A stretch of 64,000 bases of DNA, from the IMG/VR virus record IMGVR_UViG_3300037067_008629, positions 22,078 through 86,077 of that record; one strand, written 5' to 3'. How positions within the stretch are numbered: position 1 is the stretch's first letter; every line of letters begins with the position of its first letter. The position numbers and the translations under genes were made by a program. Of this stretch, positions 1 through 64,000 are shown one piece after another. The notes under the pieces were generated by a model, which saw nothing but the letters and a program-made list of their open reading frames with translations, did no database searches and was not told the origin of the DNA. The DNA comes from a virus. Its lineage: Duplodnaviria; Heunggongvirae; Uroviricota; Caudoviricetes.

Positions 1-278
1 TCATAATACATTAACTTATCTATAACCATAGTTTTTAAACTTCCAACAGTCCAAAAAAATTGTCCTGGAGGACCACCACAAAATTGAATGGGATTTACAT
101 GCTCAGCCAACAAATGTTCAAGTCCCCTACAATAATCCCATACTGAAATGGTATAGTTTCCACCTGGAGCACAAATAATAATCTTTTCTTGATCGCAATC
201 TAATTCAAGAAGTAAATCTCTCGCTGCTTCGACTGTTATATCCTCACAGTACTTTTCATACTCGGCTAGTGTTCTCAT
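1..278 (-). CDS. GGPP-motif small protein, paralog 1 (C-terminus cut by window edge)
   Basis: Minus-strand ATG at 278 overlaps the stop of the next gene (ATGA). Translation reads MRTLAEYEKYCEDITVEAARDLL...NPIQFCGGPPGQFFWTVGSLKTMVIDKL. It shares the F-x-GGPP...(W/Y)-x-G-(T/S)-L motif with the next five genes. Confidence 0.5.
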   Translation of the reverse strand, partial: MRTLAEYEKYCEDITVEAARDLLLELDCDQEKIIICAPGGNYTISVWDYCRGLEHLLAEHVNPIQFCGGPPGQFFWTVGSLKTMVIDKLMYY

Positions 279-604
279 GCTGTCTGTCCCGCTAATTTTA
301 GAATCTTAGCCACAGTTTTCTTATCACCTTTTATATAGGCAAACATAAAATGATCTAAAAACATAGTGAACAAATTTCCATCCCACCAACGACCTACTGG
401 ACCACCAAAGAACCGTAACTCTACTGCTTTAGCTGGCCATAATCCTACAACATCCATATTATCATATAGATCAGCTAGTGCAAAACATGTACCGTCTACG
501 TATACTCTGGCCTGGGATGCTCCAAAGGTCCAACAAAGTCCATCTAAAGCATCTATGGCTGTCATATCTCCAAATAGATTTTCAAGCTGTTTGAAGTTTA
601 TCAT
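275..604 (-). CDS. GGPP-motif small protein, paralog 2
   Basis: 109-aa ORF. The motif is RFFGGPVGRWWDGNLFTMFLDH. It is one of a tandem array of about 110-aa paralogs. Confidence 0.55.
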   Translation of the reverse strand: MINFKQLENLFGDMTAIDALDGLCWTFGASQARVYVDGTCFALADLYDNMDVVGLWPAKAVELRFFGGPVGRWWDGNLFTMFLDHFMFAYIKGDKKTVAKILKLAGQTA

Positions 605-920
605 CTATCACCATATCAGTATAGTACCCTTTAGTTGACCAAGCGTGAAGAACCAAATCACAGACCCAAGTTAATAGAGTTCCACGATAAAATTGTCGCT
701 TATCGGGCGGACCACCCCAGAATTCAATAGGAGAAATTTCTTCTGCACTGATTCGATCTGCGCCAGGTAACTTTAAGATATTCTTAGCACAACTCTTACG
801 ATCAGTAAGAATATACGTAAAGAGGGTAGCCCCCTCATTAAATTCATTACAGACCAATTCGGCGGCCTCTTTAGCTGTTAGGCCATCTAGCTCTCGACGC
901 AATTTATCGTCAATCTTCAT
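582..920 (-). CDS. GGPP-motif small protein, paralog 3
   Basis: 112-aa ORF. The motif is EFWGGPPDKRQFYRGTLLTWVCD. Confidence 0.55.
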   Translation of the reverse strand: MKIDDKLRRELDGLTAKEAAELVCNEFNEGATLFTYILTDRKSCAKNILKLPGADRISAEEISPIEFWGGPPDKRQFYRGTLLTWVCDLVLHAWSTKGYYTDMVIDDKLQTA

Positions 921-971
921 ACTCTATTATACCATAAATAATCACAAAGTCAAATTCCCTTGATTCCAATA

Positions 972-1337
972 TTACGTAGCATCAAATACTCTCTTTATTT
1001 TAGATTGAATAGCAGAGTATCCATCAGTTAGAATATAATTGGCTATATGATCTAACAAAAAGGTCCAAACAGTTCCATTATACCAAGCACCACGTCCTAA
1101 AGGACCACCCACGAAGCGAATCTTAACATTGTGTGTATGAACTAGTGATGAGTAATGTGACACAAGTGTTTTGATTGTTGCTTGCTTTCCTTGCCATACA
1201 AAATCTTCATTCTCGCAACCAATCGCTTTACAAATAGCATAAGCTTCATCAATATCAATTGGTTTATACCGAGATAAAATAAAACTCGCAGCCCTTAATG
1301 GGTGCCTACAAGCAATAGTTTGTAAAGATGTCCCCAT
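972..1337 (-). CDS. GGPP-motif small protein, paralog 4
   Basis: 121-aa ORF. The motif is RFVGGPLGRGAWYNGTVWTFLLDH. Confidence 0.55.
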   Translation of the reverse strand: MGTSLQTIACRHPLRAASFILSRYKPIDIDEAYAICKAIGCENEDFVWQGKQATIKTLVSHYSSLVHTHNVKIRFVGGPLGRGAWYNGTVWTFLLDHIANYILTDGYSAIQSKIKRVFDAT

Positions 1338-1690
1338 TATAATTCAACATTTAAAAAACGGGCCAAAAGATTCTGGTTTCCTTCAACATAAGCATTTAAA
1401 ATTTTATCAATAATTAAAGTCAATAAAGTGCCATCGTACCAAGCAATTTTATTTGGTGGGCCGCCACTGAACTTAAGTGGCCCAACCTCCCTTGCAAGTA
1501 GGTATTCAATTCCAGGAAAATCTTTCGCCAACTTTTCTGGCATCGTATGAAGTCCATTTAATACTATCAAGTTGCGACTAGCATTAAAAGTATAATGCAA
1601 ATAGTTGATTACACGCATCGCCTTAATATTCTGCAACCGCATCATTAATTGGGCCTGCATTTCAGTCTCTTTAATAATATCTACAACCAT
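1337..1690 (-). CDS. GGPP-motif small protein, paralog 6 (internal start of track ORF 1337..2032)
   Basis: The C-terminal ~110 aa of the 231-aa track ORF carry KFSGGPPNKIAWYDGTLLTLIIDK. Upstream of about 1700 that frame overlaps paralog 5, which occupies another frame. The real start is probably the Met at 1690 (or 1660), giving a ~110-aa product like its neighbours. Confidence 0.45.
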   Translation of the reverse strand: MVVDIIKETEMQAQLMMRLQNIKAMRVINYLHYTFNASRNLIVLNGLHTMPEKLAKDFPGIEYLLAREVGPLKFSGGPPNKIAWYDGTLLTLIIDKILNAYVEGNQNLLARFLNVEL

Positions 1691-2025
1691 ACGTGTATCT
1701 TTTCCTGCTCCGGAATCCCCAGTACTCGACTCAGTTGTTTCACTGAATGCTGGCATAAATAATCGTAAATCCGGTCTAACAATAGTGTCTGTAAATTTCC
1801 CTTGTAGTACCCCAGTTTGTTGGGTGGGCCACCCCAAAAAGTGAAACGGGAAGTTTTGTTCGCTGGTAGCCAAGCCACATCGTCCATTTTCACCCAATCT
1901 TTGATGTAAACAATTTGACCCTGGAGATACACAAAAATTTCGATATGACCGAGTGCGCTTAGGATATTGTAGCATTTTGGAGCGCTTATCTCTTCTAGTT
2001 TTTCTAAAATATGCTCTGGAACCAT
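1681..2025 (-). CDS. GGPP-motif small protein, paralog 5
   Basis: 114-aa ORF. The motif is FTFWGGPPNKLGYYKGNLQTLLLDR. Confidence 0.55.
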   Translation of the reverse strand: MVPEHILEKLEEISAPKCYNILSALGHIEIFVYLQGQIVYIKDWVKMDDVAWLPANKTSRFTFWGGPPNKLGYYKGNLQTLLLDRIYDYLCQHSVKQLSRVLGIPEQEKIHVWL

Positions 2026-2028
2026 TAT

Positions 2029-2439
2029 TCATTTAGCTAAAGATTTTAATTCTTCAATCATTGTGACTCGCAGACCATTAAGTTCTGGAGTAATTGTTTT
2101 CCATTCTTCATTCTTAAGACGAAACTGTGAAACACTCATCCATTTATTACAAAACGCAGATAGTTCGGTTTCGGAAACACTAAGATTATCTGCTACCCAA
2201 CGTTCTGGGCAGGTTAATTCGCAGTGTGCAAAAAATGCTTTGCATCCTTCTTTTAACCATCTTTGATATTCAGGAGTACCTTGTAACGAAGTTCCTAGTA
2301 AATTTGCTAGACGGCGAGCAATTAAGGTTCTACTTGGTTCTGAAATATCACCTTTTAATTCTGCAACAAATTCCGCAAGATTAGCTAATCTAAGCATTAT
2401 CACTCCAATTATACTGATCATAAAATGATGAAGTACCAC
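2029..2439 (-). CDS. hypothetical protein
   Basis: 136-aa ORF packed tightly against its neighbours. I recognise no motif. Confidence 0.4.
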   Translation of the reverse strand: MVLHHFMISIIGVIMLRLANLAEFVAELKGDISEPSRTLIARRLANLLGTSLQGTPEYQRWLKEGCKAFFAHCELTCPERWVADNLSVSETELSAFCNKWMSVSQFRLKNEEWKTITPELNGLRVTMIEELKSLAK

Positions 2440-3352
2440 ACTCTGTATTCCCGGCCATTGTTAAAATAGCACTTCTTGGACAACGACTAAATGTTCGATA
2501 ACCACAAAGATGTGCAAAGGCACGCGAGCCAGGAGTACCGGGTTGTTTGTTTATAAACTTGGCAAGCTTGCGTCGTAATCCCCGTTTTAATAAATGATTT
2601 CGATGCTTCTTAAGAGGTTGATCATCATATACCCAGTGTGGCTTAGTCCAAGGACCTCGGACAACAAGCGTCTTCAGATAGTCTAATACCTTATTATTGC
2701 CACCACGACGTACATATTCTTCCGAGACATAAATTCCATAACGAATTAATGCTTGTTCATAACCACGCCAAACTTCGGCCCCATCTTGATGTTCGTCAGA
2801 GTATTTAAGATACTTTAAAATTCGTAGTACCGCAATCTGTGCGGCCTTTAATTCAGGAGTATCTAAGCAACCAGCACATTTCTGAAAACTATGGTATGGA
2901 ATAAACACTTGATATTGTCTATTACGCATCTGACGATCAGATGCTGGTCCCAATAAACTTCGATCAGGTTCTGCCGTCCATGAATTCCGACCAGTCACTG
3001 CCTGTGTGGTCGTAAAACCCTGGGATGCAGACCAGTTAACAGGCCGGTGCTCTGGTCTTCCACCATATAATGCAAGGTAGATATCTCGTGCGGATCGTTG
3101 ATCTGAATCATCACTAAAACCGATACCTGGATTCTGTAACTGATAATATGTCCCTATTGGCTGGGCTACATCAAGTCCAGGGCGCATATCATTTTCAGGA
3201 ACCATTACAGTAAGTTCAGGAACTCCTTGTGCAAACGAGTTACGGACCTGATGTTCCCATGTATCTCGGTAATCAGATGATAAACCTTGATACCAGTTGT
3301 AGATTGCCGGATAAGACCGCAAATATTCTTGAAAAGTTACAGGTCTAGGCAT
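2390..3352 (-). CDS. hypothetical protein
   Basis: 320-aa ORF. I recognise no family signature. Confidence 0.45.
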   Translation of the reverse strand: MPRPVTFQEYLRSYPAIYNWYQGLSSDYRDTWEHQVRNSFAQGVPELTVMVPENDMRPGLDVAQPIGTYYQLQNPGIGFSDDSDQRSARDIYLALYGGRPEHRPVNWSASQGFTTTQAVTGRNSWTAEPDRSLLGPASDRQMRNRQYQVFIPYHSFQKCAGCLDTPELKAAQIAVLRILKYLKYSDEHQDGAEVWRGYEQALIRYGIYVSEEYVRRGGNNKVLDYLKTLVVRGPWTKPHWVYDDQPLKKHRNHLLKRGLRRKLAKFINKQPGTPGSRAFAHLCGYRTFSRCPRSAILTMAGNTECGTSSFYDQYNWSDNA

Positions 3353-3645
3353 TATACTCTCACCATAGAATAGAGGGGAAGGGAAGCATCACGAGGATAC
3401 GATCTCATTGGATTATGATTTTCCCCTGATCTTGTTCGATTAATTAATCTAAATAAACCATTATCAGAGCTAATTAAAAGTTCAACTGTCTCAATTCCGT
3501 CGTCGTCAATTTCACTTGTTTCAATATAAGTTGTCCCACTTTTAAGTTCAAGGACTTTAAAAGTTTTATTCACATCTATTTGTTTCACTATATACACGGC
3601 TACTAGATCGTGCAACCTCTGTCGAGTAGATTCTAAAGTCATCAT
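3352..3645 (-). CDS. hypothetical protein
   Basis: 97-aa ORF with start-stop coupling to both neighbours. Confidence 0.4.
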   Translation of the reverse strand: MMTLESTRQRLHDLVAVYIVKQIDVNKTFKVLELKSGTTYIETSEIDDDGIETVELLISSDNGLFRLINRTRSGENHNPMRSYPRDASLPLYSMVRV

Positions 3646-4145
3646 ATTTCATTCCTTTGTAGTGGACGACTACGAAGCCGGAGATAAGTAATCATTGATT
3701 CATTATCTCTTGGTTTCTTTATAACTGGTAATTCAGTTTCTGGGCAATCAAGAATCGTAGCACCATGAGCTTTTAGCAATTCGACAACCCACCACTCATT
3801 TGCTGTATGTATGTCTCCACATTTGCATGCACCAGATAAAACATCACAGTTTTCATGCCCCGTAACTTTAAGCCAGTATCTTGGAATATAAACTTTCCCA
3901 TTTTTTATTTGCAGATTAATCGTTTCAATCGTTGCACCATAGTATGATAAAGCCTCTTGTACAAATCCATCAGTTTCTTGATGAACACCACCACAGGCAC
4001 AAGGTCCAACTAACATATCACATCGAGTACGGTATCGGGCTGTTCCGTCAACCATACGCTTCTCGAAATGCTTAGGATAGGGGACAAATCCGCTATCTGG
4101 TCGGCGTTTAAGAATTTGATCTGGCATACTGTAAGTATACACCAT
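3642..4145 (-). CDS. hypothetical protein with duplicated Cys/His motif
   Basis: Two copies of C-x-x-L-x-G-x-C-x-C-G-x-x-H: GPCACGGVHQ and GACKCGDIHT. This looks like a putative metal-binding module. Confidence 0.4.
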   Translation of the reverse strand: MVYTYSMPDQILKRRPDSGFVPYPKHFEKRMVDGTARYRTRCDMLVGPCACGGVHQETDGFVQEALSYYGATIETINLQIKNGKVYIPRYWLKVTGHENCDVLSGACKCGDIHTANEWWVVELLKAHGATILDCPETELPVIKKPRDNESMITYLRLRSRPLQRNEI

Positions 4146-4196
4146 AAGGCATGGTTGTCAAATTAAATATTTAAGATTGCTGTAAAGCTATATAAA

Positions 4197-4409
4197 TTAA
4201 CGATTTATGGCCCTAAACTTAAAAGTGTAATTCTTAAATTTATAGTTGGCAAAACGTCTTTGAATGGCTTCTAAAGCTTGATCTCGCGCTTTTTCAGTCT
4301 CATACCAGGAATCAGATGCCCAATTATTACTAAAATTGGACCAAGATTCAATGCCAAAACGTTTCTTTTTAGACTTTTTCTTGTATCGGAGTTCTTCGGG
4401 GTCTCTCAT
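4197..4409 (-). CDS. small basic hypothetical protein
   Basis: 70 aa and Lys-rich (YKKKSKKKRFG). Confidence 0.3.
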   Translation of the reverse strand: MRDPEELRYKKKSKKKRFGIESWSNFSNNWASDSWYETEKARDQALEAIQRRFANYKFKNYTFKFRAINR

Positions 4410-5401
4410 CTAACCCTCACAAACGAGCAACATTTGCTAAAATCTTTCAGGCTACTACATCCAACGTAGGTGCAGGCTGATCGAAGGCCGCCAGCTATTT
4501 CCAATAAGATAAGATTTACTGGACCCTTGCTTGGCACTATGGAACATCGTCCCTCAGATGCTGCATACTCTGGGATGCCACCATAATACTTTTCTTGTGC
4601 TTCTTGGCTTGACATCCCGTAGACTTTTAAACCATCTTCAGTCCATGTGCCTTCACATTCTATAGCTCCTGCAACCATCCCACCAAGCATTACAAAATCG
4701 GCTCCCGCTCCAAAACACTTGGCAATATCTCCAGAGGTCTGACAACCCCCATCAGCCATGACTAATCCGCCAAGCCCGTGAGCAGCGTCCGCTGATTCTA
4801 TAACAGCACTCAGCTGTGGATAGCCGACTCCTGTTACTTTTCTAGTCTCACAAAACCGCCCAGGGCCTATTCCCACCTTAACTACATCAGCACCAGCGAG
4901 AATCAATTCTTGGGTCATTTCTGGAACTGCAACATTTCCAGCAACAAGCATACAATCAGGATATAATTCGCGTAGCTTCTGTACCTTTTGAACAAAATAT
5001 TTTGTATGGCCATTCGCAGCGTCCAGACAAATTCTTGGTAGCGGATGACCTAATTGAGTTATAAGTTCTTCAAGTTTATTTAAATCTTCATCTTTGAGTC
5101 CTAGAGTATAGAATAAATAATCTGTATAAGAAGATGCAAATATTTTTTTAAGATTCTCTAAACTATAAAACTTATGTAGAGCACAGCAAGCTTTTAGTTG
5201 CCAGAGTTCTTTTGCAATTCCACAGCATCCCGTGACATCCATGTTGGAAGCACAAATTGGAAGGCAAGTGAATGTCTTCTTAGAATGAAGTAGCTTAAAT
5301 GTTCTAACTAACTCAACACTCTTACGACTGGGAGCATCGCTCCGTTTAGGTCGGATCAAAACATCATCAAAATCGAGTTTAATTCCCTCTTCAATTCTCA
5401 T
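4406..5401 (-). CDS. guaC: GMP reductase (IMPDH/GMPR family)
   Basis: [39 protein letters not shown]...[10 protein letters not shown] is a near-verbatim match to the E. coli GuaC active-site region (GIGPGSVCTTR...[22 protein letters not shown]), including the catalytic Cys. The 331-aa length has no CBS insert, which favours GMP reductase over IMPDH. Confidence 0.8.
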   Translation of the reverse strand: [331 protein letters not shown]

Positions 5402-5651
5402 AATTACCTTTTAATAAAAAGCCAATAATAAATAGTATACCGCTTAGTGGGATTGTAAAAAATAGAAGCCATGGCATCATACACATGTCATAAAGAATAC
5501 CACCAATATCTACATTAACAACCTCTGGCCCTCGTGCAGTTAAATGTACGCCCAGTGATCCGGCAATAGTACAAGCTAGCCAGCAACTTGCCACTGGTCC
5601 CAGTATGCCAAGAATCGCTAATACTATGCAAATAGTCCCAATCTTTTTCAT
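5391..5651 (-). CDS. small membrane protein
   Basis: 86 aa with two to three hydrophobic helices. Confidence 0.4.
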   Translation of the reverse strand: MKKIGTICIVLAILGILGPVASCWLACTIAGSLGVHLTARGPEVVNVDIGGILYDMCMMPWLLFFTIPLSGILFIIGFLLKGNYEN

Positions 5652-6061
5652 TCATCACTCCAGGGGAAGTTTAACCATAAAGGTGGTTTTTCTTGTAGAT
5701 AGTAAGTTGGCTTATAACTGCCTTCTTTCCAAAATAAAACTGCTGTGTCATGTTTACCAAAATGCTTTTCGCAAGTCTGCATCGTGTAACCGCCATCAAT
5801 TAAATCATCAACAATTAAGCAAGGTCCTTCAGGCAACTGACCTTCAATAATCGGAATTTCGCGTGGTGTATGGCCATTATAATGGCTAATTCGTATCTCT
5901 GCATGAGGAATCTCTAACTTCGCAGCTAATGGCTTGGAAATGTGCAATCCACCATTAGCAATTCCAACAACATGCTGGTATCTTGATTTATGTGGCAAGA
6001 TTAAACTTGCCAGATAGGCGATCATTATATCAACTTGCCAAGATTGTAGATTTAAGAACAT
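5648..6061 (-). CDS. gpt: xanthine-guanine phosphoribosyltransferase-like (type I PRTase)
   Basis: The PRPP-binding motif is CLIVDDLIDGGYT. Length and layout resemble E. coli Gpt (VVGIANGGL...; C-terminal WLNFPW against WIEQPW). Confidence 0.65.
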   Translation of the reverse strand: MFLNLQSWQVDIMIAYLASLILPHKSRYQHVVGIANGGLHISKPLAAKLEIPHAEIRISHYNGHTPREIPIIEGQLPEGPCLIVDDLIDGGYTMQTCEKHFGKHDTAVLFWKEGSYKPTYYLQEKPPLWLNFPWSDE

Positions 6062-7113
6062 TAATCTACTCCAAATCTTTTGCGGGTATCATTAAGAGCG
6101 GCATTAGCTTCCGTCGTGGTATTAAAAGCCCCTAAAGTATATTTTCTACCTTGAATTTTAATCTCGGCAATATATTTTCCTCGTTGTTTATGGTACCAAA
6201 CACCTTTTATTCCAGTAGAACTATTTGTCTGGGCCCCACGATTATGCAAATTTCTTGATTTTGTGACAATTCGTAAATTGTCTCTGCGATTATCCAATGG
6301 GTCTTGATTTACATGGTCAATCGTCAAATTTGATTTTGCATTAGGGACTTCTAGTCCCATTCGTTGAATAATTTCTTGGTGCATATAGATTGTTTTAGTT
6401 TTTCCCTTAATTCGAGTCTTACGCATGGCTCGATAAACCTTACTCTGTGGCGTAACACACCAGCACCACTGGTTTAAATGCCGCCAATCTTCTGGACTTA
6501 TTTTTGCTTCAAATGATGGTGCCACTTTAATTGTATCAAGGTCATAAACCATTCCATAATCAAAGAATTTCCATCTATTATAAGTTTCGACCGAAGAATC
6601 ATATGCTACACTTCTTAGATAAGTATATAATTCTTTCCACTTGGAGAAAATCATTTGATGTGGAATAGTTGCCAGCAACCAATCTGGAGCCTCGGCCTTA
6701 CCCTGTTCACAATGCACCAAAATTGGCTTCCCCTCAGTATTAGCTCTAAATACCTCATTCCATGTCCCCACGGAGTAGGCATTAAAATCAATATGACAAA
6801 TAATAAAATCTGAAACATCGACCATTCTTAGATCAATATCTTTAATCGGCTGCATCATTTGCGTAGCCGTATCAAAGTGTCCTGCCCGTTTTTCAATTGA
6901 GCGTAGTTTCCGATGCTCAGAATCTTCGATACCTTCTGCAATCGGCTTCTGTATTGGGTCCATCCAAATAATACCTAAATCTTTCAAATCATGTTTGATT
7001 CGCTGTCGCCAGACTACTCCTCCATCCTTAACAAAATCCATCGGCCCAGCTAAATAACATCGGTTATAAAATAGCCTATTCATGTAATAACTCCGCCCAT
7101 TGTGAGGAACCAA
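6061..7113 (-). CDS. nucleoside 2-deoxyribosyltransferase/DNPH1-like domain fused in frame to an HNH-AP2 endonuclease domain
   Basis: The N-terminal half carries YLAGPMDF and GTWNEVFRANTEGKPILV, the PF05014-type signature with its catalytic Glu. The C-terminal roughly 150 aa carry an HNH motif (LTIDHVNQDPLDNRRDNLRIVTKSRNLH) followed by an AP2 domain (IKGVWYHKQRGKYIAEIKIQGRKYTLGAFNTTTEANAA). No stop codon separates the two parts. Confidence 0.6.
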   Translation of the reverse strand: MVPHNGRSYYMNRLFYNRCYLAGPMDFVKDGGVVWRQRIKHDLKDLGIIWMDPIQKPIAEGIEDSEHRKLRSIEKRAGHFDTATQMMQPIKDIDLRMVDVSDFIICHIDFNAYSVGTWNEVFRANTEGKPILVHCEQGKAEAPDWLLATIPHQMIFSKWKELYTYLRSVAYDSSVETYNRWKFFDYGMVYDLDTIKVAPSFEAKISPEDWRHLNQWCWCVTPQSKVYRAMRKTRIKGKTKTIYMHQEIIQRMGLEVPNAKSNLTIDHVNQDPLDNRRDNLRIVTKSRNLHNRGAQTNSSTGIKGVWYHKQRGKYIAEIKIQGRKYTLGAFNTTTEANAALNDTRKRFGVD

Positions 7114-7798
7114 TACGAGTACAACCGAGGTCTAAGTAATTTGCTACGTCATCATAAGAATGTATACCCCCGCTAGCTTTAATTTTTACATTAGTTCCTT
7201 CTAAAGCTTTTTTCATAGTTAAGATATCTTGTACACTTGCCCCACGAGTACCAAAACCAGTGGATGTTTTTACATAGTCTGCACCAGCATCGGCAGCTAT
7301 GAGACATGCTTGGGTAATCTGGTCTGGAGTTAAATAACAAGTTTCCAGAATTACTTTGAGAATTATTTCCTTACTTAACCAATCTATGCTAGCCCGAGTC
7401 TCATAAATATCATCGTGTACATAGTCCACGTCACCATTTAGGAGGGCTGCATAATTCATTACCATATCTATTTCAATAGCACCAGCTTTAATAGCTAATT
7501 GTGCTTCTTCACTTTTAGTAAAAGAATCATTACACCCAAGTGGAAATCCAACTACAGTTGAAATAGGCACTCGAAATCCAGCGGCCCAATAAATATAGCA
7601 CGGATGCACACAAACTGAAGCGAAGCCATTGGCTTTCGCCAGTAAACAAGCTTTTTGCACATCATGTGGGCTTGTAGTTGGCTTTAAAACCGCATAATCC
7701 AATGCAGCCGCTATTTGCTCATTAGAATACATAAGACTCCAATTGTTCAGATATTGAATTTCCAAGGTACAGTAATACCTGGCTGAGAAGCCAAGCAA
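7076..7798 (-). CDS. deoC: deoxyribose-phosphate aldolase
   Basis: DeoC-like TIM barrel with VKIKASGGIHSYDDV, ADYVKTSTGF and the conserved Lys positions. Length is 240 aa. Confidence 0.75.
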   Translation of the reverse strand: MLGFSARYYCTLEIQYLNNWSLMYSNEQIAAALDYAVLKPTTSPHDVQKACLLAKANGFASVCVHPCYIYWAAGFRVPISTVVGFPLGCNDSFTKSEEAQLAIKAGAIEIDMVMNYAALLNGDVDYVHDDIYETRASIDWLSKEIILKVILETCYLTPDQITQACLIAADAGADYVKTSTGFGTRGASVQDILTMKKALEGTNVKIKASGGIHSYDDVANYLDLGCTRIGSSQWAELLHE

Positions 7799-7852
7799 TA
7801 AATAATGTTATCCCACAGACTACAAAAAATAAAACCAGTTGGCTTAAAACTT

Positions 7853-8578
7853 TCATGTCTTGACCTTATTCTTTGATCCCTTTGGACGACCCCGTTTCTT
7901 TATAGCTAAAGTGGCTGTTTTTAAAACATCCACGGTATCATCATAAGCTTGTGGTTCTTCACGCTTTTGCTTACCTCGCGGCTTACCCTTATCAGAACGC
8001 TGCTTACGTTTCTTAAGGGGTTGACCCATAGCAAGTTCAACTGCTTGCAATAACGGCTCTTCTGGCTCTTCTGGCTCTTCTGGCTCTTCTGGCTCTTCTA
8101 CTTCTAAGTCTACATCTGGCTCCGAATCAAAATATTCAATATCGTCTTCTTCGTCCTTAAACTTTTGCACATGACAATCCATCAATACAGCGAGAATACC
8201 TCGATCTAGTTTACCATACGCCCACTTTGGGATGTCCATAGGTTTACGACCAAAGATGGCTTTTAGTCCACGCATAGTTGGACACTGTAATGCCTTCTCC
8301 CAGTCCTTATAATGTTTTTCGCAAGCTTCCAAAGCTTTCTTCATAGTCTTGAATAATTTACGACGTGGTTCAACAAATGCCCACATATCTGTCTTCCCAT
8401 CTTCAAAGTTTCCAGGAACACAGCAAAAGACTGTGGCTTGAAATCCAGGTGGTACCCGAACTCCAAATACCATTCGTCGCCATGTAATCCTATACTTTGA
8501 CTTTGAAATCCAGTCCTTACGCAACTTAGCACTAAGTTTATCTTTATTAAATCTGTTGGTGCGTTTAAATTCCATCAT
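7853..8578 (-). CDS. acidic-repeat, AT-hook-containing protein
   Basis: (EEP)n acidic repeat encoded by a 9-bp tandem repeat. The C-terminal KKRGRPKGSKNK is a canonical AT-hook (GRP core), and the C-terminus is Lys/Arg-rich. Confidence 0.5.
   Translation of the reverse strand: MMEFKRTNRFNKDKLSAKLRKDWISKSKYRITWRRMVFGVRVPPGFQATVFCCVPGNFEDGKTDMWAFVEPRRKLFKTMKKALEACEKHYKDWEKALQCPTMRGLKAIFGRKPMDIPKWAYGKLDRGILAVLMDCHVQKFKDEEDDIEYFDSEPDVDLEVEEPEEPEEPEEPEEPLLQAVELAMGQPLKKRKQRSDKGKPRGKQKREEPQAYDDTVDVLKTATLAIKKRGRPKGSKNKVKT
8055..8099. repeat. perfect 9-bp tandem repeat (ggctcttct)x5, in frame within CDS 7853..8578
   Basis: Read directly: ggctcttct repeated five times at 8055-8099. It encodes (EEP)5 on the minus strand. 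Confidence 0.9.
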
Positions 8579-8843
8579 TTTTCTTTGACTTCTTCTTTTT
8601 CTTTAGAAAAGGGGCATCGTCTCGAAATTGAGCTTTGACTGGCATAATCTTATGCCCCTTCATACCCCGATTATGTCGTGGATGCGCGGGGGAATAAAAT
8701 ATGTGTACTGCTGGGGCTGGAAAATGTCGCAGTACATCTAGTTTCTTGCATTTAGGGCAAGCAACAGGCTCGGGATCGTGGAAAAGAATAACATCACTAA
8801 ATACGTGCCCACATTCTTGGCAAGTAAAGTTATAATTTGGCAT
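8565..8843 (-). CDS. FmdB-family zinc-ribbon protein with a basic tail
   Basis: MPNYNFTCQECGHVF...CPKCK is the FmdB-type CxxC...CxxC ribbon. The C-terminus is KKKKKSKKND. Confidence 0.55.
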   Translation of the reverse strand: MPNYNFTCQECGHVFSDVILFHDPEPVACPKCKKLDVLRHFPAPAVHIFYSPAHPRHNRGMKGHKIMPVKAQFRDDAPFLKKKKKSKKNDGI

Positions 8844-8845
8844 AA

Positions 8846-9265
8846 TTAAGCCCCTGTTTTAATAACAACACAACGATTGGGATGCTGAAGTTTGACTACT
8901 CGATTATCACTATTCGTCCCATGTAATTTAAATACAGGGGTGGCCGCTCTGATAATCTCAATGTGACTGATAACCATATGCTGTAGCCACATATCTGAGC
9001 CTTGCCGTACTGGATAAACAACTGTGTAGCCAGTCTTAATAACATTGCCCGCATAGTCTCTTGGCTCTAAAATTTCGCCCATAATTAAATCCTCTTCACT
9101 CATGCTATGGAACTCAAATATTGTATTAGAACTGCCACATCTTAAACACTCTTCGGGTGGATGATGCTGTCTTTTTGAAGACGCCCAAATTAATCCACAT
9201 TCTTGGCATCTTCCATCACCATATTGCCAACCTATTTCATCGAACATGACTTCGTACAATTTCAA
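8846..9265 (-). CDS. zinc-ribbon hypothetical protein
   Basis: CQECG...CLRCG forms a four-Cys cluster. Length is 139 aa. Confidence 0.4.
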   Translation of the reverse strand: MKLYEVMFDEIGWQYGDGRCQECGLIWASSKRQHHPPEECLRCGSSNTIFEFHSMSEEDLIMGEILEPRDYAGNVIKTGYTVVYPVRQGSDMWLQHMVISHIEIIRAATPVFKLHGTNSDNRVVKLQHPNRCVVIKTGA

Positions 9266-9395
9266 CTAAATCTTCTAGTTCATCACTTGGTATTGGCAGC
9301 CCAGTACCACCATAGAAAAACACATCTTTCCATAAATCATAGTCAAGGGCCTCAACTATTTCACTAAGCATAACTACAATTTGATCGTCAGTCAT
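9237..9395 (-). CDS. small acidic hypothetical protein (not in ORF track)
   Basis: 52-codon ORF reading MTDDQIVVMLSEIVEALDYDLWKDVFFYGGTGLPIPSDELEDLVEIVRSHVR. Its ATG overlaps the methyltransferase stop (ATGA), and it overlaps the start of 8846..9265. Confidence 0.3.
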   Translation of the reverse strand: MTDDQIVVMLSEIVEALDYDLWKDVFFYGGTGLPIPSDELEDLVEIVRSHVR

Positions 9396-10156
9396 ACATT
9401 CTCCCATAGATTATCTTTAACTTGAATCAAACCATTCTCTTCTGCAATATGCTCGCAGTAATTTCGATCTATTTCAATTGACATACAACCTACATTGAGA
9501 CGTTTACAGACTCTCATTACAGTTCCAGTGCCACTACAAGCGTCAATCACTGCATCTTGTGTGCCGCAACTAAGTTTAATACATCGCTCCACCAGTGTCT
9601 CCCCTAGCTGGGTGGGATGCCATGCTCGTCGTTGCTTTGAGTTGCCAGTAACTCTTGGAACATCGAAGACATCGCCTGGGACCCTCCCACGGGCGTCTGC
9701 TCGCTTGTCTCCGTGCTCTTGACGCCAGGAAGGTACTCGAATAGCATCAGGATACAACTCAACGCCAGGATGCATCAAGCGAACTAATGGACGATGATTA
9801 TTTCCTAGATCATGTTGATTATGTTGCCCGAAGGTGAACGTCTGGACGCAAGCTTTAGCCAATAGTTGCTTATCTGCAACAAGCTTAGTTACAAAAGACC
9901 CCATATCAAATGTCCACTTGGCATTGTACGAGAACCATGTGATATCAGCAACCGTAGTTGACAGCCGTAGAACATATTCTAACCAAATTAAATATTCTTC
10001 AGTTGATCGTTTATCATCATATTCGCCATATTTTAGGCCGATGGCATCTGGCGGGTCCATGAATAGCATACGCCAACGAGGCTTTAACTCTCTAAGTACA
10101 CTTTCAATAGGCGAACAGACTAGACTATATTTACTCATCTGTATATTATGACACAA
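9392..10156 (-). CDS. DNA methyltransferase (beta-class N6-adenine/N4-cytosine)
   Basis: The motif IV-like MDPPD lies N-terminal to the motif I VIDACSGTGTV, which is the beta-class permutation. That order is typical of ParB-associated phage methyltransferases. Confidence 0.6.
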   Translation of the reverse strand: MCHNIQMSKYSLVCSPIESVLRELKPRWRMLFMDPPDAIGLKYGEYDDKRSTEEYLIWLEYVLRLSTTVADITWFSYNAKWTFDMGSFVTKLVADKQLLAKACVQTFTFGQHNQHDLGNNHRPLVRLMHPGVELYPDAIRVPSWRQEHGDKRADARGRVPGDVFDVPRVTGNSKQRRAWHPTQLGETLVERCIKLSCGTQDAVIDACSGTGTVMRVCKRLNVGCMSIEIDRNYCEHIAEENGLIQVKDNLWENV

Positions 10157-11405
10157 AAATGGGACTTGTCAAGGCGGATATTGGATCATCACGATATTTT
10201 AAAAGATGCCCCTGAAGAGTGGCCATACTCCACTCATTTGGTGTTCCACGCTCAGAGAATTGTTTTGCTACTTCAGGAAGTGCTGGAAAGAATCGGAGAA
10301 ATAGTTTTTTCATTTGATCTCTGGATGCATTTGCCAATTCCAGACTTAAATCCACACGCCCCGGACGAATTAAAGCTGGATCAAGAGTTTCAATATGATT
10401 TGTTGTCATAAATAGAATTCGACCTTCACTGGCCATAACACCATCTATTGCATTCAATAATCCAGAGAAAGTTACACTTTCCTTATCATCAGCTTTTTTA
10501 CGTTGAAGGAATACACAATCAATGTCTTCAATAAGTATCATGCTATTAGTTGGAATCGACGACATTAATTCTAATAAACCCTCATTACTTAAAGAATGTG
10601 AACTCAGATTCAATGTATAGATATCAAACTGAAGTGTTGAGGCTAATGCAATAACCAAGGAACTCTTACCATTTCCAGGTGCCCCATGTAATAAATAACC
10701 GCGTCGGTATGGAATACCACGATCATTATACCAACTTTCAGATTTTTGAAACAAGCAAATATCTTCTAAAATTCGATCAGACAATCCATCAGCTAGAATC
10801 ACTGATTCCATTGGCCGTGGTAGTCGTTTACCTACAGCAATCCAACTTCCATAGTCGTGGGATGCAATAGTTACTCTTGCATCTAGTGGTGGGTGATAGA
10901 CTTGACGAGCTTCTTCCAGTAAATCTAATACAATTTGTTTGTTGCGACTGAATAATGTAAAGTTAAATGTCTCATAAAATCCCAGCGCTCCGGCTCCGTT
11001 ACCACCCCCCTTGTCACTACCTTCTCGACGATCTCGACGTAACACTACCAAACGATGACGATAGAAGAAAAAATGCAGCCCTGGAGCTGGGGATAAAATA
11101 ACTTGTGGCTTTTTTAAATTTGAGTCACCAATATCATTAGTTTCATGTCGTTGCCGTTTAGTTTGAACAGTCCATAACCGACATCGCCGTTGATAAGGAT
11201 GTTGGGCTAACCATACATTTAACCACTTAAAAGCTTCATCACGATCTGGCACATCTACAACTGTTATAAGGCGTCGTTTTGTCCAGTCCCAAATATGATT
11301 AGGAACCCGACGTAAATAGGCAAATACTACACCTACAACTGCCAATAAAGCTCCCCCACTTAGGAACTGATTGCTAGACAATTGGTCTATTAATGATTGC
11401 CACAT
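10146..11405 (-). CDS. BCS1-like AAA+ ATPase with N-terminal transmembrane segment
   Basis: N-terminal hydrophobic helix (GGALLAVVGVVFAYL). Walker A is GYLLHGAPGNGKSS and Walker B is ILIEDIDCVF. The layout resembles BCS1 (membrane anchor plus a single AAA module). Confidence 0.6.
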   Translation of the reverse strand: MWQSLIDQLSSNQFLSGGALLAVVGVVFAYLRRVPNHIWDWTKRRLITVVDVPDRDEAFKWLNVWLAQHPYQRRCRLWTVQTKRQRHETNDIGDSNLKKPQVILSPAPGLHFFFYRHRLVVLRRDRREGSDKGGGNGAGALGFYETFNFTLFSRNKQIVLDLLEEARQVYHPPLDARVTIASHDYGSWIAVGKRLPRPMESVILADGLSDRILEDICLFQKSESWYNDRGIPYRRGYLLHGAPGNGKSSLVIALASTLQFDIYTLNLSSHSLSNEGLLELMSSIPTNSMILIEDIDCVFLQRKKADDKESVTFSGLLNAIDGVMASEGRILFMTTNHIETLDPALIRPGRVDLSLELANASRDQMKKLFLRFFPALPEVAKQFSERGTPNEWSMATLQGHLLKYRDDPISALTSPIFVS

Positions 11406-11498
11406 AATTCCACCCTACAAATAATGTTTACACTTTGGACATTGATAAACTATATCATCATCTGGTTCTAATGTCCATGGTTCAATATTACTCCAGTA

Positions 11499-11738
11499 TC
11501 AATTCGTATTATTAGCATCTTGTAATTCCTTTGGATTGTGCCTAGTTAACACTAAATTAATAACTGGTACTAATTCTCCAATTTGAAGTTCATTATCACC
11601 AACGTATCCAAGTGTCCAAGCAACTTGTTCAGCTGGTTGATTTTCAAGCACATTTGCTAACATTTCAAACATTTTGACAATCTCCACACCAGAGATATTA
11701 ATCTGAGCAAGTCGTTCTAAGGCTTTGGCATTAATCAC
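11499..11738 (-). CDS. hypothetical protein
   Basis: 79-aa ORF. Confidence 0.35.
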   Translation of the reverse strand: MINAKALERLAQINISGVEIVKMFEMLANVLENQPAEQVAWTLGYVGDNELQIGELVPVINLVLTRHNPKELQDANNTN

Positions 11739-12070
11739 AATATTTCCTTTTCAATTTTAAGGTCTTTTGGTAATAGACATCGTTGCGACAGCTTAAATTC
11801 TTTTTTAATTGCCGCCTTAACTTGAGACTTAGTATGACATACAATAATACCAGATTGATCTCCAAGAGTCCATTTCCAAGTTGATGGAATTTTTGGAGGT
11901 AAATAACCCTTCGATTTTAGATATTTTTTTGCTAATCTATCCCACACAAGTCGTCTCTCAGCTTTAGTAGGAGTTCGTGGGATAACTTGATGTAAATTAA
12001 AAAATTCTATCCGAGAGAGTCGGAGTGTTGTTGTTCTAACATTACCCATATGTAATTGTCTCCGATACAT
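11735..12070 (-). CDS. hypothetical protein
   Basis: 111-aa basic ORF. Confidence 0.35.
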   Translation of the reverse strand: MYRRQLHMGNVRTTTLRLSRIEFFNLHQVIPRTPTKAERRLVWDRLAKKYLKSKGYLPPKIPSTWKWTLGDQSGIIVCHTKSQVKAAIKKEFKLSQRCLLPKDLKIEKEIL

Positions 12071-12515
12071 ATTTACTAAAACAAATTAAATCCTCTGGAA
12101 CCCCACAAAAAACTGTGGCATTTGATTCCAATTTTTCTGCACAAAATCCACGTCTACGTAACCAACCACTAACATCAATTGGCTTTCCAGGGCAGCATAA
12201 ACTTTCTGGAATTTTTATCTTAATAACTTTTTTCCCTAGCTGAATAAGTGTATTTTCGACCATACATAAAAGTTTGGACCCAATTCCAAAATTACGGTAG
12301 GCAGGTTTTACTCCTAGTCTAACGACAATAGTTCCTTCCCACATAATAAATCCTGCTGGAATACCTTGAATTGTCCCAATCATAATACTATATTTAGAAT
12401 TATCCAGATAAATACGCCACTCATCCAGTGAAATATTATCCTCAAAACATTTTAAATCAATATCTAATAAATGATTTAATTCACCACGTAGTGGTTTTCT
12501 AATGTTTGTAATCAT
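12042..12515 (-). CDS. GNAT-family N-acetyltransferase
   Basis: RNFGIGSKLL is the acetyl-CoA binding motif (Q/R-x-x-G-x-G/A). Length is 157 aa. Confidence 0.55.
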   Translation of the reverse strand: MITNIRKPLRGELNHLLDIDLKCFEDNISLDEWRIYLDNSKYSIMIGTIQGIPAGFIMWEGTIVVRLGVKPAYRNFGIGSKLLCMVENTLIQLGKKVIKIKIPESLCCPGKPIDVSGWLRRRGFCAEKLESNATVFCGVPEDLICFSKYVSETITYG

Positions 12516-13510
12516 CCTTTGTACCCTCGTGACCTCCCTAATTCATTTAAATACTGTTGAGTTGCATCTGTACTATGTGACATTAAAGCTTGCTGCTCTA
12601 ATACTGCACATCTATTTTTACTTTCATCAATTGTCATATCACTAAAGATATGGCCATTCGTAATAGCAGACCAACATTCATTAAGTTTATGTAATAAATT
12701 TTGCTGATGAACTGTAGAAATTCGGGCACGGTGATTTGCGACTCGTAATAAAGGCCGTTCGAGCCCAATTGGCTTTGCAACTATTTGGTCAATACAAACC
12801 ACTACATCCTGATTACCAACAGGCTCTCCAAGCATCCATGAATAGATAGCTAATTGATTAGACCAATCTTCATTTGCATCTTCCAGCCAACCAGAATGAA
12901 TCTCAACACCTTTCCATACAATAGGGTTATAATCTTTATGAGACTGGCCTGTACCACGGGTAGCTTTTGCGATACTAACATCCCAACAATCACGTACAAG
13001 TCGATAATTTTTGCATGGGCTGGTGGGTGATTTGGAACAATATCCATTAATCTTCCAATCAAGAATAACATGTGCTCCTGAGGCATGTATAAATCGTAAG
13101 TCTGGTTTGCCTAACAAAGGAACTTCATTAATAGTACCTGTTGCTGTGAATTCAAATTGTGGCGATTGTTTACTTTGTTGTAACAATGCTAATAATTCAT
13201 CGTAGGCTCCACATTTTTTGTAGCTTTCAAAAACATAGAGGCCATTTTCTCGTGCCCAATCCCTATTATGCTCTTCCACTTGGTTTGTAAACAATGTATC
13301 AAATTCAAATCTCGGGTCATTACCTTTTCCGAAAAGAGTTTCATGCATGGCCGATTTTACGTAGGCATCAAAAGAACTACCTATTGACATATAGATAGCC
13401 TGCGGTGGTCGTGGAGCACGAACCTCACTTAAATGTTGTAGATAATACTCATCCCGATCAGAAGTCCAAAGCGCAAGCTGACTCGGAGAAAGATATGCTG
13501 GGATTCTCAT
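12512..13510 (-). CDS. PD-(D/E)XK RecB/Cas4-family nuclease
   Basis: GKPDLRF...ILDWKING gives the D...(D/E)xK core, followed by the QSHKDY (QxxxY) motif typical of RecB-family nucleases. Confidence 0.5.
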   Translation of the reverse strand: MRIPAYLSPSQLALWTSDRDEYYLQHLSEVRAPRPPQAIYMSIGSSFDAYVKSAMHETLFGKGNDPRFEFDTLFTNQVEEHNRDWARENGLYVFESYKKCGAYDELLALLQQSKQSPQFEFTATGTINEVPLLGKPDLRFIHASGAHVILDWKINGYCSKSPTSPCKNYRLVRDCWDVSIAKATRGTGQSHKDYNPIVWKGVEIHSGWLEDANEDWSNQLAIYSWMLGEPVGNQDVVVCIDQIVAKPIGLERPLLRVANHRARISTVHQQNLLHKLNECWSAITNGHIFSDMTIDESKNRCAVLEQQALMSHSTDATQQYLNELGRSRGYKG

Positions 13511-13794
13511 AGTAGCCTCTCAATCAAAAAAGTCATAAGACTGCCAACTAGAATACCTAAGCCAACCCACCAAAACTTCGGTTGTTTTGATTTTTGTATT
13601 GGTCTCACCGATAAATAGAAGGCATATAAAATATACCAAGTACCATATGTTGGATGTGACCACAAGCTCTTATAGGCTAATTTGATCCATCCTTTGCTAT
13701 ACAAAAAATTTTGTATATCCATACAATATAAATTTTCTTGTTTAATCCTCTGTCCATGTTCGCATGTATCGTGCGTCTTTTGGTATGGCGTCAT
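13507..13794 (-). CDS. small membrane protein
   Basis: 95 aa with a C-terminal hydrophobic helix. Confidence 0.35.
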   Translation of the reverse strand: MTPYQKTHDTCEHGQRIKQENLYCMDIQNFLYSKGWIKLAYKSLWSHPTYGTWYILYAFYLSVRPIQKSKQPKFWWVGLGILVGSLMTFLIERLL

Positions 13795-14842
13795 CAGATA
13801 GCTCCCTATATTTAAAGGTGACTACTTGACCATGTGTGAAATATTTACCTTCAATCCAGCTAGGTGTATCACTACCAGGATTTTCAATTGCCCAGTTACG
13901 AGCTTTTTGGTTTGAGAATTTACGTTCCTCGTCAGTAAGCCCAGCTAATTCTAATCTCTTACCTTTAAAATCTAAGATTAAAGCACCAATTTTTCCAAGT
14001 AATTTAGAACCTTTATCCGTTTTTCTACCAGATGTAAATCCGATAACAGTTCCTTCTGCGTCAGAATAGGGCTTATACTTTAAAACTCCATAAGAACGAG
14101 TTGGCGTCCAAATACTGTCCGGTCGTCGTAACACTACTCCTTCTCCACCATTTGCAACTATTTTCTCCAATTCATGCTCGACCACAGCTTGTGCATTAAT
14201 TTCAGGTAGCCGTCGTTGCCGTAAAAGATAAATTTGTCCTTCGGATGGAAGTGCTTCATTTAATATAATTAACACATCTTCAAAAGTTGTTCCAAAAGGT
14301 AGAAATCTATAGTCCTGTAACAAACTATCAGGTTGTTTATTTAACCAACGACGAACTACATCTAACGACATATTTAATTTCATGTTGGCATTATTGATGA
14401 TTCCATCTGCAAAAATACTCTCAAATGGTGGGCTATCAATAATAGCAAATTCAATCTGTTCCCAGTCTTTTGTTGGAACATCACACGCACATATTGAGCG
14501 ACATAATTGAAAAGTACCTGGACCAGCCCAAAGTTCACCATCCAATGGTAAACATGGTAGTTGATTCAACCACCAATCTGGAGCAATAATAGGGTTGCCA
14601 TACCGTGACCACAGCCCAGTTGAAAAGGGTTTAATTTTTGCTTTTTTCCCACCAGTTTTTGGATTGGTGATATTTGCCCATGGTATCTGATCCGTTGATA
14701 AGCCACGACTAATACCACCATCCCAGAAACAACGAGTACCATCGAGTTTCTCAGACACATAGCATCCAGAGATATCATGTTTCTCTGGAATATACTTATG
14801 TGCCAACATTAAAAATTCACGTTTATTTGATACTCGTACCAT
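13742..14842 (-). CDS. ATP-dependent DNA ligase
   Basis: Motif I is KxDGxR (VSEKLDGTRCF). Length is 366 aa, typical of a minimal phage ligase. Confidence 0.75.
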   Translation of the reverse strand: MVRVSNKREFLMLAHKYIPEKHDISGCYVSEKLDGTRCFWDGGISRGLSTDQIPWANITNPKTGGKKAKIKPFSTGLWSRYGNPIIAPDWWLNQLPCLPLDGELWAGPGTFQLCRSICACDVPTKDWEQIEFAIIDSPPFESIFADGIINNANMKLNMSLDVVRRWLNKQPDSLLQDYRFLPFGTTFEDVLIILNEALPSEGQIYLLRQRRLPEINAQAVVEHELEKIVANGGEGVVLRRPDSIWTPTRSYGVLKYKPYSDAEGTVIGFTSGRKTDKGSKLLGKIGALILDFKGKRLELAGLTDEERKFSNQKARNWAIENPGSDTPSWIEGKYFTHGQVVTFKYRELSDDAIPKDARYMRTWTED

Positions 14843-14852
14843 AATTAATTCC

Positions 14853-15017
14853 TTAACAAGAGCGTAAATTGTCTAGGTCAAATTCATAAGTATCATTGAG
14901 AATTTGTTGGCAACGTGGGCAAGTTGGACATGTTGTAGTTGCCACTAGGTATCCAAAATTAAATCCACTTACTACCAAAAGTATCCCTAAAAATAAACCA
15001 ATTACAAAATTTCTCAT
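14853..15017 (-). CDS. small membrane protein with CxxC..C (not in ORF track)
   Basis: ORF reading MRNFVIGLFLGILLVVSGF...CPTCPRCQQ. Its ATG overlaps the upstream stop (ATGA). Confidence 0.3.
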   Translation of the reverse strand: MRNFVIGLFLGILLVVSGFNFGYLVATTTCPTCPRCQQILNDTYEFDLDNLRSC

Positions 15018-15490
15018 GGTTGCTCCTTCTTAAGTTTTTCTATTTCAGTAATCTTATCAGCAAGCTCTTCTTTTACTCTTAATAGCGCATTATTTAAAGT
15101 TTTTAGTTCCTGTGTTTTAGCGTCGAGTTCCGCTTGTAGTTTGGAGTTATCATCAACTAAAGTCTTAATTTGCGTTGCGGCTGTTTCAAGTGCAGTTTCT
15201 AATAATACGCTTTGTTGGCGTACTACTGCTAACTCTTCGGTGTATTTATTTAAATTCCCTTCAAGCATAGAAACTCGATTCGCTTGAGATACTATTATAT
15301 CTTGTAAACTAGCTGTGAAACAAATTCTCTCCGTAGTTGTATTGAGTTTCTGGACTTCTCGGCAATTATCCTTAGTGATATTTTTACAAAATTCTAATTC
15401 TTGCCGAATTTGGTAGTTATCTTCTAACACAAAAAAGCCACTTGTCAACACTGCGATTAATACCGCCCACAAACTTGTTGTCTTAAACAT
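15014..15490 (-). CDS. secreted or membrane-anchored coiled-coil protein
   Basis: N-terminal signal/TM helix (LWAVLIAVLTSGFFVL) followed by a long heptad-like coiled coil. Confidence 0.4.
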   Translation of the reverse strand: MFKTTSLWAVLIAVLTSGFFVLEDNYQIRQELEFCKNITKDNCREVQKLNTTTERICFTASLQDIIVSQANRVSMLEGNLNKYTEELAVVRQQSVLLETALETAATQIKTLVDDNSKLQAELDAKTQELKTLNNALLRVKEELADKITEIEKLKKEQP

Positions 15491-16034
15491 TTCTTTCTCC
15501 TTGACTATTAAATGATCCGCACATTGTATACCCGCTATTCCATGGGCGTGGAACTAAAATTGTTTGCCCACCATAGGCTCTAAATTCACCAAGATTTTTA
15601 TCATAATCATCAATTAATAATGCACTTGGTTTAGCACATAGCCATTTATGTGGACCAATTAAAAACTGACGATGAAGCCAACGTGGCATATTTGTATAAA
15701 TCCATTCCAATTTTCCAGCTAAACAATCTGGATCAATGACAGGAGATGTTAAAAGAAATACATTATTTCTTCCCACACATTGAGCACATAAATCTGGCAG
15801 CCAATTACATTCAAGGGTCTTAGGCATTGTGGCCCAGAAATTTCGATCTAATCGCTTCCAAAAATCATTATCCGATATCGGTTCGGGTAGTAATGTATTG
15901 CAATTTTTTACAATATCATAGTTGCCAGGAAGTGGATATTTAACAATAGTTCGCTGAGTCACCTTACTCAAAGCATCAAAAGGCATCATATTTAAGACGC
16001 CATCAATATCTATATAAATTACTTCAAGATTCAT
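15483..16034 (-). CDS. HAD-superfamily phosphatase (5'(3')-deoxyribonucleotidase-like)
   Basis: HAD motif I is IYIDIDGVLN, motif II is LLTSP, and motif IV is LLIDDYD. Confidence 0.55.
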   Translation of the reverse strand: MNLEVIYIDIDGVLNMMPFDALSKVTQRTIVKYPLPGNYDIVKNCNTLLPEPISDNDFWKRLDRNFWATMPKTLECNWLPDLCAQCVGRNNVFLLTSPVIDPDCLAGKLEWIYTNMPRWLHRQFLIGPHKWLCAKPSALLIDDYDKNLGEFRAYGGQTILVPRPWNSGYTMCGSFNSQGERNV

Positions 16035-16635
16035 CAGTAAACCTTTTTAGTAATGTTTTACGAATACGTGATACATCGCATGGATTTAAATTCAGTTTCT
16101 GAGCAATCTCTTTGTTATTGTGACCAGCAATTCGTAAACGAATAAATTCTTGTTCAAAATCTGTGTAAGCGGTATCTTGCAAGCATTCCAATAATTCAGA
16201 GCCGTTGGCGGGAGTCGATATAGTATTCATACAGATATATTGCTGAGTAATATTAGCATAATATCGACGTTCAATCGGACCGTATGACAATAAAGTATCC
16301 AGATAATCAAAACATCTAAATTTTAAAGAGACAGAAGTATAATGCACTAAATTTTTAATTGGTTTTTGATTAGCTATTTTGTCGATTTGTTCTACCAACC
16401 ACTCAATAAGATAACTAATCAAACCATCAACTTCATTTCTTAACCGCGACTCTTTATATAATATTTTTCCTAATCGAGTCTTTATGTATGCAAGTAATTG
16501 ATAAAGTAATTCTTCTCTTGCCTCAATACTACCATTTTGAACTGCTTTTACTAGCTCAGGAATTTTTTTGCTGTCAAATGGCTCTAATTTATCAAGTACT
16601 GGATGGTCAAATGTCCAGAAACCGGGTTTCGTCAT
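16024..16635 (-). CDS. sigma-70-family (ECF-like) sigma factor, putative
   Basis: The C-terminal region-4-like HTH is EFIRLRIAGHNNKEIAQKLNLNPCDVSRIRKTL. The N-terminal AREELLYQLLAYI resembles region 2. Confidence 0.45.
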   Translation of the reverse strand: MTKPGFWTFDHPVLDKLEPFDSKKIPELVKAVQNGSIEAREELLYQLLAYIKTRLGKILYKESRLRNEVDGLISYLIEWLVEQIDKIANQKPIKNLVHYTSVSLKFRCFDYLDTLLSYGPIERRYYANITQQYICMNTISTPANGSELLECLQDTAYTDFEQEFIRLRIAGHNNKEIAQKLNLNPCDVSRIRKTLLKRFTDES

Positions 16636-17122
16636 AGCCGACCTCCGTAAGAATCCAAAGTGTATGTGGATTGAAATTATTTTTTAAACTATTTTCAAAG
16701 GTATAAGATCGGCCGCTTGGGTCATAAATTAATTCGCCATCCCATGCAACAGCGTGCCCCATTTTTACTCCATTTACTCGAAGTCCCTCAAGAACACCAC
16801 GTTTTGTAGTGGTTAAGTAATGCATAAAACGTGCCAAATTAGCATCATCTGAAGCACCAAAACGCACTGGAAAAACCTCAGCACCAACTGCATAAGTCAT
16901 TGCTGGAAAGAGTTCAATTGGCATACAAGTAAAACCCAACTTCCAAGCTACATCAATGCATTCTTGCAGATGAAAACCTCTACGTTTCGACTGATCTTTA
17001 TATGGTCTGGCGTTTCCATCATGCCCTAATAGAGCTATAAAGTATTGAAATGATACATTACAAGCCATTGAGAAGCTTGCTGGTAAGCATGACCATTTGT
17101 TGCTGGTGGGAATTGTAAACAT
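16607..17122 (-). CDS. papain-fold cysteine peptidase-like protein (NlpC/P60 or C39-like)
   Basis: Candidate nucleophile Cys in WSCLPASFSMA and a downstream His in GHAVAWDG. Could be an endolysin or a processing peptidase. Confidence 0.3.
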   Translation of the reverse strand: MFTIPTSNKWSCLPASFSMACNVSFQYFIALLGHDGNARPYKDQSKRRGFHLQECIDVAWKLGFTCMPIELFPAMTYAVGAEVFPVRFGASDDANLARFMHYLTTTKRGVLEGLRVNGVKMGHAVAWDGELIYDPSGRSYTFENSLKNNFNPHTLWILTEVGYDETRFLDI

Positions 17123-17133
17123 ATGATGCCTTT

Positions 17134-17310
17134 TTACAACTCTGGGGTTGTCTTGGTTGCTCTGGCGACCGCCAATCCTTGTTTTATTGCTAATTTTTTA
17201 GCTCTTAGACGGCTGGCCGCATTCCCGGCTTTATATGTATATTTCTTTCCTGTAGTTCCCCACTGGTAGGCTGGACGCCCACCTTGGCCTGTAGTACGAT
17301 GCACTGGCAT
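17134..17310 (-). CDS. small basic protein (not in ORF track)
   Basis: 58 aa reading MPVHRTTGQGGRPAYQWGTTGKKYTYKAGNAASRLRAKKLAIKQG. A GGAGGA Shine-Dalgarno sits 6 nt upstream of the ATG. Confidence 0.4.
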   Translation of the reverse strand: MPVHRTTGQGGRPAYQWGTTGKKYTYKAGNAASRLRAKKLAIKQGLAVARATKTTPEL

Positions 17311-17311
17311 T

Positions 17312-17704
17312 TTAATCCTCCAATTCTTTTAAAATTTCATCTAATTCTTCAACATTTAAACAATCTTTTTGTTTTAGATAGTCCCAAAGATTAGGTTCTT
17401 TGAATAACCTGTCATACTGTTCTTCGGAAGCTTCTGTAAGAATCCAAATTCCACAGCCGTTTGCCATAAGTACTGGAAACTTCCATTTTTGAGCTTTGGT
17501 AAATCTAAAACTATCTTCGTATTTTATTTCTATAAAACGCAATCCAAACTTTTTATGGCAAGCAAATAAATCTGGCAACCCAGATTGAAAAGCACCGCCA
17601 ACAAGCCGCTCTACATGCCAGCCACGTTCTCGCAAGAATTTAGCTACTTCACCTTGTATTCCATACTCGGGACCATGTTTATCCCGTAACTTGGGCTTGT
17701 CCAT
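17312..17704 (-). CDS. VRR-NUC domain nuclease
   Basis: GLPDLFACHKKFGLRFIEIKY matches the VRR-NUC G-x-PD-L...E-h-K PD-(D/E)XK signature. Confidence 0.5.
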   Translation of the reverse strand: MDKPKLRDKHGPEYGIQGEVAKFLRERGWHVERLVGGAFQSGLPDLFACHKKFGLRFIEIKYEDSFRFTKAQKWKFPVLMANGCGIWILTEASEEQYDRLFKEPNLWDYLKQKDCLNVEELDEILKELED

Positions 17705-18059
17705 AAATATCTCTTAAACATTGAAGTCCTAATAATACGCAAGCCTCACGGCCCTCAGGAATCGTAATTCCAACTAAATCAAACATTTTTTGATTTGTGA
17801 ATGTTGCTATATCGTCTAATGATTTTCCTCGAAAATATTCAACTAACATAGCTGCTGAACACTGGCTGATACAGCAACCACGACCGCAATATTCAAGCTG
17901 TTTAATAATATTGGCTTCAACAATTGCATCAATATCAATAACATCTTTACAAACTTCATTCATACAGGTTGCTGTGAAAGAAGGATTCGAGATTCTCCGA
18001 GCTAAAGCTGGGTCGAAATATCTTAATAGTCGCTCTGTATAAATTTCTTCTCGGCTCAT
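17679..18059 (-). CDS. IscU/NifU-like Fe-S cluster scaffold homolog
   Basis: YCGRGCCISQCSAAMLVEYFRGKSLDDI parallels IscU FGCGSAIASSSLVTEWVKGKSLDEA. An upstream Cys (TATCMNEVCKDV) parallels the IscU Cys in GAPACGDV. Confidence 0.5.
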   Translation of the reverse strand: MSREEIYTERLLRYFDPALARRISNPSFTATCMNEVCKDVIDIDAIVEANIIKQLEYCGRGCCISQCSAAMLVEYFRGKSLDDIATFTNQKMFDLVGITIPEGREACVLLGLQCLRDIYGQAQVTG

Positions 18060-18256
18060 ATCTTAAACCACCAACAGAGAGTCGAAGTAACACTTGTCGC
18101 AATAGTCATAAAGAAAATAAGTCCAGGCCAGACACTACCAAAAAAGAGGGAGACTTTACTCTTATCTTCGGCTGCATGGGGTAAATTTAGAAGCATGTTA
18201 AATATACCCAATTCTGTAAGTACTAAAATTACAGAAATAATCGCAATCATTCCCAT
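18056..18256 (-). CDS. small two-TM membrane protein (holin-like size)
   Basis: 66 aa with two hydrophobic helices. Confidence 0.35.
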   Translation of the reverse strand: MGMIAIISVILVLTELGIFNMLLNLPHAAEDKSKVSLFFGSVWPGLIFFMTIATSVTSTLCWWFKI

Positions 18257-18423
18257 GTCTTTTCACCTTCTAGCAAATTAATGCCCTTTTCTTCTGAAAG
18301 CTGAACCAGCTTACGTAAGAGTCCGCCACGAGATTCAGTCTGCCACTCGACAATTTTCTGTTGTGAGGCTAAGGCGCGAACTTGGACTAAAGTCAAGGTA
18401 TTTAGTTGATCTAATGTGTTCAT
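18247..18423 (-). CDS. small hypothetical protein (not in ORF track)
   Basis: 58-codon ORF reading MNTLDQLNTLTLVQVRALASQQKIVEWQTESRGG. It is bracketed by ATGA overlaps with both neighbours. Track ORF 18335..18619 in another frame is probably spurious. Confidence 0.35.
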   Translation of the reverse strand: MNTLDQLNTLTLVQVRALASQQKIVEWQTESRGGLLRKLVQLSEEKGINLLEGEKTWE

Positions 18424-18737
18424 AATGTGTACTCCACTTCCAGGGTATTGGCAAAAATTGCAGCATATTTAAGTAGTATCCAAGTTTGTTTATCTTCATC
18501 TTCAGAGGTATTGGGTATTTGTATGATTCCACCTTTGAATATATCATCAGCATACAATCCTGGTAATGTAAATAAATAACCAATTTCAACTCGCCAAGGA
18601 TCAGTGTATGTAATTTCAATACGTTGTCCTGGACGAACAGAAGACCAGTCTCCGATTAATTTCTCTTTAGGGAATGGTGTACCATCGTCTACCGAATGGA
18701 TGACTAATGCAACCAGTGTATTTAATTTTTCAAGCAT
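18420..18737 (-). CDS. hypothetical protein
   Basis: 105-aa ORF. Confidence 0.4.
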   Translation of the reverse strand: MLEKLNTLVALVIHSVDDGTPFPKEKLIGDWSSVRPGQRIEITYTDPWRVEIGYLFTLPGLYADDIFKGGIIQIPNTSEDEDKQTWILLKYAAIFANTLEVEYTL

Positions 18738-18763
18738 TATTTCTCCCGTATGATAATAGAATA

Positions 18764-19339
18764 CTAAATATCAATGTGTGACCATCGAGTTCGATTTAAA
18801 ACTTGAGTAATTGCTGGGGTGCAACAATTAAATTTAGTAGCAATTTGTCGGTGAAATAACCCAAGATTACGAAGTCTAAAAATTTCTGGGATATCAATTG
18901 GTCTTAGTTTTCTATACTTTGATTGTCCACCCTTTGCTTCTTCGTGACGAATATCAATATAACAATTTTGAGGACTATAGTGTCCTAAATCCCGTTTTCT
19001 GTGTACCCACAAACCTTGACGCCAATTATTGGACACTGCCCACTGTTTAAAATTTAAATATGATCTCCACGATATACAACATCCATGTTTGCTGCCCTTA
19101 ATTCGAGTCCATACATCATAAAGAGCACTCCTACTATCACCGTGTCTTCTATTCCCACAACTATTACATCCTTGACTGGCTTTAGTTTTAAGATGATTTG
19201 CTTGTATTGTCTTTGTTTTACCACAAGTACATAAACAATCACAATAGGTTCGACCATTTTGTCGAAACGTAGTTAATACTTTCCACTTACCAAATTGCAT
19301 TCCAGTTAAATCTTGTAAAGTAGGCATTATTTTTTCCAT
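18764..19339 (-). CDS. Cys-rich zinc-finger protein (HNH-like endonuclease family common in phages)
   Basis: GMQFGKWKVL...YCDCLCTCGKTKTI...CNSCGNRRHG is a pattern I associate with phage zinc-ribbon/HNH-like proteins. It sits immediately next to the DNA polymerase gene. Confidence 0.35.
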   Translation of the reverse strand: MEKIMPTLQDLTGMQFGKWKVLTTFRQNGRTYCDCLCTCGKTKTIQANHLKTKASQGCNSCGNRRHGDSRSALYDVWTRIKGSKHGCCISWRSYLNFKQWAVSNNWRQGLWVHRKRDLGHYSPQNCYIDIRHEEAKGGQSKYRKLRPIDIPEIFRLRNLGLFHRQIATKFNCCTPAITQVLNRTRWSHIDI

Positions 19340-21693
19340 GTAATATGCAATGTTTTAGAACCCGCTTTCTTTTCGGCCCAATTATTCATTGCTAATTGCC
19401 ATTTAAGTCCAATTAATGGAACCTGTGGTCTAAAGGATTCAACTGCGTGTTGTACTGTATCCGCAACAGTATCAATTACATTTGGATGCGTGACGCATAA
19501 AATCTCATCGTGGATATTCATGGGGGCAACTAATAAAGGTCCCACACCTACAGGCTGCAAATCCCATACTTTCCGTTGAACGGCTTTAGTAATTTGAGCA
19601 CCAGGAGACTGAATTAAGTGATTATTAGCCGCTCGCATATCCGCAGCTTGAATCTGGAATGCAGCACCAAATAAAGCCGACTGTACAGCACCACCAGCTG
19701 TTTGAACTCGATCTCGACGTGTCACTTTAACAGGGCAGGCGCGCCAGGCTTTTGGTGGTTGATTAGCTAGTTTAAATAATTCTTTACAAATCTTATTTTC
19801 AAGTGTAAAATATCGTCTAAAACCTAAAAATGTCTCACAATAATCAGACGGGTCTTTCCAAACAACTTGTGTGCCTAAACCTCCAGGTTGTCGCATTGAG
19901 CAAAAATTATCAAAAATTCTCATTCTCGCTTTTCCAATACCTGGATACTTAGCACACCATTTGTCATAAGCTTTCTTTGCTTGATCTAATGGGATTGACA
20001 ATTTTTGATTCCAAGTATTAAAATCTCCACCATATAAGAAGCCGAACATGCCAGATTTAGCCCGAGAATACAAATCCAGATCAGTGCCCTTTGATGCATT
20101 AATTTCTTCGTATGTTTTTCCATATAATTCCATGCCTAATAAAGAGTGGACACTTTTACCTTCAACAAGCGTTTGACGAAGATATTCATCATCAAACACG
20201 GCATCGGCGAGGGTTACTTCAAACGCATCAAAGTCACCACCACATAATTGATAGCCATCCCAAGTTAAAGGAAACATTCGACGAACAGTATCAGTCTTCT
20301 TGATGCCTTGTGCGTTCAAACCATCACCACCTGACATACGTGATGATAAAGCACCAATAACCTTAAAACTGGCATGAAAACGTTTAGCCTTTAGAAGCTT
20401 TGCATATAATTCAATTTCTTTAGATGCTGCCTTAATATCCAGTAGTTCAGTTGCTCGAATGGCTGCTGGATGTTTGCCTACTTGTAACTTACCACTATTA
20501 TTGCAGCGTAGACAACCCTCACCTAAACACTTGGTACACTCCTCTTCTTCAGTAATATACCAAGAGGCAACAGTTTCTAAGTTAGCTTTTCGAGTGCTTT
20601 CTTCAATAATAACGGCTTCGATTTCATCCATGGTTTCCATCAAATATCGACGAACTGAAGCTGGCTTATTAATATTAATTGGAGAACTAGCAACCTTGAT
20701 AATAGCTGCTTGCATCAGTTGTTCAAGTCCTGGGCGATCATATTCAAAGCCATGCCAACGCACCACAGGTACCATACATGCTAAAATACTATCATCATCA
20801 TTTGGTTCAGGTTCTCCGAAAAACTTATATAATCCCCGAGTATAGACAATATCATCATGAGCATACTCGCGCGCGTGTTCATTCTCATGCCAATGACGAA
20901 TATGCTCATGTATTAAGGCAGGCCAAGCCATCCCTACAAGTTTTCCTTCAGTATCATAGCATTCCCAATCAGGAGCCGAGGCAACTGCTGTAGCATACGG
21001 TGCATAACCTAATTCAAAAGGCCGCCAACTAGAATCTAGTTCAATATCGGCATAGTGATGTTTAGGCGGTGTTTTCATCGCATATTCTGCTAAGAATTTC
21101 AAGCCACCGGCTGCATTAAACTTTAATACCACATCTTTGAAGTCTGGATTTACTATACCCTTCTTCGAGGTAATATCAAGTACCTTCCATTTAGGAGCAG
21201 ACTTATCAACCGTCTTCGCAAAATAGATTCCGTCCAATTCAATCTTCCGTTCTAACTCTTGAGCTAAGGCATATGCAAGGGCTGTGGGGACTCTCTTGAT
21301 GCGTATATCCTCACGGGCCATTAACGACTGGAAGGGACCCTTGCGTGAGTGGAGAAGTAAATCCATGGCTCCAGCGGGCTTTACACAAGGACCATCAATA
21401 CCCTTGGGTTCGGCCTGAGCAATCTCTTCGATATGTTGCTCTGGAATCCAGTCTGGTGGTAATAAACTCCAAATAGTGTAGATTTTGGCTATATGAAACA
21501 TATCGAAAGCCAAATTGAAACCGACTACAGTGTGCTCACAAATCCACTCAATAAGAGCTAAAGTCTCACTAACAGGATGCTTCCAGACTTCATAAAGCGT
21601 AATATTTCCCTCTTCAACAGCGTATTGCAATAGCACCATCATGCTATGCAAGCCGCAAGTTTCAGAGTCAAGATATAATTTAGGTGGATTCAT
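19327..21693 (-). CDS. family A DNA polymerase with 3'-5' exonuclease
   Basis: Exo I is DSETCGL. Pol motif A is DFDAFEVTLAD, motif B is RAKSGMFGFLYGG (R-x-x-x-K...F-G-x-x-Y-G), and motif C is NIHDEIL. Confidence 0.8.
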   Translation of the reverse strand: MNPPKLYLDSETCGLHSMMVLLQYAVEEGNITLYEVWKHPVSETLALIEWICEHTVVGFNLAFDMFHIAKIYTIWSLLPPDWIPEQHIEEIAQAEPKGIDGPCVKPAGAMDLLLHSRKGPFQSLMAREDIRIKRVPTALAYALAQELERKIELDGIYFAKTVDKSAPKWKVLDITSKKGIVNPDFKDVVLKFNAAGGLKFLAEYAMKTPPKHHYADIELDSSWRPFELGYAPYATAVASAPDWECYDTEGKLVGMAWPALIHEHIRHWHENEHAREYAHDDIVYTRGLYKFFGEPEPNDDDSILACMVPVVRWHGFEYDRPGLEQLMQAAIIKVASSPININKPASVRRYLMETMDEIEAVIIEESTRKANLETVASWYITEEEECTKCLGEGCLRCNNSGKLQVGKHPAAIRATELLDIKAASKEIELYAKLLKAKRFHASFKVIGALSSRMSGGDGLNAQGIKKTDTVRRMFPLTWDGYQLCGGDFDAFEVTLADAVFDDEYLRQTLVEGKSVHSLLGMELYGKTYEEINASKGTDLDLYSRAKSGMFGFLYGGDFNTWNQKLSIPLDQAKKAYDKWCAKYPGIGKARMRIFDNFCSMRQPGGLGTQVVWKDPSDYCETFLGFRRYFTLENKICKELFKLANQPPKAWRACPVKVTRRDRVQTAGGAVQSALFGAAFQIQAADMRAANNHLIQSPGAQITKAVQRKVWDLQPVGVGPLLVAPMNIHDEILCVTHPNVIDTVADTVQHAVESFRPQVPLIGLKWQLAMNNWAEKKAGSKTLHITWKK

Positions 21694-22085
21694 TATTCGC
21701 CTATAAGTTTCGCTTCAGTATGAGGCCACATTTCATACGACCAACATGGCCCACGTAAACTAACTGATTTAACTAATCCTGTGACATAACGGCCATGACG
21801 GTGTAGATCAATAATAAGATGTCGGTTGCGAACTATAAGTCCTGCAAATAAAGTACCGTTTTCGTCAATAGAACCCGCTATTTGACATTTATATTGGCCC
21901 GAAATAGCTTCTGTATTACTACTCGAAACATATAATGTTCTTTTTTTGAATACAAATTCAAAAACATGTTTTGTAGTTTCGACAAAAATAGTAGTGCCAA
22001 CAGGCAACTTAGCTGGTTCCACCACTCCTTCTAGCCTTACACTTTCGAGTTCTTCTTCGCTTGGATACATGTTTTCTTGTCGCAT
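21693..22085 (-). CDS. hypothetical protein
   Basis: 130-aa ORF. Confidence 0.35.
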   Translation of the reverse strand: MRQENMYPSEEELESVRLEGVVEPAKLPVGTTIFVETTKHVFEFVFKKRTLYVSSSNTEAISGQYKCQIAGSIDENGTLFAGLIVRNRHLIIDLHRHGRYVTGLVKSVSLRGPCWSYEMWPHTEAKLIGE

Positions 22086-22932
22086 GAGTCTTATCCTCTA
22101 GTATAAGTTGGACACTCTTCTCTGTCAATCGTTTTTCTACTAAATTATCAATATAGGCGTGAATTTCTTCAGGAGACATCTGGCCCAATGTATATAATAG
22201 TACTTTCGTAGCCAATCCCGCTAGTCTACGTTCAATCAAATAGAGCATCAATTCTTTGATATCATCTGTTTTGGGTTTTAGAAAAATTCGCTTTCTTCTA
22301 TAACCCTCTTTATTCCGAATAATTGATCGGCCTTCTTTTCGAGCTTCAATAATTTGTTGGACTAAATGATTCCTATTCATAGCAGAAGTGGAATGGGCCA
22401 GTTTAATATCTTCAGATGTAAATAATCCTATGGCAGCTGCTTGTTGAGCTTCTTCTGGTAAGTCTAAGAGCATCCTACGAACTTTAACCCACATTGAACC
22501 ACGATTTAATGCACGACCAATTGCGATAATAGGTGTGTCTTTTTGAAATGCTAAAGCAATAGCTTTAGCTTCTTCCAATATATTTAAATCTTTACGTTCC
22601 AAATTTTCAGTGAAATTAAGAATCCTTGCTGTCTCTTCAGTTAAATCTGTTCGCACAGTAGCAAGGATAGTTGGTTGCCGTAACAAAGTGGTACAAGTAA
22701 AGAATCTTCGGTACCCAGCAACCAGCAAGAATTGATAACCCTCAGGCAGGTTTTCTCTCGGCCAAACAATCACTGGGATTTGTAAGCCATGATCTTTTAT
22801 ACTTGACGCAAGATCAACTAATTTTGTTGGCTGTATTCTCCCACGACAATTCCATTCTTCATCCGCATAAATAAGTGATGGATCAACATGATAGGTAATA
22901 TGTGTATTAGCAGTTTCCATTTGGTGCTCCAA
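22009..22932 (-). CDS. ParB-like nuclease (ParB/Srx) domain protein
   Basis: Only a general ParB N-terminal-like pattern in the first ~100 aa, with a helical rest. The start may be downstream of the track start. Confidence 0.45.
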   Translation of the reverse strand: MEHQMETANTHITYHVDPSLIYADEEWNCRGRIQPTKLVDLASSIKDHGLQIPVIVWPRENLPEGYQFLLVAGYRRFFTCTTLLRQPTILATVRTDLTEETARILNFTENLERKDLNILEEAKAIALAFQKDTPIIAIGRALNRGSMWVKVRRMLLDLPEEAQQAAAIGLFTSEDIKLAHSTSAMNRNHLVQQIIEARKEGRSIIRNKEGYRRKRIFLKPKTDDIKELMLYLIERRLAGLATKVLLYTLGQMSPEEIHAYIDNLVEKRLTEKSVQLILEDKTHATRKHVSKRRRTRKCKARRSGGTS

Positions 22933-23848
22933 ACATAGCTACAATTTCTTTATGATCTGGATCACTCGGGCGTGTGGCTTTATAAATTAGTCTCTCAGGA
23001 GTATCTGCTATCATAAAAAGCCGTTCCTTTTCACGCTTAGCATCCAAGATATTTATTCTCACCTTTATTATATGTGTCAAACACGGGACCGAGACGATTG
23101 TGTGCAGACTAAAGAAACCTGTATGCTTGTCAATAATGGCTGACCAACCTTCATAGCCCAACAACTTATCTATTTTCTCTCGTAAACGTCCTTTAGTATC
23201 TGTGATATAACTTAAATCCAGATCATAAGTCATACCAAGTGCAGGAACAATTTCATCTGGTAGTGGTAATTGTTTAGGTAAACCTTGTGCAGCTAATGAA
23301 CAAATATATGCTTGTTTTGAATAAATAAATGATTTATAACTAGCTGTTTTTAATCGCTCATAAAAAACTTCTGGGCTAACATCTTCCCGTGGTATATCTA
23401 ATTCCACGAACTTGCGACATTTAACAGGACCCGTTAATAAGGTTCCACTATCATTAGTAATATTATATTCAAATTGATCTGGGTCAATACCAACGAGTTT
23501 AATTAAGAGTATATAGTTACCAAAATACTTAACTGACCTTAGAGAGGCACACATGTGCGCTTTATCTATTTCAATCTCCCAATCCAACAGACCCATCATC
23601 ATACTAACAATGATACGTAAAGCTTCTGGATGTTCATTCTTTTTTATAATATAAACAAACATAGCATCATAATCTGATGCTACTGCTGTTTTTGTATAAA
23701 ATTCATCTGGCATTGGGAACAAGCGTGGCAATTCCTTTACCAACTTCTGGTAAACTGCCATATCTGCATTCAGATTTAAACGCTCTTCTTGAGCCGATTC
23801 ACCAAGACTCAACAGAAGATCATTGATTGTCTTCCGCATCTTCCACAT
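22907..23848 (-). CDS. hypothetical protein
   Basis: 313-aa ORF. Confidence 0.4.
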   Translation of the reverse strand: MWKMRKTINDLLLSLGESAQEERLNLNADMAVYQKLVKELPRLFPMPDEFYTKTAVASDYDAMFVYIIKKNEHPEALRIIVSMMMGLLDWEIEIDKAHMCASLRSVKYFGNYILLIKLVGIDPDQFEYNITNDSGTLLTGPVKCRKFVELDIPREDVSPEVFYERLKTASYKSFIYSKQAYICSLAAQGLPKQLPLPDEIVPALGMTYDLDLSYITDTKGRLREKIDKLLGYEGWSAIIDKHTGFFSLHTIVSVPCLTHIIKVRINILDAKREKERLFMIADTPERLIYKATRPSDPDHKEIVAMFGAPNGNC

Positions 23849-24075
23849 CCTCTGTTTCTCGTTCTAGCCAATCCACTGCCATAATAAAGTCGATTATTTG
23901 CATATGAACTCCTCATATTAATTTTCCCCGCTGATTCGCACTGCTGGCTCAGCGGTCGGCCTTTTTATAGGTTTTACTGCCATGGTCTAGTAAAACCAAA
24001 TCCAGAGTTGAAGAATATTCTCCGTTTATAAAAGGCTATCTTAGACGTGAGTTTTATTCCTTTTCTCTGGGTTAG

Positions 24076-24149
24076 CTCCAAGGGCAGGACTCGAACCTGC
24101 AACCCGACGGTTAACAGCCGTCTGCTCTACCGGATTGAGCTACCTCGGA
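24076..24149 (-). tRNA. tRNA-Asn (anticodon GUU)
   Basis: Folded by hand from the minus strand: acceptor TCCGAGG/CCTTGGA, D-arm GCTC-AATCCGGTA-GAGC, anticodon stem GACGG/CCGTC with loop CTGTTAA, T-arm GCAGG-TTCGAGT-CCTGC. Length is 74 nt and CCA is not encoded. Confidence 0.8.
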
Positions 24150-24677
24150 TTACCCTTTCCACGATACTGGGCATGGTACCACAATCTCCCCGTTCTTAAT
24201 AAGACCTAAAACTTTAATATCTTCATCTGATTCTATTAAATCTCGGTTGTTTGCAAACCAATCAATTATAGGGATTAGTTCTGGATAAGTTTTTTCAGCC
24301 CTATCTTTACAAATCTCTACGTCAGTGTCGATTATCTGCATGTATCTAGTCCACAAAACATCTTGTGAACATTTAAAATCATCACGGTTTTTTCTCTTCA
24401 GAGAGGTTGCATCAAGAATAACTACCTTATGTCCAGCAAGAAATAATGATCTCACCATTGTACGTGCAGTGGCCCAAATTTCGTGCTCAATTGGTCCCCA
24501 CCATCGCATACCAGTTTTAGCAAGCCGGATAGCATCAGGGCAAACAATTGGATATCCTTGTGCTAGTGCCCAAGTAGATTTACCAGAACGTGGCAAACCT
24601 ACCATCATCACTAACATATTGTCCTTGCTATTTGGATTATATATCCCAACATCACAACTTCTATCGGCTAGTATCAT
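24150..24677 (-). CDS. polynucleotide 5'-kinase (T4 Pnk kinase-domain-like P-loop protein)
   Basis: Walker A MMVGLPRSGKSTWA closely matches T4 Pnk GCPGSGKSTWA. Length is 175 aa. It sits directly beside tRNA-Asn and a phosphoesterase and RNA ligase lie just upstream. Confidence 0.55.
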   Translation of the reverse strand: MILADRSCDVGIYNPNSKDNMLVMMVGLPRSGKSTWALAQGYPIVCPDAIRLAKTGMRWWGPIEHEIWATARTMVRSLFLAGHKVVILDATSLKRKNRDDFKCSQDVLWTRYMQIIDTDVEICKDRAEKTYPELIPIIDWFANNRDLIESDEDIKVLGLIKNGEIVVPCPVSWKG

Positions 24678-24846
24678 TTTTCAACCAACTCTATTACCAA
24701 GGTATTAGTCAATTCTTTTTTACTATTACTAACTTCACAAGAATAAATTAAATCAATATCGTCATAGTATCTATCATCATACACAAATACTTTAACAGGC
24801 ATGTCGCTAGAGTATTCTTGTAGCTTTAAAATTAATTCACTAACTG
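24674..24846 (-). CDS. small hypothetical protein (not in ORF track)
   Basis: 57-codon ORF reading [31 protein letters not shown]. Its stop overlaps the kinase start (ATGA). Confidence 0.3.
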
Positions 24847-26142
24847 TCATATTCCAACCTCGTCCATTAATGCAATTTTATAACGTTGTGGACCTTTTTG
24901 TTCGTCATCAGTTTTAAGACTAACAGGTAAACGCCAAGTTATACCATACTTGGAATTTATTCCATGCACAAGTTGCTTAGGTTCCGAATAGCCACTAAAT
25001 GCATTGTAACTATAGGCATCAGTAGCAACCCAAGCTCCATTCACCAGTAACTCGCCATCTATATCGGTAAGAGTAGTTGGTCGGTGGAAGTGGCCGCAGC
25101 AGTAATAACGTATATGCGTATTCATTGCTTGATTCAAAGCCATGATACGTCGCTGACGGCGTTCCATTCCATACCACGGAATTCCCATAGTTGATTTGAT
25201 ATCGTCGCCATGGAAGCACTGAAACCCAACTCCTCCAATATCAATATTGATACTAAATGAATCTGGAATAACAAAATTAATATTCTTAATATCTCGGCAG
25301 TGCATACGAGCGGTTTCGGCAACCAAATAATCCCAATTGTCATGGGCACCATGGTAGTCCTTTTTAATCGAACGTCTTCCATGGTTTCCAGGAACATAAA
25401 CTACATTTACTGTCTCAAAGTATGGTGCCAAATCCCGATACATTAAGGAATGGAGTTCACCGATAGCAAATGAATTCTTGAACATATTCCTAAAATATGA
25501 TCGCTGATTGGCATTATGAATTTCGCCACTCGTATGATCCCCATATGCAAGGACAGTCAGTGTAGGAAATACAAACTGAGGTGCTAGCGTCTGTTGTGTC
25601 CACTTTAATACTGTATCGACATAATGTTCAGCCCGCCGCATACTAATTGGAAAATTGTACCTTTCCAAACCACCACATTCAGATGGATTTACAATCTGGT
25701 CATGGTGCCCATCACTAATATGCATAACTAGATGTTCTTCAATATGCTGGTCCTTTATAAGTTTACGTTCAATTGGCGGGACAGTCTTTAATCCAGACAT
25801 TGGAACGACAATACGTTCCATTTCTTCAACAACCGTCTTAAATAGACCATGTGTCTTAGTCATAGCCTTCACTTGTCGTTGCTTCACATTCCGTTCATCC
25901 TTTAGATGCATTACTTCCGCTTCTAAAGTTAAGACTCGATCATCCGGATCAAGATTTTTTAATTGACCCCCGCTCTTCTTCTGTGGAACTGCAATATCCA
26001 CTTGCGACCAAGCTCGTCCAGTCGCAATATCAGAAATTAAGGATCGACTGACTTTGAATCTTTGAGCAATTTGAGGCTGGGTCAAAGTTCCATTAATAAG
26101 TAATTCCTTGATACTTCTTACTTTTTTAGGATTTAATTTCAT
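24847..26142 (-). CDS. calcineurin-like metallophosphoesterase with N-terminal HTH
   Basis: Metallophosphatase motifs are present in order: HISDGHHD (DxH), [15 protein letters not shown] (GNH), CFHGDD and CGHFHRP (GHxH). The N-terminus has an HTH ([24 protein letters not shown]). Confidence 0.6.
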
Positions 26143-26280
26143 TTAGATTTCCTTAAATATTGTTGTGCAATTTTTAATAATTTTATGTTGTCTTTAAAGG
26201 CCCCTAGACCAATATTACACTTTTCGCATAACAACCCCCTAATCTCTCCTGTTTGATGATCGTGATCCACGGATAATGCT

Positions 26281-26499
26281 TTATTTAAATTGGCGGCGTT
26301 GTGCTGGATGCTTTTTGTATGATTGTTGGGCAGCTTTCTGTGAACACTCTTTACACCACCAATCCAATCCGTCTTTCCTTGCCGTATTTTTATAAAATAA
26401 ACAAATACGTTTACGTTTTCTACAGTGTTTACAATACTTGGTTTTTATTCCAGTGGTTAATTTAATGGAAGTCACTACGTCTAATCTCCAAATAATCAA
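26281..26499 (-). CDS. small zinc-ribbon protein
   Basis: CKHC...CKEC (CxxC...CxxC) in a 72-aa basic protein. Confidence 0.35.
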
Positions 26500-27561
26500 C
26501 CGACACTGCTTTTAGAATTAATCGACCACCGAGAATCGGACTAAAAGTTTCGGTCAAAGGGGTAATCACGACACCTTCACGACCTTTAAAAGCTGATCGC
26601 ATATGTACCTTATCACCAATAATAGTGTCTCCATCCACAAGTTGTTCTACCACTTCATAATCAAATGGCCCAGTATATAGTAGAGGAACTAATGGGATAC
26701 AAAAACGAGTAGTATAATAGACAATTTGATCCCAGTTTAAGTAAGTACCATCGACTGAAATATCAAATAATGCATAACCATCGGCACCAAATCTACCGTA
26801 GTCCATAAATTGGACCTTGGAACCATAAATTTCTCCGAATGCAATCACATTCTTTCCACCATCAGAGATACACCGAAGCATATCCTTCATATTGGATGTA
26901 AGTGGATTCCAATAAATAGACGGATGCTCCAGCTTATCAAGAGACTTCATTGAACATTTATGTGACCCACACATAAATTCATTGTCAATTAATCCAACAC
27001 GCGAATTAGTACCGTGAATTTTTTCGGTTAAACGCACTGGCGTTCCAAGTGGAATTGCATTCCGATACTTAGAATTTCGATAATTTTGAATATCTGTATA
27101 GATGTGAATCGGGGATCATTCTTGGCATTATCTCCAACTCTAAACCATTCTGGTTCTGGTGGTTCATATTTAACACCATGAAAACGATCCGTAAGATCAG
27201 TTCCAGCTTCCACATCTACTTTAATTGTGTCACAGATATCACGCCTCTGTGCAGGCACCAAGAACCCAAATGAAGCTGCCCCACGTAAACGAATAGCACC
27301 TACTCGACACCTAGATTTTTCAGAATCTCCCGGATAAACTGCATCTTTGAGATAATTCTCAACTCCGAGTTGTACAGCTACTTTAGGGGGTATGAGTATG
27401 TCTGGTGGGAAGTGGGCAACAACATCGCCCACTTGATACTTACCTTTTGTTTCACAAGTTTGATAGGCACCAATCTTAACAATTTCTAATTTATCTGCAT
27501 TAATGTGTGGATAAATGGCATCAACTTTAACAGCCAAAATACTCAAATCACTCATGCGCAT
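26462..27561 (-). CDS. Rnl2-like RNA ligase with N-terminal tRNA-binding-like OB domain, interrupted by a frameshift at the C4 run 27112-27115
   Basis: Downstream frame: DIQNYRNSKYRNAIPLGTPVRLTEKIHGTN aligns to the T4 Rnl2 N-terminus [33 protein letters not shown], with motif I KIHGTN. Motif III is AFGEIYGSKVQ and motif IV is EGVVITPL. Upstream frame 27028..27561: ILAVKVDAIYPHINADKLEIVKIG resembles the Myf/EMAP tRNA-binding OB domain. The two frames join if one C is added to the cccc run (minus strand) at 27112-27115. Confidence 0.6.
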
Positions 27562-29147
27562 CCTCCAATTAATTTATCAATAGCATTAACAAAATCTTCA
27601 ACTCGATCCCCACCAACAAGATGCTCGAAATCAATGGTGTTGGCTTTCTGTACCATTGCCTCTAAGCTAGTGTTGTCTAAAATCAACATTTTAGCCACTT
27701 CAGTATACTGCTGGTAACTAGTAGTAACTAATTCATCCATACCAGCCCTACGTAGCAAATAAGATGCCGCTCGATTAAACCATTGAGTACCTTCTAACGT
27801 AACTACTGGGCGACCACACCAGAGAGATTCCAGTATTGTATTATAGCCTCCAAAAGGATAGCTGTCAACTGAAAAATGACAATTTGCCAGAACTTCCATG
27901 TACTTCTCATATGGTAAGTTAGGCACTATCGTTATATTCTTTCCAAAATACTCTAGCATTGACATACGTACAGGTATTGATGCTTGATATCTATGGATTG
28001 GATGCCCTGGCATAAAAACTAAATGTGCCCCTACTGCTTGAAGTTCCTTTAAACATTGAAACATTGGTATATTATATTTGATTGCGCTCCAAGGCACTGC
28101 GACTCTAATTTGATCTGAAAGTGATGCTTTTACTTTAATTGTAGGCAAAACCGGTAATACACCGCTTCCTGGAAGTAGTATTAAGTTTTCAGAATAATTC
28201 TTTTTCCAATCTAATACTTCAACTGATTTTCCAGACAGAAAATAATCAATTTGATTACCCCTACCGGATACAGGATGACCATGGCAAGCAACCTGCACCG
28301 GTGCTAGCCTCATATTGGATAGATAAATAGACTCTGCTGTTAATCCAATATCTAAAAATAAAGCCATACCAAAAGTTGTAGTTTGAATCTCTGATAAATC
28401 TAATCCCCGATCACTTACAGATACTTGTGCAACATTTTTAAAAATAGATAAATCCGCTGTCGCATCAATTGGGCCTAAATGAACCAGTGTGAGTTTATAT
28501 TTTTCAGCTAAAGCATAGACAAGTTTTCCTATTGACTTCGCTACAACATGAGTTGGTTTCCAATTACTGGTGACAATAGCAATATGTTTAAGATTGGGCA
28601 CATTATCTGGTGTTGGTAATGTAAAACTCTTATTAAATTGTCTCTTTACTTTTTGGGCGGTATTTGATGAAAAATAATCCGACCAAAAATAAGCCTGCGT
28701 ACTTTGAGGGAGAAATACACAACGTGGATGAATATTTTTATAATGAGATTCAATATTTTTCTGAAGATTAGTATCTGTACAACCAATAATTGGCAAAATA
28801 TATTGAGCAAACCATAAAGATGCTAAATTTCTATCATGTTTAAAAAATTGTCGTGAATCCATGCTGTCTCTATTTCGTCCTGTATAGAGAAACATTTGTT
28901 TCACTGGATCATCAAATAAATTGAGCCACTGATCCGTTGTTTTATATGGAGTGACTGCAACTATATTTGCATAAATATGACTATAAGTTAGTAGCTGATA
29001 AGCCTCATCTTTGGGTACATCCTGGTCTTTAAGAATCTCTAAAACACCATCGGCTGCTTGAATAAACATCCCAAGAATCTGGCCATCAAGTTTATTGATA
29101 CCAACACGAGCAAATGGATCAAGTATAGCCTGTATCTGTTCAATCAT
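27552..29147 (-). CDS. GT41-family (O-GlcNAc transferase-like) glycosyltransferase, paralog A
   Basis: DSYPFGGYNTILESLWCGRPVVTLEGTQWFNRAASYLLRRAG matches the OGT C-terminal catalytic signature ([38 protein letters not shown]). MRLAPVQVACHGHPVSGRGNQIDYFLSG parallels [27 protein letters not shown]. No TPR region is obvious. Confidence 0.6.
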   Translation of the reverse strand: MIEQIQAILDPFARVGINKLDGQILGMFIQAADGVLEILKDQDVPKDEAYQLLTYSHIYANIVAVTPYKTTDQWLNLFDDPVKQMFLYTGRNRDSMDSRQFFKHDRNLASLWFAQYILPIIGCTDTNLQKNIESHYKNIHPRCVFLPQSTQAYFWSDYFSSNTAQKVKRQFNKSFTLPTPDNVPNLKHIAIVTSNWKPTHVVAKSIGKLVYALAEKYKLTLVHLGPIDATADLSIFKNVAQVSVSDRGLDLSEIQTTTFGMALFLDIGLTAESIYLSNMRLAPVQVACHGHPVSGRGNQIDYFLSGKSVEVLDWKKNYSENLILLPGSGVLPVLPTIKVKASLSDQIRVAVPWSAIKYNIPMFQCLKELQAVGAHLVFMPGHPIHRYQASIPVRMSMLEYFGKNITIVPNLPYEKYMEVLANCHFSVDSYPFGGYNTILESLWCGRPVVTLEGTQWFNRAASYLLRRAGMDELVTTSYQQYTEVAKMLILDNTSLEAMVQKANTIDFEHLVGGDRVEDFVNAIDKLIGGCA

Positions 29148-30901
29148 TGAATAATAACTGGAGTCTTATTAGGTAGTGGATGATTTGCGATAATATAGTC
29201 GATTGCTTTAACAAAATATTGAGGTTCATCAGTATCCAACAATAAGTTCTTTAAACGATTAACATCAACTAATTTATCTCTTTCTTCTTTAAGAACTTGT
29301 GGATTATCCAAGAGTGCTAAAATTTGTTCTTCGCACATTTCAATACTTGTGGTGGATAAATCTACTCCAACCCGTCTCGCCAAAGCTGTTGACGCCCTAT
29401 TATAGAACTTATCACCTTCAATAGTCACAACAGGGCATCCAGCAAAGAACGAGTCTACAATAGTATTATAGCCACCAAATGGATATGAATCAACAGTCAG
29501 ACTTCCTTGTTCCACCTTAGCGAGATAATCCTGATATTCAAGATTAGGATAAATCGAAACCTGGCCACCAAAGAGTTCTTGTAGTTCTCGACACATAATT
29601 GGAAAATTATTATAGCGAGTACATGTCCATGATGGGAAAAATTGATAGTGTATCTTTAATTTAGATTTTTGTTGAACATTTCTTAGCATCTTCAACATCG
29701 GCCAATTAATTTTAGCTGTTGTCCAGCAACAGTTAATATAAATTATATCTGTAGCCTCTGGATAACGACGTGTATATTTAGGATCAACTGGATGCGCACC
29801 CAATCCTGGAATCAAAATTAGATGCTCACTATAATTATCTTGAGCTAATTCAATTTTTTCAGAGTCAATCCCACCAATAAAATAGTCTACAAATGAACCA
29901 TATGTGCTTACAGGATGTCCATAACCACAAACCATAATAGGAGCAAGTCTTGTATTTGCAAGAAAAACAGATTCGTCTGTCATTCCAATATCAGGAAAGT
30001 ATGCCAATTCAAAATCATTTTTCTTAATAGCAGTTAAATCATGTTTCTCCATTCCAGCATGAACCTGAACAACTTGTTTAAATAGAGACCTATCTATTCT
30101 ATCCATTTGTGCTTTACTTGAACAGACTAGAGTTAAGTCATACTTTTGTGCCAGAGCTGCGATCTGAGGATAACTACTTTTATAAACTGCCGTAACTGGA
30201 ACCCATTTATCTGTGATGATAGCTAGGCTTCCTTTTCGAGGCACACTAGTTATTTTATGCAAGTTAGAAAATTTCTTAACTTGTTGATTGCACCATTCTT
30301 TAATGGGTCGCTCATTAATACCTGAATATGAACATTGAAAATACATAGGTTGAACACGACTATCAGGTAAATCAAGTTCTGGTAAAAATTCAACTAGGTG
30401 TTTAATCATATTTTTAGTTAAAAATTCAGACGTGCCTCCAGGAGGGGCAGTAGAAAAATTATTCCACCATAAAGTTGCTAGTTTAGGATTGGGCGTAACT
30501 AGTGCTTTAGTATTAATTCCAATATCATTTCTACACGTATACAGAAATAATAATTTTGCATAATTTCCTTCTTGGTATATTAATGCTCTTAGTACACCAT
30601 CAGTAGTGCGATGGCCAGATATTGCCACTAGATTGGCAAATAAATGATTAATACCGATAAACAATGGAATCCAGTTGTCTGGGAATCTGAAATCTTCTTG
30701 CAGCATTAAAAAGAAAACAAACTCCACAAAAGAATCTATTCGCTTTATATCTTCTTTTCCAAAAGAAGCATAATTAACATCATTGCAATGCTTTAGTATT
30801 GCAAATATATCTTGACAAAGCTTATCGTATCTCTTCTGTGTATATAGTGTCAAAGCATACCGAGTATCAAAAGCCGGAAAATTAGTAATTGATGTATTCA
30901 C
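29144..30901 (-). CDS. GT41-family (O-GlcNAc transferase-like) glycosyltransferase, paralog B
   Basis: DSYPFGGYNTIVDSFFAGCPVVTIEGDKFYNRASTALARRVG and RLAPIMVCGYGHPVSTYGSFVDYFIGG carry the same OGT catalytic-domain signatures and are clearly paralogous to 27552..29147. Confidence 0.6.
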   Translation of the reverse strand: MNTSITNFPAFDTRYALTLYTQKRYDKLCQDIFAILKHCNDVNYASFGKEDIKRIDSFVEFVFFLMLQEDFRFPDNWIPLFIGINHLFANLVAISGHRTTDGVLRALIYQEGNYAKLLFLYTCRNDIGINTKALVTPNPKLATLWWNNFSTAPPGGTSEFLTKNMIKHLVEFLPELDLPDSRVQPMYFQCSYSGINERPIKEWCNQQVKKFSNLHKITSVPRKGSLAIITDKWVPVTAVYKSSYPQIAALAQKYDLTLVCSSKAQMDRIDRSLFKQVVQVHAGMEKHDLTAIKKNDFELAYFPDIGMTDESVFLANTRLAPIMVCGYGHPVSTYGSFVDYFIGGIDSEKIELAQDNYSEHLILIPGLGAHPVDPKYTRRYPEATDIIYINCCWTTAKINWPMLKMLRNVQQKSKLKIHYQFFPSWTCTRYNNFPIMCRELQELFGGQVSIYPNLEYQDYLAKVEQGSLTVDSYPFGGYNTIVDSFFAGCPVVTIEGDKFYNRASTALARRVGVDLSTTSIEMCEEQILALLDNPQVLKEERDKLVDVNRLKNLLLDTDEPQYFVKAIDYIIANHPLPNKTPVIIQ

Positions 30902-32060
30902 AAAGTATCCCTTCCTGTAAAATTAGAAGTTTTCGGTATTTGATTCCACGATATTCAATATCTAGTTTAATATCTTTAGCCCGCCACGGTGTTGTAATAA
31001 CAATAATTGGATCAATAAGAGTATTTAGTATATCCGGTGACTGAATTTCTTGACCTGTTCCAGGAACAAACTTACCAACTTTATGTACATCTGAATCAAC
31101 CACCAACGGATAATTAACACTATCAATCCCATAACTGTTTAAAAAGGCCGCACTTTTACCAGTCCCACCCCAAAAAACTAGCGTCTTACCCTGCTGCCTT
31201 ATTTCTTCTAATTGTCTTCTAACCGTACTAATAGAATCTTTAGCACCGATACCAAAGGCTTTAGCTGTGTCATTATAAAACTGTAATGGCACACTATTAG
31301 GTGTGAAAAAACCAGCAAGTACTTCGTTACCGTAGTATCTATTTATATCAAGGGTTGAGTATCCAGACTGAGTAAAGAGTGTCTGAAAACTGTTTGAAGT
31401 AAAATTAGATACATGCTCGTATAAAAAGTCAGAAATTCGGCCCAACGCTAATGAGTTATCAAAGCACGGAACTTCGACCAAAACAATTGGTGATAAATTA
31501 TATCTACTACACCAGTAGGCTATTTCAGATAAAAATTCTCTCGGCCTATCCATATGTTCAATAACATGTCGGCATACAAGTAAAGATGGTCTAAATCGAG
31601 CTAAATCACGCTCTGGAATAAAATAATCTCTAAAGACCGAAAAATTTTTAACTTGGTCGCCTTCGATTCCTGGCTCATAACCAATACAAGAAGCAGTGGG
31701 TACAGTACCGAGCAGACGGGTGAAAAATTGTCCATCACCACATCCGATATCAATTGCTATGCCATTTATCCAACGTTCCTTGTATGTATGGAGTTTATTG
31801 ACTAATATTTGCATATGAGTCTGCCACTCTGGTCCGCTATTATACATCAAATTAGAATCTTCAGCATAGGGGACTTGTGCATAATTAAAATTTGCATTAA
31901 AAACATGTCCACAGAATGAGCACATGTGAAAATTCATAGGAAACCTGAGCGCATTCTGTGCCATAGCGGCCGATCTTGGTAAATTTAGAGCGGCCAATGG
32001 TTGAGGGCCTGGATCAAAGATTTTCTGGGTTAATCTGCTACCACATACTATACATCTCAT
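30882..32060 (-). CDS. SAM-dependent sugar C-methyltransferase-like (zinc-ribbon + class I MTase + C-terminal domain)
   Basis: The N-terminal CIVCGSRLTQKIFDPGPQPLAALNL matches the zinc-binding N-domain of sugar C3-methyltransferases (TylCIII/NovU type). Motif I is IAIDIGCGDGQF. The ~390-aa size fits that family. Confidence 0.55.
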   Translation of the reverse strand: MRCIVCGSRLTQKIFDPGPQPLAALNLPRSAAMAQNALRFPMNFHMCSFCGHVFNANFNYAQVPYAEDSNLMYNSGPEWQTHMQILVNKLHTYKERWINGIAIDIGCGDGQFFTRLLGTVPTASCIGYEPGIEGDQVKNFSVFRDYFIPERDLARFRPSLLVCRHVIEHMDRPREFLSEIAYWCSRYNLSPIVLVEVPCFDNSLALGRISDFLYEHVSNFTSNSFQTLFTQSGYSTLDINRYYGNEVLAGFFTPNSVPLQFYNDTAKAFGIGAKDSISTVRRQLEEIRQQGKTLVFWGGTGKSAAFLNSYGIDSVNYPLVVDSDVHKVGKFVPGTGQEIQSPDILNTLIDPIIVITTPWRAKDIKLDIEYRGIKYRKLLILQEGILCEYINY

Positions 32061-32626
32061 GCTCTATCTACCTTATAAGGACATTCTTGACAAGTCTCTT
32101 CACGTAGTATTAAAACTTTGTTTCCATTTCTTGTGCAGTTTAAAAAATAACGTTCACAGCCACAAGATTGGGCTGGTTTCTTTTCAAATTCAATATGGAT
32201 ACAAAAGGGTTTTTCTGGTATCAAAATCCAAGCATCACTACTCTGGGGATTATTTGATTTTCGCTTGTATCCAACTGGTACTGGTGGCGGTTCCCAATCT
32301 GTCTCTGCTTTAGTATAAACAATAGTCCCATCTTTTAAAAGCTGGGGTTTTCGGACTGGGATAGGTTGAGGTACTGTCTTAACTTCAGTTACTGGTAGTA
32401 TTTGTAAATTTTGGTCTAATTCCTGGCAAGCTAAACATATTTCGCTTGTGACAATTTTTTGTTTGTATAATTCTGGGTGCTTAATTAATTCAGAGGGAGG
32501 TAATAATTGCAACTGCGCTAATAATGGTTTACAGTATAGTATTTCAGGACTATTAGCCCTGGCCCTATAAATTATTCGCCTGCTACAGATTGGCAAATTA
32601 GCAATAATCTTCGTGTCGGTTGTCAT
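32057..32626 (-). CDS. Cys-rich domain protein (paralogous to 43024..43341)
   Basis: EPPPVPVGYKRKSNNPQSSDAWILIPEKPFC...SCGCERYF against EPPPLVEGYQRKSNNPKNSDAWVLIPIWTTCC...GCRCVTFY in the other copy. Confidence 0.45.
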   Translation of the reverse strand: MTTDTKIIANLPICSRRIIYRARANSPEILYCKPLLAQLQLLPPSELIKHPELYKQKIVTSEICLACQELDQNLQILPVTEVKTVPQPIPVRKPQLLKDGTIVYTKAETDWEPPPVPVGYKRKSNNPQSSDAWILIPEKPFCIHIEFEKKPAQSCGCERYFLNCTRNGNKVLILREETCQECPYKVDRA

Positions 32627-34205
32627 ATTTAGGATGATTTTCAGGACTAAACCAGTTTTGATGCTCGTCGTAAAATTCAGTTTGTTGAGTCGTATAATCC
32701 TTACCTATCCGAGTCTGAACGGCTTTGTAAGATAAAGTATACTCTAAGTATGTTGAAGGTACATACAAAGTATCAACTACACCACTGTAAATAAATGCAC
32801 ACCATGCATGCTCATAGCATCCTCTCAGGCCACCACAAACTTCGTCTTCTAAATCTCCCCCAGTCCAGTACCAAGTTAAAGTTTCAGGAGCACCCCAGGA
32901 ACATGGTTCGGTACAAGTTGGTGGTGCTGCGTCACAACGATGAATTGATGTACGATCAAAAGTTCTAACAGTTTGGTCTATTAATAAATCATCTGCTTGA
33001 TCGTAGGATAAAAATGGAGTACCATTAGGACTTAAACTAATCGTCAATCTGGTTGTTCTGTCAAAAGCAGAGTCATATTTATCAATATAAATTGAAGGCC
33101 GTAGTCCACAACCTTGATGATTAGTATATTTAAGACATCCTTTACTATTATAAGTACAGTCTGTCATATATGATGGCAGCGCTGCTTCACATAGACAGTC
33201 GTCAGTATTAGCATAAGCCCTAGATAACTCTGCTATTGTACTATCAGACTTAGGGTTGAACCATTTCCACCAATTAAATTGCAGACCATAAATAAGGGGC
33301 AATGCCCATTGCATTCCTTGCCACTCAGCAGGTAAACGAGTTTGAAGTAAGACACAAGCGGCCATGTTTTCGGCTGCATCATTATCGCAGGCTGTTCTAG
33401 CTGGTTCTATTTTATTAAATTCAGTAAGATACTCATCATGCTTAGTATCAATGATATTTTGTTGGTCTTGAGCCTGGCTTCCCAAGTCACAAATCTGGAT
33501 TCTCAAAGCTTCGCATTGTGGAATATCTTCTTCTGCTGGTGCAGTGTCACAATCTAAACTAAGGTACTCAGCGATAGCAGCATCAAGTTGTGGTAAAATA
33601 TCTTCATCTAAAGTTGCTTGTTCCTTAGCCAACTGACAAGCTTTTTGTTGTGTAGCATTAACAGCTTGAATAAATTCGTATTGTTTTTGACGGGCTGTTG
33701 TATACGTATCGCAGATTTTATTCCAACTAGTAACATTTGTTCCCTCCAGTGGCGGATACCAAACTCCTGTATAAGTATCAGTAAACCAATCCATTCCAAT
33801 ACAATAGTAACACACGCCACCAGATACTATACCACAATGCTCTTCTGTACAACATGCGTCTATAGTGGTCCAGCCAACTCGTTCTGTCGCCACATCCACT
33901 TCGACTGGTGTACACTCTTCACAATCACACCACATGTCCGAAATTTGTTCTTCAATTTCGTCGATAATTTCATAGTGCCAAATTTCAAGGTCTTCTGTAA
34001 ATGAAATATCAGGACAAGACTCAATCATCTTATTACGAACCTCAGTAACATCATCCTGAGCCCAAAGATGAGGGTCTTCTACTTCTTCTAATGGATCAAT
34101 GGGCGTACATCCTTCGGGAGGATTAGCCAATTTGTCATTGATATCCTGTATCAATTTATTCCATTGGTCAATACTAAATGGCCCTGAATCATAGTAGCTG
34201 CTCAT
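32598..34205 (-). CDS. large Cys-rich hypothetical protein
   Basis: 535 aa, more than 35 Cys and acidic. I recognise no enzymatic motif. Confidence 0.45.
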   Translation of the reverse strand: MSSYYDSGPFSIDQWNKLIQDINDKLANPPEGCTPIDPLEEVEDPHLWAQDDVTEVRNKMIESCPDISFTEDLEIWHYEIIDEIEEQISDMWCDCEECTPVEVDVATERVGWTTIDACCTEEHCGIVSGGVCYYCIGMDWFTDTYTGVWYPPLEGTNVTSWNKICDTYTTARQKQYEFIQAVNATQQKACQLAKEQATLDEDILPQLDAAIAEYLSLDCDTAPAEEDIPQCEALRIQICDLGSQAQDQQNIIDTKHDEYLTEFNKIEPARTACDNDAAENMAACVLLQTRLPAEWQGMQWALPLIYGLQFNWWKWFNPKSDSTIAELSRAYANTDDCLCEAALPSYMTDCTYNSKGCLKYTNHQGCGLRPSIYIDKYDSAFDRTTRLTISLSPNGTPFLSYDQADDLLIDQTVRTFDRTSIHRCDAAPPTCTEPCSWGAPETLTWYWTGGDLEDEVCGGLRGCYEHAWCAFIYSGVVDTLYVPSTYLEYTLSYKAVQTRIGKDYTTQQTEFYDEHQNWFSPENHPKYDNRHEDYC

Positions 34206-34735
34206 ATTAGTCTCTCCATAACTTCATCAAGACTAATAGGACGCCATTCTCCGATAAGATTGAAAATATTATCCACACTCACATCAATTGATCTTCGATT
34301 AGGAAACCATTGATTAAGTTGATTTTCCATAGACCCATGGCAATGCCCATATAGATGTATTCCGCCGTGATGTAGAGCGTCCCAAGATATCATAGGATAA
34401 TGCAGCATATGAATCTTCTGTCCATTGAACTTCTTACATAGCATATCCTGGAAAGTTGAACAATGCTGTCGAAGACTACTACTATCGTGGTTTCCACGCA
34501 CTATATGAAGCTGTTTAACTTTTAGCCTTTGTCGGTAATGACCAGCTTTACTTGCTGACCAACAAAAGTCTCCAAGATGATAAAGTATATCATCTGGCCG
34601 AACAACTTGATTAATATTATCAATTAACTGTGCGTCCATTTCTTCAAGATACTCAAATGCATTTAAGCGCGCAGATTGATGCAGCAAAATGCCCGTATGT
34701 CCGAAGTGCGTATCTGAAGTGAACCAAACTGTCAT
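34202..34735 (-). CDS. metallophosphoesterase (YfcE/MPP-like)
   Basis: VWFTSDTHFGH (DxH), LGDFCW (GD) and VRGNHD (GNHD). Length is 177 aa. Confidence 0.6.
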   Translation of the reverse strand: MTVWFTSDTHFGHTGILLHQSARLNAFEYLEEMDAQLIDNINQVVRPDDILYHLGDFCWSASKAGHYRQRLKVKQLHIVRGNHDSSSLRQHCSTFQDMLCKKFNGQKIHMLHYPMISWDALHHGGIHLYGHCHGSMENQLNQWFPNRRSIDVSVDNIFNLIGEWRPISLDEVMERLI

Positions 34736-35304
34736 TTATCTGAATCCCAAATAACTTTTACATTTTCTGATTTGTAGATATCTTCTGGTAGGATATAATC
34801 TCCAAAACTAAAATACCATTTTAGTTTTCTCTCAATATCACAAGCAAGTATCAATTCAGAACAATATAAGGTAAGCTGATCGGGCTGAAATTGAAAATCG
34901 TAAGAGGTCCCAACCAATGACTTACACTTTTTAATTACTCTTTTTATATACTCTTTATCCCAATCATAACATTCTAATAAAACTACTCGATCTGATGTAT
35001 GGCATATATCAAAAAATGTACTTTTTGTATACCCTAGATGAGTCATTTCTCCTACTTCATAAATAGTTCCTTTTCCCACACACAGAGAGGCATGATCCAA
35101 ATCTCCAGGTGTCAAAAAAGATGAAATTCGTGACTCATCTGTAGACAAAATAATTTGCCCTGGTTTTAATAACTTGTATCCTTCTCGATACTTTTTTCCA
35201 GTTAAACGAGTATGATTACAAGAAATCCGAACCCAGGATAGAATATCTCGTACTATCCAAAGATAGATTCTTGTTGTCATACACCATTTTAATAGAGTTC
35301 GCAT
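34732..35304 (-). CDS. permuted papain-fold peptidase, YiiX/DUF830-like
   Basis: GDLDHASLCVGKGTIYEVGE (His-first) and a C-terminal YCSELILA nucleophile Cys, which is the permuted NlpC/P60 layout. Confidence 0.4.
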   Translation of the reverse strand: MRTLLKWCMTTRIYLWIVRDILSWVRISCNHTRLTGKKYREGYKLLKPGQIILSTDESRISSFLTPGDLDHASLCVGKGTIYEVGEMTHLGYTKSTFFDICHTSDRVVLLECYDWDKEYIKRVIKKCKSLVGTSYDFQFQPDQLTLYCSELILACDIERKLKWYFSFGDYILPEDIYKSENVKVIWDSDK

Positions 35305-36027
35305 TTATAGCCCTAGTAAAGATTTAATAAGGTTCCATAACCAAAGCCAAAAACTATTTGCAGGTTCTGGTTCTACTGGTGTAATTGGAGTCTCGTGACG
35401 ACCAATAAGAAATGCAGCCTCACCATCCTCAGTTAGCAATTTCTTCATATCAGCAAAACTAATCTTAAAGTCACCGTTCTTGCCCCAGCCAAGACCCCAG
35501 CTATTATGTCCAACAAGATATTCCTCTTCAACATTAATACCTTTAACTAACCAACAATGACCACCTTCATTATAACCAGTCACATGCACAAATCCATTCT
35601 CATCTGTCTCAGACATTCCACTATACCAACTAGTACCAACAATCGCTGGCCCTTCATTTGAGATACCATTTAGAAAAGTCTCAAAATCAAAGGACCAATT
35701 ATAAGCATCGCACCAACCTGCATTCTTTAATGCTTTTAAACCAGCTAGTACGCTGGTTCCTTCATAATTCTCACCTGGAAATTCATCAAGTTTTTGAGCT
35801 TCTTTATAGATGTTACGACAGTAGTTATAATCGACTGAAGCTACTTCAACAGGTGCGGCAACTAATTCATGGCCACAGCCAAAACCAACACATGAACCTT
35901 CATTACCTTGATCCAAATGTTTCTTGCAATCCCAAGTTCTGGTCTGAAGTAGATATAACTTCAGAAGTAGTGGATACTTACGACTTCTTTCATCAAATTG
36001 AATATGGCGTCCAAATTGTCTAGGCAT
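35305..36027 (-). CDS. papain-family (C1) cysteine peptidase
   Basis: QGNEGSCVGFG is the Q...C-containing motif (CGSCWAF-like). GHCWLVKG and GHNSWGLGWGKNGDF carry the His and the NSWG...WG...G motif. Confidence 0.55.
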   Translation of the reverse strand: MPRQFGRHIQFDERSRKYPLLLKLYLLQTRTWDCKKHLDQGNEGSCVGFGCGHELVAAPVEVASVDYNYCRNIYKEAQKLDEFPGENYEGTSVLAGLKALKNAGWCDAYNWSFDFETFLNGISNEGPAIVGTSWYSGMSETDENGFVHVTGYNEGGHCWLVKGINVEEEYLVGHNSWGLGWGKNGDFKISFADMKKLLTEDGEAAFLIGRHETPITPVEPEPANSFWLWLWNLIKSLLGL

Positions 36028-36406
36028 TTATTTTCTCCAATGTAGCTTTCCAGGTATCAGTAAAATAATATTGAATTCTGCGGACTATCTTCTTAGATGT
36101 TAGGAGCCATTTAGCAGTTTCGCCCCTTGAATTTTCAGTTTCATAGGGAACTGTGCCCGGATATTTTTTAGCGTGTAACTCTTCAATTGCTTCTCGAATA
36201 GCTTCATTTAGTGTATGGTGAATGCTGCGCGAAAACATTTGGATTTCAAATGGTGGATGATTTGTATCTTCTTTCCTTAAATAATAACCAATATGCCTTG
36301 AAATATCTACCAGTGTGATACCATCAAGGTCATCAATATTAATAGAAATTGGTACAGTCAATGTCAAATTACATTTAGTCATAATACGTGGTTTAAATAT
36401 TGTCAT
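36020..36406 (-). CDS. hypothetical protein
   Basis: 128-aa ORF. Confidence 0.35.
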   Translation of the reverse strand: MTIFKPRIMTKCNLTLTVPISINIDDLDGITLVDISRHIGYYLRKEDTNHPPFEIQMFSRSIHHTLNEAIREAIEELHAKKYPGTVPYETENSRGETAKWLLTSKKIVRRIQYYFTDTWKATLEKINA

Positions 36407-36611
36407 TTTTACCCCAGGTAAAATTTAGCCAAAGACGTTCATGGTAATAATAAAAGATTATCTTAACAATAAGACAAGTAATTGATAGTGAAATACTCGA
36501 TGTAATACAACTTGTAAATAAATAAGCAACACCTACTGTAATAAACGTAGAAATAGACTCCCACGTAATAGCTTTTACTAACGATCGTTGTCGGCTAGTC
36601 TTTGTCTTCAT
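36393..36611 (-). CDS. small membrane protein
   Basis: 72 aa with two hydrophobic helices. Confidence 0.35.
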   Translation of the reverse strand: MKTKTSRQRSLVKAITWESISTFITVGVAYLFTSCITSSISLSITCLIVKIIFYYYHERLWLNFTWGKNDNI

Positions 36612-38589
36612 CTATATCTTCAAAACATTGAGTAAATTCACCCATAGACATTAATTCCAAACGACGATTCTCTTTTAAAATTTCAAGTACACGCAGATCA
36701 GTTGGAAGATGAATTAAATCTACAATAGTTGCACCCTTATTCTCATCCATCCCAATTCTATGAATACGATCCTCACTTTGTGAACGCGCTTCAGGGTTAT
36801 AGTCGTTCGAGTAATAACAGATAGTTCGTGATTCAACTAAAGTTAAAGATAAACCACCGCTTTTTGGATGGGCGACAAATACTACTCGTGGATGATTTAC
36901 TAAATCAGCCCAGTAATCCAACGGTGCTTCATTTATAATTCCGTCCTTAGTGCGAACTTGCCAGCCACGGCCATCAACACGTACAACATCCCATTCTTGT
37001 TTTAAACAAATAGCAGTCACTTTATCAATTGAACCAGTAAATCCCGCAAATACAACTAATCTACCAGTCTCTTCGTTTTCTTCTAACAAAGAAATAAGTG
37101 CCTCTTCTTTTGGACAGGGAACTTCTTTTACAGTTCGCTCTAATTTATCAACCTGACCTGTACCATTACATGAAGCACATGGAAAGTCTTGTTTTTCTAA
37201 AGTTTTAACATACTCTGGGTCAAGCATATCTATCATAGTAAATGCACGATCCGAATCTTCTGGATCAACCCAATAGGATGTAATACAGGTGCCATCACAA
37301 ACTGGGCAAGTTTCTTTTCCAACTACCTTATTACGATATTGAAAACCATCACTTAATTCACGCAACCACGTTAATCCAGTAATAGTATTTGGGGCTGCTT
37401 GAAGAAGTGATTGAGCAACACGTAGTGTTGATGGCTTAGGGGGACATTGAATAATCCGATATCGCTTATCAGGGAGATCAATACAATCTTTCTTATGTTT
37501 AATGACAGCAAGTCCTTTTAATCGTTTATATAAAAAAGCCACTTCGTTTTTACATGGCTTAAAATCATGCACATCTGCATCAGCCTTTAGATACTCATTT
37601 GTCGCATCAAGTAAATGAGTATGTTTACCGTCTTCCGCCAATTCTCCACATATATCACATTTTCGTTCATCATCTTTCCAAGTAACAAGCTTATGAAATG
37701 ATGTACCACCTAATCCCTCTTCTTTACGGTGTATACCAAGTCTAAATTCAAAAGAATTTCGACTACCTTCACGAAGATATCCAGGCCAAGTAATCTCTGC
37801 TTGACTCCACCAATCAGCGGGTGATTTAGGGGATGGAGTTCCTGACATAAGAATTACATAACCTTCAAATCCCCAGTCATTCCTAACGCCGTCCGCTAAT
37901 GCTTGGGCAGCCATTGTTCGCTTTGCTGTTGGATTCTTTAGCCGACTAGATTCATCAAATATTACACCGTGCGGAGCCTTTTGAGAACTATCCCAAGTAG
38001 ACATACGTTTGACTAGACCTTCATAAGTCATAATCTCAATGTTAAGTCTATCCGAAATACCCCACTTTTTAAATTCACGTTCAATCGCATACAGGCCAGA
38101 TTTGGGACCAATCCACCACCAATTCTGCTTTCCAGATTGTTCCATCAATTCAATCGCTGAAAGTGTTTTACCAGTTCCCATTTCAGCGCCCCATACCTGA
38201 TAGTGGAATGTTAATCCCAAATCAGTCATGTCTTTTTGATGGGTCATCAAAGGACGTGTATATTCAAAATGCTGAAGCGGTCGATCAAACCAAGCGTAAA
38301 CATCTTCGCCCAATAATAACCGTAGTTGAAACCAATTCCTAAAACAATTTGATGCTGTCCAAATCTTACGTGGCGGATCATCGTATCCATGCCACCTAGC
38401 ACCTTTCATTGATTTTATTTCGTCCTTTAATTCAAAAGGAGATTTTAAAAATTCAATGTTGACAGGTGTTACTAGAATCTGGCCGGGCTTTTTAATTAAG
38501 GTACCCGACTTAGTTTCAACAAGAAACTTAATATCAAGTGGTTGATTTAATGGAACTGCATCAAACATAGAAACCTCATTAAGGACCAA
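36595..38589 (-). CDS. SNF2-family helicase/ATPase with Cys-rich insertion
   Basis: Motif I is GAEMGTGKT and motif II is VIFDESSRLKN (DEAH-box-like, SNF2-type). C-terminal helicase motifs are present, with CxxC clusters (CDICG, CPVCDGTC, CASCNGTG) inserted. Confidence 0.6.
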   Translation of the reverse strand: MVLNEVSMFDAVPLNQPLDIKFLVETKSGTLIKKPGQILVTPVNIEFLKSPFELKDEIKSMKGARWHGYDDPPRKIWTASNCFRNWFQLRLLLGEDVYAWFDRPLQHFEYTRPLMTHQKDMTDLGLTFHYQVWGAEMGTGKTLSAIELMEQSGKQNWWWIGPKSGLYAIEREFKKWGISDRLNIEIMTYEGLVKRMSTWDSSQKAPHGVIFDESSRLKNPTAKRTMAAQALADGVRNDWGFEGYVILMSGTPSPKSPADWWSQAEITWPGYLREGSRNSFEFRLGIHRKEEGLGGTSFHKLVTWKDDERKCDICGELAEDGKHTHLLDATNEYLKADADVHDFKPCKNEVAFLYKRLKGLAVIKHKKDCIDLPDKRYRIIQCPPKPSTLRVAQSLLQAAPNTITGLTWLRELSDGFQYRNKVVGKETCPVCDGTCITSYWVDPEDSDRAFTMIDMLDPEYVKTLEKQDFPCASCNGTGQVDKLERTVKEVPCPKEEALISLLEENEETGRLVVFAGFTGSIDKVTAICLKQEWDVVRVDGRGWQVRTKDGIINEAPLDYWADLVNHPRVVFVAHPKSGGLSLTLVESRTICYYSNDYNPEARSQSEDRIHRIGMDENKGATIVDLIHLPTDLRVLEILKENRRLELMSMGEFTQCFEDIDEDKD

Positions 38590-38749
38590 TATATGTATTA
38601 GGAGCTAATAACTGAATTATTGCATCTAAGTCAGTATAACCAAAACCACATGTACTGACCATTAAATCCTCAAACGTGTCAGTATAAACAGCACAAAAAG
38701 CATCACCATCTTTAAATACAGAAATATTCATAGCATCTTTAGGTATCAT
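38579..38749 (-). CDS. small hypothetical protein (track start is TTG; the ATG at 38749 is the likelier start)
   Basis: The track ORF begins with TTG. The in-frame ATG (MIPKDAM...) overlaps the upstream stop (ATGA). Confidence 0.3.
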   Translation of the reverse strand: MIPKDAMNISVFKDGDAFCAVYTDTFEDLMVSTCGFGYTDLDAIIQLLAPNTYIGP

Positions 38750-38904
38750 ACATCCTCCCAAGAATCATCATCATCATAAATATCACCATAATATTCATAT
38801 TCTTCCTCATCATACTCATCGTCCATTAAATCAGCCTCAAAATCAAAATCAAAATCATCGTTGTCAAAAGCATCTCCGTCAAATTCAAACTTATTGTAAC
38901 TCAT
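38746..38904 (-). CDS. very acidic small protein (not in ORF track)
   Basis: 52 codons reading MSYNKFEFDGDAFDNDDFDFDFEADLMDDEYDEEEYEYYGDIYDDDDSWEDV. GGAGGA sits 7 nt upstream of the ATG. It is coupled to both neighbours. Confidence 0.45.
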   Translation of the reverse strand: MSYNKFEFDGDAFDNDDFDFDFEADLMDDEYDEEEYEYYGDIYDDDDSWEDV

Positions 38905-38907
38905 TAC

Positions 38908-39423
38908 TTATTCCTCCAACGTAAAAGTACCATCAGAAAGTAATTTTTTATGCTTAATAAAAAATGCTTCTGCTAAACCTAAGTTACAAAATTGTGTATA
39001 GATTTTACCATATACTCTACGAATAAATTCAGGTTGTTCTGTTCGGCAACCCCTTATAACTGCTGTTCTCCAAGCTAATAATGATCCAGTTGCAATAACT
39101 GATTGTATCCCACGGAGTTTAGTAGTAGTTAGTGCAAATGGCATACCACCCAATACTTCCAATAGTAGATTCATATCAACATCTTCTGCTGCAAAAAGGC
39201 AACCATAATGTAGCAAATTATAAACATCACGATTTGCTTTAACATTGGCTGTGGCCTTTTTATCTCTAAAACCAGCCAGACACGCAATTAAGTGTTGCTG
39301 ATTTTTTAATCCTGATGCATCTGCGGCCCTAGAGGGGGAGTAGCCTAGCATTTCATTTGCTAATGTTAGAAATGCTGGTGTATTCATACTAGGAATCAAA
39401 AGTAGTAAGGCATCAGCGTTCAC
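38908..39423 (-). CDS. hypothetical protein
   Basis: 171-aa ORF. Confidence 0.4.
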   Translation of the reverse strand: MNADALLLLIPSMNTPAFLTLANEMLGYSPSRAADASGLKNQQHLIACLAGFRDKKATANVKANRDVYNLLHYGCLFAAEDVDMNLLLEVLGGMPFALTTTKLRGIQSVIATGSLLAWRTAVIRGCRTEQPEFIRRVYGKIYTQFCNLGLAEAFFIKHKKLLSDGTFTLEE

Positions 39424-39761
39424 GCTAATTTGCCTCCATGACGGTATGAGCGTGTCTTATTATATTCTAATTTTAATCTAAGAGCTTCTTCCAAAGGAAT
39501 GTTAAACTTGCCACAAGTATCGGCTACTCGAATCAAAAGATCAGCAAACTCCACAGCGATCCCTTCCGGCTTGTCATCCAAATTGTATACCATACTATAT
39601 TTGTCCAAACCGTGCTTTCGATACTCCTCCATTACTTCGGCTAATTCTGTTACCATTAACATTAACTTTTCGCCAAAATTAATTTCTTTATCCCACCAAC
39701 CTTTTTCTAAGGCTGTAGTATAAGATTGTTGAATTAATTCTTGTATTGTCATGGATACCAT
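39420..39761 (-). CDS. mazG: MazG-like nucleotide pyrophosphohydrolase
   Basis: All-alpha NTP-PPase acidic motifs: MLMVTELAEVMEE and GIAVEFADLLIRVAD. Length is 113 aa. Confidence 0.55.
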   Translation of the reverse strand: MVSMTIQELIQQSYTTALEKGWWDKEINFGEKLMLMVTELAEVMEEYRKHGLDKYSMVYNLDDKPEGIAVEFADLLIRVADTCGKFNIPLEEALRLKLEYNKTRSYRHGGKLA

Positions 39762-40225
39762 ACCTTTCCATCAAATAGATTTTGGCAATAACCTAGTTTT
39801 CCATACCACCAAGTATATGTCACACCACTGGCTTCAAAAATCTTCTTAGCCAACTCAGTATCTTCTCGCCAACGGTCTGGTGTCATTTCCAAAGCATTCC
39901 CATGGCAGACTACCTCTTTAATACCTGAAAGAACAATCGCACGAGCACAATCACAACAAGCAGCCCATGGACAATACATGGTAGCACCTTCTAAAGATAC
40001 TCCCTCTTTTGCTGCCTTAAAAATTGCGTCTCGTTCCGCGTGTTCAATAATTTTGTACTTTAATGCTCTGTCTGTTAAATCAAAATTATCTAAACCAGGA
40101 GGTAGGTGATTCCAGCCCATAAACATATGAGATTGGGTTAAGATAATGGCTCCAACCTTCGTACTAGGGTCAGGGCTATAAAGATGTGCAATTCGATATG
40201 CAGATCGTAAATTATTCTTGTTCAT
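39749..40225 (-). CDS. dCMP deaminase
   Basis: HAERDAI is the zinc-binding H-A-E motif and YCPWAACCDCARAIVLSGI is the PCxxC motif. Confidence 0.75.
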   Translation of the reverse strand: MNKNNLRSAYRIAHLYSPDPSTKVGAIILTQSHMFMGWNHLPPGLDNFDLTDRALKYKIIEHAERDAIFKAAKEGVSLEGATMYCPWAACCDCARAIVLSGIKEVVCHGNALEMTPDRWREDTELAKKIFEASGVTYTWWYGKLGYCQNLFDGKVWYP

Positions 40226-40272
40226 TATTTAGATTTCCTGGACCAAATCCAGCTTGATGTTGTCATAATTTA

Positions 40273-40345
40273 GGCCACCAGAAGGAATTGAACCCTCAAC
40301 ATTCGCAGTACAGGTGCGATGCTCTGCCAATTGAGCTATGGTGGC
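40273..40345 (-). tRNA. tRNA-Thr (anticodon UGU), with C at position 33
   Basis: Hand-folded: acceptor GCCACCA/TGGTGGC, D-arm GCTC-AATTGGCA-GAGC, anticodon stem TCGCA/TGCGA with loop CCTGTAC, T-arm GAGGG-TTCAATT-CCTTC. Length is 73 nt. Position 33 is C rather than U. Confidence 0.65.
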
Positions 40346-40351
40346 TTCTCC

Positions 40352-40855
40352 TTATTCAGTAGTAAACTTAATAGTCTGTGACATGAGGCATCCACGATCA
40401 CTACATGGATACACAGTTACTGCCCCCGTTATAACTAATGGTTCATTAGAGTTTAATGAACTAACATTCAATGTCCATTCGACTTGTCCAGAAAGTGTCT
40501 CAATATCAAGTCCTGGCAAAAAATCATAGTGTATAATAACTGGTTTAGGAGTTTCAGTCCACTTAGCCTCTCGATCAACCATTGCCCCAGGACCTAGTTC
40601 AATCCTAGTGGGTTGAGGTCCCCCACTTTTTTGATTAATGGAGTAGATGTGGCAACCTTTTGGAATAGTTGCAACTATTTTTAATTGATACTCACTCGAA
40701 GTAAGTGGCACTAAAGCAGCCTGTACTTCTACTTGTGGCACAGTTGACCTAACCGTCTTGGGAATTTCAGGTGTTGAGACAAACAGTGGTGCAATACAAA
40801 TCCATACTATCATGCTTGTTAATAGTCCCAAGCCTATAATCAAAGATTTACTCAT
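40352..40855 (-). CDS. secreted/lipoprotein-like protein (track start TTG at 40867; ATG at 40855 likelier)
   Basis: Signal-peptide-like N-terminus (MSKSLIIGLGLLTSMIVWICIAP) with a Cys near the cleavage region. Confidence 0.4.
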   Translation of the reverse strand: MSKSLIIGLGLLTSMIVWICIAPLFVSTPEIPKTVRSTVPQVEVQAALVPLTSSEYQLKIVATIPKGCHIYSINQKSGGPQPTRIELGPGAMVDREAKWTETPKPVIIHYDFLPGLDIETLSGQVEWTLNVSSLNSNEPLVITGAVTVYPCSDRGCLMSQTIKFTTE

Positions 40856-40856
40856 A

Positions 40857-41025
40857 TTAAGCTCCAAAAATAAACCGCTAAATTATAAGGCCAACAAGCA
40901 ATTAGTACTAAATCATTGCCTGTAATAGTATTATCTGAAGCAATTGCAATATTAACAGCAATTCCAAATAATGCTACACAACCACCAAGCCAAAAGGCTA
41001 AACTATGGGTTAATAATTTTTTCAT
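40857..41025 (-). CDS. small membrane protein (not in ORF track)
   Basis: 56 aa reading MKKLLTHSLAFWLGGCVALFGIAVNIAIAS. Its start overlaps the upstream stop (TAATG). Confidence 0.3.
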
Positions 41026-41231
41026 TACTTACCTCGCATCTTATCAATAAACGCAACTATATAACCAATAACAGCTTTTACAGCTGGTGCTGCAATCTCA
41101 TAAATATCACTTGCAGCATAAACTGGCCAGACAAGTGTATTCGTAATAGCTGGAATACTAATTGTCCCAGCAGCCCGCAAATTTAAAAGGTTAACCAAAA
41201 CTCCACCCGCATAAATATATACTAAACTCAT
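41025..41231 (-). CDS. small membrane protein
   Basis: 68 aa and hydrophobic. Confidence 0.35.
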   Translation of the reverse strand: MSLVYIYAGGVLVNLLNLRAAGTISIPAITNTLVWPVYAASDIYEIAAPAVKAVIGYIVAFIDKMRGK

Positions 41232-41255
41232 AACAATTCTCCTATAAAATTAGAA

Positions 41256-41288
41256 GTGGGAGAGCCATTACGGTCATGGCTCTCCCAC
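41256..41288 (-). terminator. rho-independent terminator (minus strand) downstream of 41299..42033
   Basis: Perfect 13-bp GC-rich stem gtgggagagccat / atggctctcccac with a 7-nt loop. On the minus strand it is followed by uucuaauuuuau. Confidence 0.55.
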
Positions 41289-41298
41289 TAAAGTGAGA

Positions 41299-42033
41299 CT
41301 ACCGATCACGCTTCTTAGGGGCATTTGCCTCTTCTACTTTTTCAATCTCTGTATTCTTCAAAGCCATAAACTTGTTAATTTCTTCTACAATAACTTCCGT
41401 GGGTGGAAGATTTGTAACTGGCGTGGAACATGAAACACATACTGGAACATGCCAGCCATATGTTGGTTTCTTGATATACTTAACCTTCAAGGTACAAGGT
41501 TCTGGAGCCGTTCCAACAGGGCGGTTTAGACGTAGAGAGAGTTGTTCAGCGTCAGCTGCCGACTTGGGAAGATAGGCACCAATCTTAGGTGCTTCTTTTC
41601 GCGTCGAACTAGTGCCACAGAAAAACTCATAAAACTGACCTGAACCACGTTCAAAAACCAAAAATGTTGGACCATACATACAACCCGAATTAGGCTGGTC
41701 GCCCAACTCTTTAATAACCTTAAATGCTTCGCTTGTCGGATCGTAGTTAGTAACAATACTGTCACGATCCCTCATATCTAAAGCCTTTACTCGACAACAC
41801 ACTGGCAGAATGTCAATTTCATTTCCCAAATCCTGAATGACATCATCACCACGAGGTACACCATAATGACCGGGCGCAATCAATCCATTATCAATAGCAG
41901 CACCCTTGGTGTATAGCTGAAGTCGATCTAAAAATGAACCACTCTTTGCAACCGCCTGGAAAATCTCACTATTTACACTTAAGCCAGTCGTTGGTAGCTG
42001 ATTCAAATTTACAGGTGTTAATTCATTACTCAT
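41299..42033 (-). CDS. hypothetical protein
   Basis: 244-aa ORF. Confidence 0.4.
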   Translation of the reverse strand: MSNELTPVNLNQLPTTGLSVNSEIFQAVAKSGSFLDRLQLYTKGAAIDNGLIAPGHYGVPRGDDVIQDLGNEIDILPVCCRVKALDMRDRDSIVTNYDPTSEAFKVIKELGDQPNSGCMYGPTFLVFERGSGQFYEFFCGTSSTRKEAPKIGAYLPKSAADAEQLSLRLNRPVGTAPEPCTLKVKYIKKPTYGWHVPVCVSCSTPVTNLPPTEVIVEEINKFMALKNTEIEKVEEANAPKKRDR

Positions 42034-42056
42034 AGTTCAAAACCTCCAAAATAAAA

Positions 42057-43031
42057 TTAATCTTCAATTAACGAAATTCTCCAATCATCACTTAAACCTA
42101 ATTCTTTTTGACTCTTTAATATAGCACGTCTTTTTCTCCTTTCAATTAACTGTGTTTCCATTTTGTCTAATTTTTTCTGCTGTTTTGCAGCATGTTGCTT
42201 TACACTATCAGTATCCAAGTGCAAAACCCATGCCAAAGCCTGTCTCCAAACATTTAATGGTGATAATTCTGCATCTGTTTGAAGAGAGCTAAGAATAACT
42301 GAACCACTAATAGGTTTTTCAAATTCACTTTTTATCTGTCTTAGATTACGAAGATGCGGCTGCGGAGTTTGATTTAATATAAAAAACTTTTCAGCTTTAC
42401 CTTTAAATGCTTGCTCCCAATAATCTTTCATCATTCCATTACATATTCTTGCCGCATCTTTTCCACTCATGCAAAGCGCTTTAGGTAAAAATTCTTCCTG
42501 CATCTTTTGAGGTAAACAACACATAGCATATGCAGCAACCAAGGAAAGATTACCGGCGTCTAACTCCCGTTTAGCTGAATCACATAACCGAGTTAATTTT
42601 AATGTTGATCGTATCCAACCTGGATTTTTATTAATTCTAACAGAAAGTGCTTCAAAAGTCAAGTCTGAATCGGCAGCAAATAATCTTTTTAAGTGCATTG
42701 CAAATTCAGCACGTTTTGTAGGAGGACGTTGCATATTTTCTTCAATCTGCATAATTAAAGCTTCTTCGTCAGATGCAGATACAAGAACACAGGGGATTTT
42801 TGTTAGTCCAATGTCTTGAGCACAAGAAAATCTATACATACCAGCAACAATTTCATACTTTCCCTCAAAGCGAATAGATTGTCGAACAGTAATGGCACTT
42901 ATAATGCCGTGGGTCGCAATAGAATCACGAAGTTCCATATAGTCTAACGTGCGGCGATCCACTACTCTCAGCATGAGATATGGAGTAACTATTTGATCTA
43001 TATTAAGATTAAGACTTAAATTTTCAGGCAT
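42057..43031 (-). CDS. ParB-like nuclease domain protein
   Basis: N-terminal ParB/Srx-like region (GIISAITVRQ...YEIVAGMYRF), with a helical rest. Confidence 0.45.
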   Translation of the reverse strand: MPENLSLNLNIDQIVTPYLMLRVVDRRTLDYMELRDSIATHGIISAITVRQSIRFEGKYEIVAGMYRFSCAQDIGLTKIPCVLVSASDEEALIMQIEENMQRPPTKRAEFAMHLKRLFAADSDLTFEALSVRINKNPGWIRSTLKLTRLCDSAKRELDAGNLSLVAAYAMCCLPQKMQEEFLPKALCMSGKDAARICNGMMKDYWEQAFKGKAEKFFILNQTPQPHLRNLRQIKSEFEKPISGSVILSSLQTDAELSPLNVWRQALAWVLHLDTDSVKQHAAKQQKKLDKMETQLIERRKRRAILKSQKELGLSDDWRISLIED

Positions 43032-43341
43032 GGGGAGTACAAAATTTACATGAAGAACATAAATTTAAATTAACAATAACATCTTTTCCAATTTCTTTAT
43101 TAGTACAAATATGATAAAATGTAACACACCGACACCCTTCTTTTGGTATTTGTACTCTACTCCTAAAACAACAAGTTGTCCAAATAGGAATTAAAACCCA
43201 CGCATCTGAATTTTTAGGATTATTTGATTTACGCTGATAACCTTCTACTAATGGTGGGGGTTCCCACCCTCTTTTTGGGTATATTAATGTTCCATTATCT
43301 AATATATGTGGTTTATTATATTTTTTAAAACTCATACACAT
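43024..43341 (-). CDS. Cys-rich domain protein (paralog of the C-terminal part of 32057..32626)
   Basis: Shared block EPPP-x-V-x-GY-x-RKSNNP-x-x-SDAW-x-LIP followed by a Cys cluster. It is the first gene of the leftward operon leaving the 43.3-43.7 kb control region. Confidence 0.45.
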   Translation of the reverse strand: MCMSFKKYNKPHILDNGTLIYPKRGWEPPPLVEGYQRKSNNPKNSDAWVLIPIWTTCCFRSRVQIPKEGCRCVTFYHICTNKEIGKDVIVNLNLCSSCKFCTPHA

Positions 43342-43356
43342 TTACCTCTAGTATTA

Positions 43357-43699
43357 TTGCAGTCGAAGCAGCGCCGAAATTTCAAAGTTAGCGCCGATTT
43401 CTAAAAATTAAGCCCCGTAACTATCACTAATTATATCAGCATTTTTTAAATCAAAGACCACAAACAAGTTACATCAATAGTTGTCAAAGTGCGTTGTATC
43501 GAGAAAATAAACTTTTTAAAGGCGAGAAATTGAGATAAAAAATAATATACATTCGCTAGGAGAAAAAAGTTTTTTGCCCACAACGCACTTTGACAACTAT
43601 TGACGTAACTTGTACTATCGCCAATATTTAGACAAAATCGGAAGTGATTTTAAGTTAATAAGTAAGATTTTTGCAATTTCGGCGCTAGTTTGACTGCAA
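43357..43699. promoter_or_regulatory. divergent control region with nested long inverted repeats (putative operator/origin)
   Basis: Inner repeat: 43465-43497 caagttacatcaatagttgtcaaagtgcgttgt is inverted at 43579-43611 with 32 of 33 matches, around an 81-bp AT-rich spacer. Outer repeat: 43357-43382 attgcagtcgaagcagcgccgaaatt is inverted at 43674-43699 with 23 of 26 matches. Confidence 0.6.
43590..43618 (+). promoter_or_regulatory. sigma-70-like promoter for the rightward replication operon
   Basis: TTGACA (43590-43595), a 17-nt spacer, then TACTAT (43613-43618). The -35 box lies inside the right arm of the 33-bp inverted repeat, about 110 nt upstream of the primase ATG. Confidence 0.45.
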
Positions 43700-43735
43700 T
43701 ATAGATTAGAGAGCTTATTTAATTTGGAGATTATT

Positions 43736-46483
43736 ATGTCAAATCCTAAACCCTCAACTGTTATTCATGCTTGTCTAACACAAGATAACGGTCTGAGGCA
43801 TAATGAACAAAGAATTGCAAATTGGTACAACCATGAAATGGAAGTCCAAATTATGGTTGCACAAGGTGCAGGGGAATCTGTCGAAGGTAAATTAGGTGTT
43901 TATACTGACGGGTTAAATACATGGTATAATTTACGTATACCTAAGAACGCTAATACTGATCCAATTGATAATGACTATGAAATAAAATATGCTTTAGAAC
44001 AACATGCTGAAGCTGTTGGTATGACAGGATGGAATTGGAAAAAGCGGTGCTCTGTTAGAGTTGGTTTTGATTTTGATTCTATTACATGCCATGCAAAGGG
44101 GGTTGGGGTTAGTGACGAGCAACTAAATGAAATTCGGGATAAACTGATGGAAGTTCCCGAAGCATTGGTGTTGCGTAGTACTAGTGGCACAGGCTTGCAT
44201 TTATATTTGGAATTTGATCCAGATAACCTACCAGTTACATTGAATCATACTGAACATGCAGCAATGGCTATTGCATGTCTGAAGGTTATATCACATCGCG
44301 TTGGTTTTGATTTTCAAGCTGGTGTGGATGTTGGTGGTGGCAATATGTGGATTTGGCACCAAAAAATGACTCCTGAAAATCGTGGGTTAACTATTCTAAA
44401 AGACAATATTCATTCAGATGGTACACGCGCATATATGGCTGTACCTGAGAATTGGAAATTATATATGGATGTGGCCACACGAAAAAGACAGAAAATTAAA
44501 ATAGAAGGAGTACCAGATGATGAGCAAGATGCAGTATCAGATAAAGCTGCTGCCCAAAAGGCAATCCCCTTAACTGATACACATAAACAAATTATCACTG
44601 GACTCCAACAGGTTTGCCCAAATTTCTCGACTGTTTGGATTCCAGACCATCATTTATTGCAAACGCATACCTGTGCTTTAAAACTTTATTTTAATCACTG
44701 TGAAAATACTGGTAATTCTCTCATTGGTGTTTTTAATACTCTAAGTGAGGGACGTGATCCTAGTAAACCAAATTGTTTTTGTTTCCCATTAGCAAATGGT
44801 GGCTTTAGAGTTGTGAGATTTGGAAAGGGGACTAAAGAACATGATTCCTGGCAAATGGATCGTGGAGGTTGGTCTTATACTTACTATAATCAAGCAATGA
44901 ACTTTTTTCGTGCCGCCACCGCGTATGAAGGTCTTGAAGATGATAGGTCAGGATTCACCTTCACTGACGCTGATTCAGCTATTAGCGCTGTACAAGCAAT
45001 GGGACATCAAATTGAGATACCCGATGAATTAGCTGATCGAGCAGTTACCCTACGTCCGCACAAAGGTGGCAAATTACTAGTAGAAATTGAAAGTATAAAA
45101 ACTGACAAAGAACTTGAAATTATAGGTTGGATTAAGAAAAGTAGAAAATGGATTAAGGTTTACAACATTAAGATACTAGAAGACCCTAATACTACAATTG
45201 ACTTTGAAGATGTTGATAATAATGTACGTGCTGTAATTACTACAGACCATTTATTATCTGGTTGGCATTTAAGACATGAACAAGGTATGTGGATGCAACT
45301 TGGAAAAGATGATGCAAGATCAAAGTTAAAGTCTATTGGATATGAAACTACTACAGAGGCTATACTTGGACAAGTGATTTCAAAAGCATGGATTCGTGTA
45401 AATTTACCATTTCGAGAAGAATATCCTGGAAATCGTCAATGGAATCTAAATGCGGCACAGTTACGTTTCGATCCTGCTACAGATATTGATAATGACGGGG
45501 AGTCATTGCACCCACATTGGGATATGATATTGACACATATTGGAAGAGAATTAGATGAATATCTTCCTGAATTGCCTTGGGCTAAACGTAATGGTATTCG
45601 TACAGGTAAGGACTATTTGACTTTATGGATAGCTTGTATGATAAGAGAACCATTTGAACCACTACCATATTTATTTTTATATGGTCTTGAAGAGACTGGT
45701 AAATCTATTCTACATGAAGCAATTTCTCTTTTAATGACAAAAGGAGTAATGCGTGCAGATACAGCTTTAACCAATCAAAGTGATTTTAATGGTGAATTAG
45801 ATGGTGCTATTCTATGCGTAGTTGAAGAAAAAAATATTACTAAAGCAGGAACGTCTGTTCGGAATAAAATTAAAGACTGGGTAACTTCTCCGACTATCTC
45901 TATACATGCAAAACATAAGCAAGTATGCCAACAACGTAATTCAACACATTGGATTCAATGCTCTAATGATAAAAGTAGTTGCCCTATTTTTACAGGTGAC
46001 ACTAGAATAACTATGATTAATGTGGCAGAATTAATGCCAGGGTCAGAAGTACCAAAACTAGTGTTACTTTCTAAACTCGAAGAAGAGGCACCTTATTTTT
46101 TGGCTACAATTTTAAATGCTACACTGCCTGATTTAGAACACCGGATGCGACTACCAATAGTTGTAACCAGCAATAAAGAACAGATGGCTGATTCAAATCA
46201 AACATTATTAGAAGAATTTTTGGAAACAAAGTGTTTTTATGTTCCTGGATCATGTGTTCTTTTTACAGATTTTTATAATGAATTTATGGCAACTATTCCA
46301 GATAAAGATAAACAATCAGAATGGGATAGACAAAAGATTCAAGGAGCTTTGCCAGGAAAATATCCCTCGGGATTTTATACGGGAAATGCTAGGTATATTG
46401 GTAATATTTCTTTTGTACCAACTGAAGCCCAGCCATTTACTTTTATATGTAGAGATAAAAAGCTAGTAATTAAAGAGACTTGA
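43736..46483 (+). CDS. primase-polymerase (AEP) / SF3 helicase replication protein
   Basis: AEP motifs VGFDFDS (DxD) and STSGTGLHLYLEF (sGxGxH). C-terminal SF3/D5-like helicase with Walker A GLEETGKS and Walker B ILCVVEEK. The track start at 43724 is a TTG; the ATG at 43736 has a GGAGA upstream. Confidence 0.65.
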   Translation: MSNPKPSTVIHACLTQDNGLRHNEQRIANWYNHEMEVQIMVAQGAGESVEGKLGVYTDGLNTWYNLRIPKNANTDPIDNDYEIKYALEQHAEAVGMTGWNWKKRCSVRVGFDFDSITCHAKGVGVSDEQLNEIRDKLMEVPEALVLRSTSGTGLHLYLEFDPDNLPVTLNHTEHAAMAIACLKVISHRVGFDFQAGVDVGGGNMWIWHQKMTPENRGLTILKDNIHSDGTRAYMAVPENWKLYMDVATRKRQKIKIEGVPDDEQDAVSDKAAAQKAIPLTDTHKQIITGLQQVCPNFSTVWIPDHHLLQTHTCALKLYFNHCENTGNSLIGVFNTLSEGRDPSKPNCFCFPLANGGFRVVRFGKGTKEHDSWQMDRGGWSYTYYNQAMNFFRAATAYEGLEDDRSGFTFTDADSAISAVQAMGHQIEIPDELADRAVTLRPHKGGKLLVEIESIKTDKELEIIGWIKKSRKWIKVYNIKILEDPNTTIDFEDVDNNVRAVITTDHLLSGWHLRHEQGMWMQLGKDDARSKLKSIGYETTTEAILGQVISKAWIRVNLPFREEYPGNRQWNLNAAQLRFDPATDIDNDGESLHPHWDMILTHIGRELDEYLPELPWAKRNGIRTGKDYLTLWIACMIREPFEPLPYLFLYGLEETGKSILHEAISLLMTKGVMRADTALTNQSDFNGELDGAILCVVEEKNITKAGTSVRNKIKDWVTSPTISIHAKHKQVCQQRNSTHWIQCSNDKSSCPIFTGDTRITMINVAELMPGSEVPKLVLLSKLEEEAPYFLATILNATLPDLEHRMRLPIVVTSNKEQMADSNQTLLEEFLETKCFYVPGSCVLFTDFYNEFMATIPDKDKQSEWDRQKIQGALPGKYPSGFYTGNARYIGNISFVPTEAQPFTFICRDKKLVIKET

Positions 46484-46698
46484 GGTTAGATATGGACAAC
46501 ATAATAAGAGTCTATAGGTATTCGGATCAGTATAAAGACCGTGCATACCCTGTGGCTGACATTAGGATATCAGGTCCAATTTGTGGTAATCCTGTCAAAT
46601 TTGCGCGAAAACATGGTGGAGATTTTATTGAAGTGCTTTCGCTCGAAGATATGGATGTAGATGATTTAGCAACATTTGAAATAATAAATGGTATGTAA
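46480..46698 (+). CDS. hypothetical protein
   Basis: 72-aa ORF coupled to the primase stop. Confidence 0.35.
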   Translation: MRLDMDNIIRVYRYSDQYKDRAYPVADIRISGPICGNPVKFARKHGGDFIEVLSLEDMDVDDLATFEIINGM

Positions 46699-46733
46699 AT
46701 TGCAGTAATTCAAGTTAGATTAAGGAGTATTAT

Positions 46734-47246
46734 ATGCTAAAAAAACCAGATTATGATCATTTTAAAGATTCCGGTGCTCGCTCACAATTTAATACTGGAG
46801 CAGTTCGGGATGCTCAAGGAGGGAAGGGTAGAATGGATTTGTTACCATTTAGAGCAATTTTTGAAGTTGCAAAAGTTTTAGAGGGTGGGGCAAAAAAATA
46901 TGACTCCCGTAACTGGGAAAAGGGTATCCCTCTATCTAGGTATGCAGATAGCGGTTTAAGACATATGGGTAAATATTTACGGGGGGATCGAGATGAGCCA
47001 CACGATGCTATGGCTTGTTGGAATTTTCTTTGTTTAATTGAAACTCGAATGCGTATTGAAGAGGGGTTATTACCAGCAGAATTAAATGATTTACCTTGGA
47101 ATCCTCTTGAACTTTTAGATAATCCATTAAATATTGAACCTACTGACCCAAATAGTGAATTAGTCAAGCCTGAACGACGTAAATCATACCAAAAAACTAT
47201 TAAAGGGTCCAAAAGAAAGTGTACAACGACGAAAAACAAAAAATAA
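46734..47246 (+). CDS. hypothetical protein (possibly nucleotide pyrophosphohydrolase-like)
   Basis: 170 aa. The EVAKVLEGGAKKYDSRNWEKG region has a weak resemblance to all-alpha NTP-PPase families. I could not confirm this. Confidence 0.3.
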   Translation: MLKKPDYDHFKDSGARSQFNTGAVRDAQGGKGRMDLLPFRAIFEVAKVLEGGAKKYDSRNWEKGIPLSRYADSGLRHMGKYLRGDRDEPHDAMACWNFLCLIETRMRIEEGLLPAELNDLPWNPLELLDNPLNIEPTDPNSELVKPERRKSYQKTIKGSKRKCTTTKNKK

Positions 47247-47457
47247 GAAAATTAATTGCAGGCTCGCATGCTGATTTTCTTAGTTTTTTGATCTCATTAC
47301 CTAATCCTATTGTTGTAGGAAATGAATATCCACGTACAAAAATACTACAGGCGTTTAATAGGTGGGCTAAAAGTAGAAATTTTGACACAGATGATGCTAC
47401 TATAGCAAATTGGAGAGAAGTCTGTAGCAATGGCCAGATGAAGAAAAGGGATTAATA

Positions 47458-48075
47458 ATGCCTACATACCATACAGGTTTAGCACATCTTAACGGTAATA
47501 TAATGTGTGCGATTGATGTTGAGACAACAGGCCGAATGGCGGGATACCATGAAATTATTCAAATTGCTGTGCAGCCTCTAGATTCAATGCTAGAGCCCAT
47601 GAAAGATATTAGGCCATTCTATACTACAATCGCACCTGAATACCCAGAGCGAGCTGAAGGGGAAGCGCAAGCAGTCCATGGTTTAAATTTGCAAGAACTA
47701 AAGGAAACTTCGTTAGACCAATGGCGTGTGGCCGATTTATTTGATGAGTGGCTAGAAGGATTAAATTTACCTTATAGAAAATCACTTGTACCATTAGCTC
47801 ATAATTGGGCTTTTGAAGCTGGATTTTTGAAATCATGGCTAGGTATAGATAGTATGAATGAGATTTTTCATCCACACCCACGAGATTCAATGTTATTAGC
47901 TATTTCTATCAATGATAGATCAGTAATGCAGGGTGAATTACCTATATACCCCTCAGTATCATTGACGGCAATGTGTAAACAATTAGGAATACAAGTAATA
48001 CATGCCCACGATGCTTTATCAGATGCATTAGCAGAAGCTAAAGTATATCAAACTCTTTTAAGATTATCACTATGA
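47458..48075 (+). CDS. DnaQ-like 3'-5' exonuclease (DEDDh)
   Basis: Exo I is CAIDVETTG, Exo II is HNWAFEAGFL, and Exo III is HAHDALSDA. Confidence 0.65.
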   Translation: MPTYHTGLAHLNGNIMCAIDVETTGRMAGYHEIIQIAVQPLDSMLEPMKDIRPFYTTIAPEYPERAEGEAQAVHGLNLQELKETSLDQWRVADLFDEWLEGLNLPYRKSLVPLAHNWAFEAGFLKSWLGIDSMNEIFHPHPRDSMLLAISINDRSVMQGELPIYPSVSLTAMCKQLGIQVIHAHDALSDALAEAKVYQTLLRLSL

Positions 48076-48254
48076 AACGATATCAAATATCTGTGTTTAG
48101 AACAACACAAACAGGTGATATTTTAATCACCTGTATAAAAGCTAGTTGGCTCCCGGATGATAATGAGAAATTTGCTTGGGAACTTGGAGGAGATCGGCTT
48201 GAGATTATTGAGATTGAATCCCCCATATCTATTAATATCCCTCCGCAGAATTAA
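48072..48254 (+). CDS. small hypothetical protein
   Basis: 60-aa ORF. It is the last plus-strand gene and converges with 48232..48792. Confidence 0.3.
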   Translation: MKRYQISVFRTTQTGDILITCIKASWLPDDNEKFAWELGGDRLEIIEIESPISINIPPQN

Positions 48255-48792
48255 GACACGGGGGTTTTTCTGCTCCCATGAGTTTATATATGCGACAAGG
48301 AGCAAAGTCTGTAAAACAGCATCTTTGAACATAGATTCCATATTGTCGTAGTTGTTTACGACAAGCCTGAGTTAGTTCTTCTTCTACCTTGTCAGTTAAA
48401 TGCTGCAACAAGTCGCTTAAATTCCATTTTGTGATGACGCTGACTATCGCGGCTCCTGAAATGTCATTAACTGTTGTACCAACATCCCAGTTACGCTCGC
48501 CAATCGCCTGCATAACATCCTTGACTGAAAAAACAATCAAGGCTCCAGCTACAACTTGTTGCTTATCACTTGTCACTAATGCTTGATTAGGAAGATTATT
48601 AGTTTGTCTCGCAGTGACAATCACTTCCCACTCAGTTGTTAGTGGCCATATCCAATGCCAGCCTGGGCCCATTTTTTTAACATATCGACCCCATCTCCAT
48701 TTTACACCACCATGAGTAGCTCTAATAATAATAGGATGTGGTATAAATTTAAGTAATGCATTAAAAATATCTGAGAGCCATGAAAAATCCAT
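48232..48792 (-). CDS. SPFH/band-7-like domain protein
   Basis: The central region (IIRATHGGVKWRWGRY...VVAGALIVFSVKDVMQAI) resembles the prohibitin/stomatin fold. No database check was possible. Confidence 0.35.
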   Translation of the reverse strand: MDFSWLSDIFNALLKFIPHPIIIRATHGGVKWRWGRYVKKMGPGWHWIWPLTTEWEVIVTARQTNNLPNQALVTSDKQQVVAGALIVFSVKDVMQAIGERNWDVGTTVNDISGAAIVSVITKWNLSDLLQHLTDKVEEELTQACRKQLRQYGIYVQRCCFTDFAPCRIYKLMGAEKPPCLNSAEGY

Positions 48793-48802
48793 AAAATATC
48801 CT

Positions 48803-49297
48803 TTAGCTAGATTTTAACCAAGCTGTTCCAGCACCCCATATATCGCCAGCCTCATCAAATTGAAAATCAAATTCTTTATCAGGGTGGGCATCACTCCAAA
48901 TCCAAATATCACTTTTTAGACACAACCTGTTATTATTAGTATCAAAATGTAAGAGGTCACTTAGGTAAGCAATGGCCTCTTCACTTGCATTTATACTATC
49001 GCGGACCTTAGTTTTACTTAAATCTAATACAAGTCCATCACCTACCAAAGGTATAGTTTTAACCCCTGGATAAGGCGTTTGGACGGGGGCTTGTATTGGT
49101 GAGTTTATTGGATTGGGTGTCGAGATAACCTCACCGCTTCTATTTACATTTCCAATGGTTTTTGCTATAAAATTAACATCAGATGGATGTCTATCTCCTG
49201 TGTCATGGTTACGAATATCGACTGTTTTTTTTCGTGAGACACTAGAATTTCCAGTCGATAAAAATTGATCCTCAGGTCCTAAAGTATCTACTATCAT
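48803..49297 (-). CDS. tail/virion structural protein, putative
   Basis: Last gene of the tail module, position-based call. Confidence 0.3.
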   Translation of the reverse strand: MIVDTLGPEDQFLSTGNSSVSRKKTVDIRNHDTGDRHPSDVNFIAKTIGNVNRSGEVISTPNPINSPIQAPVQTPYPGVKTIPLVGDGLVLDLSKTKVRDSINASEEAIAYLSDLLHFDTNNNRLCLKSDIWIWSDAHPDKEFDFQFDEAGDIWGAGTAWLKSS

Positions 49298-51588
49298 AAT
49301 GGTAGGTCTCCAATTGCATCTTCACCTATCCAAGCACCACCAGAGTGGCCCCAATGCACTTCATAATCAGTAGGGTATATCCATTCAGATGAAACATCTG
49401 CTGGCCAAGCAAAATCATAAGGGGTTAAAGTACCAAATTTAATCGGCAACCAGCATTCAAGATCAATTAATTGATCGGTTGAATTAAAATTTGCTTTTTT
49501 AACAATACCTTTTACTGGTCCTGTAGCAATATAACTTTTTTCAAAATTTAATGTGATACAGTCTAGAGTTTCAATATTTAATTTATGAAGAAAGGTTCTT
49601 AGATTAATTTGTTTCCAAGTATTTGATTTTCGGATTAACCAAAATGTAGCCGCTTTTAAAATAATATCTGGCTGATTATAAATATAAAATTCCGTAGTTT
49701 CTTCGTGTACACCATAATACCCAACATTATGTCTTAGTATAAGTCGATTAAGTTTATCATGAGCATAAGAAATTCTCCACTCAATAACCATTTTGGTCAC
49801 TAAATCTTCTGTAGCTGACCCACTGACAGAAATGCTATTAACTTCTACATCACTTTCAACTAATATATTACTTGACTCTGGTTCTTCGGCTAAATAAGTT
49901 AAATAAAATATACCATTTATTAATCTGAGACTGCAACGAGCTTGGAAGGCTATCTCCTGTAAAACTGTTATGACATTTTTACGATCAAGTATAGCAAAAT
50001 TAGCGGGAAAGGGTTCTAATCGAATACGTACATGATCAAAAGAAGTTGAATCAATAGCAAATTCTGTATAGGTATCAATGATGTATTCTAAAATATCAAC
50101 AACATTCGGTCCAACAGTTGATTCAAAGGTAACATAAATGTCATCACCCCAGTTTTGACCACCAATGGTGCTCAAAGTCTTATAAAAAACAACTTGAACA
50201 GCAGTAATTGAACCATATACTTTAGTTTCAGTATAGTAGTAGTTTGTCGGAACATCTACTAAATGTTTTACACCATTAAAGGTTTTAAATGCTTTTACTG
50301 ATAATACAGTTCCAGGAACAATACTAACAATATATGTTATAGGCTCGTTACCATATAGTGTAACAGATGATCCAGCATCGGCCCAAAAATGTTTGGGAGA
50401 AACAGGTGCGGCTTGAGAAACAGATACTCCAGCTGAATAAATTGTACCCTCTGTACGAATATAACATTGATCTCCAAAATCTCCTTTGCCACATGGTACT
50501 CTTGAGTAAAAATTAAATTCGCCGCCTGGACCAGGAGCAGTTGCACCACTAGCCTGTGCTTCTGCTACTTCATTATTGTATGCTGCTAAATTTTCAGGGT
50601 GATTTCGACTCACAATCGTAAATAAATCATCATTTACTCCCACAGTATTACCAAAATATCCTGTAAATAATCCACCATTAATATCAAGTGTAATCATATT
50701 ACGTGGAAAATCTTGTCCACCCAAAATACGAACAGGATTGGTTCCCAAACCTAGACTCAGAACCTCTGCAATTCTATCAGCCGCAGCTTGATTTTGTGAA
50801 GAAACAGAATCTGCTATGCCTTCTAATGCAGTGTTTATTGAAGCATCTAATTGTGATCGTTGGTCATTATATTTCTCATACTCATTATCATCCGTACCAA
50901 GCCAACAACTAGCAACAAGGCTAACGTGTCCTTTTTGAATCTGTTGTATTGCTAGACCACTAGTATCTGCCTCAATCGGTGGGTTATAAAATGTACTGCC
51001 ACTAAGAATTCCTAGACCAGCAAGAGACGTACCATGTGTTGCACTTCCTATTGCCACACATGGTACATCGAGCGGCGTACCAAAACAAGAGGGCCAAGCC
51101 TGTCCAATTAATTCAACTGGAATATAAGGAAATTGACCCTCTTCGGGAGAGAAACCAAACTCTTTATCCTCAATTTGGGATACAATAGAAAAACTAACTG
51201 TTTGTTCACCTTCATTCCATATAATTGGTGAATTTATTTTGCCACAAAATAGTAAAAACTTGTCTGTTAGTGCCAAGCCCTCAAACCATTGCCAAACACG
51301 TACATCACGCTTATGGATATCAGTCGAGTCTAAAATGGCTTTTAATGTACCGTCTGTATCATCAAATGTTATTTGAATTTCTTGTGAATCATTATTATCA
51401 GTAATAGCCACTACATCATCTAAGTCACTTAGTTCTAAGATTTTTCCCTTAACTCCTCCGACAATATCTCTATCAGCGTATGATTGCCAACCACCATCAC
51501 GAATCCATTGTATCTCAACAATAACAACAGGCTCATTACCAAGACGTGTTTGTAATTTTGCTAAGGCTGAAGTAGATAAAGTTCTCAT
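49294..51588 (-). CDS. large tail tip/fiber-like structural protein
   Basis: 764 aa, Gly/Ser/Thr-rich, lying downstream of the tape-measure and baseplate-like genes. Confidence 0.4.
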   Translation of the reverse strand: MRTLSTSALAKLQTRLGNEPVVIVEIQWIRDGGWQSYADRDIVGGVKGKILELSDLDDVVAITDNNDSQEIQITFDDTDGTLKAILDSTDIHKRDVRVWQWFEGLALTDKFLLFCGKINSPIIWNEGEQTVSFSIVSQIEDKEFGFSPEEGQFPYIPVELIGQAWPSCFGTPLDVPCVAIGSATHGTSLAGLGILSGSTFYNPPIEADTSGLAIQQIQKGHVSLVASCWLGTDDNEYEKYNDQRSQLDASINTALEGIADSVSSQNQAAADRIAEVLSLGLGTNPVRILGGQDFPRNMITLDINGGLFTGYFGNTVGVNDDLFTIVSRNHPENLAAYNNEVAEAQASGATAPGPGGEFNFYSRVPCGKGDFGDQCYIRTEGTIYSAGVSVSQAAPVSPKHFWADAGSSVTLYGNEPITYIVSIVPGTVLSVKAFKTFNGVKHLVDVPTNYYYTETKVYGSITAVQVVFYKTLSTIGGQNWGDDIYVTFESTVGPNVVDILEYIIDTYTEFAIDSTSFDHVRIRLEPFPANFAILDRKNVITVLQEIAFQARCSLRLINGIFYLTYLAEEPESSNILVESDVEVNSISVSGSATEDLVTKMVIEWRISYAHDKLNRLILRHNVGYYGVHEETTEFYIYNQPDIILKAATFWLIRKSNTWKQINLRTFLHKLNIETLDCITLNFEKSYIATGPVKGIVKKANFNSTDQLIDLECWLPIKFGTLTPYDFAWPADVSSEWIYPTDYEVHWGHSGGAWIGEDAIGDLPL

Positions 51589-51971
51589 ACTAATATACCT
51601 TCAAATTCAAGGTCCACAGCCACCAATTCATTTCCACCACCTGGAGTTCCACGTTTAGATGTATTAAATTCTACTGGATTACTTGTAATATAACCTGTCC
51701 ATGTTCTATTTAGATGGTCCACTATTTTAATTTGTTGGGATATATACATTAATAAAAATCTATTTAATTCAATAGATTTTAAGCGAGTCATAGTAAAAGA
51801 CATCAATAATTTTCTACGCAAACCTTTTGTCTTTACATAAGTATATAAAGTACCATCCATTGCACGCTTGGGATTCATTTCAATAGCTAGAGATTCACTG
51901 TCGCCAAATTTAGGATTAGGTAAATAGATACGACAGTCAGCAGCTGGCCATGGGGCTGTAATTTCAAACAT
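51585..51971 (-). CDS. tail structural protein, putative
   Basis: 128 aa, coupled within the tail operon. Confidence 0.3.
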   Translation of the reverse strand: MFEITAPWPAADCRIYLPNPKFGDSESLAIEMNPKRAMDGTLYTYVKTKGLRRKLLMSFTMTRLKSIELNRFLLMYISQQIKIVDHLNRTWTGYITSNPVEFNTSKRGTPGGGNELVAVDLEFEGILV

Positions 51972-53725
51972 TAAACCAACTCATATTCAAGTGTTTGGGT
52001 TAGCCAAGTTGGAGAGTCAAAATTGTTAGATCGAACAGACTGTTGTGATGCAGTGTCTATAAATGTCATGTCATTTGTATTTCTACCTCTAGTTATAGAC
52101 CGTGTGATTTCAAAATCCAAATTAATGGATAGATTTTCTCGACTATTACGAACTAATGTCTCATTTGGTGTCATAGTGATGACTCGCCACCAATTCCCTT
52201 CCCAATCTATTAGACCAATTTCTTGTCCAAGCGTAGTATAGACAAAAGTTAATAATGCTTGTCCTTCTACTTCAGTTAATCCAGAAAAACTAAGAACAAG
52301 TTGTTCATTTTTTGGCCACATTGGATCAGACCAGACAATTAAAGTACCACCACGAGTTTCACGTTTAATTCTTTGAAATTCAAGTCTATTACGATTACCT
52401 AAATCTGGTCCACGTAAAGTTATGGTAGTAGTTGGAGATATCCAAGGATAGAATAAAGTAACGCCAGCAGCATTGGCATCAAGAATCGGGATATTCTTTA
52501 AAAAGTTTTGTGGTGCATTTGGATCAGTTGTTCCACCAGTAAATGGGGCATAATCACACAATGAAAATATATCTTTTGTAGCAAAGAAAGAAGAAATAAA
52601 TTCTAGTTCATTAGAAGTAGATAAATTAAGAATTTTATTTAAAGTCGCTTCGCTATTTAGTTCGATTTCTGTACCTGGAAATGTATATTTTGTGTCTGCA
52701 TATGCAGTAAAACTAAGGGTAGAATTAGCATCAGCATAAATTGGTACAGGGATGATGGTAGCAAATGCTATATTATTTGTTGCATTTACATCAATCGCCC
52801 CTACTTTTAAAAGTGCTTTCTTTGCTGTCTGCGATGTCCAGACTGGAGATATTGCAGATCGACCGATTATTTTTTCTACTGTAGCAGAATCTTGTAATCC
52901 CGCTACAACATTAATTTCGTATCCATTTGCGTCATAGCCAACTGTATCCCACTGAACTTCAGTTTCAGCATTTAAGTTCCAAGGTCGAGTTACATACTCT
53001 GCATCTTCTAATTCAAGTTCATTGTCAACAACTAAACTTTTAGCACTATTGTATGGAGATTGGGTAAAGGCAAGTGTTTGTGCAACCGCAATTTTGATTG
53101 GATTTACGCGAACTGTTTGTACCAAAGTAACAGGTTGCAAAAATGACGCTACTGTGATTCCTTTTTCAAGTGTCTGACTTAATGTTAATATGTTTCCAAC
53201 TATTTTATATATATTACCCGTTGCTATACCTGTAAAATCAATTTCACTAGTTATAGCACGTACCTTCTCCTGTAAATCCGCAAATTGTGAAAATTCAATT
53301 ATGTTTGAACTAGCTAAATTTCGATCGCCACCCAAACTAATAATTTGTGTAAAATCAATATTAGAAGTCGCTGATTCTTGGTATAATTCAGGGATTCTAA
53401 TTGAACTTTCAAATGTAATATCTGATGTTACAGTTAGCCATTTAGGGCCAATATACGAAGCGACTGTGGTAAAAGCTACTGGTTGATCTCCATCTATAGA
53501 ATGGGGATATCCACCTAATGCCATAGCGAATGCAATAGTTTGTGTAACGTACAACCGATTTGGCGTCTGTGCAATGGTAGTAAAATCTAAACTATTATCC
53601 GCATCTGCAAGAAGAATAGCTTCAGGCGCAGCCAAGACCTCAATATATTGGTCAGTCACTCTAAGAGTGCCACCATTACCTGGGCCTAGAACTTCGATTA
53701 GTTGATTTGTAGCTCTTAATGCCAT
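51971..53725 (-). CDS. tail-associated structural protein (Tal/baseplate-like), putative
   Basis: 584 aa, positioned two genes after the tape-measure protein. Confidence 0.35.
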   Translation of the reverse strand: MALRATNQLIEVLGPGNGGTLRVTDQYIEVLAAPEAILLADADNSLDFTTIAQTPNRLYVTQTIAFAMALGGYPHSIDGDQPVAFTTVASYIGPKWLTVTSDITFESSIRIPELYQESATSNIDFTQIISLGGDRNLASSNIIEFSQFADLQEKVRAITSEIDFTGIATGNIYKIVGNILTLSQTLEKGITVASFLQPVTLVQTVRVNPIKIAVAQTLAFTQSPYNSAKSLVVDNELELEDAEYVTRPWNLNAETEVQWDTVGYDANGYEINVVAGLQDSATVEKIIGRSAISPVWTSQTAKKALLKVGAIDVNATNNIAFATIIPVPIYADANSTLSFTAYADTKYTFPGTEIELNSEATLNKILNLSTSNELEFISSFFATKDIFSLCDYAPFTGGTTDPNAPQNFLKNIPILDANAAGVTLFYPWISPTTTITLRGPDLGNRNRLEFQRIKRETRGGTLIVWSDPMWPKNEQLVLSFSGLTEVEGQALLTFVYTTLGQEIGLIDWEGNWWRVITMTPNETLVRNSRENLSINLDFEITRSITRGRNTNDMTFIDTASQQSVRSNNFDSPTWLTQTLEYELV

Positions 53726-53726
53726 A

Positions 53727-54767
53727 CTAGTTTACTTTAATTCCAAATTCTGAGGAATCAATATTAGCAATTGTCCATGCATTACCAGTCGGATCAGTTT
53801 CCATCAAGCGTATTTTGGTAACATAATTTGTTGTTCCCAGAACAGCGGCTGAACTATCACTTTCAGTAGCACCTAATTTTGCTACTGTTACTAAACTAAA
53901 ACTATTTGCGTCAGTCTCTCGGCACACTGTATTGATTTGAAGTCCTTTTATACTATCTGCTAAGTCTGCTATTGCATCATAGGTATATAAATCTTTTGTA
54001 GTTGAGACTGCGCTTTCAACATACCCAGTATCATCATCACAGATATTTTCGTTTACTAAATCAAAGTTTTCAGCCCCAGCACTTCTTGTCCAAGCATTAG
54101 CCACTGTATCTCCATCAGGTCGAATTGCTATTACTCGCATGTTTCCTAGAAAATCATTATTTACGGCACCTGATCCGTCTAAACAGTATAGATCGTCGAA
54201 AGTAATTGCATAAGAACTTGATGCAGAAGAAGACACTCTAAATCTATCGTGATAAGCATTTGTCCCAGCTTGCGTATCAACACCACTATCACTGGCAACA
54301 TTTATTCCTCCTACTCGTAATTCATAACTACCTGTTGTATTATTACAAGTGACTTTAAATTCAATATAATACCAAGTGTCAGCAACAACCGCTAAACCTA
54401 CAGTAGTTTCTAATAATGTTAGACTTCTATATATCGAAATCTCACCACCAGCTGTAAGTTTTAGACTCATACCAAATGTTTCGCCATTGTATAAACTTAG
54501 AAATGTAGTGCTCCCCAAAGCCTTAAATTTTATAGCAAACCCAACAATTATTGTAGCATCAGTTGTCAGCGCGGGTGATTGTACATAGGAACCTGTATAA
54601 TCTAGTTGAAGACTATAACCACCCAAACGGCCAGTTTCAATGTTCCAATTTGATTCCTGCCCGTCTGTAGTATATTTTCTTGCTACAATTCCAGCAGGAG
54701 ACGGAGCATTGCCTGCACTAGTCCCAAAGCCTTCACAACCTTCGATCCAAAGTAAAGCCATAATCAA
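53727..54767 (-). CDS. tail structural protein, putative
   Basis: 346 aa, Thr/Ser-rich and beta-rich. Confidence 0.35.
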   Translation of the reverse strand: MIMALLWIEGCEGFGTSAGNAPSPAGIVARKYTTDGQESNWNIETGRLGGYSLQLDYTGSYVQSPALTTDATIIVGFAIKFKALGSTTFLSLYNGETFGMSLKLTAGGEISIYRSLTLLETTVGLAVVADTWYYIEFKVTCNNTTGSYELRVGGINVASDSGVDTQAGTNAYHDRFRVSSSASSSYAITFDDLYCLDGSGAVNNDFLGNMRVIAIRPDGDTVANAWTRSAGAENFDLVNENICDDDTGYVESAVSTTKDLYTYDAIADLADSIKGLQINTVCRETDANSFSLVTVAKLGATESDSSAAVLGTTNYVTKIRLMETDPTGNAWTIANIDSSEFGIKVN

Positions 54768-54818
54768 ACTCCTAAAATAGCTAAGGGGCTCATAACGAGC
54801 CCCTTAGATGCATTAACA

Positions 54819-55451
54819 TTAAGTTACTGCCAGGGCACTGACGGTATAAGTCACCTTGAGTTGGTCCCCGATTAAAACGGCTACATCACCACTTGTAAAC
54901 AACGCTGTGGCCCATAGCGTGTTGCCAGAAGCGGTATGATCACTCTTTGTCTGAGCATTGGCACCACCTACTACAAAAATACCTTTGACAGTACCATTTG
55001 CAGTAATATCAAAAACAGCAGCATTTGCATTGGTGATAGCTTTACCTGATGCTGAATCAGGAGCCCATTCTGGACGAGTTGTGGTTGAATCACCATTATT
55101 ACCGTCCGTATAATCAGTAAACCAATCCCAACCATTGCCAGCTTGATTTAAGTTATCATAATTATCATTTTCAGATAAAGCTGCATAACCAGTAAGATTG
55201 ATAAGATCAATATACCAATTAGCGATAGCGGCAACACCATTAAACATTACATCGAATAGCTTATTCTTGCCTTCGATAGTAATACCATTGTGACCACAAT
55301 ACTCATTAATTCTCCGACCCTTGCGAATGTGTTCAACACGGTAGTTACCTTGAAGAAGACATTGACTCAGGGGTGTGGATTTTGGACTGCGGGTCACTTC
55401 AACAGTCGCGTTCTGCTGAAACGATACAGGATTCATAAAATCCTCCTTCAA
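54819..55451 (-). CDS. distal tail protein-like, putative
   Basis: 210 aa, immediately after the tape-measure gene (the usual Dit position). Confidence 0.35.
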   Translation of the reverse strand: MKEDFMNPVSFQQNATVEVTRSPKSTPLSQCLLQGNYRVEHIRKGRRINEYCGHNGITIEGKNKLFDVMFNGVAAIANWYIDLINLTGYAALSENDNYDNLNQAGNGWDWFTDYTDGNNGDSTTTRPEWAPDSASGKAITNANAAVFDITANGTVKGIFVVGGANAQTKSDHTASGNTLWATALFTSGDVAVLIGDQLKVTYTVSALAVT

Positions 55452-58400
55452 CTATAGTTTACTAGTTCCGCGCCGCACTTCACGCCGAAGAGCAGTCGCA
55501 ATTTCTCTCGCAGTTTGTCTGGTAGACGAACTACCATTGACCGACACATTGATGTCACCAACATTCGTAACGGCTCCACCATCTTGACGATATACTGGTT
55601 TAACACCAGCGTTCATGGCCACAAGTTGCGAGAAGAAACTTCTTGTGGCTCGCGCATTTACCACGAATTCACCTGGTGATAACATGGCTGGGATCGTGTC
55701 TGTCCCATGTGATTTGAAAACATTTCCACCACCAGCAAAACGCATAGCACCACCGCGTGCTTGATTGATAGCTGGATTTGATATCTGTGCATTTTTGATG
55801 CGTTCCTGGGCATTTGCTACTCTTTCAGCATTACTAGCTTGAAGTGCATATGCAGTAGCCGTCATTTGTGCATTAGTATTAATTATAGGCGCATTCTGAG
55901 CAATTGATGCAACATTCTCTGCTGTACCACCAGTAAGTGTGACTGGTATTACAATACCAGCACCAAAGGTTGTACGAGCCAAGTTAATTTGTTGAGTTAA
56001 TTTATCAAGTTGGGCTTTTGCTTCAAGATCAGGTGATCCAGCAATTTTGCCATAAAATTGTTGTGAAATCTGTTGAATTGCATCACGAGCAGCCTGCACA
56101 GTATTTTGATCCACTAAAAGTGAATTTTGTAATGGATGTTTTGCTGCAAGTAAATCAAAATTTTCTAAAGCTTTTTGGCTTTGGCTTAGAGTTTGTTGGA
56201 ATGCTTGTAGATTATTTGGATCAACTTTACCAATACTCTTAACTGCCAAAAGCATACTATTGTATGCTTGAGCTAGAGCATTTGTGTTAGTTGTTTGTTT
56301 GGAAAGAACTGCTATATTAGGTAGAACATTACCAAATGGTTCGGCTATTCTAGTAGAAACAATTCCCTGTAATTTTTTAATTTCACCATTAAAAGCTTCA
56401 ACCTTAGGTGTTAAAGTAGCCATTTCGTCAGTCTTAGCAGCAACCCGATTCATTAAATCAAAAAATGGGCTATATTTATCAAGTTCTGGAAATGCAATAT
56501 GAACCTCTTTAGGGATAGCTTTAAAAGCTCCCATAAGCTTATTTAACCCTTGTTGATAATCGAATGTTACTTGGGTTCGCATATCGGGGAGTTTCTTCCC
56601 CATCGCATTTAAATCTTTTTGCAGATTAGCTACACCTAAAAATGCAGATAAATTGACTGATTTATCCTTACTCATTAGATTGATTAGATTAGTCCAAGCA
56701 ATTTGAGCTTTCTGGAAATCCTTCGTCATATCCTCTTCAGTTTTGGGCTTACCTGTAGGAGTAAATTGGGTAAATCCCTTAAGGATATCCTGCACAGCAG
56801 TTTTCATATCCGTTAATTTTTGTTCTTCAAGTTTAAGATTCTTTGCAGCTTCGATACCAGCTTGTCGGATAGCATTAATTCTATTTATATCAACCTGAGT
56901 CATTGCTTGTGCAATTTGTAATTCTTGTCCTCGTGTTCTCGCCAAAAGACCTCTGTTATTTTGTTCTTGACTAGCACTAGATGACGCCGCCGAAGCAAAT
57001 GCAGCTGCGTCAGATAACGCTTCTTTAATAGCGGCAAATTCTTCAGGTTGTGTTGCTTTACCAAGAGCCCCCATAGCAGCATTTAATTGATCTTGTGATC
57101 TGTTCATTTGTGCATAGGCTTTATGCACATTATCCATGCTATCCAAACGGAATCCAAATTCCTTGTCCGCAAGAGCTTGTGAACTCTTAGTATAATCTTT
57201 CATAGCGTCAGTCATTGCTTGTCCGCCATTCTCAGCGGTTTGTTGCAATTTCTTTACTAATCGCTCCTGGGTACTAATAATATTTCCCAGTTCACCCTTT
57301 AAGGTTGAAACGCTATTTTTATTGGTCTGAGCAATATCGTCTGTAATTTTAGAGTGAACTTTTTGGAGTTCGGTTAATGCACTTATGGTGGAGTCTTTTA
57401 TTGATTTATTGGTATCAATAGTACTTTGAACTCTTTTTAAATTTTCTTTATCAATCTCTTCTGAATACTTCTTTTCCTGCTCTAATAAAGCTGCGTGCAT
57501 AGTACGAGCCTTAAGAGGTATATTTAATAAATCAGCAATCAATGGTGCCAGAAGTTTGCCAGCTTCCCAACTTAACCAAAGCGCACCAATGGCAGGTATA
57601 GCACGACCTAACCCCATTAAAGCAACTTTGCAAGCATTAATACTCCAAAGCCATTGACCAAAGAGTTGAATAGATGGAGCCACTGCGGCTACCACTGCAC
57701 CAGAAAATACAAATAATCCTGGAACTCCTAATCCAGACAAAGAATTAGTTAGTTTTTCCACTACACCTAATATACTATTTAGTACAGGTAGAATCGACTG
57801 CCCTAATTTTGTAAAATTAACAGTAATCTGATTAACTAACTGGGCAAATCTTTGTCCAGGAGTTTCAGCTACCATCTTGTATACACTATCAGCTAAAGCT
57901 TCATTAGCTTCTTTAACCTTTAATGTATCAGCGACAGCCTCTTTATAATTTTCGCCTAAAATTGATACAGCACCCGTTAAGGCACGAAGATTTGTAAAGG
58001 CTTTAGCTAATTCAGAATTACTCCCCTTCGTCTCAGTTTCCAATGCTTTTAACATTGGAAGTAATCCACCAAATTTACTGATCGCCTGTTCAACAGTTTC
58101 TACGCCCCATTTTTCAGCATAGATTGCTTTTAGTGCTTCAGTTGGTTTTAAAGTTTGAGAAAGAATGGCTCGCATTTGAGTTACCGCTGTTGTAAATTTA
58201 ACACCCTGACGAGTCATGGTAGAAACTGGACCTAATACTTCTTCCAATGAAACTCCGAGTTCTTTAGCAATCGAAGCAACTCGACCAATTGTATCTTTCA
58301 TTTCACTAAATTGAAAACGACCAATTTCCATGGCTCTAAACAATTTACCTGAAACATCACCTGCACTATCTGCTCCCAATTTAAATCCATTTATAGCCAC

Positions 58401-59081
58401 AGTTAATGTATCAACAGCATCGGTAGTTGACGAACCTGTTGCGACAGCTACTTTCATAGCTTGCTCTAAAACTTGCATTGATTGAGCAGCGTTACCTACT
58501 TGATTTTGCAATGTTAAGTAATACCCCGCCCCAACATCTGCTAATGGTCGCGCGAACAGCCGTGAAAGTCGAATTAAATCAGATTCAATCTGATCTATAT
58601 TTGCGCCTTTGCCAGCGACAGTTTGGATCATACCTAATTGACGACTAAAAGCAGCACCTGACGATACACCTTCTTTAAATGCTTGCCCAAGAGCATTAAC
58701 ACCAGAAAGAATATAACGAAACTGCATAATTCGGAGTAATGTTCTAAATGAAACAGTTAATCGTTGATTACCTTGTTGCATCTGGTTAGCGGCGTTTTTA
58801 TGTTTGTCTGAAAGATTTTTTAAATTATTACCTAATTGAGCAACAGGCGCTGCAGTTCCTGAACCCATATCAGTAACTGTCTGAGTAGTTTGATTAACTG
58901 ACTTTTGCAAACTATTAAGCGCTTTGGTTGCATTTGCACCAGCAGAATTCCAACTACGCAGTTCTCCACCAGTAGTAGCAAGAATAGTATTAAGAGAGCC
59001 TAAAGCGTCTCTAAGACTATTAATAGTGGCAATTGCTCCACCCGCATCAAATCCTAACCTTTGTACAATATCTTCAGCCAT
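55452..59081 (-). CDS. tail tape-measure protein
   Basis: 1209 aa and Ala/Gln-rich with long coiled-coil stretches. It has internal hydrophobic segments (GLFVFSGAVVAAVAPSIQLFGQWLW). It follows the chaperone frameshift pair. Confidence 0.75.
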   Translation of the reverse strand: MAEDIVQRLGFDAGGAIATINSLRDALGSLNTILATTGGELRSWNSAGANATKALNSLQKSVNQTTQTVTDMGSGTAAPVAQLGNNLKNLSDKHKNAANQMQQGNQRLTVSFRTLLRIMQFRYILSGVNALGQAFKEGVSSGAAFSRQLGMIQTVAGKGANIDQIESDLIRLSRLFARPLADVGAGYYLTLQNQVGNAAQSMQVLEQAMKVAVATGSSTTDAVDTLTVAINGFKLGADSAGDVSGKLFRAMEIGRFQFSEMKDTIGRVASIAKELGVSLEEVLGPVSTMTRQGVKFTTAVTQMRAILSQTLKPTEALKAIYAEKWGVETVEQAISKFGGLLPMLKALETETKGSNSELAKAFTNLRALTGAVSILGENYKEAVADTLKVKEANEALADSVYKMVAETPGQRFAQLVNQITVNFTKLGQSILPVLNSILGVVEKLTNSLSGLGVPGLFVFSGAVVAAVAPSIQLFGQWLWSINACKVALMGLGRAIPAIGALWLSWEAGKLLAPLIADLLNIPLKARTMHAALLEQEKKYSEEIDKENLKRVQSTIDTNKSIKDSTISALTELQKVHSKITDDIAQTNKNSVSTLKGELGNIISTQERLVKKLQQTAENGGQAMTDAMKDYTKSSQALADKEFGFRLDSMDNVHKAYAQMNRSQDQLNAAMGALGKATQPEEFAAIKEALSDAAAFASAASSSASQEQNNRGLLARTRGQELQIAQAMTQVDINRINAIRQAGIEAAKNLKLEEQKLTDMKTAVQDILKGFTQFTPTGKPKTEEDMTKDFQKAQIAWTNLINLMSKDKSVNLSAFLGVANLQKDLNAMGKKLPDMRTQVTFDYQQGLNKLMGAFKAIPKEVHIAFPELDKYSPFFDLMNRVAAKTDEMATLTPKVEAFNGEIKKLQGIVSTRIAEPFGNVLPNIAVLSKQTTNTNALAQAYNSMLLAVKSIGKVDPNNLQAFQQTLSQSQKALENFDLLAAKHPLQNSLLVDQNTVQAARDAIQQISQQFYGKIAGSPDLEAKAQLDKLTQQINLARTTFGAGIVIPVTLTGGTAENVASIAQNAPIINTNAQMTATAYALQASNAERVANAQERIKNAQISNPAINQARGGAMRFAGGGNVFKSHGTDTIPAMLSPGEFVVNARATRSFFSQLVAMNAGVKPVYRQDGGAVTNVGDINVSVNGSSSTRQTAREIATALRREVRRGTSKL

Positions 59082-59082
59082 A

Positions 59083-59589
59083 TTATTTTACCGTATGTGT
59101 TTTAATAGTTATAGCCAATACAGGAGACGGCAATCGAACTGAATTTGCATATTGTTTAAATTCTTCCGCAGCGACCTCTGGAAAATTATAGGGTCCAGGC
59201 TGCCGTAATTTAGCAAATAATCTACCTTCTTCTGGATTAGCATTTGCATTATGGAGATTATTATAGCATAGGTGCCAAAGATCAGTAGTATACTCAAGTA
59301 CATAAGCTCCATCATAAATAGTTTTTCTCGCACTACTATGGGCTTTACCGTAACTAGGTCCCGACATCCATGGAATACCGCCTCCTACTCCAATTGAATA
59401 ACCAATTGTGGCTGCAAGTTTTAAGAATGTTCCATGAGACGCACCTGACCATACTGGAATCCGAGACAATGCAGCGTTCATCCATATAATAGCCCCCTGA
59501 GTCAACGCTGCATTTAACTCTTGGTCTAGTAAGCGTTTCCATACTGTAGGAGATAAATGCAGCGTTTTGTAATCAAAGGTGAATCGCAT
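59083..59589 (-). CDS. hypothetical protein between the chaperone GT extension and the tape-measure gene
   Basis: 168-aa ORF. Its ATG follows the TAA of the -1 frame extension directly. Confidence 0.4.
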   Translation of the reverse strand: MRFTFDYKTLHLSPTVWKRLLDQELNAALTQGAIIWMNAALSRIPVWSGASHGTFLKLAATIGYSIGVGGGIPWMSGPSYGKAHSSARKTIYDGAYVLEYTTDLWHLCYNNLHNANANPEEGRLFAKLRQPGPYNFPEVAAEEFKQYANSVRLPSPVLAITIKTHTVK

Positions 59590-59841
59590 TTAAGATTTTC
59601 CAGGTTTAGTTGTAAATGCGCCAGTCATTTTCATTTCTTCATAATCACGAAGTTGTTCATAAGCTATAATTAAAGCCTGTGTCCAAACATCGCAATCTTC
59701 CCAAGAATCCTTAACTCCAGGAGGTTTAATTCTTAACCGTTCACAGGCTTTCCAGACTGTGTATTCTCCGGTTCGATATTTTGGCCAGAGGATTCTTTTT
59801 GCGCCTGAACCTGACCATGTAGAAAAACCTTGCGCGCCTGT
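59590..59841 (-). CDS. -1 frame extension of the tail assembly chaperone (gpGT-like T segment)
   Basis: The -1 frame relative to 59733..60323 is open from 59841 to a TAA at 59590-59592. It overlaps the last 35 codons of the chaperone ORF. Candidate slippery stretches in the overlap are gcgCAAAAAGaa (59795-59801) and aagGTTTTTCta (59822-59828). Confidence 0.5.
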   Translation of the reverse strand, partial: TGAQGFSTWSGSGAKRILWPKYRTGEYTVWKACERLRIKPPGVKDSWEDCDVWTQALIIAYEQLRDYEEMKMTGAFTTKPGKS

Positions 59842-60323
59842 TCAAGTTTTGATTCATCAAGTGAATTAGCTTGCATAACACATTGAACAATACGATTAAT
59901 TTCAATAGTAGTTAAGCCAGCCTTCTTAAAATCTTGTACATAATTTACCCATGTACGTGGATTATCAACTTGAACTGTATCCCATTCAATTTCGCTTGGC
60001 TCCAGAGATTTCACAACTAAATAAGCAATTCGCTTTTCATTGTGATTTTGCAGGATTTGTCGATAATTTTCATCCTCAGGCATTGGAACATAACCATCTT
60101 TAGTTAATTTCCCCGGTGCCTTTGGCTCTGGACATAGAGCTTCAAACTCATCAAGATTAATAGCCTGTGCTCGAATTACAAGAGTCTGTTCCCCACGAGG
60201 AAGAACCAATAATTCTTGAGTTGGACCCTCAACTGTTACACCACCGATTCTCATAATAACTCTCCCATAAACCTTACAAGGTAACTTCTGTAGCTGGATT
60301 GTAAGTGATCCAGCTACAGTCAT
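59733..60323 (-). CDS. tail assembly chaperone (gpG-like)
   Basis: 196-aa acidic protein between the major tail genes and the tape-measure gene, with a downstream overlapping -1 frame. Confidence 0.55.
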   Translation of the reverse strand: MTVAGSLTIQLQKLPCKVYGRVIMRIGGVTVEGPTQELLVLPRGEQTLVIRAQAINLDEFEALCPEPKAPGKLTKDGYVPMPEDENYRQILQNHNEKRIAYLVVKSLEPSEIEWDTVQVDNPRTWVNYVQDFKKAGLTTIEINRIVQCVMQANSLDESKLEQARKVFLHGQVQAQKESSGQNIEPENTQSGKPVNG

Positions 60324-60328
60324 TTAAA

Positions 60329-60790
60329 TTAACTACGGGTTACTGTTGCTTCCGTTGCATTACATTTTCCAGAAACTGAAATTGTTGCATCTTGAAGATT
60401 AAATTCAAGATCATCGTAGCGAAATTCTGGTAAAATTGTAGTTTCATCCTGAGAAGTGCCACATGGCACATCATGTTGAACTTCAATATCTACACAATAA
60501 GGTTCACATAGATCGTCAGACGTACTAACCCATTCTGATGCATTACCCTTATTTTTAAGTGCATCTACAGGTGTAATAGCTTCGCTAGTACCTGTAGTAA
60601 TATGTTCATATACGAACTCCAACTCAACTTCGAGAGGTTGCTCGTCACCTTCTTTAACAGCGTCAAGAATACCACGATCAAGTAGATATTCATATTCCTT
60701 TGATTCTGTAAAGGTTAAATTACCTTCACCAACCTTAATCTCAATCTGCTGAGGTAAGAAATTAAGTGTGTCTCCTTTTTCAGGAACATT
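60329..60790. repeat. direct repeat (~460 bp, ~90% identity) with 61779..62240: duplicated C-terminal domain of the major tail paralogs
   Basis: Compare 60326-60440 ttaactacgggttactgttgcttccgttgcattacattttccagaaactgaaattgttgc with 61776-61890 ttaacgacgggttactgttgcttccgttgcgttacattttccagaaactgaaatcgttgc. The similarity continues for roughly 450 bp. The 5' 60 bp of the two genes are also repeated. Confidence 0.8.
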
Positions 60791-61714
60791 AGTTAGTCCC
60801 CAGGCAGGTGTGAAAACAATATTTGTCGTTGGGCTGGTAGATACAGGTGTTCGTGCTGTTACTGTATGAATAGTTGTATGCCCGGCTGTTGAAGGAGTAA
60901 ATCGTGCCCCAACTGGGACTAAATCAGTATATGTCGTATTTAACACTACTGTTGAAATATTGACATCAGTATCTGTGTTTGCGGGCTCTGCTAAACCACC
61001 AGCTGACGCCACTGTCGTATCATCAACAATACCATCACCAGCGCCTTCGTCAGCAATAGACCAATCAGCACACTGTGCAGGGCCAACTCCCCACATTGTC
61101 ACCACATCAGACGCAATATTTGCACCAGTTGTATGAATAGTGAAAGTGTTTGGTGAAAATGTCACGCCAGCGGCTACAACATCAACACCATTTGCAGCTG
61201 CAACATTTGCTGTGTCATCATCAGCTAACAACCAAACACCACTACCATCGCCTTCAATAGCACACGACCATTGTGGCCAAGTTGGATTAGCAACCAATGC
61301 TGCATCAAAGGCTGTTTTCATTGCGGACCCATTTGAGACGGCTGTATTAAACTCAAGTGTAAAAGTATCTGTATTCACATCGTACAAAATTGCTTCTGCA
61401 CCATTACTATTTGCCTCGAATATACAACCATTATAAACGTCATCCTTAGCGGGGGATGTAAAAATAAGATCGCCATTTGCAGCATTAATAGGAAGTGTTG
61501 CATCTGCATTAGCACCTGCGTTAACATCTGCTACTGATGTAAAATTCCAGCTATTCCATTCAACACCCTCATCTAATGCAGTAAAGGTTAGATCACTATT
61601 CACTGCATTACTATTAAGAACCGCCATAGCAACTGCACCCTCAGTAATAAGAGCCGTTCCGCTCAAGCCATCCTTAATACGAATCGTGCAATCACGTAAT
61701 TCGATTCTTGCCAT
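60329..61714 (-). CDS. major tail protein paralog, long form, with shared C-terminal domain
   Basis: 461 aa. The first 20 aa (MARIELRDCTIRIKDGLSGTA) and the last ~150 aa are nearly identical to 61779..62513. The middle ~220 aa is a Thr/Ala/Asn-rich insertion. Confidence 0.5.
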   Translation of the reverse strand: MARIELRDCTIRIKDGLSGTALITEGAVAMAVLNSNAVNSDLTFTALDEGVEWNSWNFTSVADVNAGANADATLPINAANGDLIFTSPAKDDVYNGCIFEANSNGAEAILYDVNTDTFTLEFNTAVSNGSAMKTAFDAALVANPTWPQWSCAIEGDGSGVWLLADDDTANVAAANGVDVVAAGVTFSPNTFTIHTTGANIASDVVTMWGVGPAQCADWSIADEGAGDGIVDDTTVASAGGLAEPANTDTDVNISTVVLNTTYTDLVPVGARFTPSTAGHTTIHTVTARTPVSTSPTTNIVFTPAWGLTNVPEKGDTLNFLPQQIEIKVGEGNLTFTESKEYEYLLDRGILDAVKEGDEQPLEVELEFVYEHITTGTSEAITPVDALKNKGNASEWVSTSDDLCEPYCVDIEVQHDVPCGTSQDETTILPEFRYDDLEFNLQDATISVSGKCNATEATVTRS

Positions 61715-61742
61715 TTTAATCTCCAGTTTTATATTAAAGAAA

Positions 61743-61770
61743 TCTGACTGGCTGGTTAAAGCCAGTCAGA
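61743..61770 (-). terminator. rho-independent terminator (minus strand) between the two major-tail paralogs
   Basis: Perfect 10-bp stem tctgactggc / gccagtcaga with loop tggttaaa. On the minus strand it is followed by uuucuuuaauauaaaa, just after the stop of 61779..62513 and before the GGAG RBS of the next gene. Confidence 0.55.
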
Positions 61771-61778
61771 TATTAGAT

Positions 61779-62513
61779 TTAACGACGGGTTACTGTTGCT
61801 TCCGTTGCGTTACATTTTCCAGAAACTGAAATCGTTGCGTCTTGAAGATTAAATTCAAGGTCGTCATAACGGAATTCTGGTAAAAGTGTTAACTCATCCT
61901 GAGAAGTTCCACATGGAACATCGTGTTCAATTTCAATGTCTACACAATAGGGTTCGCACAAATCATCAGATGAACTTACCCATTCAGCAGCACTACCTTT
62001 ATTCTTAAAAGCATCTACTGGTGTGATAGATTCACTAGTACCTGTAGTAATATGCTCATAAACGAACTCCAACTCGACTTCGAGAGGTTGTTCGTCGCCT
62101 TCTTTAACAGCGTCAAGAATACCACGATCAAGTAAATATTCATATTCTTTTGATTCTGTAAAGGTTAGATTACCTTCACCAATCTTGACTTCAATTTGCT
62201 GCGGTAAGAAGGTAATAACATCAGCATTTGCTGGCGCATTTGCCACCCAAGCTGGTGTAAAGGTAACATTTGTTGTAGGACTAGCATTTGCTGGTGTTCG
62301 TGCAGTCACAGTATGAACCACTGTATGGTTTGCTGTATTAACTGTAAATCGAGCACCAACTGGAACTAGATCAACATCTGTTGTATTAAGAACGGCAACG
62401 TCGATATCTACATCAACATCATTCACAGTGATTACTGCTTGATTAATAGTTGCAGTGCCACTGAGGCCATCTTTAATACGAATCGTGCAGTCACGCAATT
62501 CGATTCTAGCCAT
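61779..62513 (-). CDS. major tail protein, putative (short paralog)
   Basis: 244 aa and beta-rich. It sits upstream of the chaperone/tape-measure genes and is followed by an attenuating terminator. Confidence 0.5.
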   Translation of the reverse strand: MARIELRDCTIRIKDGLSGTATINQAVITVNDVDVDIDVAVLNTTDVDLVPVGARFTVNTANHTVVHTVTARTPANASPTTNVTFTPAWVANAPANADVITFLPQQIEVKIGEGNLTFTESKEYEYLLDRGILDAVKEGDEQPLEVELEFVYEHITTGTSESITPVDAFKNKGSAAEWVSSSDDLCEPYCVDIEIEHDVPCGTSQDELTLLPEFRYDDLEFNLQDATISVSGKCNATEATVTRR

Positions 62514-62569
62514 ATTTTATACCTCCAAAAAAGTTTGTTAATTATTGCCCAGTTTACGTCTGGTAACGA

Positions 62570-63052
62570 TTACTCTGAAAAGAGTTCCATTTTGAGACGC
62601 CCATCTACCTCTGATTGACGAACACGATCTACACGACTAATTTGTCCAAAGTGAATCACTCGATTTGAGTTATTTCTCCCTTGTCTAGGTATAAGACATC
62701 CGATCCACGCTTGATCGTCCCCCTCTTCACTTCCATACCTGAACACATTTATTGGCCCTTCCATCGCGGTTTGAATTACTCCACACCACGTTGTAATATC
62801 ATAGGCTTGCTTAGCACCCATAATCTCGGTCAATAATATATTGATGTCTACGTTCAAAATGTAATAATTGTGACTTGGTTCTGTAATAAAAGGACCATTA
62901 ATACGCAGTTCTGCGTGATTGTAATGTATTTTTTCTGGCTCCCGCTCATCCACACCTTCGGTTAAAAGTGGTAGAGTTAATATATCAGTTACTGTTTTAA
63001 AATAATCAGCAACCGAAGACATAATCCACCTAGACCAATTAGGATTTAACAT
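62570..63052 (-). CDS. head-tail joining / tail completion protein, putative
   Basis: 160 aa, position-based call. Confidence 0.35.
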   Translation of the reverse strand: MLNPNWSRWIMSSVADYFKTVTDILTLPLLTEGVDEREPEKIHYNHAELRINGPFITEPSHNYYILNVDINILLTEIMGAKQAYDITTWCGVIQTAMEGPINVFRYGSEEGDDQAWIGCLIPRQGRNNSNRVIHFGQISRVDRVRQSEVDGRLKMELFSE

Positions 63053-63530
63053 TGTTACTCACTTGTGTGAATGCTGGTTCGCTTGAAATTTCTACATCAA
63101 TAATGGCAGGACCAATAACCCTCTTAGCTGTAATTGTCCAACCAGTATGTTGTTCTAATTCTTCGATGATTTTTAGATTATATCTATAATTTTCAAACTC
63201 AATCCAATCATCATTTTGAATTATGTAACCCTTAGGTAAATCGCGTGAATCAATAATAAAAATTCTTGTATTTGTATCATATGATCCACCATAGGTAAAT
63301 TCTTTATTTGCGACTAAAACAGTTTGGACAACTTCTCGTTGTACTCTAGTTGGAAGTACAATACAACGATGAATAGTAATACTAGTTGAATTAAGTTCTT
63401 TAATCCCAGTTTTATAATCGGTGTCTGCTTTAGTTAATTTATGAAGTTTTACAGTACTCCCAAAACCACGTTTTAAAGCATACAAAGCTTGTCGAATACG
63501 TCGATTTAAACTATGATTTATTACTACCAT
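63039..63530 (-). CDS. head-tail connector/adaptor protein, putative
   Basis: 163 aa, position-based call. Confidence 0.35.
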   Translation of the reverse strand: MVVINHSLNRRIRQALYALKRGFGSTVKLHKLTKADTDYKTGIKELNSTSITIHRCIVLPTRVQREVVQTVLVANKEFTYGGSYDTNTRIFIIDSRDLPKGYIIQNDDWIEFENYRYNLKIIEELEQHTGWTITAKRVIGPAIIDVEISSEPAFTQVSNNVKS

Positions 63531-63539
63531 ACCACTAAT

Positions 63540-63848
63540 CTACTTTATATTTAGGTCTTGTGGATCATCACATTCTTGACCTATCATTTTTGGACAAACT
63601 CTCGCTAACCGTTCAATTATATGACCAATCCATCTTAAACATTCTGAACTTTGAGTTAAAACTGCAGTAGTCTTTTCGATCAAATCTTTTAACGTTTTCT
63701 TCTGGTATTCTTCTAATTTTTCAACTCTACGAGTTAAACGTAGTTCACGTTGCCAATCTCTCCACACAAAAAAAATGATAATAGCAACAAGTGGACCAAA
63801 ATTCTTTACAATATCTACCATTGGAAAGTCCATGTATACCTCCGTCAT
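63540..63848 (-). CDS. small protein with N-terminal hydrophobic helix
   Basis: 102 aa. FGPLVAIIIFFVW is a TM-like segment, followed by a charged helical remainder. Confidence 0.35.
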   Translation of the reverse strand: MTEVYMDFPMVDIVKNFGPLVAIIIFFVWRDWQRELRLTRRVEKLEEYQKKTLKDLIEKTTAVLTQSSECLRWIGHIIERLARVCPKMIGQECDDPQDLNIK

Positions 63849-63849
63849 C

Positions 63850-63888
63850 TATTGAAAGAAGGCCCGGAGACTCTTAGGAGTCTCCGGG
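63850..63888 (-). terminator. rho-independent terminator (minus strand)
   Basis: Perfect 11-bp stem cccggagactc / gagtctccggg with loop ttag. On the minus strand it is followed by ccuucuuuc. It separates genes beyond 63.9 kb (probably capsid genes) from the tail module. Confidence 0.5.
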
Positions 63889-64000
63889 ACGTTTCAATCA
63901 ATGTTTAGCCAAGCAAAACACAACCGAGGTCGGTGTCAAGTGTAGCAACACCCGCCAATAGGTCCATCGTTACGATAGTACCCTGTGTGGTGATGTCATA

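What the first reader, a model, noticed from the sequence alone, without database searches (positions are those of the whole stretch)
1..2032. Tandem array of six diverged ~110-aa paralogs sharing a GGP(P) signature
Six consecutive minus-strand genes (one cut by the window edge, two overlapping in different frames at 1681-1700) all end in the same block. The block is [FW]-x-GGP[PLV]-x-[KR]-x-x-[WY][YW]-x-G-[TN]-[LV]-x-T-[LF]-[LI]-[LI]-D, with divergent N-terminal halves. A paralog array at this size and position in a phage is typical of host-takeover or anti-defense genes that diversify under arms-race pressure. I could not place the motif in any characterised family; it vaguely recalls a DUF described as having a conserved GGP motif.
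Basis: seen in the sequence. Interest (0 to 1): 0.7.

Follow-up and report, generated by a model that had tools for sequence, protein, structure and literature searches.

The report
Ancient ordered paralog array, uncultured phage
Six neighbouring small genes in an uncultured phage are real, old copies of one unknown protein family with no detectable known fold; they are kept in the same order across distant phages under purifying selection rather than evolving fast, and what they do is still unknown.

Summary
Window 1-2025 (minus strand) carries six homologous genes of 104-121 aa, called P6 to P1 here, sharing F-x-GGP...G-[TSN]-[LV]-x-T-x3-D.

The family has no Pfam, PHROG, NCBIfam or PDB sequence match. 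A confident AF2 model (pLDDT 93.6) has no fold relative in PDB or BFVD. The family was found only in uncultured phage contigs (307 cluster representatives).

The arms-race reading is not supported:
- Orthologs are collinear (P6-P5-P4-[P4b]-P3-P2-P1) in eight phages at 38-87% identity.
- The first two positions keep their type even in distant clades.
- dN/dS is 0.07-0.20, like neighbouring genes.

The genes overlap by 1-23 nt. One related phage has P3 and P2 fused in frame. Array heads and dispersed copies sit directly behind consensus sigma-70-type promoters whose -10 box lies 5-6 nt before the ATG, which implies leaderless early transcripts.

Best reading (confidence 0.4): an early-expressed, subfunctionalised set of binding proteins that act together. 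Function is inferred, not shown.

Unexpected extra: the whole P6 gene is overlapped by a stop-free -1 frame continuous with P5 (window 1337-2032). It averages 0.4 stops against 8-12 in the other paralogs.

The parts
1..278 (-). P1, last paralog of the array. ATG at 278-276 overlaps the P2 stop as ATGA. Cut by the window edge: 92 of 104 aa are seen.
   Evidence: Translation. Family HMM E 1e-25. Full-length identical protein P0170 from the 86,077-bp source contig.
275..604 (-). P2 paralog, 109 aa. It has a 2-residue deletion after GGPV.
   Evidence: Identical to P0002. dN/dS 0.079.
582..920 (-). P3 paralog, 112 aa. First gene of the second transcription unit. Overlaps P2 by 23 nt.
   Evidence: dN/dS 0.085. 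Fused in frame with the P2-type gene in L020 5438-6085.
926..953 (-). Sigma-70-type promoter TTGACT-N16-(TGg)TATAAT. Its -10 box ends 5 nt before the P3 ATG, which predicts a leaderless P3-P2-P1 transcript.
   Evidence: 11 of 12 consensus match with TG. The same promoter-to-ATG geometry is conserved in L008, L003, L005 and L020. It is a clade-wide pattern with a peak at 6 nt. The transcription start is inferred, not measured.
972..1337 (-). P4 paralog, 121 aa. ATG overlaps the P5 stop as TAATG. The fastest-evolving member.
   Evidence: dN/dS 0.198.
1337..1690 (-). P5 paralog, 117 aa, starting at the conserved internal ATG (MVV...).
   Evidence: AF2 gives the same fold as P6 at pLDDT 87-96 for residues 131-220 of the long ORF, 71 at its first block and lower at the C-terminal end. 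dN/dS 0.073.
1681..2025 (-). P6 paralog, 114 aa, first gene of the array.
   Evidence: Identical to P0001. AF2 pLDDT 93.6, pTM 0.85. dN/dS 0.106.
1337..2032 (-). Long open frame of 231 aa: P5 plus a 114-codon upstream extension covering all of P6 in its -1 frame. Its ATG at 2032 overlaps the upstream gene's TGA as ATGA. Whether it is translated is unknown.
   Evidence: Zero stops in this frame in 6 of 8 loci (1 and 2 stops in the other two), against 3-17 per gene in the other paralogs. Synonymous permutation gives P = 0.0002 for the window. P6 third-position T is 0.19 against 0.32-0.36. At least 12 cluster representatives of 200-261 aa show the same extension. The extension is predicted disordered. 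No extra amino-acid conservation.
2029..2397 (-). Conserved 122-aa gene immediately upstream of the array in every locus examined. The listed GTG start at 2439 is probably too far upstream. Unrelated to the family.
   Evidence: BLASTP 34-48% identity to the gene at the same position in L002, L013, L011, L015, L016 and L017. Alignment A6. hhalign against the family finds no relation.
2390..3352 (-). 320-aa protein with a central domain like Pyr_excise / MSMEG_6728. Upstream neighbour in several relatives, absent in L008.
   Evidence: PF03013 E 3.3e-6. NF038085 E 3.9e-12, below its cut-off. Orthologs in L013, L015 and L011. Absent in L008.
4127..4161 (-). Sigma-70-type promoter TTGACA-N16-TATACT, followed after 6 nt by ATG 4127. 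Probable leaderless start of the transcription unit that runs into P6-P5-P4 in this phage.
   Evidence: The orthologous promoter in L008 is a 12 of 12 match with the same spacing.

Best explanation
The six genes are the window's copy of an old, ordered multigene module of a previously undescribed phage protein family. Each member is about 110 aa with a predicted alpha/beta fold: two helices, a hairpin, two short helices, a hairpin carrying the GGP(P) loop, then two helices.

Shown:
- The copies are homologous, and each has its own ortholog in the same order in related phages.
- All are under purifying selection.
- Start and stop codons overlap.
- Consensus sigma-70-type promoters sit directly against the first ATG of array units and of the dispersed copies.

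Inferred:
- The module is transcribed early by host RNA polymerase as leaderless, translationally coupled polycistronic mRNAs.
- The copies are non-enzymatic binding proteins. The invariant F-x-GGP hairpin plus the Asp on the following helix form the common structural or interaction core, and the group-specific residues along the rest of the chain give each copy its own role.
- The copies act together as a hetero-oligomer or cooperative set on one process, rather than as interchangeable or fast-evolving effectors.

The target is unknown.
For: Homology and fold; AF2 pLDDT 93.6 for P6 and the same topology for P5.

Collinear 1:1 orthology P6-P5-P4-(P4b)-P3-P2-P1 in the window, L008/9, L003, L004, L005, L006, L007 and L020. 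Distant phages L015, L016, L017, L023 and L024 still begin with a P6-type then a P5-type member.

Purifying selection: dN/dS 0.07-0.20, like neighbours at 0.04-0.18. Group-specific residues are conserved along the whole length.

Coupling: overlaps of 10, 1, 23 and 4 nt in the window, and 4-26 nt in the gene calls of L001, L002, L009 and L013.

Fusion: the P3-type and P2-type genes form a single 216-aa two-domain ORF in L020.

Early expression: on the coding strand 40 promoter-like sites score at least 11 of 12, against 2 on the opposite strand. 23 of the 40 have a gene ATG 4-8 nt after the -10 box, with a peak at 6 nt. These include the heads of the array units and all dispersed copies.

Non-enzymatic: the only invariant polar residue is one Asp.
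Against: - No interaction was tested, and no multimer prediction was possible.
- Copy number is not fixed: 5, 6 or 7 in tandem, plus 0-2 dispersed copies with their own promoters. The window lineage lacks P4b. This argues against a rigid closed assembly of fixed stoichiometry.
- The array is split into two transcription units in most phages.
- The single fusion in L020 could be an assembly or sequencing frameshift.
- Collinearity and purifying selection are equally expected if each copy independently binds a different conserved host target.
- A glycine-rich loop plus an invariant Asp could instead be a small-ligand site.
Confidence: 0.4

Rival explanations
1. Independent host-takeover effectors with a fixed repertoire. 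Each paralog uses the common scaffold to bind and inhibit or redirect a different conserved host protein early in infection, with no physical cooperation among copies.
For: - Small, phage-restricted proteins with no enzymatic signature.
- Placed directly behind consensus host-type promoters.
- Dispersed copies have their own promoters and presumably act alone.
- Copy number varies from 5 to 8.
- Group-specific conserved residues fit distinct targets.
Against: - The strict gene order is kept over deep divergence.
- Start and stop codons overlap tightly.
- The in-frame P3-P2 fusion is not required by this model.
- No host target is known.
Confidence: 0.3
2. Arms-race anti-defence paralogs. The copies diversify rapidly to counter variable host defence systems.
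For: - A tandem array of diverged small phage ORFans sharing one motif.
- Copy-number differences among phages.
- Predicted early expression.
Against: - dN/dS is 0.07-0.20, no higher than housekeeping neighbours.
- 1:1 orthologs are collinear in eight phages.
- Positional identity is retained in distant clades.
- No recent duplicates were seen. The best between-paralog score is far below every ortholog score.
Confidence: 0.07
3. Small-ligand or nucleic-acid binding proteins, or enzyme subunits, tied to the phage's nucleotide and DNA-modification metabolism. The GGP loop and the invariant Asp would form the binding site.
For: - The neighbourhood is rich in nucleotide and DNA metabolism genes across the clade: IMPDH/GMP reductase, nucleoside deoxyribosyltransferase, DeoC, a phosphoribosyltransferase (Pribosyltran), Thy1, dCMP deaminase, methyltransferases, and a Pyr_excise-like protein directly upstream.
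- A glycine-rich loop plus an acidic residue is a common ligand-binding arrangement (general knowledge, not tested).
Against: - There is only one invariant polar residue.
- No similarity to any nucleotide-binding fold.
- Five to eight differentiated copies are hard to explain for one ligand.
- The Pyr_excise-like neighbour is dispensable, being absent in L008.
Confidence: 0.13
4. Virion or internal structural proteins present in several related copies.
For: Paralogous small structural proteins exist in some phages (general knowledge).
Against: - The array lies about 47 kb from the structural genes at 49-64 kb, among replication and nucleotide-metabolism genes.
- It sits behind host-type consensus promoters.
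- No PHROG structural family matches.
Confidence: 0.03

Closest known systems
Early host-takeover gene clusters of lytic phages (T7 class I, T5 pre-early, SPO1 host-takeover module); comparison from general knowledge
   Same: Clusters of small, phage-restricted proteins with no enzymatic signature, placed behind strong host-type sigma-70 promoters and presumably made first after infection.
   Different: Those clusters consist of mostly unrelated proteins. Here all members are paralogs of one family with no detectable known fold, kept in a fixed order over deep divergence. The transcripts are predicted to be leaderless.
Hetero-oligomers built from retained paralogs (Sm/LSm rings, proteasome alpha/beta rings, MCM2-7); analogy only
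   Same: Five to seven differentiated paralogs with a shared conserved core, each retained as a 1:1 ortholog under purifying selection.
Anti-CRISPR and anti-defence islands
   Same: Clustered small phage ORFans of unknown fold that are hard to annotate.
   Different: Such islands are known for unrelated genes, rapid turnover and an associated HTH regulator (general knowledge). Here the genes are paralogs with low dN/dS and a stable order. No HTH gene was detected next to them.
Overprinted or nested phage genes (phiX174 B, K and E; lambda Rz/Rz1)
   Same: A second long open frame lies entirely over another gene, P6, in a different frame and is conserved across relatives.
   Different: The overlapping frame is continuous with the next paralog rather than being a separate gene. 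It shows no amino-acid conservation beyond what P6 imposes and is predicted disordered. Its translation has not been shown.
Pfam DUFs described as having a GGP motif
   Same: A short Gly-Gly-Pro signature.
   Different: No Pfam model matches any of 127 family members at E <= 0.01, apart from one chance hit. The resemblance is to a three-residue motif only.

Membership tests
Any Pfam-A family, including DUFs with a GGP motif | Match to the family HMM at or above its gathering score | tested here: not met
   The six paralogs have no hit better than E 0.07, far below the cut-offs. All 127 members of A2 were scanned, and only one chance hit appeared at E 0.0099.
PHROG and NCBIfam families | Match to a family profile | tested here: not met
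   PHROGs gave nothing below E 0.02. NCBIfam gave nothing relevant.
Arms-race (diversifying) phage paralog family | Elevated dN/dS relative to neighbouring genes | tested here: not met
   Paralogs are at 0.07-0.20 and neighbours at 0.04-0.18, for the window against L008/L009. dS is about 1, so the estimates are rough.
Arms-race (diversifying) phage paralog family | Turnover: lineage-specific duplications and lack of 1:1 orthologs | tested here: not met
   Orthologs are collinear 1:1 in eight phages. The only difference within the subclade is presence or absence of P4b. Distant clades have 5-7 copies and keep the P6-type and P5-type members first.
Early genes transcribed by host sigma-70 RNA polymerase | Consensus -35/-10 promoter directly upstream | tested here: met
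   Window 953-926 scores 11 of 12 with TG. The promoter is conserved at P3 in five phages and at P6 in five phages. The strand asymmetry is 40 against 2.
Early genes transcribed by host sigma-70 RNA polymerase | Measured early transcription after infection | not testable with these tools
   There is no cultured phage or host.
Subunits of one hetero-oligomeric complex | Co-transcription and translational coupling | tested here: met
   Start/stop overlaps of 1-26 nt occur at nearly all junctions within each unit.
Subunits of one hetero-oligomeric complex | Natural fusion of two subunits (Rosetta-stone evidence) | tested here: inconclusive
   There is one case, L020 5438-6085, with P3-type and P2-type in frame. 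It comes from a single metagenomic contig and could be an error.
Subunits of one hetero-oligomeric complex | Physical interaction between the copies | not testable with these tools
   No multimer prediction or experiment was available.
Overlapping (dual-coding) gene | Second frame kept open beyond chance across relatives | tested here: met
   The P6 -1 frame averages 0.4 stops against 8.3-11.8 in the other paralogs. Permutation P values are 0.0002, 0.0036, 0.009 and 0.028, with two loci not significant. P6 is depleted in third-position T.
Overlapping (dual-coding) gene | Constraint on the amino-acid sequence of the second frame, or reduced synonymous rate in the first | tested here: not met
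   Alt-frame identity is 0.54, within the 0.47-0.59 range of non-coding frames of the other genes. pS of P6 is 0.60, not reduced.
Overlapping (dual-coding) gene | A usable start codon for the second frame | tested here: inconclusive
   In the window the ATG at 2032 overlaps the upstream stop as ATGA. In L004 the long-frame ATG is the predicted leaderless start. In L005, L006 and L007 it lies upstream of the likely transcription start.

The most novel reading that the evidence does not exclude
A broad clade of uncultured 70-175-kb phages encodes a hetero-oligomeric early machine built from 5-8 anciently differentiated paralogs of a new fold. It is expressed from leaderless transcripts. Its first gene is truly dual-coding: all of P6 is overlapped by a translated, disordered N-terminal extension of P5.
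Probability: 0.15. Interest if true: 0.8.

Novelty: new variant of a known kind. Interest (0 to 1): 0.55.

Why it matters
Phage genomes are full of small early ORFans, and arrays of similar ones are usually dismissed as fast-evolving accessory genes. This array is the opposite case.
- It is an undescribed family with a confidently predicted fold that has no detectable relative.
- Its copies were differentiated long ago and have been kept in order under purifying selection across a large uncultured phage clade. That points to a core, non-redundant early function.

If the copies assemble into one complex, it would be a rare viral example of a machine built from retained paralogs.

Two further features make the locus a good test bed for how compact phage genomes organise early expression:
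- the systematic geometry of consensus promoter, then about 6 nt, then ATG, which implies leaderless transcripts;
- the stop-free frame across P6.

Function is still unknown, so the value is as a well-defined target for synthesis and testing.

Tried and rejected
- Pfam, PHROGs and NCBIfam on all six paralogs and on 127 members gave nothing.
- A PDB sequence profile search gave only a chance match to NOX2 at E 0.16.
- The afdb50 library was unavailable.
- Megablast of 6 kb and tblastn of P5 and P3 against 50,697 cultured-phage records gave no match. PolA is only about 25% identical to that of any cultured phage.
- Two scans of 185,579 GTDB species genomes with family peptide patterns found no member. 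The patterns were narrow, so absence is not proven.
- P0047 (844 aa, 9 stretches) is a repeat protein that matches only through IGGPF. It was rejected as a false positive.
- The 200-260-aa hits are not fusions with another domain. They are the P5 frame extended over P6 and have no Pfam domains.
- The conserved 122-130-aa upstream protein was tested as a possible divergent family member and rejected by hhalign. It has no PDB relative.
- The source contig could not be retrieved through the window's own proteins, so DNA beyond the left edge was not seen.
- Family-wide alignments were too diverse for locus searches, so ortholog-group alignments were used instead.
- Literature searches for the motif and for leaderless early phage promoters returned nothing that bears on this family.
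- Rfam found only two tRNAs in the window.
Full report
**1. What is in the sequence**

The left end of the window carries six consecutive minus-strand genes.

| Gene | Coordinates | Length | Note |
|---|---|---|---|
| P6 | 1681-2025 | 114 aa | first gene of the array |
| P5 | 1337-1690 | 117 aa | ATG at 1690 |
| P4 | 972-1337 | 121 aa | |
| P3 | 582-920 | 112 aa | |
| P2 | 275-604 | 109 aa | |
| P1 | 1-278 | 92 of 104 aa seen | ATG at 278; full protein is P0170 |

- Junctions are tight: P6/P5 overlap by 10 nt, P5/P4 share TAATG, P3/P2 overlap by 23 nt and P2/P1 share ATGA. The only gap is 51 nt between P4 and P3.
- The six proteins align over their whole length with invariant F, GGP, G, T and D.
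- Pairwise BLASTP E-values among P2-P6 go down to 1.7e-9, with one pair (P3-P4) not significant.
The core common to all six is F-x-GGP-[PLV]...G-[TNS]-[LV]-x-T-x3-D.
- The block is not C-terminal. Two helices follow it.

**2. The family**

- No Pfam, PHROG or NCBIfam model matches, and no PDB sequence does.
- A profile search of 1.84 billion cluster representatives finds 307 proteins at E <= 1e-3 and 101 at E <= 1e-10. The word-indexed search finds 21-55. All are unnamed metagenomic proteins on contigs up to 175 kb.
- Nothing was found in cultured phages or in GTDB species genomes.
- AlphaFold2 with a 127-sequence alignment gives a confident model of P6: pLDDT 93.6, pTM 0.85. The topology is helix, helix, hairpin, two short helices, a hairpin with the GGPP loop between its strands, then two helices.
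- P5 is predicted with the same topology.
- The AlphaFold database could not be searched, so the claim of a new fold is provisional.
- Across 52 members from eight phages, only F, G, G, P, G and D are invariant, and A, L, T and the second P are nearly so. With one invariant polar residue, the block looks like a structural or interaction core rather than a catalytic site. This is inference.

**3. The phage and the neighbourhood**

- The window encodes a tape-measure protein, PolA, a ligase, a primase-like protein, an exonuclease, IMPDH/GMP reductase, a nucleoside deoxyribosyltransferase fusion, a BCS1-like AAA ATPase, glycosyltransferases and two tRNAs.
- PolA is only about 25% identical to that of any cultured phage.
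- Related IMG/VR and metagenome contigs of 56-175 kb are syntenic around the array.
- A 122-130-aa protein sits immediately upstream of the array in every locus. It is unrelated to the family.
- A Pyr_excise / MSMEG_6728-like protein precedes it in several phages but is missing in the closest relative, L008.

**4. The array is old and ordered, not fast-evolving**

- Every related phage examined has a tandem array of 5-7 members. Several also have one or two distant dispersed copies 4-7 kb downstream.
- In the window, L008/9, L003, L004, L005, L006, L007 and L020, each member has a clear best match to one window paralog. The order is always P6-P5-P4-(P4b)-P3-P2-P1.
- The window, L008 and L003 lack P4b.
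- In distant phages (L015, L016, L017, L023, L024) the first member still scores best as P6-type and the second as P5-type.
- Between the window and its closest relative, dN/dS is 0.106 (P6), 0.073 (P5), 0.198 (P4), 0.085 (P3) and 0.079 (P2). Four neighbours, including IMPDH, are at 0.039-0.176. dS is about 1, so these values are rough but clearly far below 1.
- Each ortholog group has its own conserved residues along the entire chain.
- The copies were therefore differentiated long ago and each is retained. This contradicts the idea of diversification under arms-race pressure.

**5. Expression signals**

- The only intergenic gap in the array holds TTGACT-N16-TGgTATAAT at 953-926. Its -10 box ends 5 nt before the P3 ATG.
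- This arrangement is conserved at P3 in L008, L003, L005 and L020, even where the promoter lies inside the preceding paralog's coding end.
- An equivalent promoter precedes P6 in L004, L005, L006, L007 and L020. Its -35 box is embedded in the last codons of the upstream gene. It has decayed in the window and L008.
- In the window, P6-P5-P4 are probably read from the promoter at 4161-4134, which is followed after 6 nt by ATG 4127.
- Over 13 loci (253 kb), the coding strand has 40 sites matching at least 11 of 12 consensus positions, against 2 on the other strand.
- 23 of the 40 have the ATG of an ORF of at least 50 aa 4-8 nt after the -10 box, with a sharp peak at 6 nt.
- All dispersed family copies are such first genes.
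- Taken together, these phages appear to make leaderless early transcripts with host RNA polymerase, and family members are frequent first genes. This is inferred from sequence and was not measured.

**6. How it most likely works**

- Shown: homology, a common predicted fold, deep collinear orthology, purifying selection, overlapping starts and stops, and consensus promoters.
- Inferred: early, coupled co-expression of subfunctionalised, non-enzymatic binding proteins.
- I favour, at 0.4, that the copies act together as a hetero-oligomer or cooperative set. The grounds are the preserved order, the coupling, and one natural in-frame fusion of the P3-type and P2-type genes in L020.
- Variable copy number, the split into two transcription units and the dispersed copies argue against a rigid complex.
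- Those same features keep the rival of independent fixed host-takeover effectors close, at 0.3.
- A ligand or nucleotide-related role is possible given the neighbourhood (0.13).
- The arms-race anti-defence reading is disfavoured (0.07), and a structural role is unlikely (0.03).

**7. An unexpected feature inside the finding's coordinates**

- The 231-aa ORF at 1337-2032 is P5 extended upstream through the whole of P6 in P6's -1 frame. Its ATG at 2032 overlaps the upstream stop as ATGA and lies 7 nt before the P6 ATG.
- The same frame is stop-free, or nearly so, across the P6-type gene in all eight subclade loci. The counts are 0, 1, 2, 0, 0, 0, 0 and 0 stops. The other paralogs average 8.3-11.8 stops in that frame, and the +1 frame of P6 has 5-15.
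- Permuting synonymous codons within the gene gives P = 0.0002, 0.0036, 0.009 and 0.028 in four loci. It is not significant in two.
- P6-type genes are depleted in third-position T, at 0.19 against 0.32-0.36.
- At least a dozen 50%-identity cluster representatives of 200-261 aa show the same extension.
- Against a functional second protein:
  - The extension shows no amino-acid conservation beyond what P6 imposes.
  - P6's synonymous divergence is not reduced.
  - AF2 predicts the extension to be disordered, with pLDDT 37-57.
  - In L005, L006 and L007 the long-frame ATG lies upstream of the likely transcription start, whereas in L004 it is the predicted leaderless start.
- The frame is under selection to stay open, but why is unexplained. 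The options are a disordered N-terminal tail on a long P5 isoform, or a translational bridge that keeps ribosomes engaged through to P5 and P4.
- Distant clades lack this feature.

**8. Verdict**

The phage origin, the uncharacterised status and the probable early, host-directed timing hold. The arms-race diversification does not.
- At the level of protein family and fold this is new. At the level of system it is best called a new variant of the known phenomenon of early phage multigene clusters.
- It is distinguished by deep ordered conservation, leaderless expression and a stop-free overlapping frame.
- Function remains unknown.

Noticed in passing
window 1337-2032 (-); also L004 8572-9327, L005 8557-9264, L006 8812-9489, L007 8824-9486, L020 3979-4689: The -1 frame of the first paralog (P6) is kept free of stop codons and is continuous with P5, giving a 214-252-aa open frame. 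It averages 0.4 stops against 8-12 in the other paralogs, and P6 is depleted in third-position T. There is no amino-acid conservation in that frame and it is predicted disordered. Why it is kept open is unexplained.
   Followed up: partly
window 953-926, 4161-4134 and 10172-10145 (-); 13 loci in all: Consensus sigma-70-type promoters (TTGACA-N16-TATAAT or TATAGT) are followed after about 6 nt by a gene's ATG. 23 of 40 strong coding-strand sites show this, against 0 of 2 on the opposite strand. This implies systematic leaderless early mRNAs in this phage clade.
   Followed up: partly
L020 5438-6085: The P3-type and P2-type paralogs are fused in one frame as a 216-aa two-domain ORF in one related phage (IMGVR_UViG_3300014204_000183). 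This is either a natural fusion or a frameshift error in a single contig.
   Followed up: partly
L004 14893-15288, L005 17486-17914, L006 16063-16473, L013 14072-14473; L015, L016 and L017 at about 13.6-14.6 kb: There are additional, very divergent family copies 4-7 kb downstream of the array (E 1e-7 to 1e-15), each the first gene behind its own consensus promoter. The equivalent region of the window's phage lies beyond the window's left edge.
   Followed up: partly
window 2029-2397 (-): A 122-130-aa protein of unknown function always sits immediately upstream of the array, even in distant phages (34-48% identity). In relatives its last codons carry the -35 box of the P6 promoter.
   Followed up: partly
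window 10146-11405 (-): A phage-encoded AAA ATPase has the BCS1 N-terminal domain and the BCS1 lid (PF08740 E 2.8e-32). This architecture is best known from the mitochondrial chaperone BCS1.
   Followed up: no
window 6061-7113 (-): One 350-aa ORF has sub-threshold matches to a nucleoside 2-deoxyribosyltransferase domain and an AP2 domain, and an above-threshold match to an HNH endonuclease domain. It may be a homing-endonuclease insertion or fusion.
   Followed up: no
window 27552-32060 (-): A block with one glycosyltransferase above the Pfam GT41 cut-off (27552-29147), a second weak sub-threshold GT41 match (29144-30901) and a C-methyltransferase-like gene lies among replication genes. Together with IMPDH/GMP reductase and deoxyribosyltransferase, it may point to nucleotide or DNA modification.
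   Followed up: no
window 27868-27840 (-): A perfect 12 of 12 TTGACA-N17-TATAAT site lies inside the glycosyltransferase gene with no ATG-initiated ORF directly after it.
   Followed up: no
L001 5247-5399, L002 3513-3677, L013 10311-10475: A highly basic protein of about 50 aa (MGRTWRKNSDYG...) directly follows P1 in relatives. The corresponding window sequence is beyond the left edge.
   Followed up: no

Follow-up and report, generated by a model that had tools for sequence, protein, structure and literature searches.

In-frame fusion of an NDT/DNPH1-like gene with an HNH-AP2 homing endonuclease module in a clade of uncultured phages

In a stretch of 64,000 nucleotides from an uncultured phage (IMG/VR record IMGVR_UViG_3300037067_008629; the whole stretch is called the window below) one open reading frame joins an enzyme domain resembling deoxyribosyltransferases to a module of the type found in homing endonucleases. 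Such a gene could have arisen when a homing endonuclease gene (HEG) invaded the 3' end of a metabolic gene whose stop codon was lost, or it could encode a genuine chimeric enzyme; a preliminary description of the locus had left the choice between these two readings to further analysis. The results presented here favour the first, on the strength of the tail-less majority of relatives, an insertion in a sibling phage and the incongruence between host domain and tail.

The 350-aa ORF reported for positions 6061-7113 was found at exactly those coordinates, as one uninterrupted frame on the minus strand starting with TTG. The extent of the ORF was thus correct; its start was probably not. Because all homologs in the alignment begin at ATG 7083-7081 (MNRL...) and a GGAG Shine-Dalgarno sequence (7094-7091) lies 7 nt 5' of this ATG, the actual product is most likely a protein of 340 aa, coded by 7083..6064 and terminated at 6063-6061 (Table 1). 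The ATG overlaps the stop codon of the upstream deoC gene (TAG 7078-7076; ATGAATAG), and the TAA overlaps the start codon of the downstream phosphoribosyltransferase (PRTase) gene (ATG 6061-6059, TAATG). The source annotation gives a protein of 326 aa and so cuts away conserved N-terminal residues, among them the catalytic Tyr. The tail has no start of its own in the window, and the fusion would be made as one polypeptide; the state of a free-standing ORF was encountered only in the relative L137 (see below). An internal start at M178, which would free a separate endonuclease, was dismissed as a general mechanism, since this Met is not a conserved residue and, in place of a properly spaced Shine-Dalgarno sequence, only a GGA directly adjoins the ATG.

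Table 1. Position of the fusion gene, its parts and its neighbours in the window
Feature	Position	Strand	Remarks
Deoxyribose-phosphate aldolase DeoC, upstream gene	7076..7798	-	Pfam DeoC E 3e-16; likely true start near 7732 (MYSNEQIAAALD...)
GGAG Shine-Dalgarno	7091..7094	-	Within deoC 3' end; read from sequence
Whole fusion gene	6061..7083	-	340 codons + TAA stop 6063-6061; upstream TTG would add 10 codons
NDT/DNPH1-superfamily domain, aa 1-177	6553..7083	-	Pfam, Foldseek vs PDB, family alignment, T. brucei NDT alignment
Junction, aa 178-182, M-V-Y-D-L	6538..6552	-	Homolog alignments, identity breakpoints
HNH-AP2 homing endonuclease module, aa 183-340	6064..6537	-	PHROG 99/4578 HNH endonuclease
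HNH catalytic core, aa 251-281	6241..6333	-	D256-H257...N265...N269...N278/N281; Pfam HNH_3 above cutoff
AP2 DNA-binding domain, aa 290-338	6070..6216	-	Three strands + helix; Pfam AP2 E 1.4e-5, below cutoff
Phosphoribosyltransferase, downstream gene	5648..6061	-	Pfam Pribosyltran E 2e-11
GMP reductase / IMPDH-family gene	4406..5401	-	Pfam IMPDH E 1e-59; same nucleotide-salvage cluster

The N-terminal half had been described as PF05014-like. Its match to this Pfam family (Nuc_deoxyrib_tr, aa 10-129, E 6e-6) scores 26.8 bits, under the cutoff of 28.8, and the match to PF15891 (17.4 bits) does not reach the cutoff of 30; fold and catalytic motifs agree with the assignment, and precomputed PF05014/PF15891 matches are available for three NDT-only homologs. 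Against PDB sequences the N-domain gave essentially negative results (no match with the single sequence, best E 0.036 with a profile), so that it is fold and motifs on which its assignment to the family is based. The model built by AlphaFold for the full-length protein (pLDDT 89) displays a flavodoxin-like alpha/beta fold that can be superimposed on solved NDT/DNPH1 structures. Foldseek matched the N-domain of the model to solved NDT structures with a probability of 1.0 (best 8pqq, E 5e-6; target TM 0.66-0.77), and also to DNPH1 and BcmB; 33 PDB matches had E<=1e-3, and all of the top 50 listed were NDTs, DNPH1, BcmB, YtoQ or structural-genomics homologs of the NDT/DNPH1 fold.

Among 27 diverse family members Y10, D84, D89, G106 and E110 do not vary, and at least 90% have D92. 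The YLAG and GT..E segments align to the motifs of T. brucei NDT, and E110, the putative nucleophile, sits in GTWNE. In the fused proteins Y10, D84, D89, D92, S104 and E110 are all kept, with the exception of L016, which has T for S104. The N-domain ends with the invariant R170-W171-x-F173-F (RWxFF), the most conserved C-terminal motif of the family. Six positions before the Glu nucleophile Rcl has a serine (Ser87), NDT an aspartate (Asp92). The residue found here is S104, which aligns to the Asp of 2a0k and is replaced in relatives by Ala, Pro, Thr or Met where it is not Ser. A small uncharged residue at this position provides room for the 5'-phosphate, and transferases have Asp (PMC12884076). 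A dNMP N-glycosidase of the DNPH1/DmtZ type is the most likely identity of the enzyme, whose N-domain would be specific for dNMP hydrolysis. DNPH1/Rcl and the phage enzyme DmtZ (dNMP N-glycosidase / deoxyribose-5-phosphate transferase; NAR 2026, PMC12884076) have the same NDT-superfamily fold, Tyr/Asp/Glu catalytic residues in matching motifs and likewise a small uncharged residue where nucleoside transferases have Asp. DmtZ is, in addition, phage-encoded and occurs alone or fused (to DutZ). In contrast to these similarities, sequence similarity to DNPH1/DmtZ is very low, as the profile E-value given above indicates, and the fusion partner here is a mobile nuclease rather than an enzyme of the pathway.

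A complete HNH motif followed by an AP2 domain, as claimed for the C-terminal half, was recognized with one qualification. Pfam HNH_3 (PF13392, aa 251-278) scores 30.6 bits, above its cutoff of 24.8, whereas AP2 (PF00847, aa 290-328) scores 25.8 bits, under its cutoff of 33.3. The fold agrees with AP2: in the tail model (pLDDT 88.6) strands 117-120, 125-132 and 135-142 and the following helix 145-159 (tail numbering) correspond to the AP2 sheet and C-terminal helix, and the best PDB match was the AP2 domain of Arabidopsis TEM1 (rmsd 1.4 A over 45 columns, 31% identity, probability 1.0). The second match was the HNH homing endonuclease I-HmuI (probability 0.93); the E-values of both are weak (0.025). 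PHROG HNH-endonuclease families 99/4578 matched aa 224-338 with E 3e-30 and 1e-23. Alignment A3 shows no variation at D256, H257, N265 and N281; the catalytic D-H...N...N signature, of the beta-beta-alpha-metal type, is complete in the window and in 21 of 23 fused homologs. The nuclease activity of the tail and its target site are both predictions from sequence. An exhaustive search of representative sequences gave 102,551 relatives of the tail, most of which are free-standing, with 140-190 aa, or occur as tandem copies; 15,787 representatives match at E<=1e-10, the best free-standing ones are 49-50% identical to the tail, and more than 1,500 phage records are annotated as HNH endonuclease. 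Within this huge family of HEGs the tail is unexceptional and, as the preliminary description had put it, typical of free-standing homing endonucleases.

Comparison with homologs lacking the tail located the insertion point at aa ~178-183. An IMG/VR scan yielded 369 viral contigs with a relative; in the best 80 of these seven proteins were fused and the rest were NDT-only, 175-210 aa long. The NDT-only homologs stop 0-30 residues past RWxFF, and it is at the junction (aa 178-182) that they end and that the N-terminus of free-standing HNH-AP2 proteins (M-x-x-I-x-L-T-x-G) starts to align. The tail is evidently not native to the NDT-like family, contrary to the possibility that the C-terminal region had always belonged to the enzyme. 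The insertion adjoins the invariant R170/W171, as expected for an element targeting a conserved sequence. A collection of 50,697 phage genomes contained no record with the fusion, and a GTDB genome scan for hosts returned only MAG contigs (best Planctomycetia, 47-49% identity), none of them fused.

The fused genes form one N-domain clade (bootstrap 83/100; 100/100 for its core), within which the N-domains have diverged to 43-56% identity. The fusion is old and common to a phage clade, and not private to this genome. The NDT-only gene L049 is nested inside this clade; a tail-less member in this position indicates loss. In L137 the two halves are separate genes. The GTG start of its HNH-AP2 protein (P0031) lies within the 3' end of the NDT gene, in the +1 frame; among free-standing proteins P0031 is the one most closely related to the fused tails (identity 50% with P0006, 42% with the window). 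Compared with the sibling L019, L137 carries a clean insertion of ~470 nt, flanked by the RWYFFN codons on one side and by DUF2061, the next gene, on the other. By its NDT gene L137 falls into another clade, in which tails are otherwise lacking (82-88% identity to L042/L021/L034). As the two genes overlap, a 1-nt indel would fuse them; alternatively, L137 may descend from a fusion by frameshift and not represent its precursor. One gene further downstream, another HNH-AP2 gene is present in one and absent from the other of the siblings L040 and L019. Presence or absence of the element at a fixed site in related genomes was thus observed in L137/L019, in L040/L019 and with L049.

Pairwise identities of the N- and C-terminal parts correlate weakly (Spearman 0.28). 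In L012, L014 and P0008 the N-domain is 74-84% identical to that of the main clade, whereas the tail is 31-37% identical and closest to free-standing proteins. The nearest relative of P0010 switches at aa ~165-175, and identity breakpoints, in L012/P0008 as well as in P0010, fall at aa ~165-190, at the junction. One subclade (the L012 group) apparently carries a tail of a different lineage at the same junction; tree support for a separate origin is moderate (64/100, against 30/100 for a single origin). Element and host gene differ in their phylogenies, again with moderate tree support. Tails that are truncated or mutated are found beside N-domains that are fully intact: P0012-14 lack AP2, P0015 lacks the HNH motif, P0014 lacks the catalytic Asp, and L016 is frameshifted in an A-run.

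We consider it probable that the tail is a selfish endonuclease of the HNH-AP2 type which exploits, for its own expression, the translation of a dNMP N-glycosidase-like gene within a DeoC-PRTase-GMP reductase salvage cluster. An HNH-AP2 HEG would have colonised the 3' end of the gene for a phage NDT-superfamily enzyme, right after the RWxFF codons. With the independent start of the HEG and the stop codon of the host gene lost, the endonuclease would be translated as a C-terminal extension from the ribosome-binding site of the enzyme. The two halves would probably be independent. The N-domain would serve nucleotide metabolism, the N-glycosidase supplying deoxyribose-5-phosphate to the adjacent DeoC; the tail would recognise and nick or cut related phage genomes whose NDT gene has no insert, and recombinational repair in co-infection would copy tail and junction into these genomes. 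We infer homing from these patterns. No intron is involved, so that the target allele, earlier called intron-less, would be an HEG-less one.

HNH-AP2 enzymes are a described HEG family (Magnani 2004, as cited in PMC10448857), to which the IPA-HNH genes of ICP1 are related as free-standing homing endonucleases (Barth et al. 2023, PMC10448857). The free-standing members from phages, cyanobacteria and protists share with the tail the order of an N-terminal beta region, HNH_3 and C-terminal AP2, the length of ~160 aa and the D-H...N...N motif, as well as a patchy occurrence, copies with frameshifts or truncations and a place at the boundaries of genetic exchange. In contrast to them, the module studied here lacks both a start codon and a separate ribosome-binding site, is entered by read-through from a metabolic gene and is inherited in this fused form by a clade. 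Among the HEGs of T4-like phages (mobE in nrdA/nrdB; PMC2790892) an HNH-type HEG likewise resides at or in a conserved gene of nucleotide metabolism and mobilises flanking DNA, but these are separate ORFs or split the host gene, whereas here the host ORF is whole and extended.

In intron-encoded HEG ORFs fused in frame to the upstream exon, and in inteins, the endonuclease rides on the translation of the host gene. The present case resembles them as a selfish endonuclease on host translation with a conserved insertion site. It differs in the lack of intron RNA structure and of a Hint/splicing domain (the Pfam matches were NDT, HNH_3 and AP2 only); the insert is terminal, with the stop directly after AP2, there is nothing to splice back, and the enzyme carries a 160-aa tail. 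As a rule, the free-standing homing endonucleases of phages retain separate ORFs, and in the literature searched there was no direct precedent for an in-frame C-terminal fusion of a free-standing HEG. The fusion is a real but modest curiosity shared by a clade of uncultured phages, not a new kind of enzyme. What makes it useful is that a clade-wide element is a translational passenger on a metabolic gene and that a natural unfused counterpart, a single indel apart, occupies the same site. In a system so compact and testable one can ask how selfish nucleases get expressed, how much C-terminal cargo an enzyme tolerates and where parasitism ends and domestication begins. For annotators, the combination NDT+HNH+AP2 should be read as host gene plus mobile element and not as a new bifunctional enzyme.

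The tail has nonetheless features that count against the HEG reading. It is nearly fixed in the fused clade (23 of 24 members, in spite of the divergence of their N-domains) and has been kept through synonymous saturation; intact tails are under purifying selection, with omega about 0.1 (~0.08-0.14 for the tail, ~0.04-0.09 for the N-domain), a semi-quantitative argument since dS is saturated or incalculable in most pairs and a handful are usable. Domestication would give the same pattern. No second HNH-AP2 copy was found within the window, the GC content of the tail (0.36-0.38) is barely unlike that of its flanks, a negligible anomaly, and the tail, whose stop overlaps the start of the next gene, therefore looks fully integrated into the operon. 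These features, the GC content aside, would suit a phage that had co-opted the tail to work alongside the N-domain and the salvage genes next to it, either by cutting or binding host DNA and channelling deoxynucleotides to the dNMP N-glycosidase, DeoC, PRTase and GMP reductase, or by excluding competing phages to the benefit of the carrier. The intact catalytic motifs of most fused homologs, the tight translational coupling of the gene on both sides and the functional fusions known in other phage NDT-family enzymes (DmtZ-DutZ, PMC12884076) point in the same direction. Yet ~90% of the NDT-like family does without any tail, and the apparently different HNH-AP2 lineage at the same junction in one subclade, the recombination breakpoints there, the degraded tails next to intact N-domains and the close free-standing relative at the same site in L137 all speak against this reading. 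HNH-AP2 enzymes are, moreover, site-specific nickases or cutters, not exonucleases producing dNMPs. Domestication is thus unlikely, if worth keeping in mind; the chimeric-enzyme reading retains some weight through the purifying selection seen in tails that are intact, and the balance of evidence goes to HEG invasion.

The degenerate tails of P0012-15 and L016, the AP2 match under the Pfam cutoff and the model of the homing endonuclease life cycle, which predicts decay after fixation, would also fit an inert relic, a former homing endonuclease that is here a non-functional passenger on the end of the enzyme. This is improbable for the window, where no catalytic or structural residue of the motifs has been lost, the tail model folds confidently and tail dN (0.17-0.31, comparable lineages) is far under saturated dS. 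Similarly doubtful is a more speculative version of domestication, in which the tail is no longer selfish and has become the DNA-targeting and DNA-cutting arm of a polypeptide that also hydrolyses the resulting deoxynucleotides or, alternatively, an AP2/HNH arm that brings the NDT-fold domain to DNA as a base-excising enzyme. If true, the first of these two forms would make the fusion, together with DeoC, PRTase and GMP reductase, a compact machine turning purines of host DNA into the pool of an AT-richer phage. Finally, a missing stop, a frameshift error or a chimeric assembly merging two separate genes might be suspected from a single metagenomic assembly and from the homopolymer-run frameshift of L016, but this is effectively refuted and hardly deserves consideration: no stop, as had been noted at the outset, and no frameshift separates the two domains, the identical protein is present on an 86-kb JGI contig, and 23 non-identical homologs from different samples, assemblers and databases (JGI, ENA, Logan, NCBI and IMG/VR assemblies) keep the same continuous frame across the same junction, which excludes a missing-stop sequencing artefact.

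Two minor observations concern other candidates. The extra C-terminus of 140 aa in P0003/L001 was considered as a second degenerate HNH-AP2 copy; it had no Pfam match and scored 2.7 bits against the tail HMM, so that this identification is unsupported. A Z-genome (PurZ/DmtZ) context was dropped, since no PurZ, DatZ or MazZ-like match was found in a scan that covered part of the window ORFs.

The gene neighbourhood is itself recurrent. DeoC, the conserved upstream partner, lies directly upstream of the NDT-like gene in 36 of 89 related loci, and a GMP reductase/IMPDH homolog is near it in 35 of the 89. Since DeoC consumes deoxyribose-5-phosphate, this context lends some support to a dNMP-hydrolysing enzyme. 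The literature searched gave no direct precedent for a phage pair of DeoC and a deoxyribosyltransferase. Many uncultured phages have the cluster of DeoC, NDT-like, PRTase and GMP reductase genes, which may prove the biologically weightier lead.

The preliminary description had proposed a single ORF of 350 aa in which a part resembling nucleoside 2'-deoxyribosyltransferase (NDT) runs into an HNH and an AP2 part with no intervening stop, and this architecture was borne out. The ORF is uninterrupted from a TTG start, and the three parts were recognized by Pfam and PHROG searches, structure models and intact motifs. Counting residues from the ATG at 7083, the catalytic residues Y10, D84, D89, D92 and E110 (in G-T-W-N-E) of the N-domain are intact, as is the HNH motif (D256-H257...N265...N269...N278/N281). 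An AlphaFold model of the fusion protein, built with 24 sequences as input, had a pLDDT of 89. Its N-domain matched solved NDTs (E 5e-6, probability 1.0, target TM 0.66-0.77), followed by DNPH1, the CMP N-glycosidase BcmB and YtoQ. The top matches of the separately modelled tail (pLDDT 88.6) were the AP2 domain of Arabidopsis TEM1 (rmsd 1.4 Å, 45 columns) and the HNH homing endonuclease I-HmuI, both weak (E 0.025).

Features of the fusion protein, its gene block and other ORFs of the window
Feature	Position	Strand	Remark
Nuc_deoxyrib_tr	aa 10-129		Pfam, E 6e-6, slightly below curated cutoff
HNH_3	aa 251-278		Pfam, above cutoff
AP2	aa 290-328		Pfam, below cutoff
PHROG HNH-endonuclease families	aa 224-338		E 3e-30
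DeoC	about 7732-7076	minus	upstream of fusion gene
NDT::HNH-AP2	6061-7113 (ORF)	minus	second of five genes in block
phosphoribosyltransferase	6061-5648	minus	downstream of fusion gene
small membrane protein		minus	between phosphoribosyltransferase and GMP reductase
GMP reductase	5401-4406	minus	
acidic-repeat ORF	7853-8578	minus	241 aa
BCS1-type ATPase ORF	10146-11405	minus	419 aa
DenV-like glycosylase ORF	2390-3352	minus	320 aa

In all homologs the N-terminus, MNRL(F/L/K)..., coincides with the ATG 7083-7081, which lies 7 nt downstream of a GGAG (7094-7091) and overlaps the stop of deoC (ATGAATAG); at the other end, the TAA (6063-6061) shares bases with the start codon of the phosphoribosyltransferase gene (TAATG). 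These features make a product of 340 aa the most likely, from a gene translationally coupled with both neighbours. With 326 aa, the source's gene call (P0001) begins 14 codons later than the conserved MNRLFYNRCYLAGP N-terminus, and the catalytic Tyr10 is therefore missing from the source annotation. Comparison with tail-less homologs, suggested earlier as a way to the insertion point, allowed the junction to be mapped. NDT-only proteins end 0-30 residues past the invariant R170-W171-x-F-F, and D183-T-I-K-V-A-P-S... in the window protein lines up with the M-(R)-x-I-x-L-T-x-G-x-x-A-x-V-(S/D)-x-x-D-Y with which free-standing HNH-AP2 proteins natively begin. Judged from these alignments, the two parts are joined at aa ~178-182 (6552-6538), essentially without a linker.

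A search of 5.8 billion proteins yielded 15 full-length homologs of the same architecture (43-50% identity) and 8 further proteins of ~190 aa matching the N-terminal half only. Relatives were encoded on 369 viral contigs in an IMG/VR scan; among the best 80 of these, 7 were fused and the others NDT-only (175-210 aa). The fusion, known from 23 non-identical sequences in assemblies from JGI, ENA, Logan, NCBI and IMG/VR, is common to other genomes and not private to this phage. The host enzyme gene, whole in all carriers, has been extended in-frame by a complete HNH-AP2 module directly behind its best-conserved C-terminal motif. The fusion was absent from all 50,697 deposited phage genomes searched; the C-half matched more than 1,500 records among them, at less than 60% identity, and the annotated ones among the matches listed are mostly named HNH endonucleases.

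The tail acts like a mobile element: it is sporadic, apparently replaced, recombined at the junction, decayed and lost, and its history is discordant with that of the host gene. The fused genes group together as one clade of the N-domain tree (bootstrap 83/100, core 100/100), within which a tail-less relative, L049, is nested, and pairwise identities of the N and C parts are weakly correlated (Spearman 0.28). Three fused homologs (L012, L014 and P0008) are 70-90% identical to the main clade up to aa ~175, then 20-45% throughout the tail, and these tails resemble free-standing proteins (43-44% identity) more than they do the tails of other fusions (31-37%); two tail origins have moderate tree support only (64/100 versus 30/100). 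The homolog P0010 combines an N-domain of the P0002/P0013 group with a tail of the P0007 group, switching at aa ~165-175. With the N-domain perfectly conserved in each case, P0012-14 are without AP2, P0014 no longer has the catalytic Asp, the HNH core is gone from P0015, and the fused homolog of locus L016 (3698-4730) is frameshifted at an A-run in the AP2 region (…GVWFNKKKK*), reflecting either true decay or a sequencing error in the homopolymer. The remaining AP2 of L016 is readable in another frame, and the upstream gene at this locus encodes a dUTPase, not DeoC.

The clearest evidence for the tail as a mobile element comes from contig L137, which encodes P0031. Of the free-standing proteins, P0031 is the one most closely related to the fused tails (50% identity to that of homolog P0006, 42% to that of the window). 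P0031 starts at a GTG inside the NDT 3' end, 50 nt ahead of the NDT stop and in the +1 frame, and is followed by DUF2061 and SEC-C genes. The flanks are 76-78% identical in DNA to those of the sibling contig L019, and their spacing is 487 nt in L137 versus 20 nt in L019; the L137 insertion is thus clean, ~470 nt long and directly after the RWYFFN codons. By its NDT gene, L137 falls into a different, otherwise tail-less clade (82-88% identity to L042/L021/L034). Two diverged host-gene clades therefore carry close relatives at one and the same site, a fused tail in the one and an unfused gene in the other, and a 1-nt indel would suffice to turn either state into the other. The NDT/DUF2061/SEC-C stretch is an HNH-AP2 hot spot in sibling phages (L137 1-900; L019 4350-4760; L040 4600-5260): it is empty in L019, holds an endonuclease gene between NDT and DUF2061 in L137, and holds a second, unrelated one, located one gene further downstream and absent from L019, between DUF2061 and SEC-C in L040.

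HNH-AP2 proteins are a described family of homing endonucleases (Magnani 2004, as cited in PMC10448857). When the tail alone served as query in an exhaustive search, 102,551 representative proteins matched at E<=1e-3, of which 15,787 reached E<=1e-10, and the closest free-standing matches (49-50% identity) were no more distant than other fused tails. Tandem in-frame HNH-AP2 copies are frequent among the best matches (P0026, P0027, P0029, P0034, P0036 and P0046; 350-430 aa, two HNH_3 and two or three AP2 matches), and these endonucleases may generally tend to stack in-frame onto the ORF before them. One fused homolog (P0003, 484 aa; L001 6001-7455) has an extra C-terminal extension of ~140 aa after AP2, with no Pfam match and none significant to the tail HMM.

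In the proposed mechanism, the tail would be translated as a C-terminal passenger from the ribosome-binding site of the host gene; nothing points to an internal start at M178, since this Met is not conserved and lacks a spaced SD. AP2 and the N-terminal beta region of the tail would bind the RWxFF-encoding DNA or the downstream junction of tail-less alleles, which the HNH site would nick or cut, and in co-infection, repair from the carrier genome would copy tail and junction. The N-domain would function independently, in dNMP catabolism. Both halves are of known kinds, and the NDT/DNPH1 superfamily has a phage member, DmtZ, that is also found fused (to DutZ). Intron ORFs fused to upstream exons and inteins are functionally analogous, whereas no form of splicing is involved in the fused tail. 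The arrangement is the unusual part: a clade has kept a phage homing endonuclease gene, normally free-standing, as an in-frame addition to the end of a metabolic gene, and no precedent for this was found in the deposited phage genomes or the literature searched.

In the computable comparisons, dS being saturated in nearly all others, omega was 0.04-0.09 for the N-domain and 0.08-0.14 for same-lineage tails; the intact tails are therefore kept by selection, for continued mobility or host benefit. Domestication of the tail by the phage would agree with this low omega, with the near-fixation of the tail in the fused clade, its single HNH-AP2 copy in the window, its ameliorated composition and the tight operon packing, but is unlikely given that the majority of the family is tail-less and that the tail lineage was apparently replaced and includes decayed forms. 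That the tail is an inert relic is more doubtful still, being contradicted by the intact motifs and the selection signal. A sequencing or assembly error has practically no probability left, because the fusion is replicated in independent assemblies.

The window phage, from a contig of 86 kb, is tailed and encodes a tape-measure protein, a PolA-type polymerase, a primase and a helicase. The fusion gene lies within a co-directional block of five genes (4406-7798). DeoC, which consumes deoxyribose-5-phosphate (dR5P), is the immediate upstream neighbour of the NDT-like gene in 36 of 89 related loci, and 35 of the 89 have a GMP reductase homolog nearby. In an alignment with T. brucei NDT, S104, six residues before the Glu nucleophile, sits where nucleoside transferases have Asp. 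At this position Rcl (DNPH1) has Ser87. The dNMP hydrolases DNPH1 and DmtZ carry a small uncharged residue here (PMC12884076). S104 and the adjacent DeoC point to the N-domain being a dNMP N-glycosidase rather than a nucleoside transferase, and the cluster suggests a phage-encoded route from dNMP to base and dR5P, in which DeoC would cleave the dR5P and the purine base would be re-salvaged and converted (GMP to IMP). The cluster of DeoC, NDT/DNPH1-like enzyme, phosphoribosyltransferase and GMP reductase recurs among phages (L001-L089); no description of it was found in the literature searched. For the NDT-like domain, the closest matches from cellular genomes (47-49% identity) lie on three GTDB MAG contigs, L090-L092, binned as Planctomycetia, Planctomycetaceae and Thermoguttaceae, which may hint at hosts for part of the phage group or be phage contigs mis-binned into MAGs.

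Three other ORFs of the window were noted. An acidic PEEPEEPEEPEEP repeat is present in the 241-aa ORF, whose basic C-terminal stretch, KKRGRPKGSKNK, resembles an AT-hook; no family matched this ORF significantly, with a weak, sub-threshold match to Pfam YL1 (E 0.013) and no PHROG match. The 419-aa ORF has the full BCS1-type architecture, with BCS1_N (E 3e-32), AAA and the BCS1 lid domain, and such a mitochondrial-chaperone-like AAA ATPase is unusual in a phage genome. In the 320-aa ORF the pyrimidine-dimer DNA glycosylase domain occupies aa 149-222, the protein being much longer than usual.

Follow-up and report, generated by a model that had tools for sequence, protein, structure and literature searches.

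A tightly packed run of genes on the minus strand of an uncultured Caudoviricetes phage, which at first sight resembles an RNA heal-and-seal cassette, is on balance best seen as a patchwork. In it, two accessory repair genes, an Rnl5-type RNA ligase and a polynucleotide kinase, flank a metallophosphoesterase from the clade's core gene set, and an HNH homing endonuclease survives only in remnants. We lean towards regarding the island as a partly decayed and fairly ordinary case of known repair-gene types, with the phosphoesterase and the tRNA not specifically tied to RNA repair. The window analyzed is a 64,000-nt stretch of the IMG/VR record IMGVR_UViG_3300037067_008629, and coordinates count from its first nucleotide. 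The first-pass annotation had listed a tRNA-Asn, a kinase, a phosphoesterase, a small zinc-ribbon protein, and an RNA ligase, and all of these genes exist on the one strand where it had placed them, closely packed and with ATGA start/stop overlaps. The locus is a cautionary case: three enzyme classes in a row mimicked a Pnkp-style cassette, and comparative genomics says otherwise. Its features are the following.

24075..24149, minus strand: tRNA-Asn(GUU) (ARAGORN; Rfam RF00005, 66.7 bits)
24150..24677, minus strand: stand-alone polynucleotide-kinase-type P-loop kinase, 175 aa (AAA_33, 1.7e-8; phrog_505 "polynucleotide kinase", 5.7e-9)
24674..24850, minus strand: 58-aa ORF, function not assigned (ORF list; phrog_5861, unknown function, 8.7e-5)
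24847..26142, minus strand: HTH, coiled-coil, and metallophosphoesterase protein, 431 aa (motifs, homologue alignment)
26148..26288, minus strand: HNH endonuclease C-terminal remnant (listed ORF 26139-26270, 43 aa; Endonuclease_7, 1e-14)
26293..26445, minus strand: HNH endonuclease N-terminal zinc-ribbon remnant (listed ORF 26281-26499, 72 aa, Cys-rich; match to the L007 HNH protein)
26462..27105, minus strand: Rnl5 ligase nucleotidyltransferase part, 3′ of the frameshift (PF09414 RNA_ligase, 6.6e-18)
27106..27561, minus strand: Rnl5 ligase N-terminal OB part, 5′ of the frameshift (PF21189 PHA02142 OB-fold, 2.6e-6; phrog_968 RNA ligase, 1.5e-16)
27840..27868, minus strand: candidate sigma-70 promoter TTGACA-17-TATAAT (12/12 consensus match)

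The ligase was initially described as Rnl2-like. Its assignment as an ATP-dependent RNA ligase is well supported, and the protein is a member of the nick-sealing Rnl5 family (DraRnl/NgrRnl, DRB0094-type, TIGR02306). The TIGR02306 model covers positions 7-339 of 341 (E 1.1e-40), with a borderline score of 139.5 bits, slightly short of the curated 151.15, as for a divergent member; the ligases of close relatives are named "RNA ligase (TIGR02306 family)" by JGI. A ligase profile aligns with both domains of NgrRnl (PDB 5COT; 10-350 against 12-337 of 340, E 5.9e-14), and with T4 Rnl2 (2hvq) through the nucleotidyltransferase core only (Rnl2 residues 2-163, 1.8e-10), these two cores being related. 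Rnl2 identity was ruled out by the presence of the N-terminal OB domain, the absence of the Rnl2-specific C-terminal helical domain, and a TIGR02307 (Rnl2) score of 21 bits (1.9e-4) against a cutoff of 197.

The N-terminal OB domain (PF21189) is followed by the nucleotidyltransferase domain (PF09414), and the protein ends 15 residues past motif V (K351 of 366). The same order without a C-terminal appendage characterizes DraRnl (DRB0094) from Deinococcus radiodurans, NgrRnl from Naegleria gruberi, and the homologues from Aeromonas phage 44RR2.8t; the window ligase differs from them in its broken frame, its sub-cutoff TIGR02306 score, and an 11-residue OB insertion (relative to L046, its closest relative). 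In the numbering of the repaired 366-aa protein, the motifs are I (T179-E-K181-I-H183-G184), III (FGE244), IIIa (FD267), IV (E329-G), and V (K351), and the residues T179, K181, H183, G184, E244, F266, D267, E329, G330, and K351, invariant in 17 clade ligases, are all present in the window. The N-terminal extension had been taken for a dedicated tRNA-binding domain. It is indeed an OB domain, but it is the defining N-domain of Rnl5, already compared to the PheRS B2 OB fold by Raymond and Shuman in 2007 (PMC1807946). Cultured-phage records with a full-length homologue of the ligase number 163, PAK_P1-like phages, CcrColossus, and phiM12 among them. Within the clade, the ligase gene is a repeated target of inteins and homing endonucleases.

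The ligase was initially treated as a single gene, yet its OB part (27028-27561) and its nucleotidyltransferase part (26462-27037) sit in different frames. A 1-nt deletion between window positions 27105 and 27106 splits the gene into ORFs of 177 and 191 aa, with the 5′ frame continuing past the deletion to a stop at 27028. The lesion was mapped on the intact, 90%-identical L046 gene, which reads CGATTCCATATC where the window has CGATT-CACATC; restoring one C gives NDPRFHIYTDIQNYRN, in agreement with every ligase homologue. The dN/dS values of 0.045 and 0.064 for the two halves indicate purifying selection on both, and the changes in the window lineage after the frameshift comprise 9 nonsynonymous against 53 synonymous. 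Since the ligase is intact in all relatives and dN/dS is about 0.05, the gene would have decayed only very recently, unless the lesion is a sequencing error. As the frame is interrupted, no full-length ligase can come from the island as sequenced.

The "small zinc-ribbon protein" turned out to be a stump: the N-terminal end of an EndoVII-type HNH homing endonuclease with an internal deletion. The stump matches residues 3-53 of the L007 HNH protein (57% identity, frame -2), as well as the N-terminal parts of EndoVII/HNH phrogs. The C-terminal remnant covers only positions 42-82 of the 82-position Endonuclease_7 profile and aligns with residues 134-180 of the L007 protein, which is intact at 182 aa (74% identity, frame -3). 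Between the remnants, residues 54-133 have been lost, among them the CxxC of the HNH domain, and the two pieces lie in different frames, so the locus no longer encodes an intact HNH/Endonuclease_7 domain with its two Cys pairs in a single frame. In L046, the spacer between ligase and phosphoesterase is just 13 nt. As part of the favored explanation, an HNH homing endonuclease, now decayed to these remnants, would once have been inserted between these two genes.

The phosphoesterase bears the domains first described for it, and all five motifs (D144xH146, GD202, GNH254, H311, and GH351xH353) are invariant in 34 homologues. What did not survive comparison is its role as a dedicated RNA-repair partner: it is a clade-core gene (50-89% identity across the phage clade) lying 5′ of ParB-PolA, and it often occurs without ligase or kinase. 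All 42 IMG/VR loci carry it; a ligase lies within 10 kb in about half of them, and a kinase is found in 9, as well as in L004 and L051. In some 18 loci it occurs (50-62% identity) with neither ligase nor kinase within 10 kb, and on the L036, L042, and L047 contigs the ligase lies more than 10 kb away (12-30 kb). Across the 42 loci, its presence and position do not co-vary with ligase and kinase.

These patterns bear directly on the reading of the first-pass annotation, namely a complete heal-and-seal pathway in which the phosphoesterase removes 2′,3′-cyclic or 3′-phosphate, the kinase phosphorylates 5′-OH, and the ligase seals, thereby reversing anticodon-nuclease damage with tRNA-Asn as the target or a spare. 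We consider it unlikely. The three enzyme classes are all there, closely packed and probably co-transcribed; the ligase directly adjoins the phosphoesterase in most ligase-bearing relatives, an adjacency that may reflect a functional link between the two; and L007 has ligase, HNH endonuclease, phosphoesterase, kinase, and RlaP in a row. The binuclear metal site of the phosphoesterase is also intact, and the structure that the protein matches best, MJ0936, is that of a generic phosphodiesterase. Against this stand the loci that keep the phosphoesterase without ligase or kinase, the three contigs with a distant ligase, and the frameshift in the window ligase. Moreover, the N-terminal HTH of the phosphoesterase is XRE-like, of a DNA-binding type, and its fold is nearer to MJ0936, PolD-DP1, and Mre11 than to the lambda-phosphatase-like domain of Pnkp. 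In cultured phages, the genes next to distant relatives of the phosphoesterase encode nucleases of the recombination type: S-CBS1 has exonuclease VIII and RusA there, and Dagobah a putative exonuclease and endonuclease VII. No RNA ligase occurs among the annotated neighbors. Of the proposed cassette, the pairing of kinase with ligase is supported, since the kinase of related phages always comes with the ligase; the phosphoesterase and tRNA-Asn are not supported as dedicated partners.

The phosphoesterase matches phrog_284 (3e-38 over the phosphoesterase domain), whose members are annotated as "exonuclease", "DNA polymerase II small subunit", or "DNA repair exonuclease"; it shares this domain with them but is only ~23% identical to the cultured-phage members and has the XRE-like HTH. 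It also matches, over the whole length, BFVD models of 400-480-aa phage proteins. It is most likely a predicted DNA-directed phosphodiesterase or nuclease and, within the same favored explanation, would more probably than otherwise be part of a replication/recombination block comprising phosphoesterase, tRNA-Asn, ParB, and PolA.

The tRNA-Asn(GUU) itself is confirmed by ARAGORN and Rfam. Its adjacency to the repair genes, initially given a functional meaning, is ancestral synteny seen clade-wide regardless of ligase and kinase, which also counts against the heal-and-seal pathway. A tRNA-Asn(GTT) lies 3′ of the phosphoesterase without ligase or kinase in L020, L024, L026, L033, L038, L039, L042, and L047, and 5′ of it in L044. 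The tRNA is widespread in the clade, often with tRNA-Thr(UGU) alongside.

The bacterial Pnkp/Hen1 and Pnkp1-Rnl-Hen1 systems (Clostridium thermocellum Pnkp, Capnocytophaga Pnkp1) share the idea of kinase, phosphoesterase, and ligase. They differ in that the window enzymes are separate small proteins, the ligase is Rnl5 rather than a Pnkp ligase domain, the phosphoesterase is neither of the lambda-phosphatase type nor specifically linked to ligase and kinase, and there is no Hen1 methyltransferase; a single polypeptide with a lambda-phosphatase-like phosphoesterase and a Hen1 partner is thus not what the window encodes. T4 Pnkp and Rnl1, which act against the PrrC anticodon nuclease, are likewise a phage 5′-kinase and an ATP-dependent RNA ligase. 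Here, however, the 175-aa kinase lacks the fused HAD 3′-phosphatase domain of T4 Pnkp, the ligase has none of the C-terminal domains by which Rnl1 and Rnl2 are defined, and the context includes no known anticodon nuclease.

The call of a P-loop polynucleotide kinase (SGKSTWA) at 24150-24677 was upheld by the P-loop, the DxxR motif, the lid arginines, and the closest structures, which are polynucleotide kinases. The motifs are GLPRSGKSTWA, with G27-x4-G32-K33-S34-T35, D48-A-I-R51 (DxxR), D89, R98, and R126; R51, D89, R98, and R126 are invariant in the family, D48 is kept in at least 90%, and DAIRL is matched with DDFRL in the alignment to Pnkp1. The predicted model is a single domain, and profile searches found no HAD 3′-phosphatase domain in the kinase or adjacent ORFs. 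The protein is a predicted RNA/DNA 5′-kinase, with a nucleotide kinase or DNA-modification kinase as the alternative; a more distant homologue in L053 has a dCTP deaminase as its neighbor and no ligase close by.

DNA, too, is a substrate of T4-type polynucleotide kinases, which fits a second reading in which the island serves DNA replication or repair: the phosphoesterase would trim DNA ends or flaps, the kinase would phosphorylate 5′-OH DNA, and Rnl5 would seal nicks with a ribonucleotide 3′-OH, as in RNA-primed or ribonucleotide-containing DNA. ParB and PolA lie immediately 3′ of the block, the fold of the phosphoesterase resembles the polymerase B-subunit/DP1 and Mre11, and the window also encodes a DNA ligase, a Holliday-junction resolvase-like protein, a primase-helicase (DUF5906), and a DnaQ-like exonuclease. 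Nevertheless, this reading seems improbable. The RNA ligase is not the only ligase of the phage, which also has an ATP-dependent DNA ligase of its own (13742-14842); RNA ligase and kinase are accessory and dispensable, while replication genes are core; and in relatives the two are joined by RlaP, a family linked to RNA repair.

The literature on Rnl5 bears on both alternatives. According to the published abstracts, the characterized enzymes seal duplex nicks with an RNA 3′-OH strand, and loss of DraRnl makes D. radiodurans sensitive to ionizing radiation (PMC1807946, PMC4408790, PMC5397189), which is consistent with DNA repair. The Mn-dependent sealing of 3′-OH(RNA)/5′-PO4 nicks in duplexes is established in these abstracts for just DraRnl and NgrRnl. 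The abstracts contain no report of sealing of broken anticodon loops, and the description of Rnl5 enzymes as duplex-nick sealers argues against the heal-and-seal pathway. The physiological role of the family is still called uncharted in the abstract of PMC5397189.

Under the favored patchwork, the accessory genes that do travel together are ligase, kinase, and RlaP. The kinase occurs in L004, L005, L006, L007, L011, L012, L019, L037, L045, and L051, always with the ligase, and its position varies (between glycosyltransferases, after the phosphoesterase, or after PolA). RlaP (PF10127) occurs in L001, L007, L009, L019, and L037, also always with the ligase, and five unrelated phage contigs likewise have it close to Rnl5 ligases. 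This pairing agrees with the published association of RlaP, an RNA-ligase-associated Pol-beta nucleotidyltransferase, with ligases (Burroughs and Aravind 2016, as outlined in PMC7824862 and PMC12776372). The window, in contrast to L007, has no RlaP 3′ of the kinase, that position being taken directly by tRNA-Asn. At Rnl5 loci outside the subclade, neither kinase nor phosphoesterase lies within 6 kb; the co-occurrence of kinase and ligase is confined to a single subclade, and shared ancestry may account for part of it. The clade, with Rnl5 repeatedly alongside kinase and RlaP, offers a natural system for asking what Rnl5 ligases repair.

From these patterns we infer how the enzymes might cooperate and on what substrates. 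In intact relatives, the kinase would turn 5′-OH ends into 5′-phosphate, RlaP, in those relatives that have it, may add back a missing nucleotide, and Rnl5 would then seal 3′-OH/5′-PO4 breaks held in duplex, for example in a nicked tRNA stem or other structured RNA. No dedicated enzyme for removing 3′-phosphate or cyclic phosphate is assignable. AriB of PARIS nicks the tRNA anticodon stem between nucleotides 40 and 41 and leaves 3′-OH/5′-PO4 ends; such ends are exactly the substrate class of Rnl5 and call for no healing of the 3′ end. It is conceivable, though we think it very unlikely, that Rnl5 ligase, Pnk-type kinase, and RlaP act in this clade as a counter-defense against PARIS-like Toprim tRNA nucleases. 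If so, the phage would pair spare tRNAs with the resealing of stem nicks, which would be the first physiological role of Rnl5 ligases in phages.

Two minor features remain. The candidate sigma-70 site lies ~280 nt 5′ of the ligase start, within the 3′ end of a glycosyltransferase gene, and is a possible promoter of the block from ligase to tRNA; promoter-like sites in the region do not in total exceed those in shuffles, and this perfect match serves as a lead only. The 58-aa ORF between phosphoesterase and kinase, absent from the initial gene list, has ATGA overlaps with its neighbors, and L007 has a homologue ahead of its kinase (a 55-aa ORF at 11802-11969).

We read the repair region of the window, with moderate confidence, as an island in which a ligase and a kinase, with or without the RNA-ligase-associated Pol-beta nucleotidyltransferase RlaP (PF10127), would be accessory repair genes wrapped around a core phosphoesterase of the replication block, with a decayed HNH insert and a ligase that is broken as sequenced. 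Phage Rnl5 ligases, polynucleotide kinases, and RlaP modules are known kinds already; what is new here is a partly decayed ligase-kinase island in an uncultured phage clade. In a DNA search against cultured phages, the tRNA was the sole match, indicating that there is no close cultured relative. The window resembles a tightly packed phage genome (GC ~38%), and all features of the repair region lie on its minus strand, in this order of transcription:

27561-27028, minus strand, OB-domain ORF (first)
27037-26462, minus strand, nucleotidyltransferase ORF (second)
26499-26281, minus strand, Cys-rich 72-aa ORF (third)
26270-26139, minus strand, 43-aa ORF (fourth)
26142-24847, minus strand, 431-aa phosphoesterase (fifth)
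24850-24674, minus strand, 58-aa ORF (sixth)
24677-24150, minus strand, 175-aa P-loop kinase (seventh)
24149-24075, minus strand, tRNA-Asn(GTT) (last)

The genes listed by the first-pass annotation are thus present on this strand, although several of the identities given to them were wrong. ATGA overlaps join starts with stops in the region, and tRNA-Asn directly abuts the kinase stop. No convincing minus-strand terminator was found between the ligase start and tRNA-Asn; a perfect 12/12 sigma-70 consensus (TTGACA-17-TATAAT) is located at 27868-27840 (-), within the 3′ end of a glycosyltransferase gene and ~280 nt 5′ of the ligase start. Two paralogous GT41/HMW1C-like glycosyltransferases, which match the NF049992 protein N-glucosyltransferase (5e-36), and a methyltransferase with C-methyltransferase-type domains (Methyltransf_13/14/23) occupy 27552-29147, 29144-30901, and 30882-32060 (-). 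This module is conserved across the clade directly 5′ of the ligase-phosphoesterase genes and could serve protein or DNA modification.

The ligase is divided between two ORFs, one bearing PF21189 (PHA02142 OB-fold) and the other PF09414 (RNA_ligase); since catalytic motif I (TEKIHGTN) starts at residue 4 of the second, they were formerly one gene. Searches of the PDB with single ligase, phosphoesterase, or kinase sequences gave nothing significant, and the structure matches for the ligase and the kinase were obtained with family profiles. The ligase profile aligned with both domains of NgrRnl (5COT; E 5.9e-14), which exemplifies the Rnl5 family structurally, and with T4 Rnl2 in the nucleotidyltransferase core only; NCBIfam gave 1.1e-40 for TIGR02306 (RNA_lig_DRB0094) versus 1.9e-4 for the Rnl2 model. 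By these sequence criteria, the ligase is assigned to Rnl5 and not, as had been proposed, to an Rnl2-like group. Among cultured phages, 163 records include a full-length homologue. A homologue in Aeromonas phage 44RR2.8t was already noted by Raymond and Shuman, who also described the N-terminal module of the family as a putative OB fold like the PheRS B2 domain (PMC1807946). In the family profile, the extreme N-terminus showed sub-threshold matches to the MetRS-C and YgjH tRNA-binding OB folds. The Myf/EMAP-like extension was therefore correctly perceived as a domain, but, as a known module that defines the family, it is no sign of special tRNA targeting. Characterised Rnl5 enzymes seal duplex nicks with 3′-OH(RNA)/5′-PO4 ends, and DraRnl has a radiation phenotype (PMC1807946, PMC4408790, PMC5397189). 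Both properties, as well as the location of the genes, fit a role of the ligase, kinase, and phosphoesterase alike in DNA replication or repair, a reading that we nevertheless regard as unlikely beside that of an accessory repair island.

The frame break was placed by alignment with the intact, 90%-identical ligase gene of L046, a contig of a related phage. One C is missing in the window (L046 CGATTCCATATC, window CGATT-CACATC), the gap falling between 27105 and 27106. Restoring this C gives a 366-aa ligase reading ...NDPRFHIYTDIQNYRN..., which aligns with 16 clade orthologues free of gaps across the junction and has all nucleotidyltransferase motifs conserved. The two parts of the gene have both evolved under strong purifying selection (dN/dS versus L046 of 0.045 and 0.064), with 9 nonsynonymous and 53 synonymous changes after the break in the window lineage; the 1-nt deletion is therefore either a very recent loss or a sequencing error. 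No second assembly with the same split ligase came up when the OB ORF was looked up exactly, with two alternative starts, and the exact look-up of the kinase gave one 656-bp contig only; in the protein collection, there was no near-identical intact ligase (best match 83%). With neither kind of sequence to compare, an error and a real mutation are indistinguishable. Programmed -1 frameshifting was rejected: the site, GAT CCC CGA TTC ACA, does not fit the slippery heptamer X XXY YYZ, ~930 homologues are all single ORFs, and L046, the nearest relative, merely has one extra C.

The space between the ligase and phosphoesterase holds a second damaged gene. The 43-aa ORF corresponds to the C-terminal half of an Endonuclease_7 domain (1e-14); at this position, the related locus L007 has an intact 182-aa EndoVII-type HNH gene. 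Residues 3-53 of the L007 protein correspond to 26445-26293 of the window (frame -2) and residues 134-180 to 26288-26148 (frame -3), whereas residues 54-133, including a CxxC, have no counterpart. Thus, what was annotated as a small zinc-ribbon protein is the remnant of a dead HNH homing endonuclease. L046, the closest relative, has no HNH insert, its ligase-phosphoesterase spacer being 13 nt. The relative L006 (IMGVR_UViG_3300037067_017894), whose phosphoesterase is 89% identical to that of the window, encodes its ligase (7880-9991) as a 703-aa ORF with a 350-residue insertion inside catalytic motif I: CVTSQ...VVTHN lies between EKVHG and SNSRVG. With Cys at its start, His-Asn at its end, and Ser next, the insertion reads as an intein, and a Pfam intein domain is present in P0248, a protein from another relative. 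Selfish elements repeatedly target the ligase gene.

The phosphoesterase combines an XRE-like HTH with an invariant binuclear metal site, and its family profile matched only HTH proteins in the PDB. It has 883 homologues in metagenomes, with 59-89% identity among the 120 matches listed. Gene neighbours were mapped in 42 IMG/VR loci: the phosphoesterase is present in 42/42, mostly just 3′ of the methyltransferase-glycosyltransferase pair, and is followed by ParB-PolA wherever these are within range. The ligase lies within 10 kb of it in about half of the loci, typically directly 5′; the kinase is found in 9/42, at varying sites (between the glycosyltransferases, after the phosphoesterase, or after PolA), and RlaP in 5 distinct loci. 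In ~18 loci, the phosphoesterase has no ligase or kinase nearby, three of these contigs having a ligase 12-30 kb off. In Rnl5 loci of unrelated phages, this phosphoesterase and this kinase are both absent within 6 kb, and RlaP recurs in 5 of the loci. Distant relatives of the phosphoesterase in cultured phages (phrog_284, ~23% identity) carry exonuclease annotations and adjoin recombination-type nuclease genes, RNA ligase being absent among the annotated neighbours. The phosphoesterase is therefore a clade-core gene and not the dedicated healing partner that had been envisaged; a role in RNA 3′-end healing is possible but unsupported. A three-enzyme heal-and-seal pathway, for which all three enzyme classes are present in the window, seems improbable to us. 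A second, small metallophosphoesterase (177 aa, 34202-34735 (-); Metallophos 1.1e-8, phrog_547 'phosphoesterase' 2.4e-46, aq_1665/1XM7 2.9e-12) adjoins a Peptidase_C92 gene. Near the core phosphoesterase (within 10 kb), it occurs almost exclusively in ligase-bearing relatives, which may reflect common descent; it is another candidate for a phosphoesterase acting on RNA ends.

The kinase matches AAA_33 and phrog_505, its family conserving the P-loop, a DxxR motif (D48/R51), D89, R98, and R126; no phosphatase domain is present. Its top PDB profile match is the kinase domain of Pnkp1 (1.4e-4), which belongs to the Pnkp1-Rnl-Hen1 repair complex, and on these features it is classed as a polynucleotide-kinase type. 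The kinase may instead serve DNA hypermodification as a 5-hydroxymethyl-dU DNA kinase, although neither a thymidylate-synthase-like hydroxymethylase nor a pyrophosphorylase was found among the scanned ORFs of the window, which is only part of the genome. In the related contig L045 (11307-11754), the kinase match comes in two overlapping tblastn pieces and could represent one more island gene with a frameshift. The window is rich in nucleotide-metabolism genes, which are found at 46734-47246 (+) and at 4406-5401, 5648-6061, 6061-7113, 7076-7798, and 39749-40225 (-): a dATP/dGTP diphosphohydrolase N-domain (MazZ/DatZ-like, 6.7e-21), an IMPDH/GMP-reductase-like protein, a phosphoribosyltransferase, a nucleoside 2-deoxyribosyltransferase fused to HNH_3 and AP2, a DeoC aldolase, and a dCMP deaminase. 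Taken together, these genes hint that the DNA may carry a non-canonical purine or another base modification. A BCS1-like AAA ATPase (BCS1_N 2.8e-32, AAA, AAA_lid_BCS1) is encoded at 10146-11405 (-); this is not known as a common phage gene.

In many relatives, also those lacking the ligase or kinase, the stretch from the phosphoesterase to PolA holds tRNA-Asn(GTT), often with tRNA-Thr(TGT) beside it. The adjacency of tRNA-Asn, once taken as a repair link, is therefore no evidence of one; the kinase seems to be an insertion that separated the phosphoesterase from this tRNA. Just two tRNAs are encoded in the window, Asn(GUU) at 24075-24149 and Thr(UGU) at 40273-40345, and the pair recurs across the clade (loci L004, L016, L037, L038, L039, L042, and L047). 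The PARIS effector AriB, a Toprim nuclease, cleaves three tRNAs, Asn(GUU) and Thr(UGU) among them (PMC12409363). A tRNA nicked by AriB in the anticodon stem, with 3′-OH/5′-PO4 ends, is an Rnl5-type substrate, and speculatively, PARIS might thereby be linked to the ligase. In L038 (15118-15979), ARAGORN made overlapping tmRNA-like calls beside tRNA-Asn and tRNA-Thr, which may be false positives.
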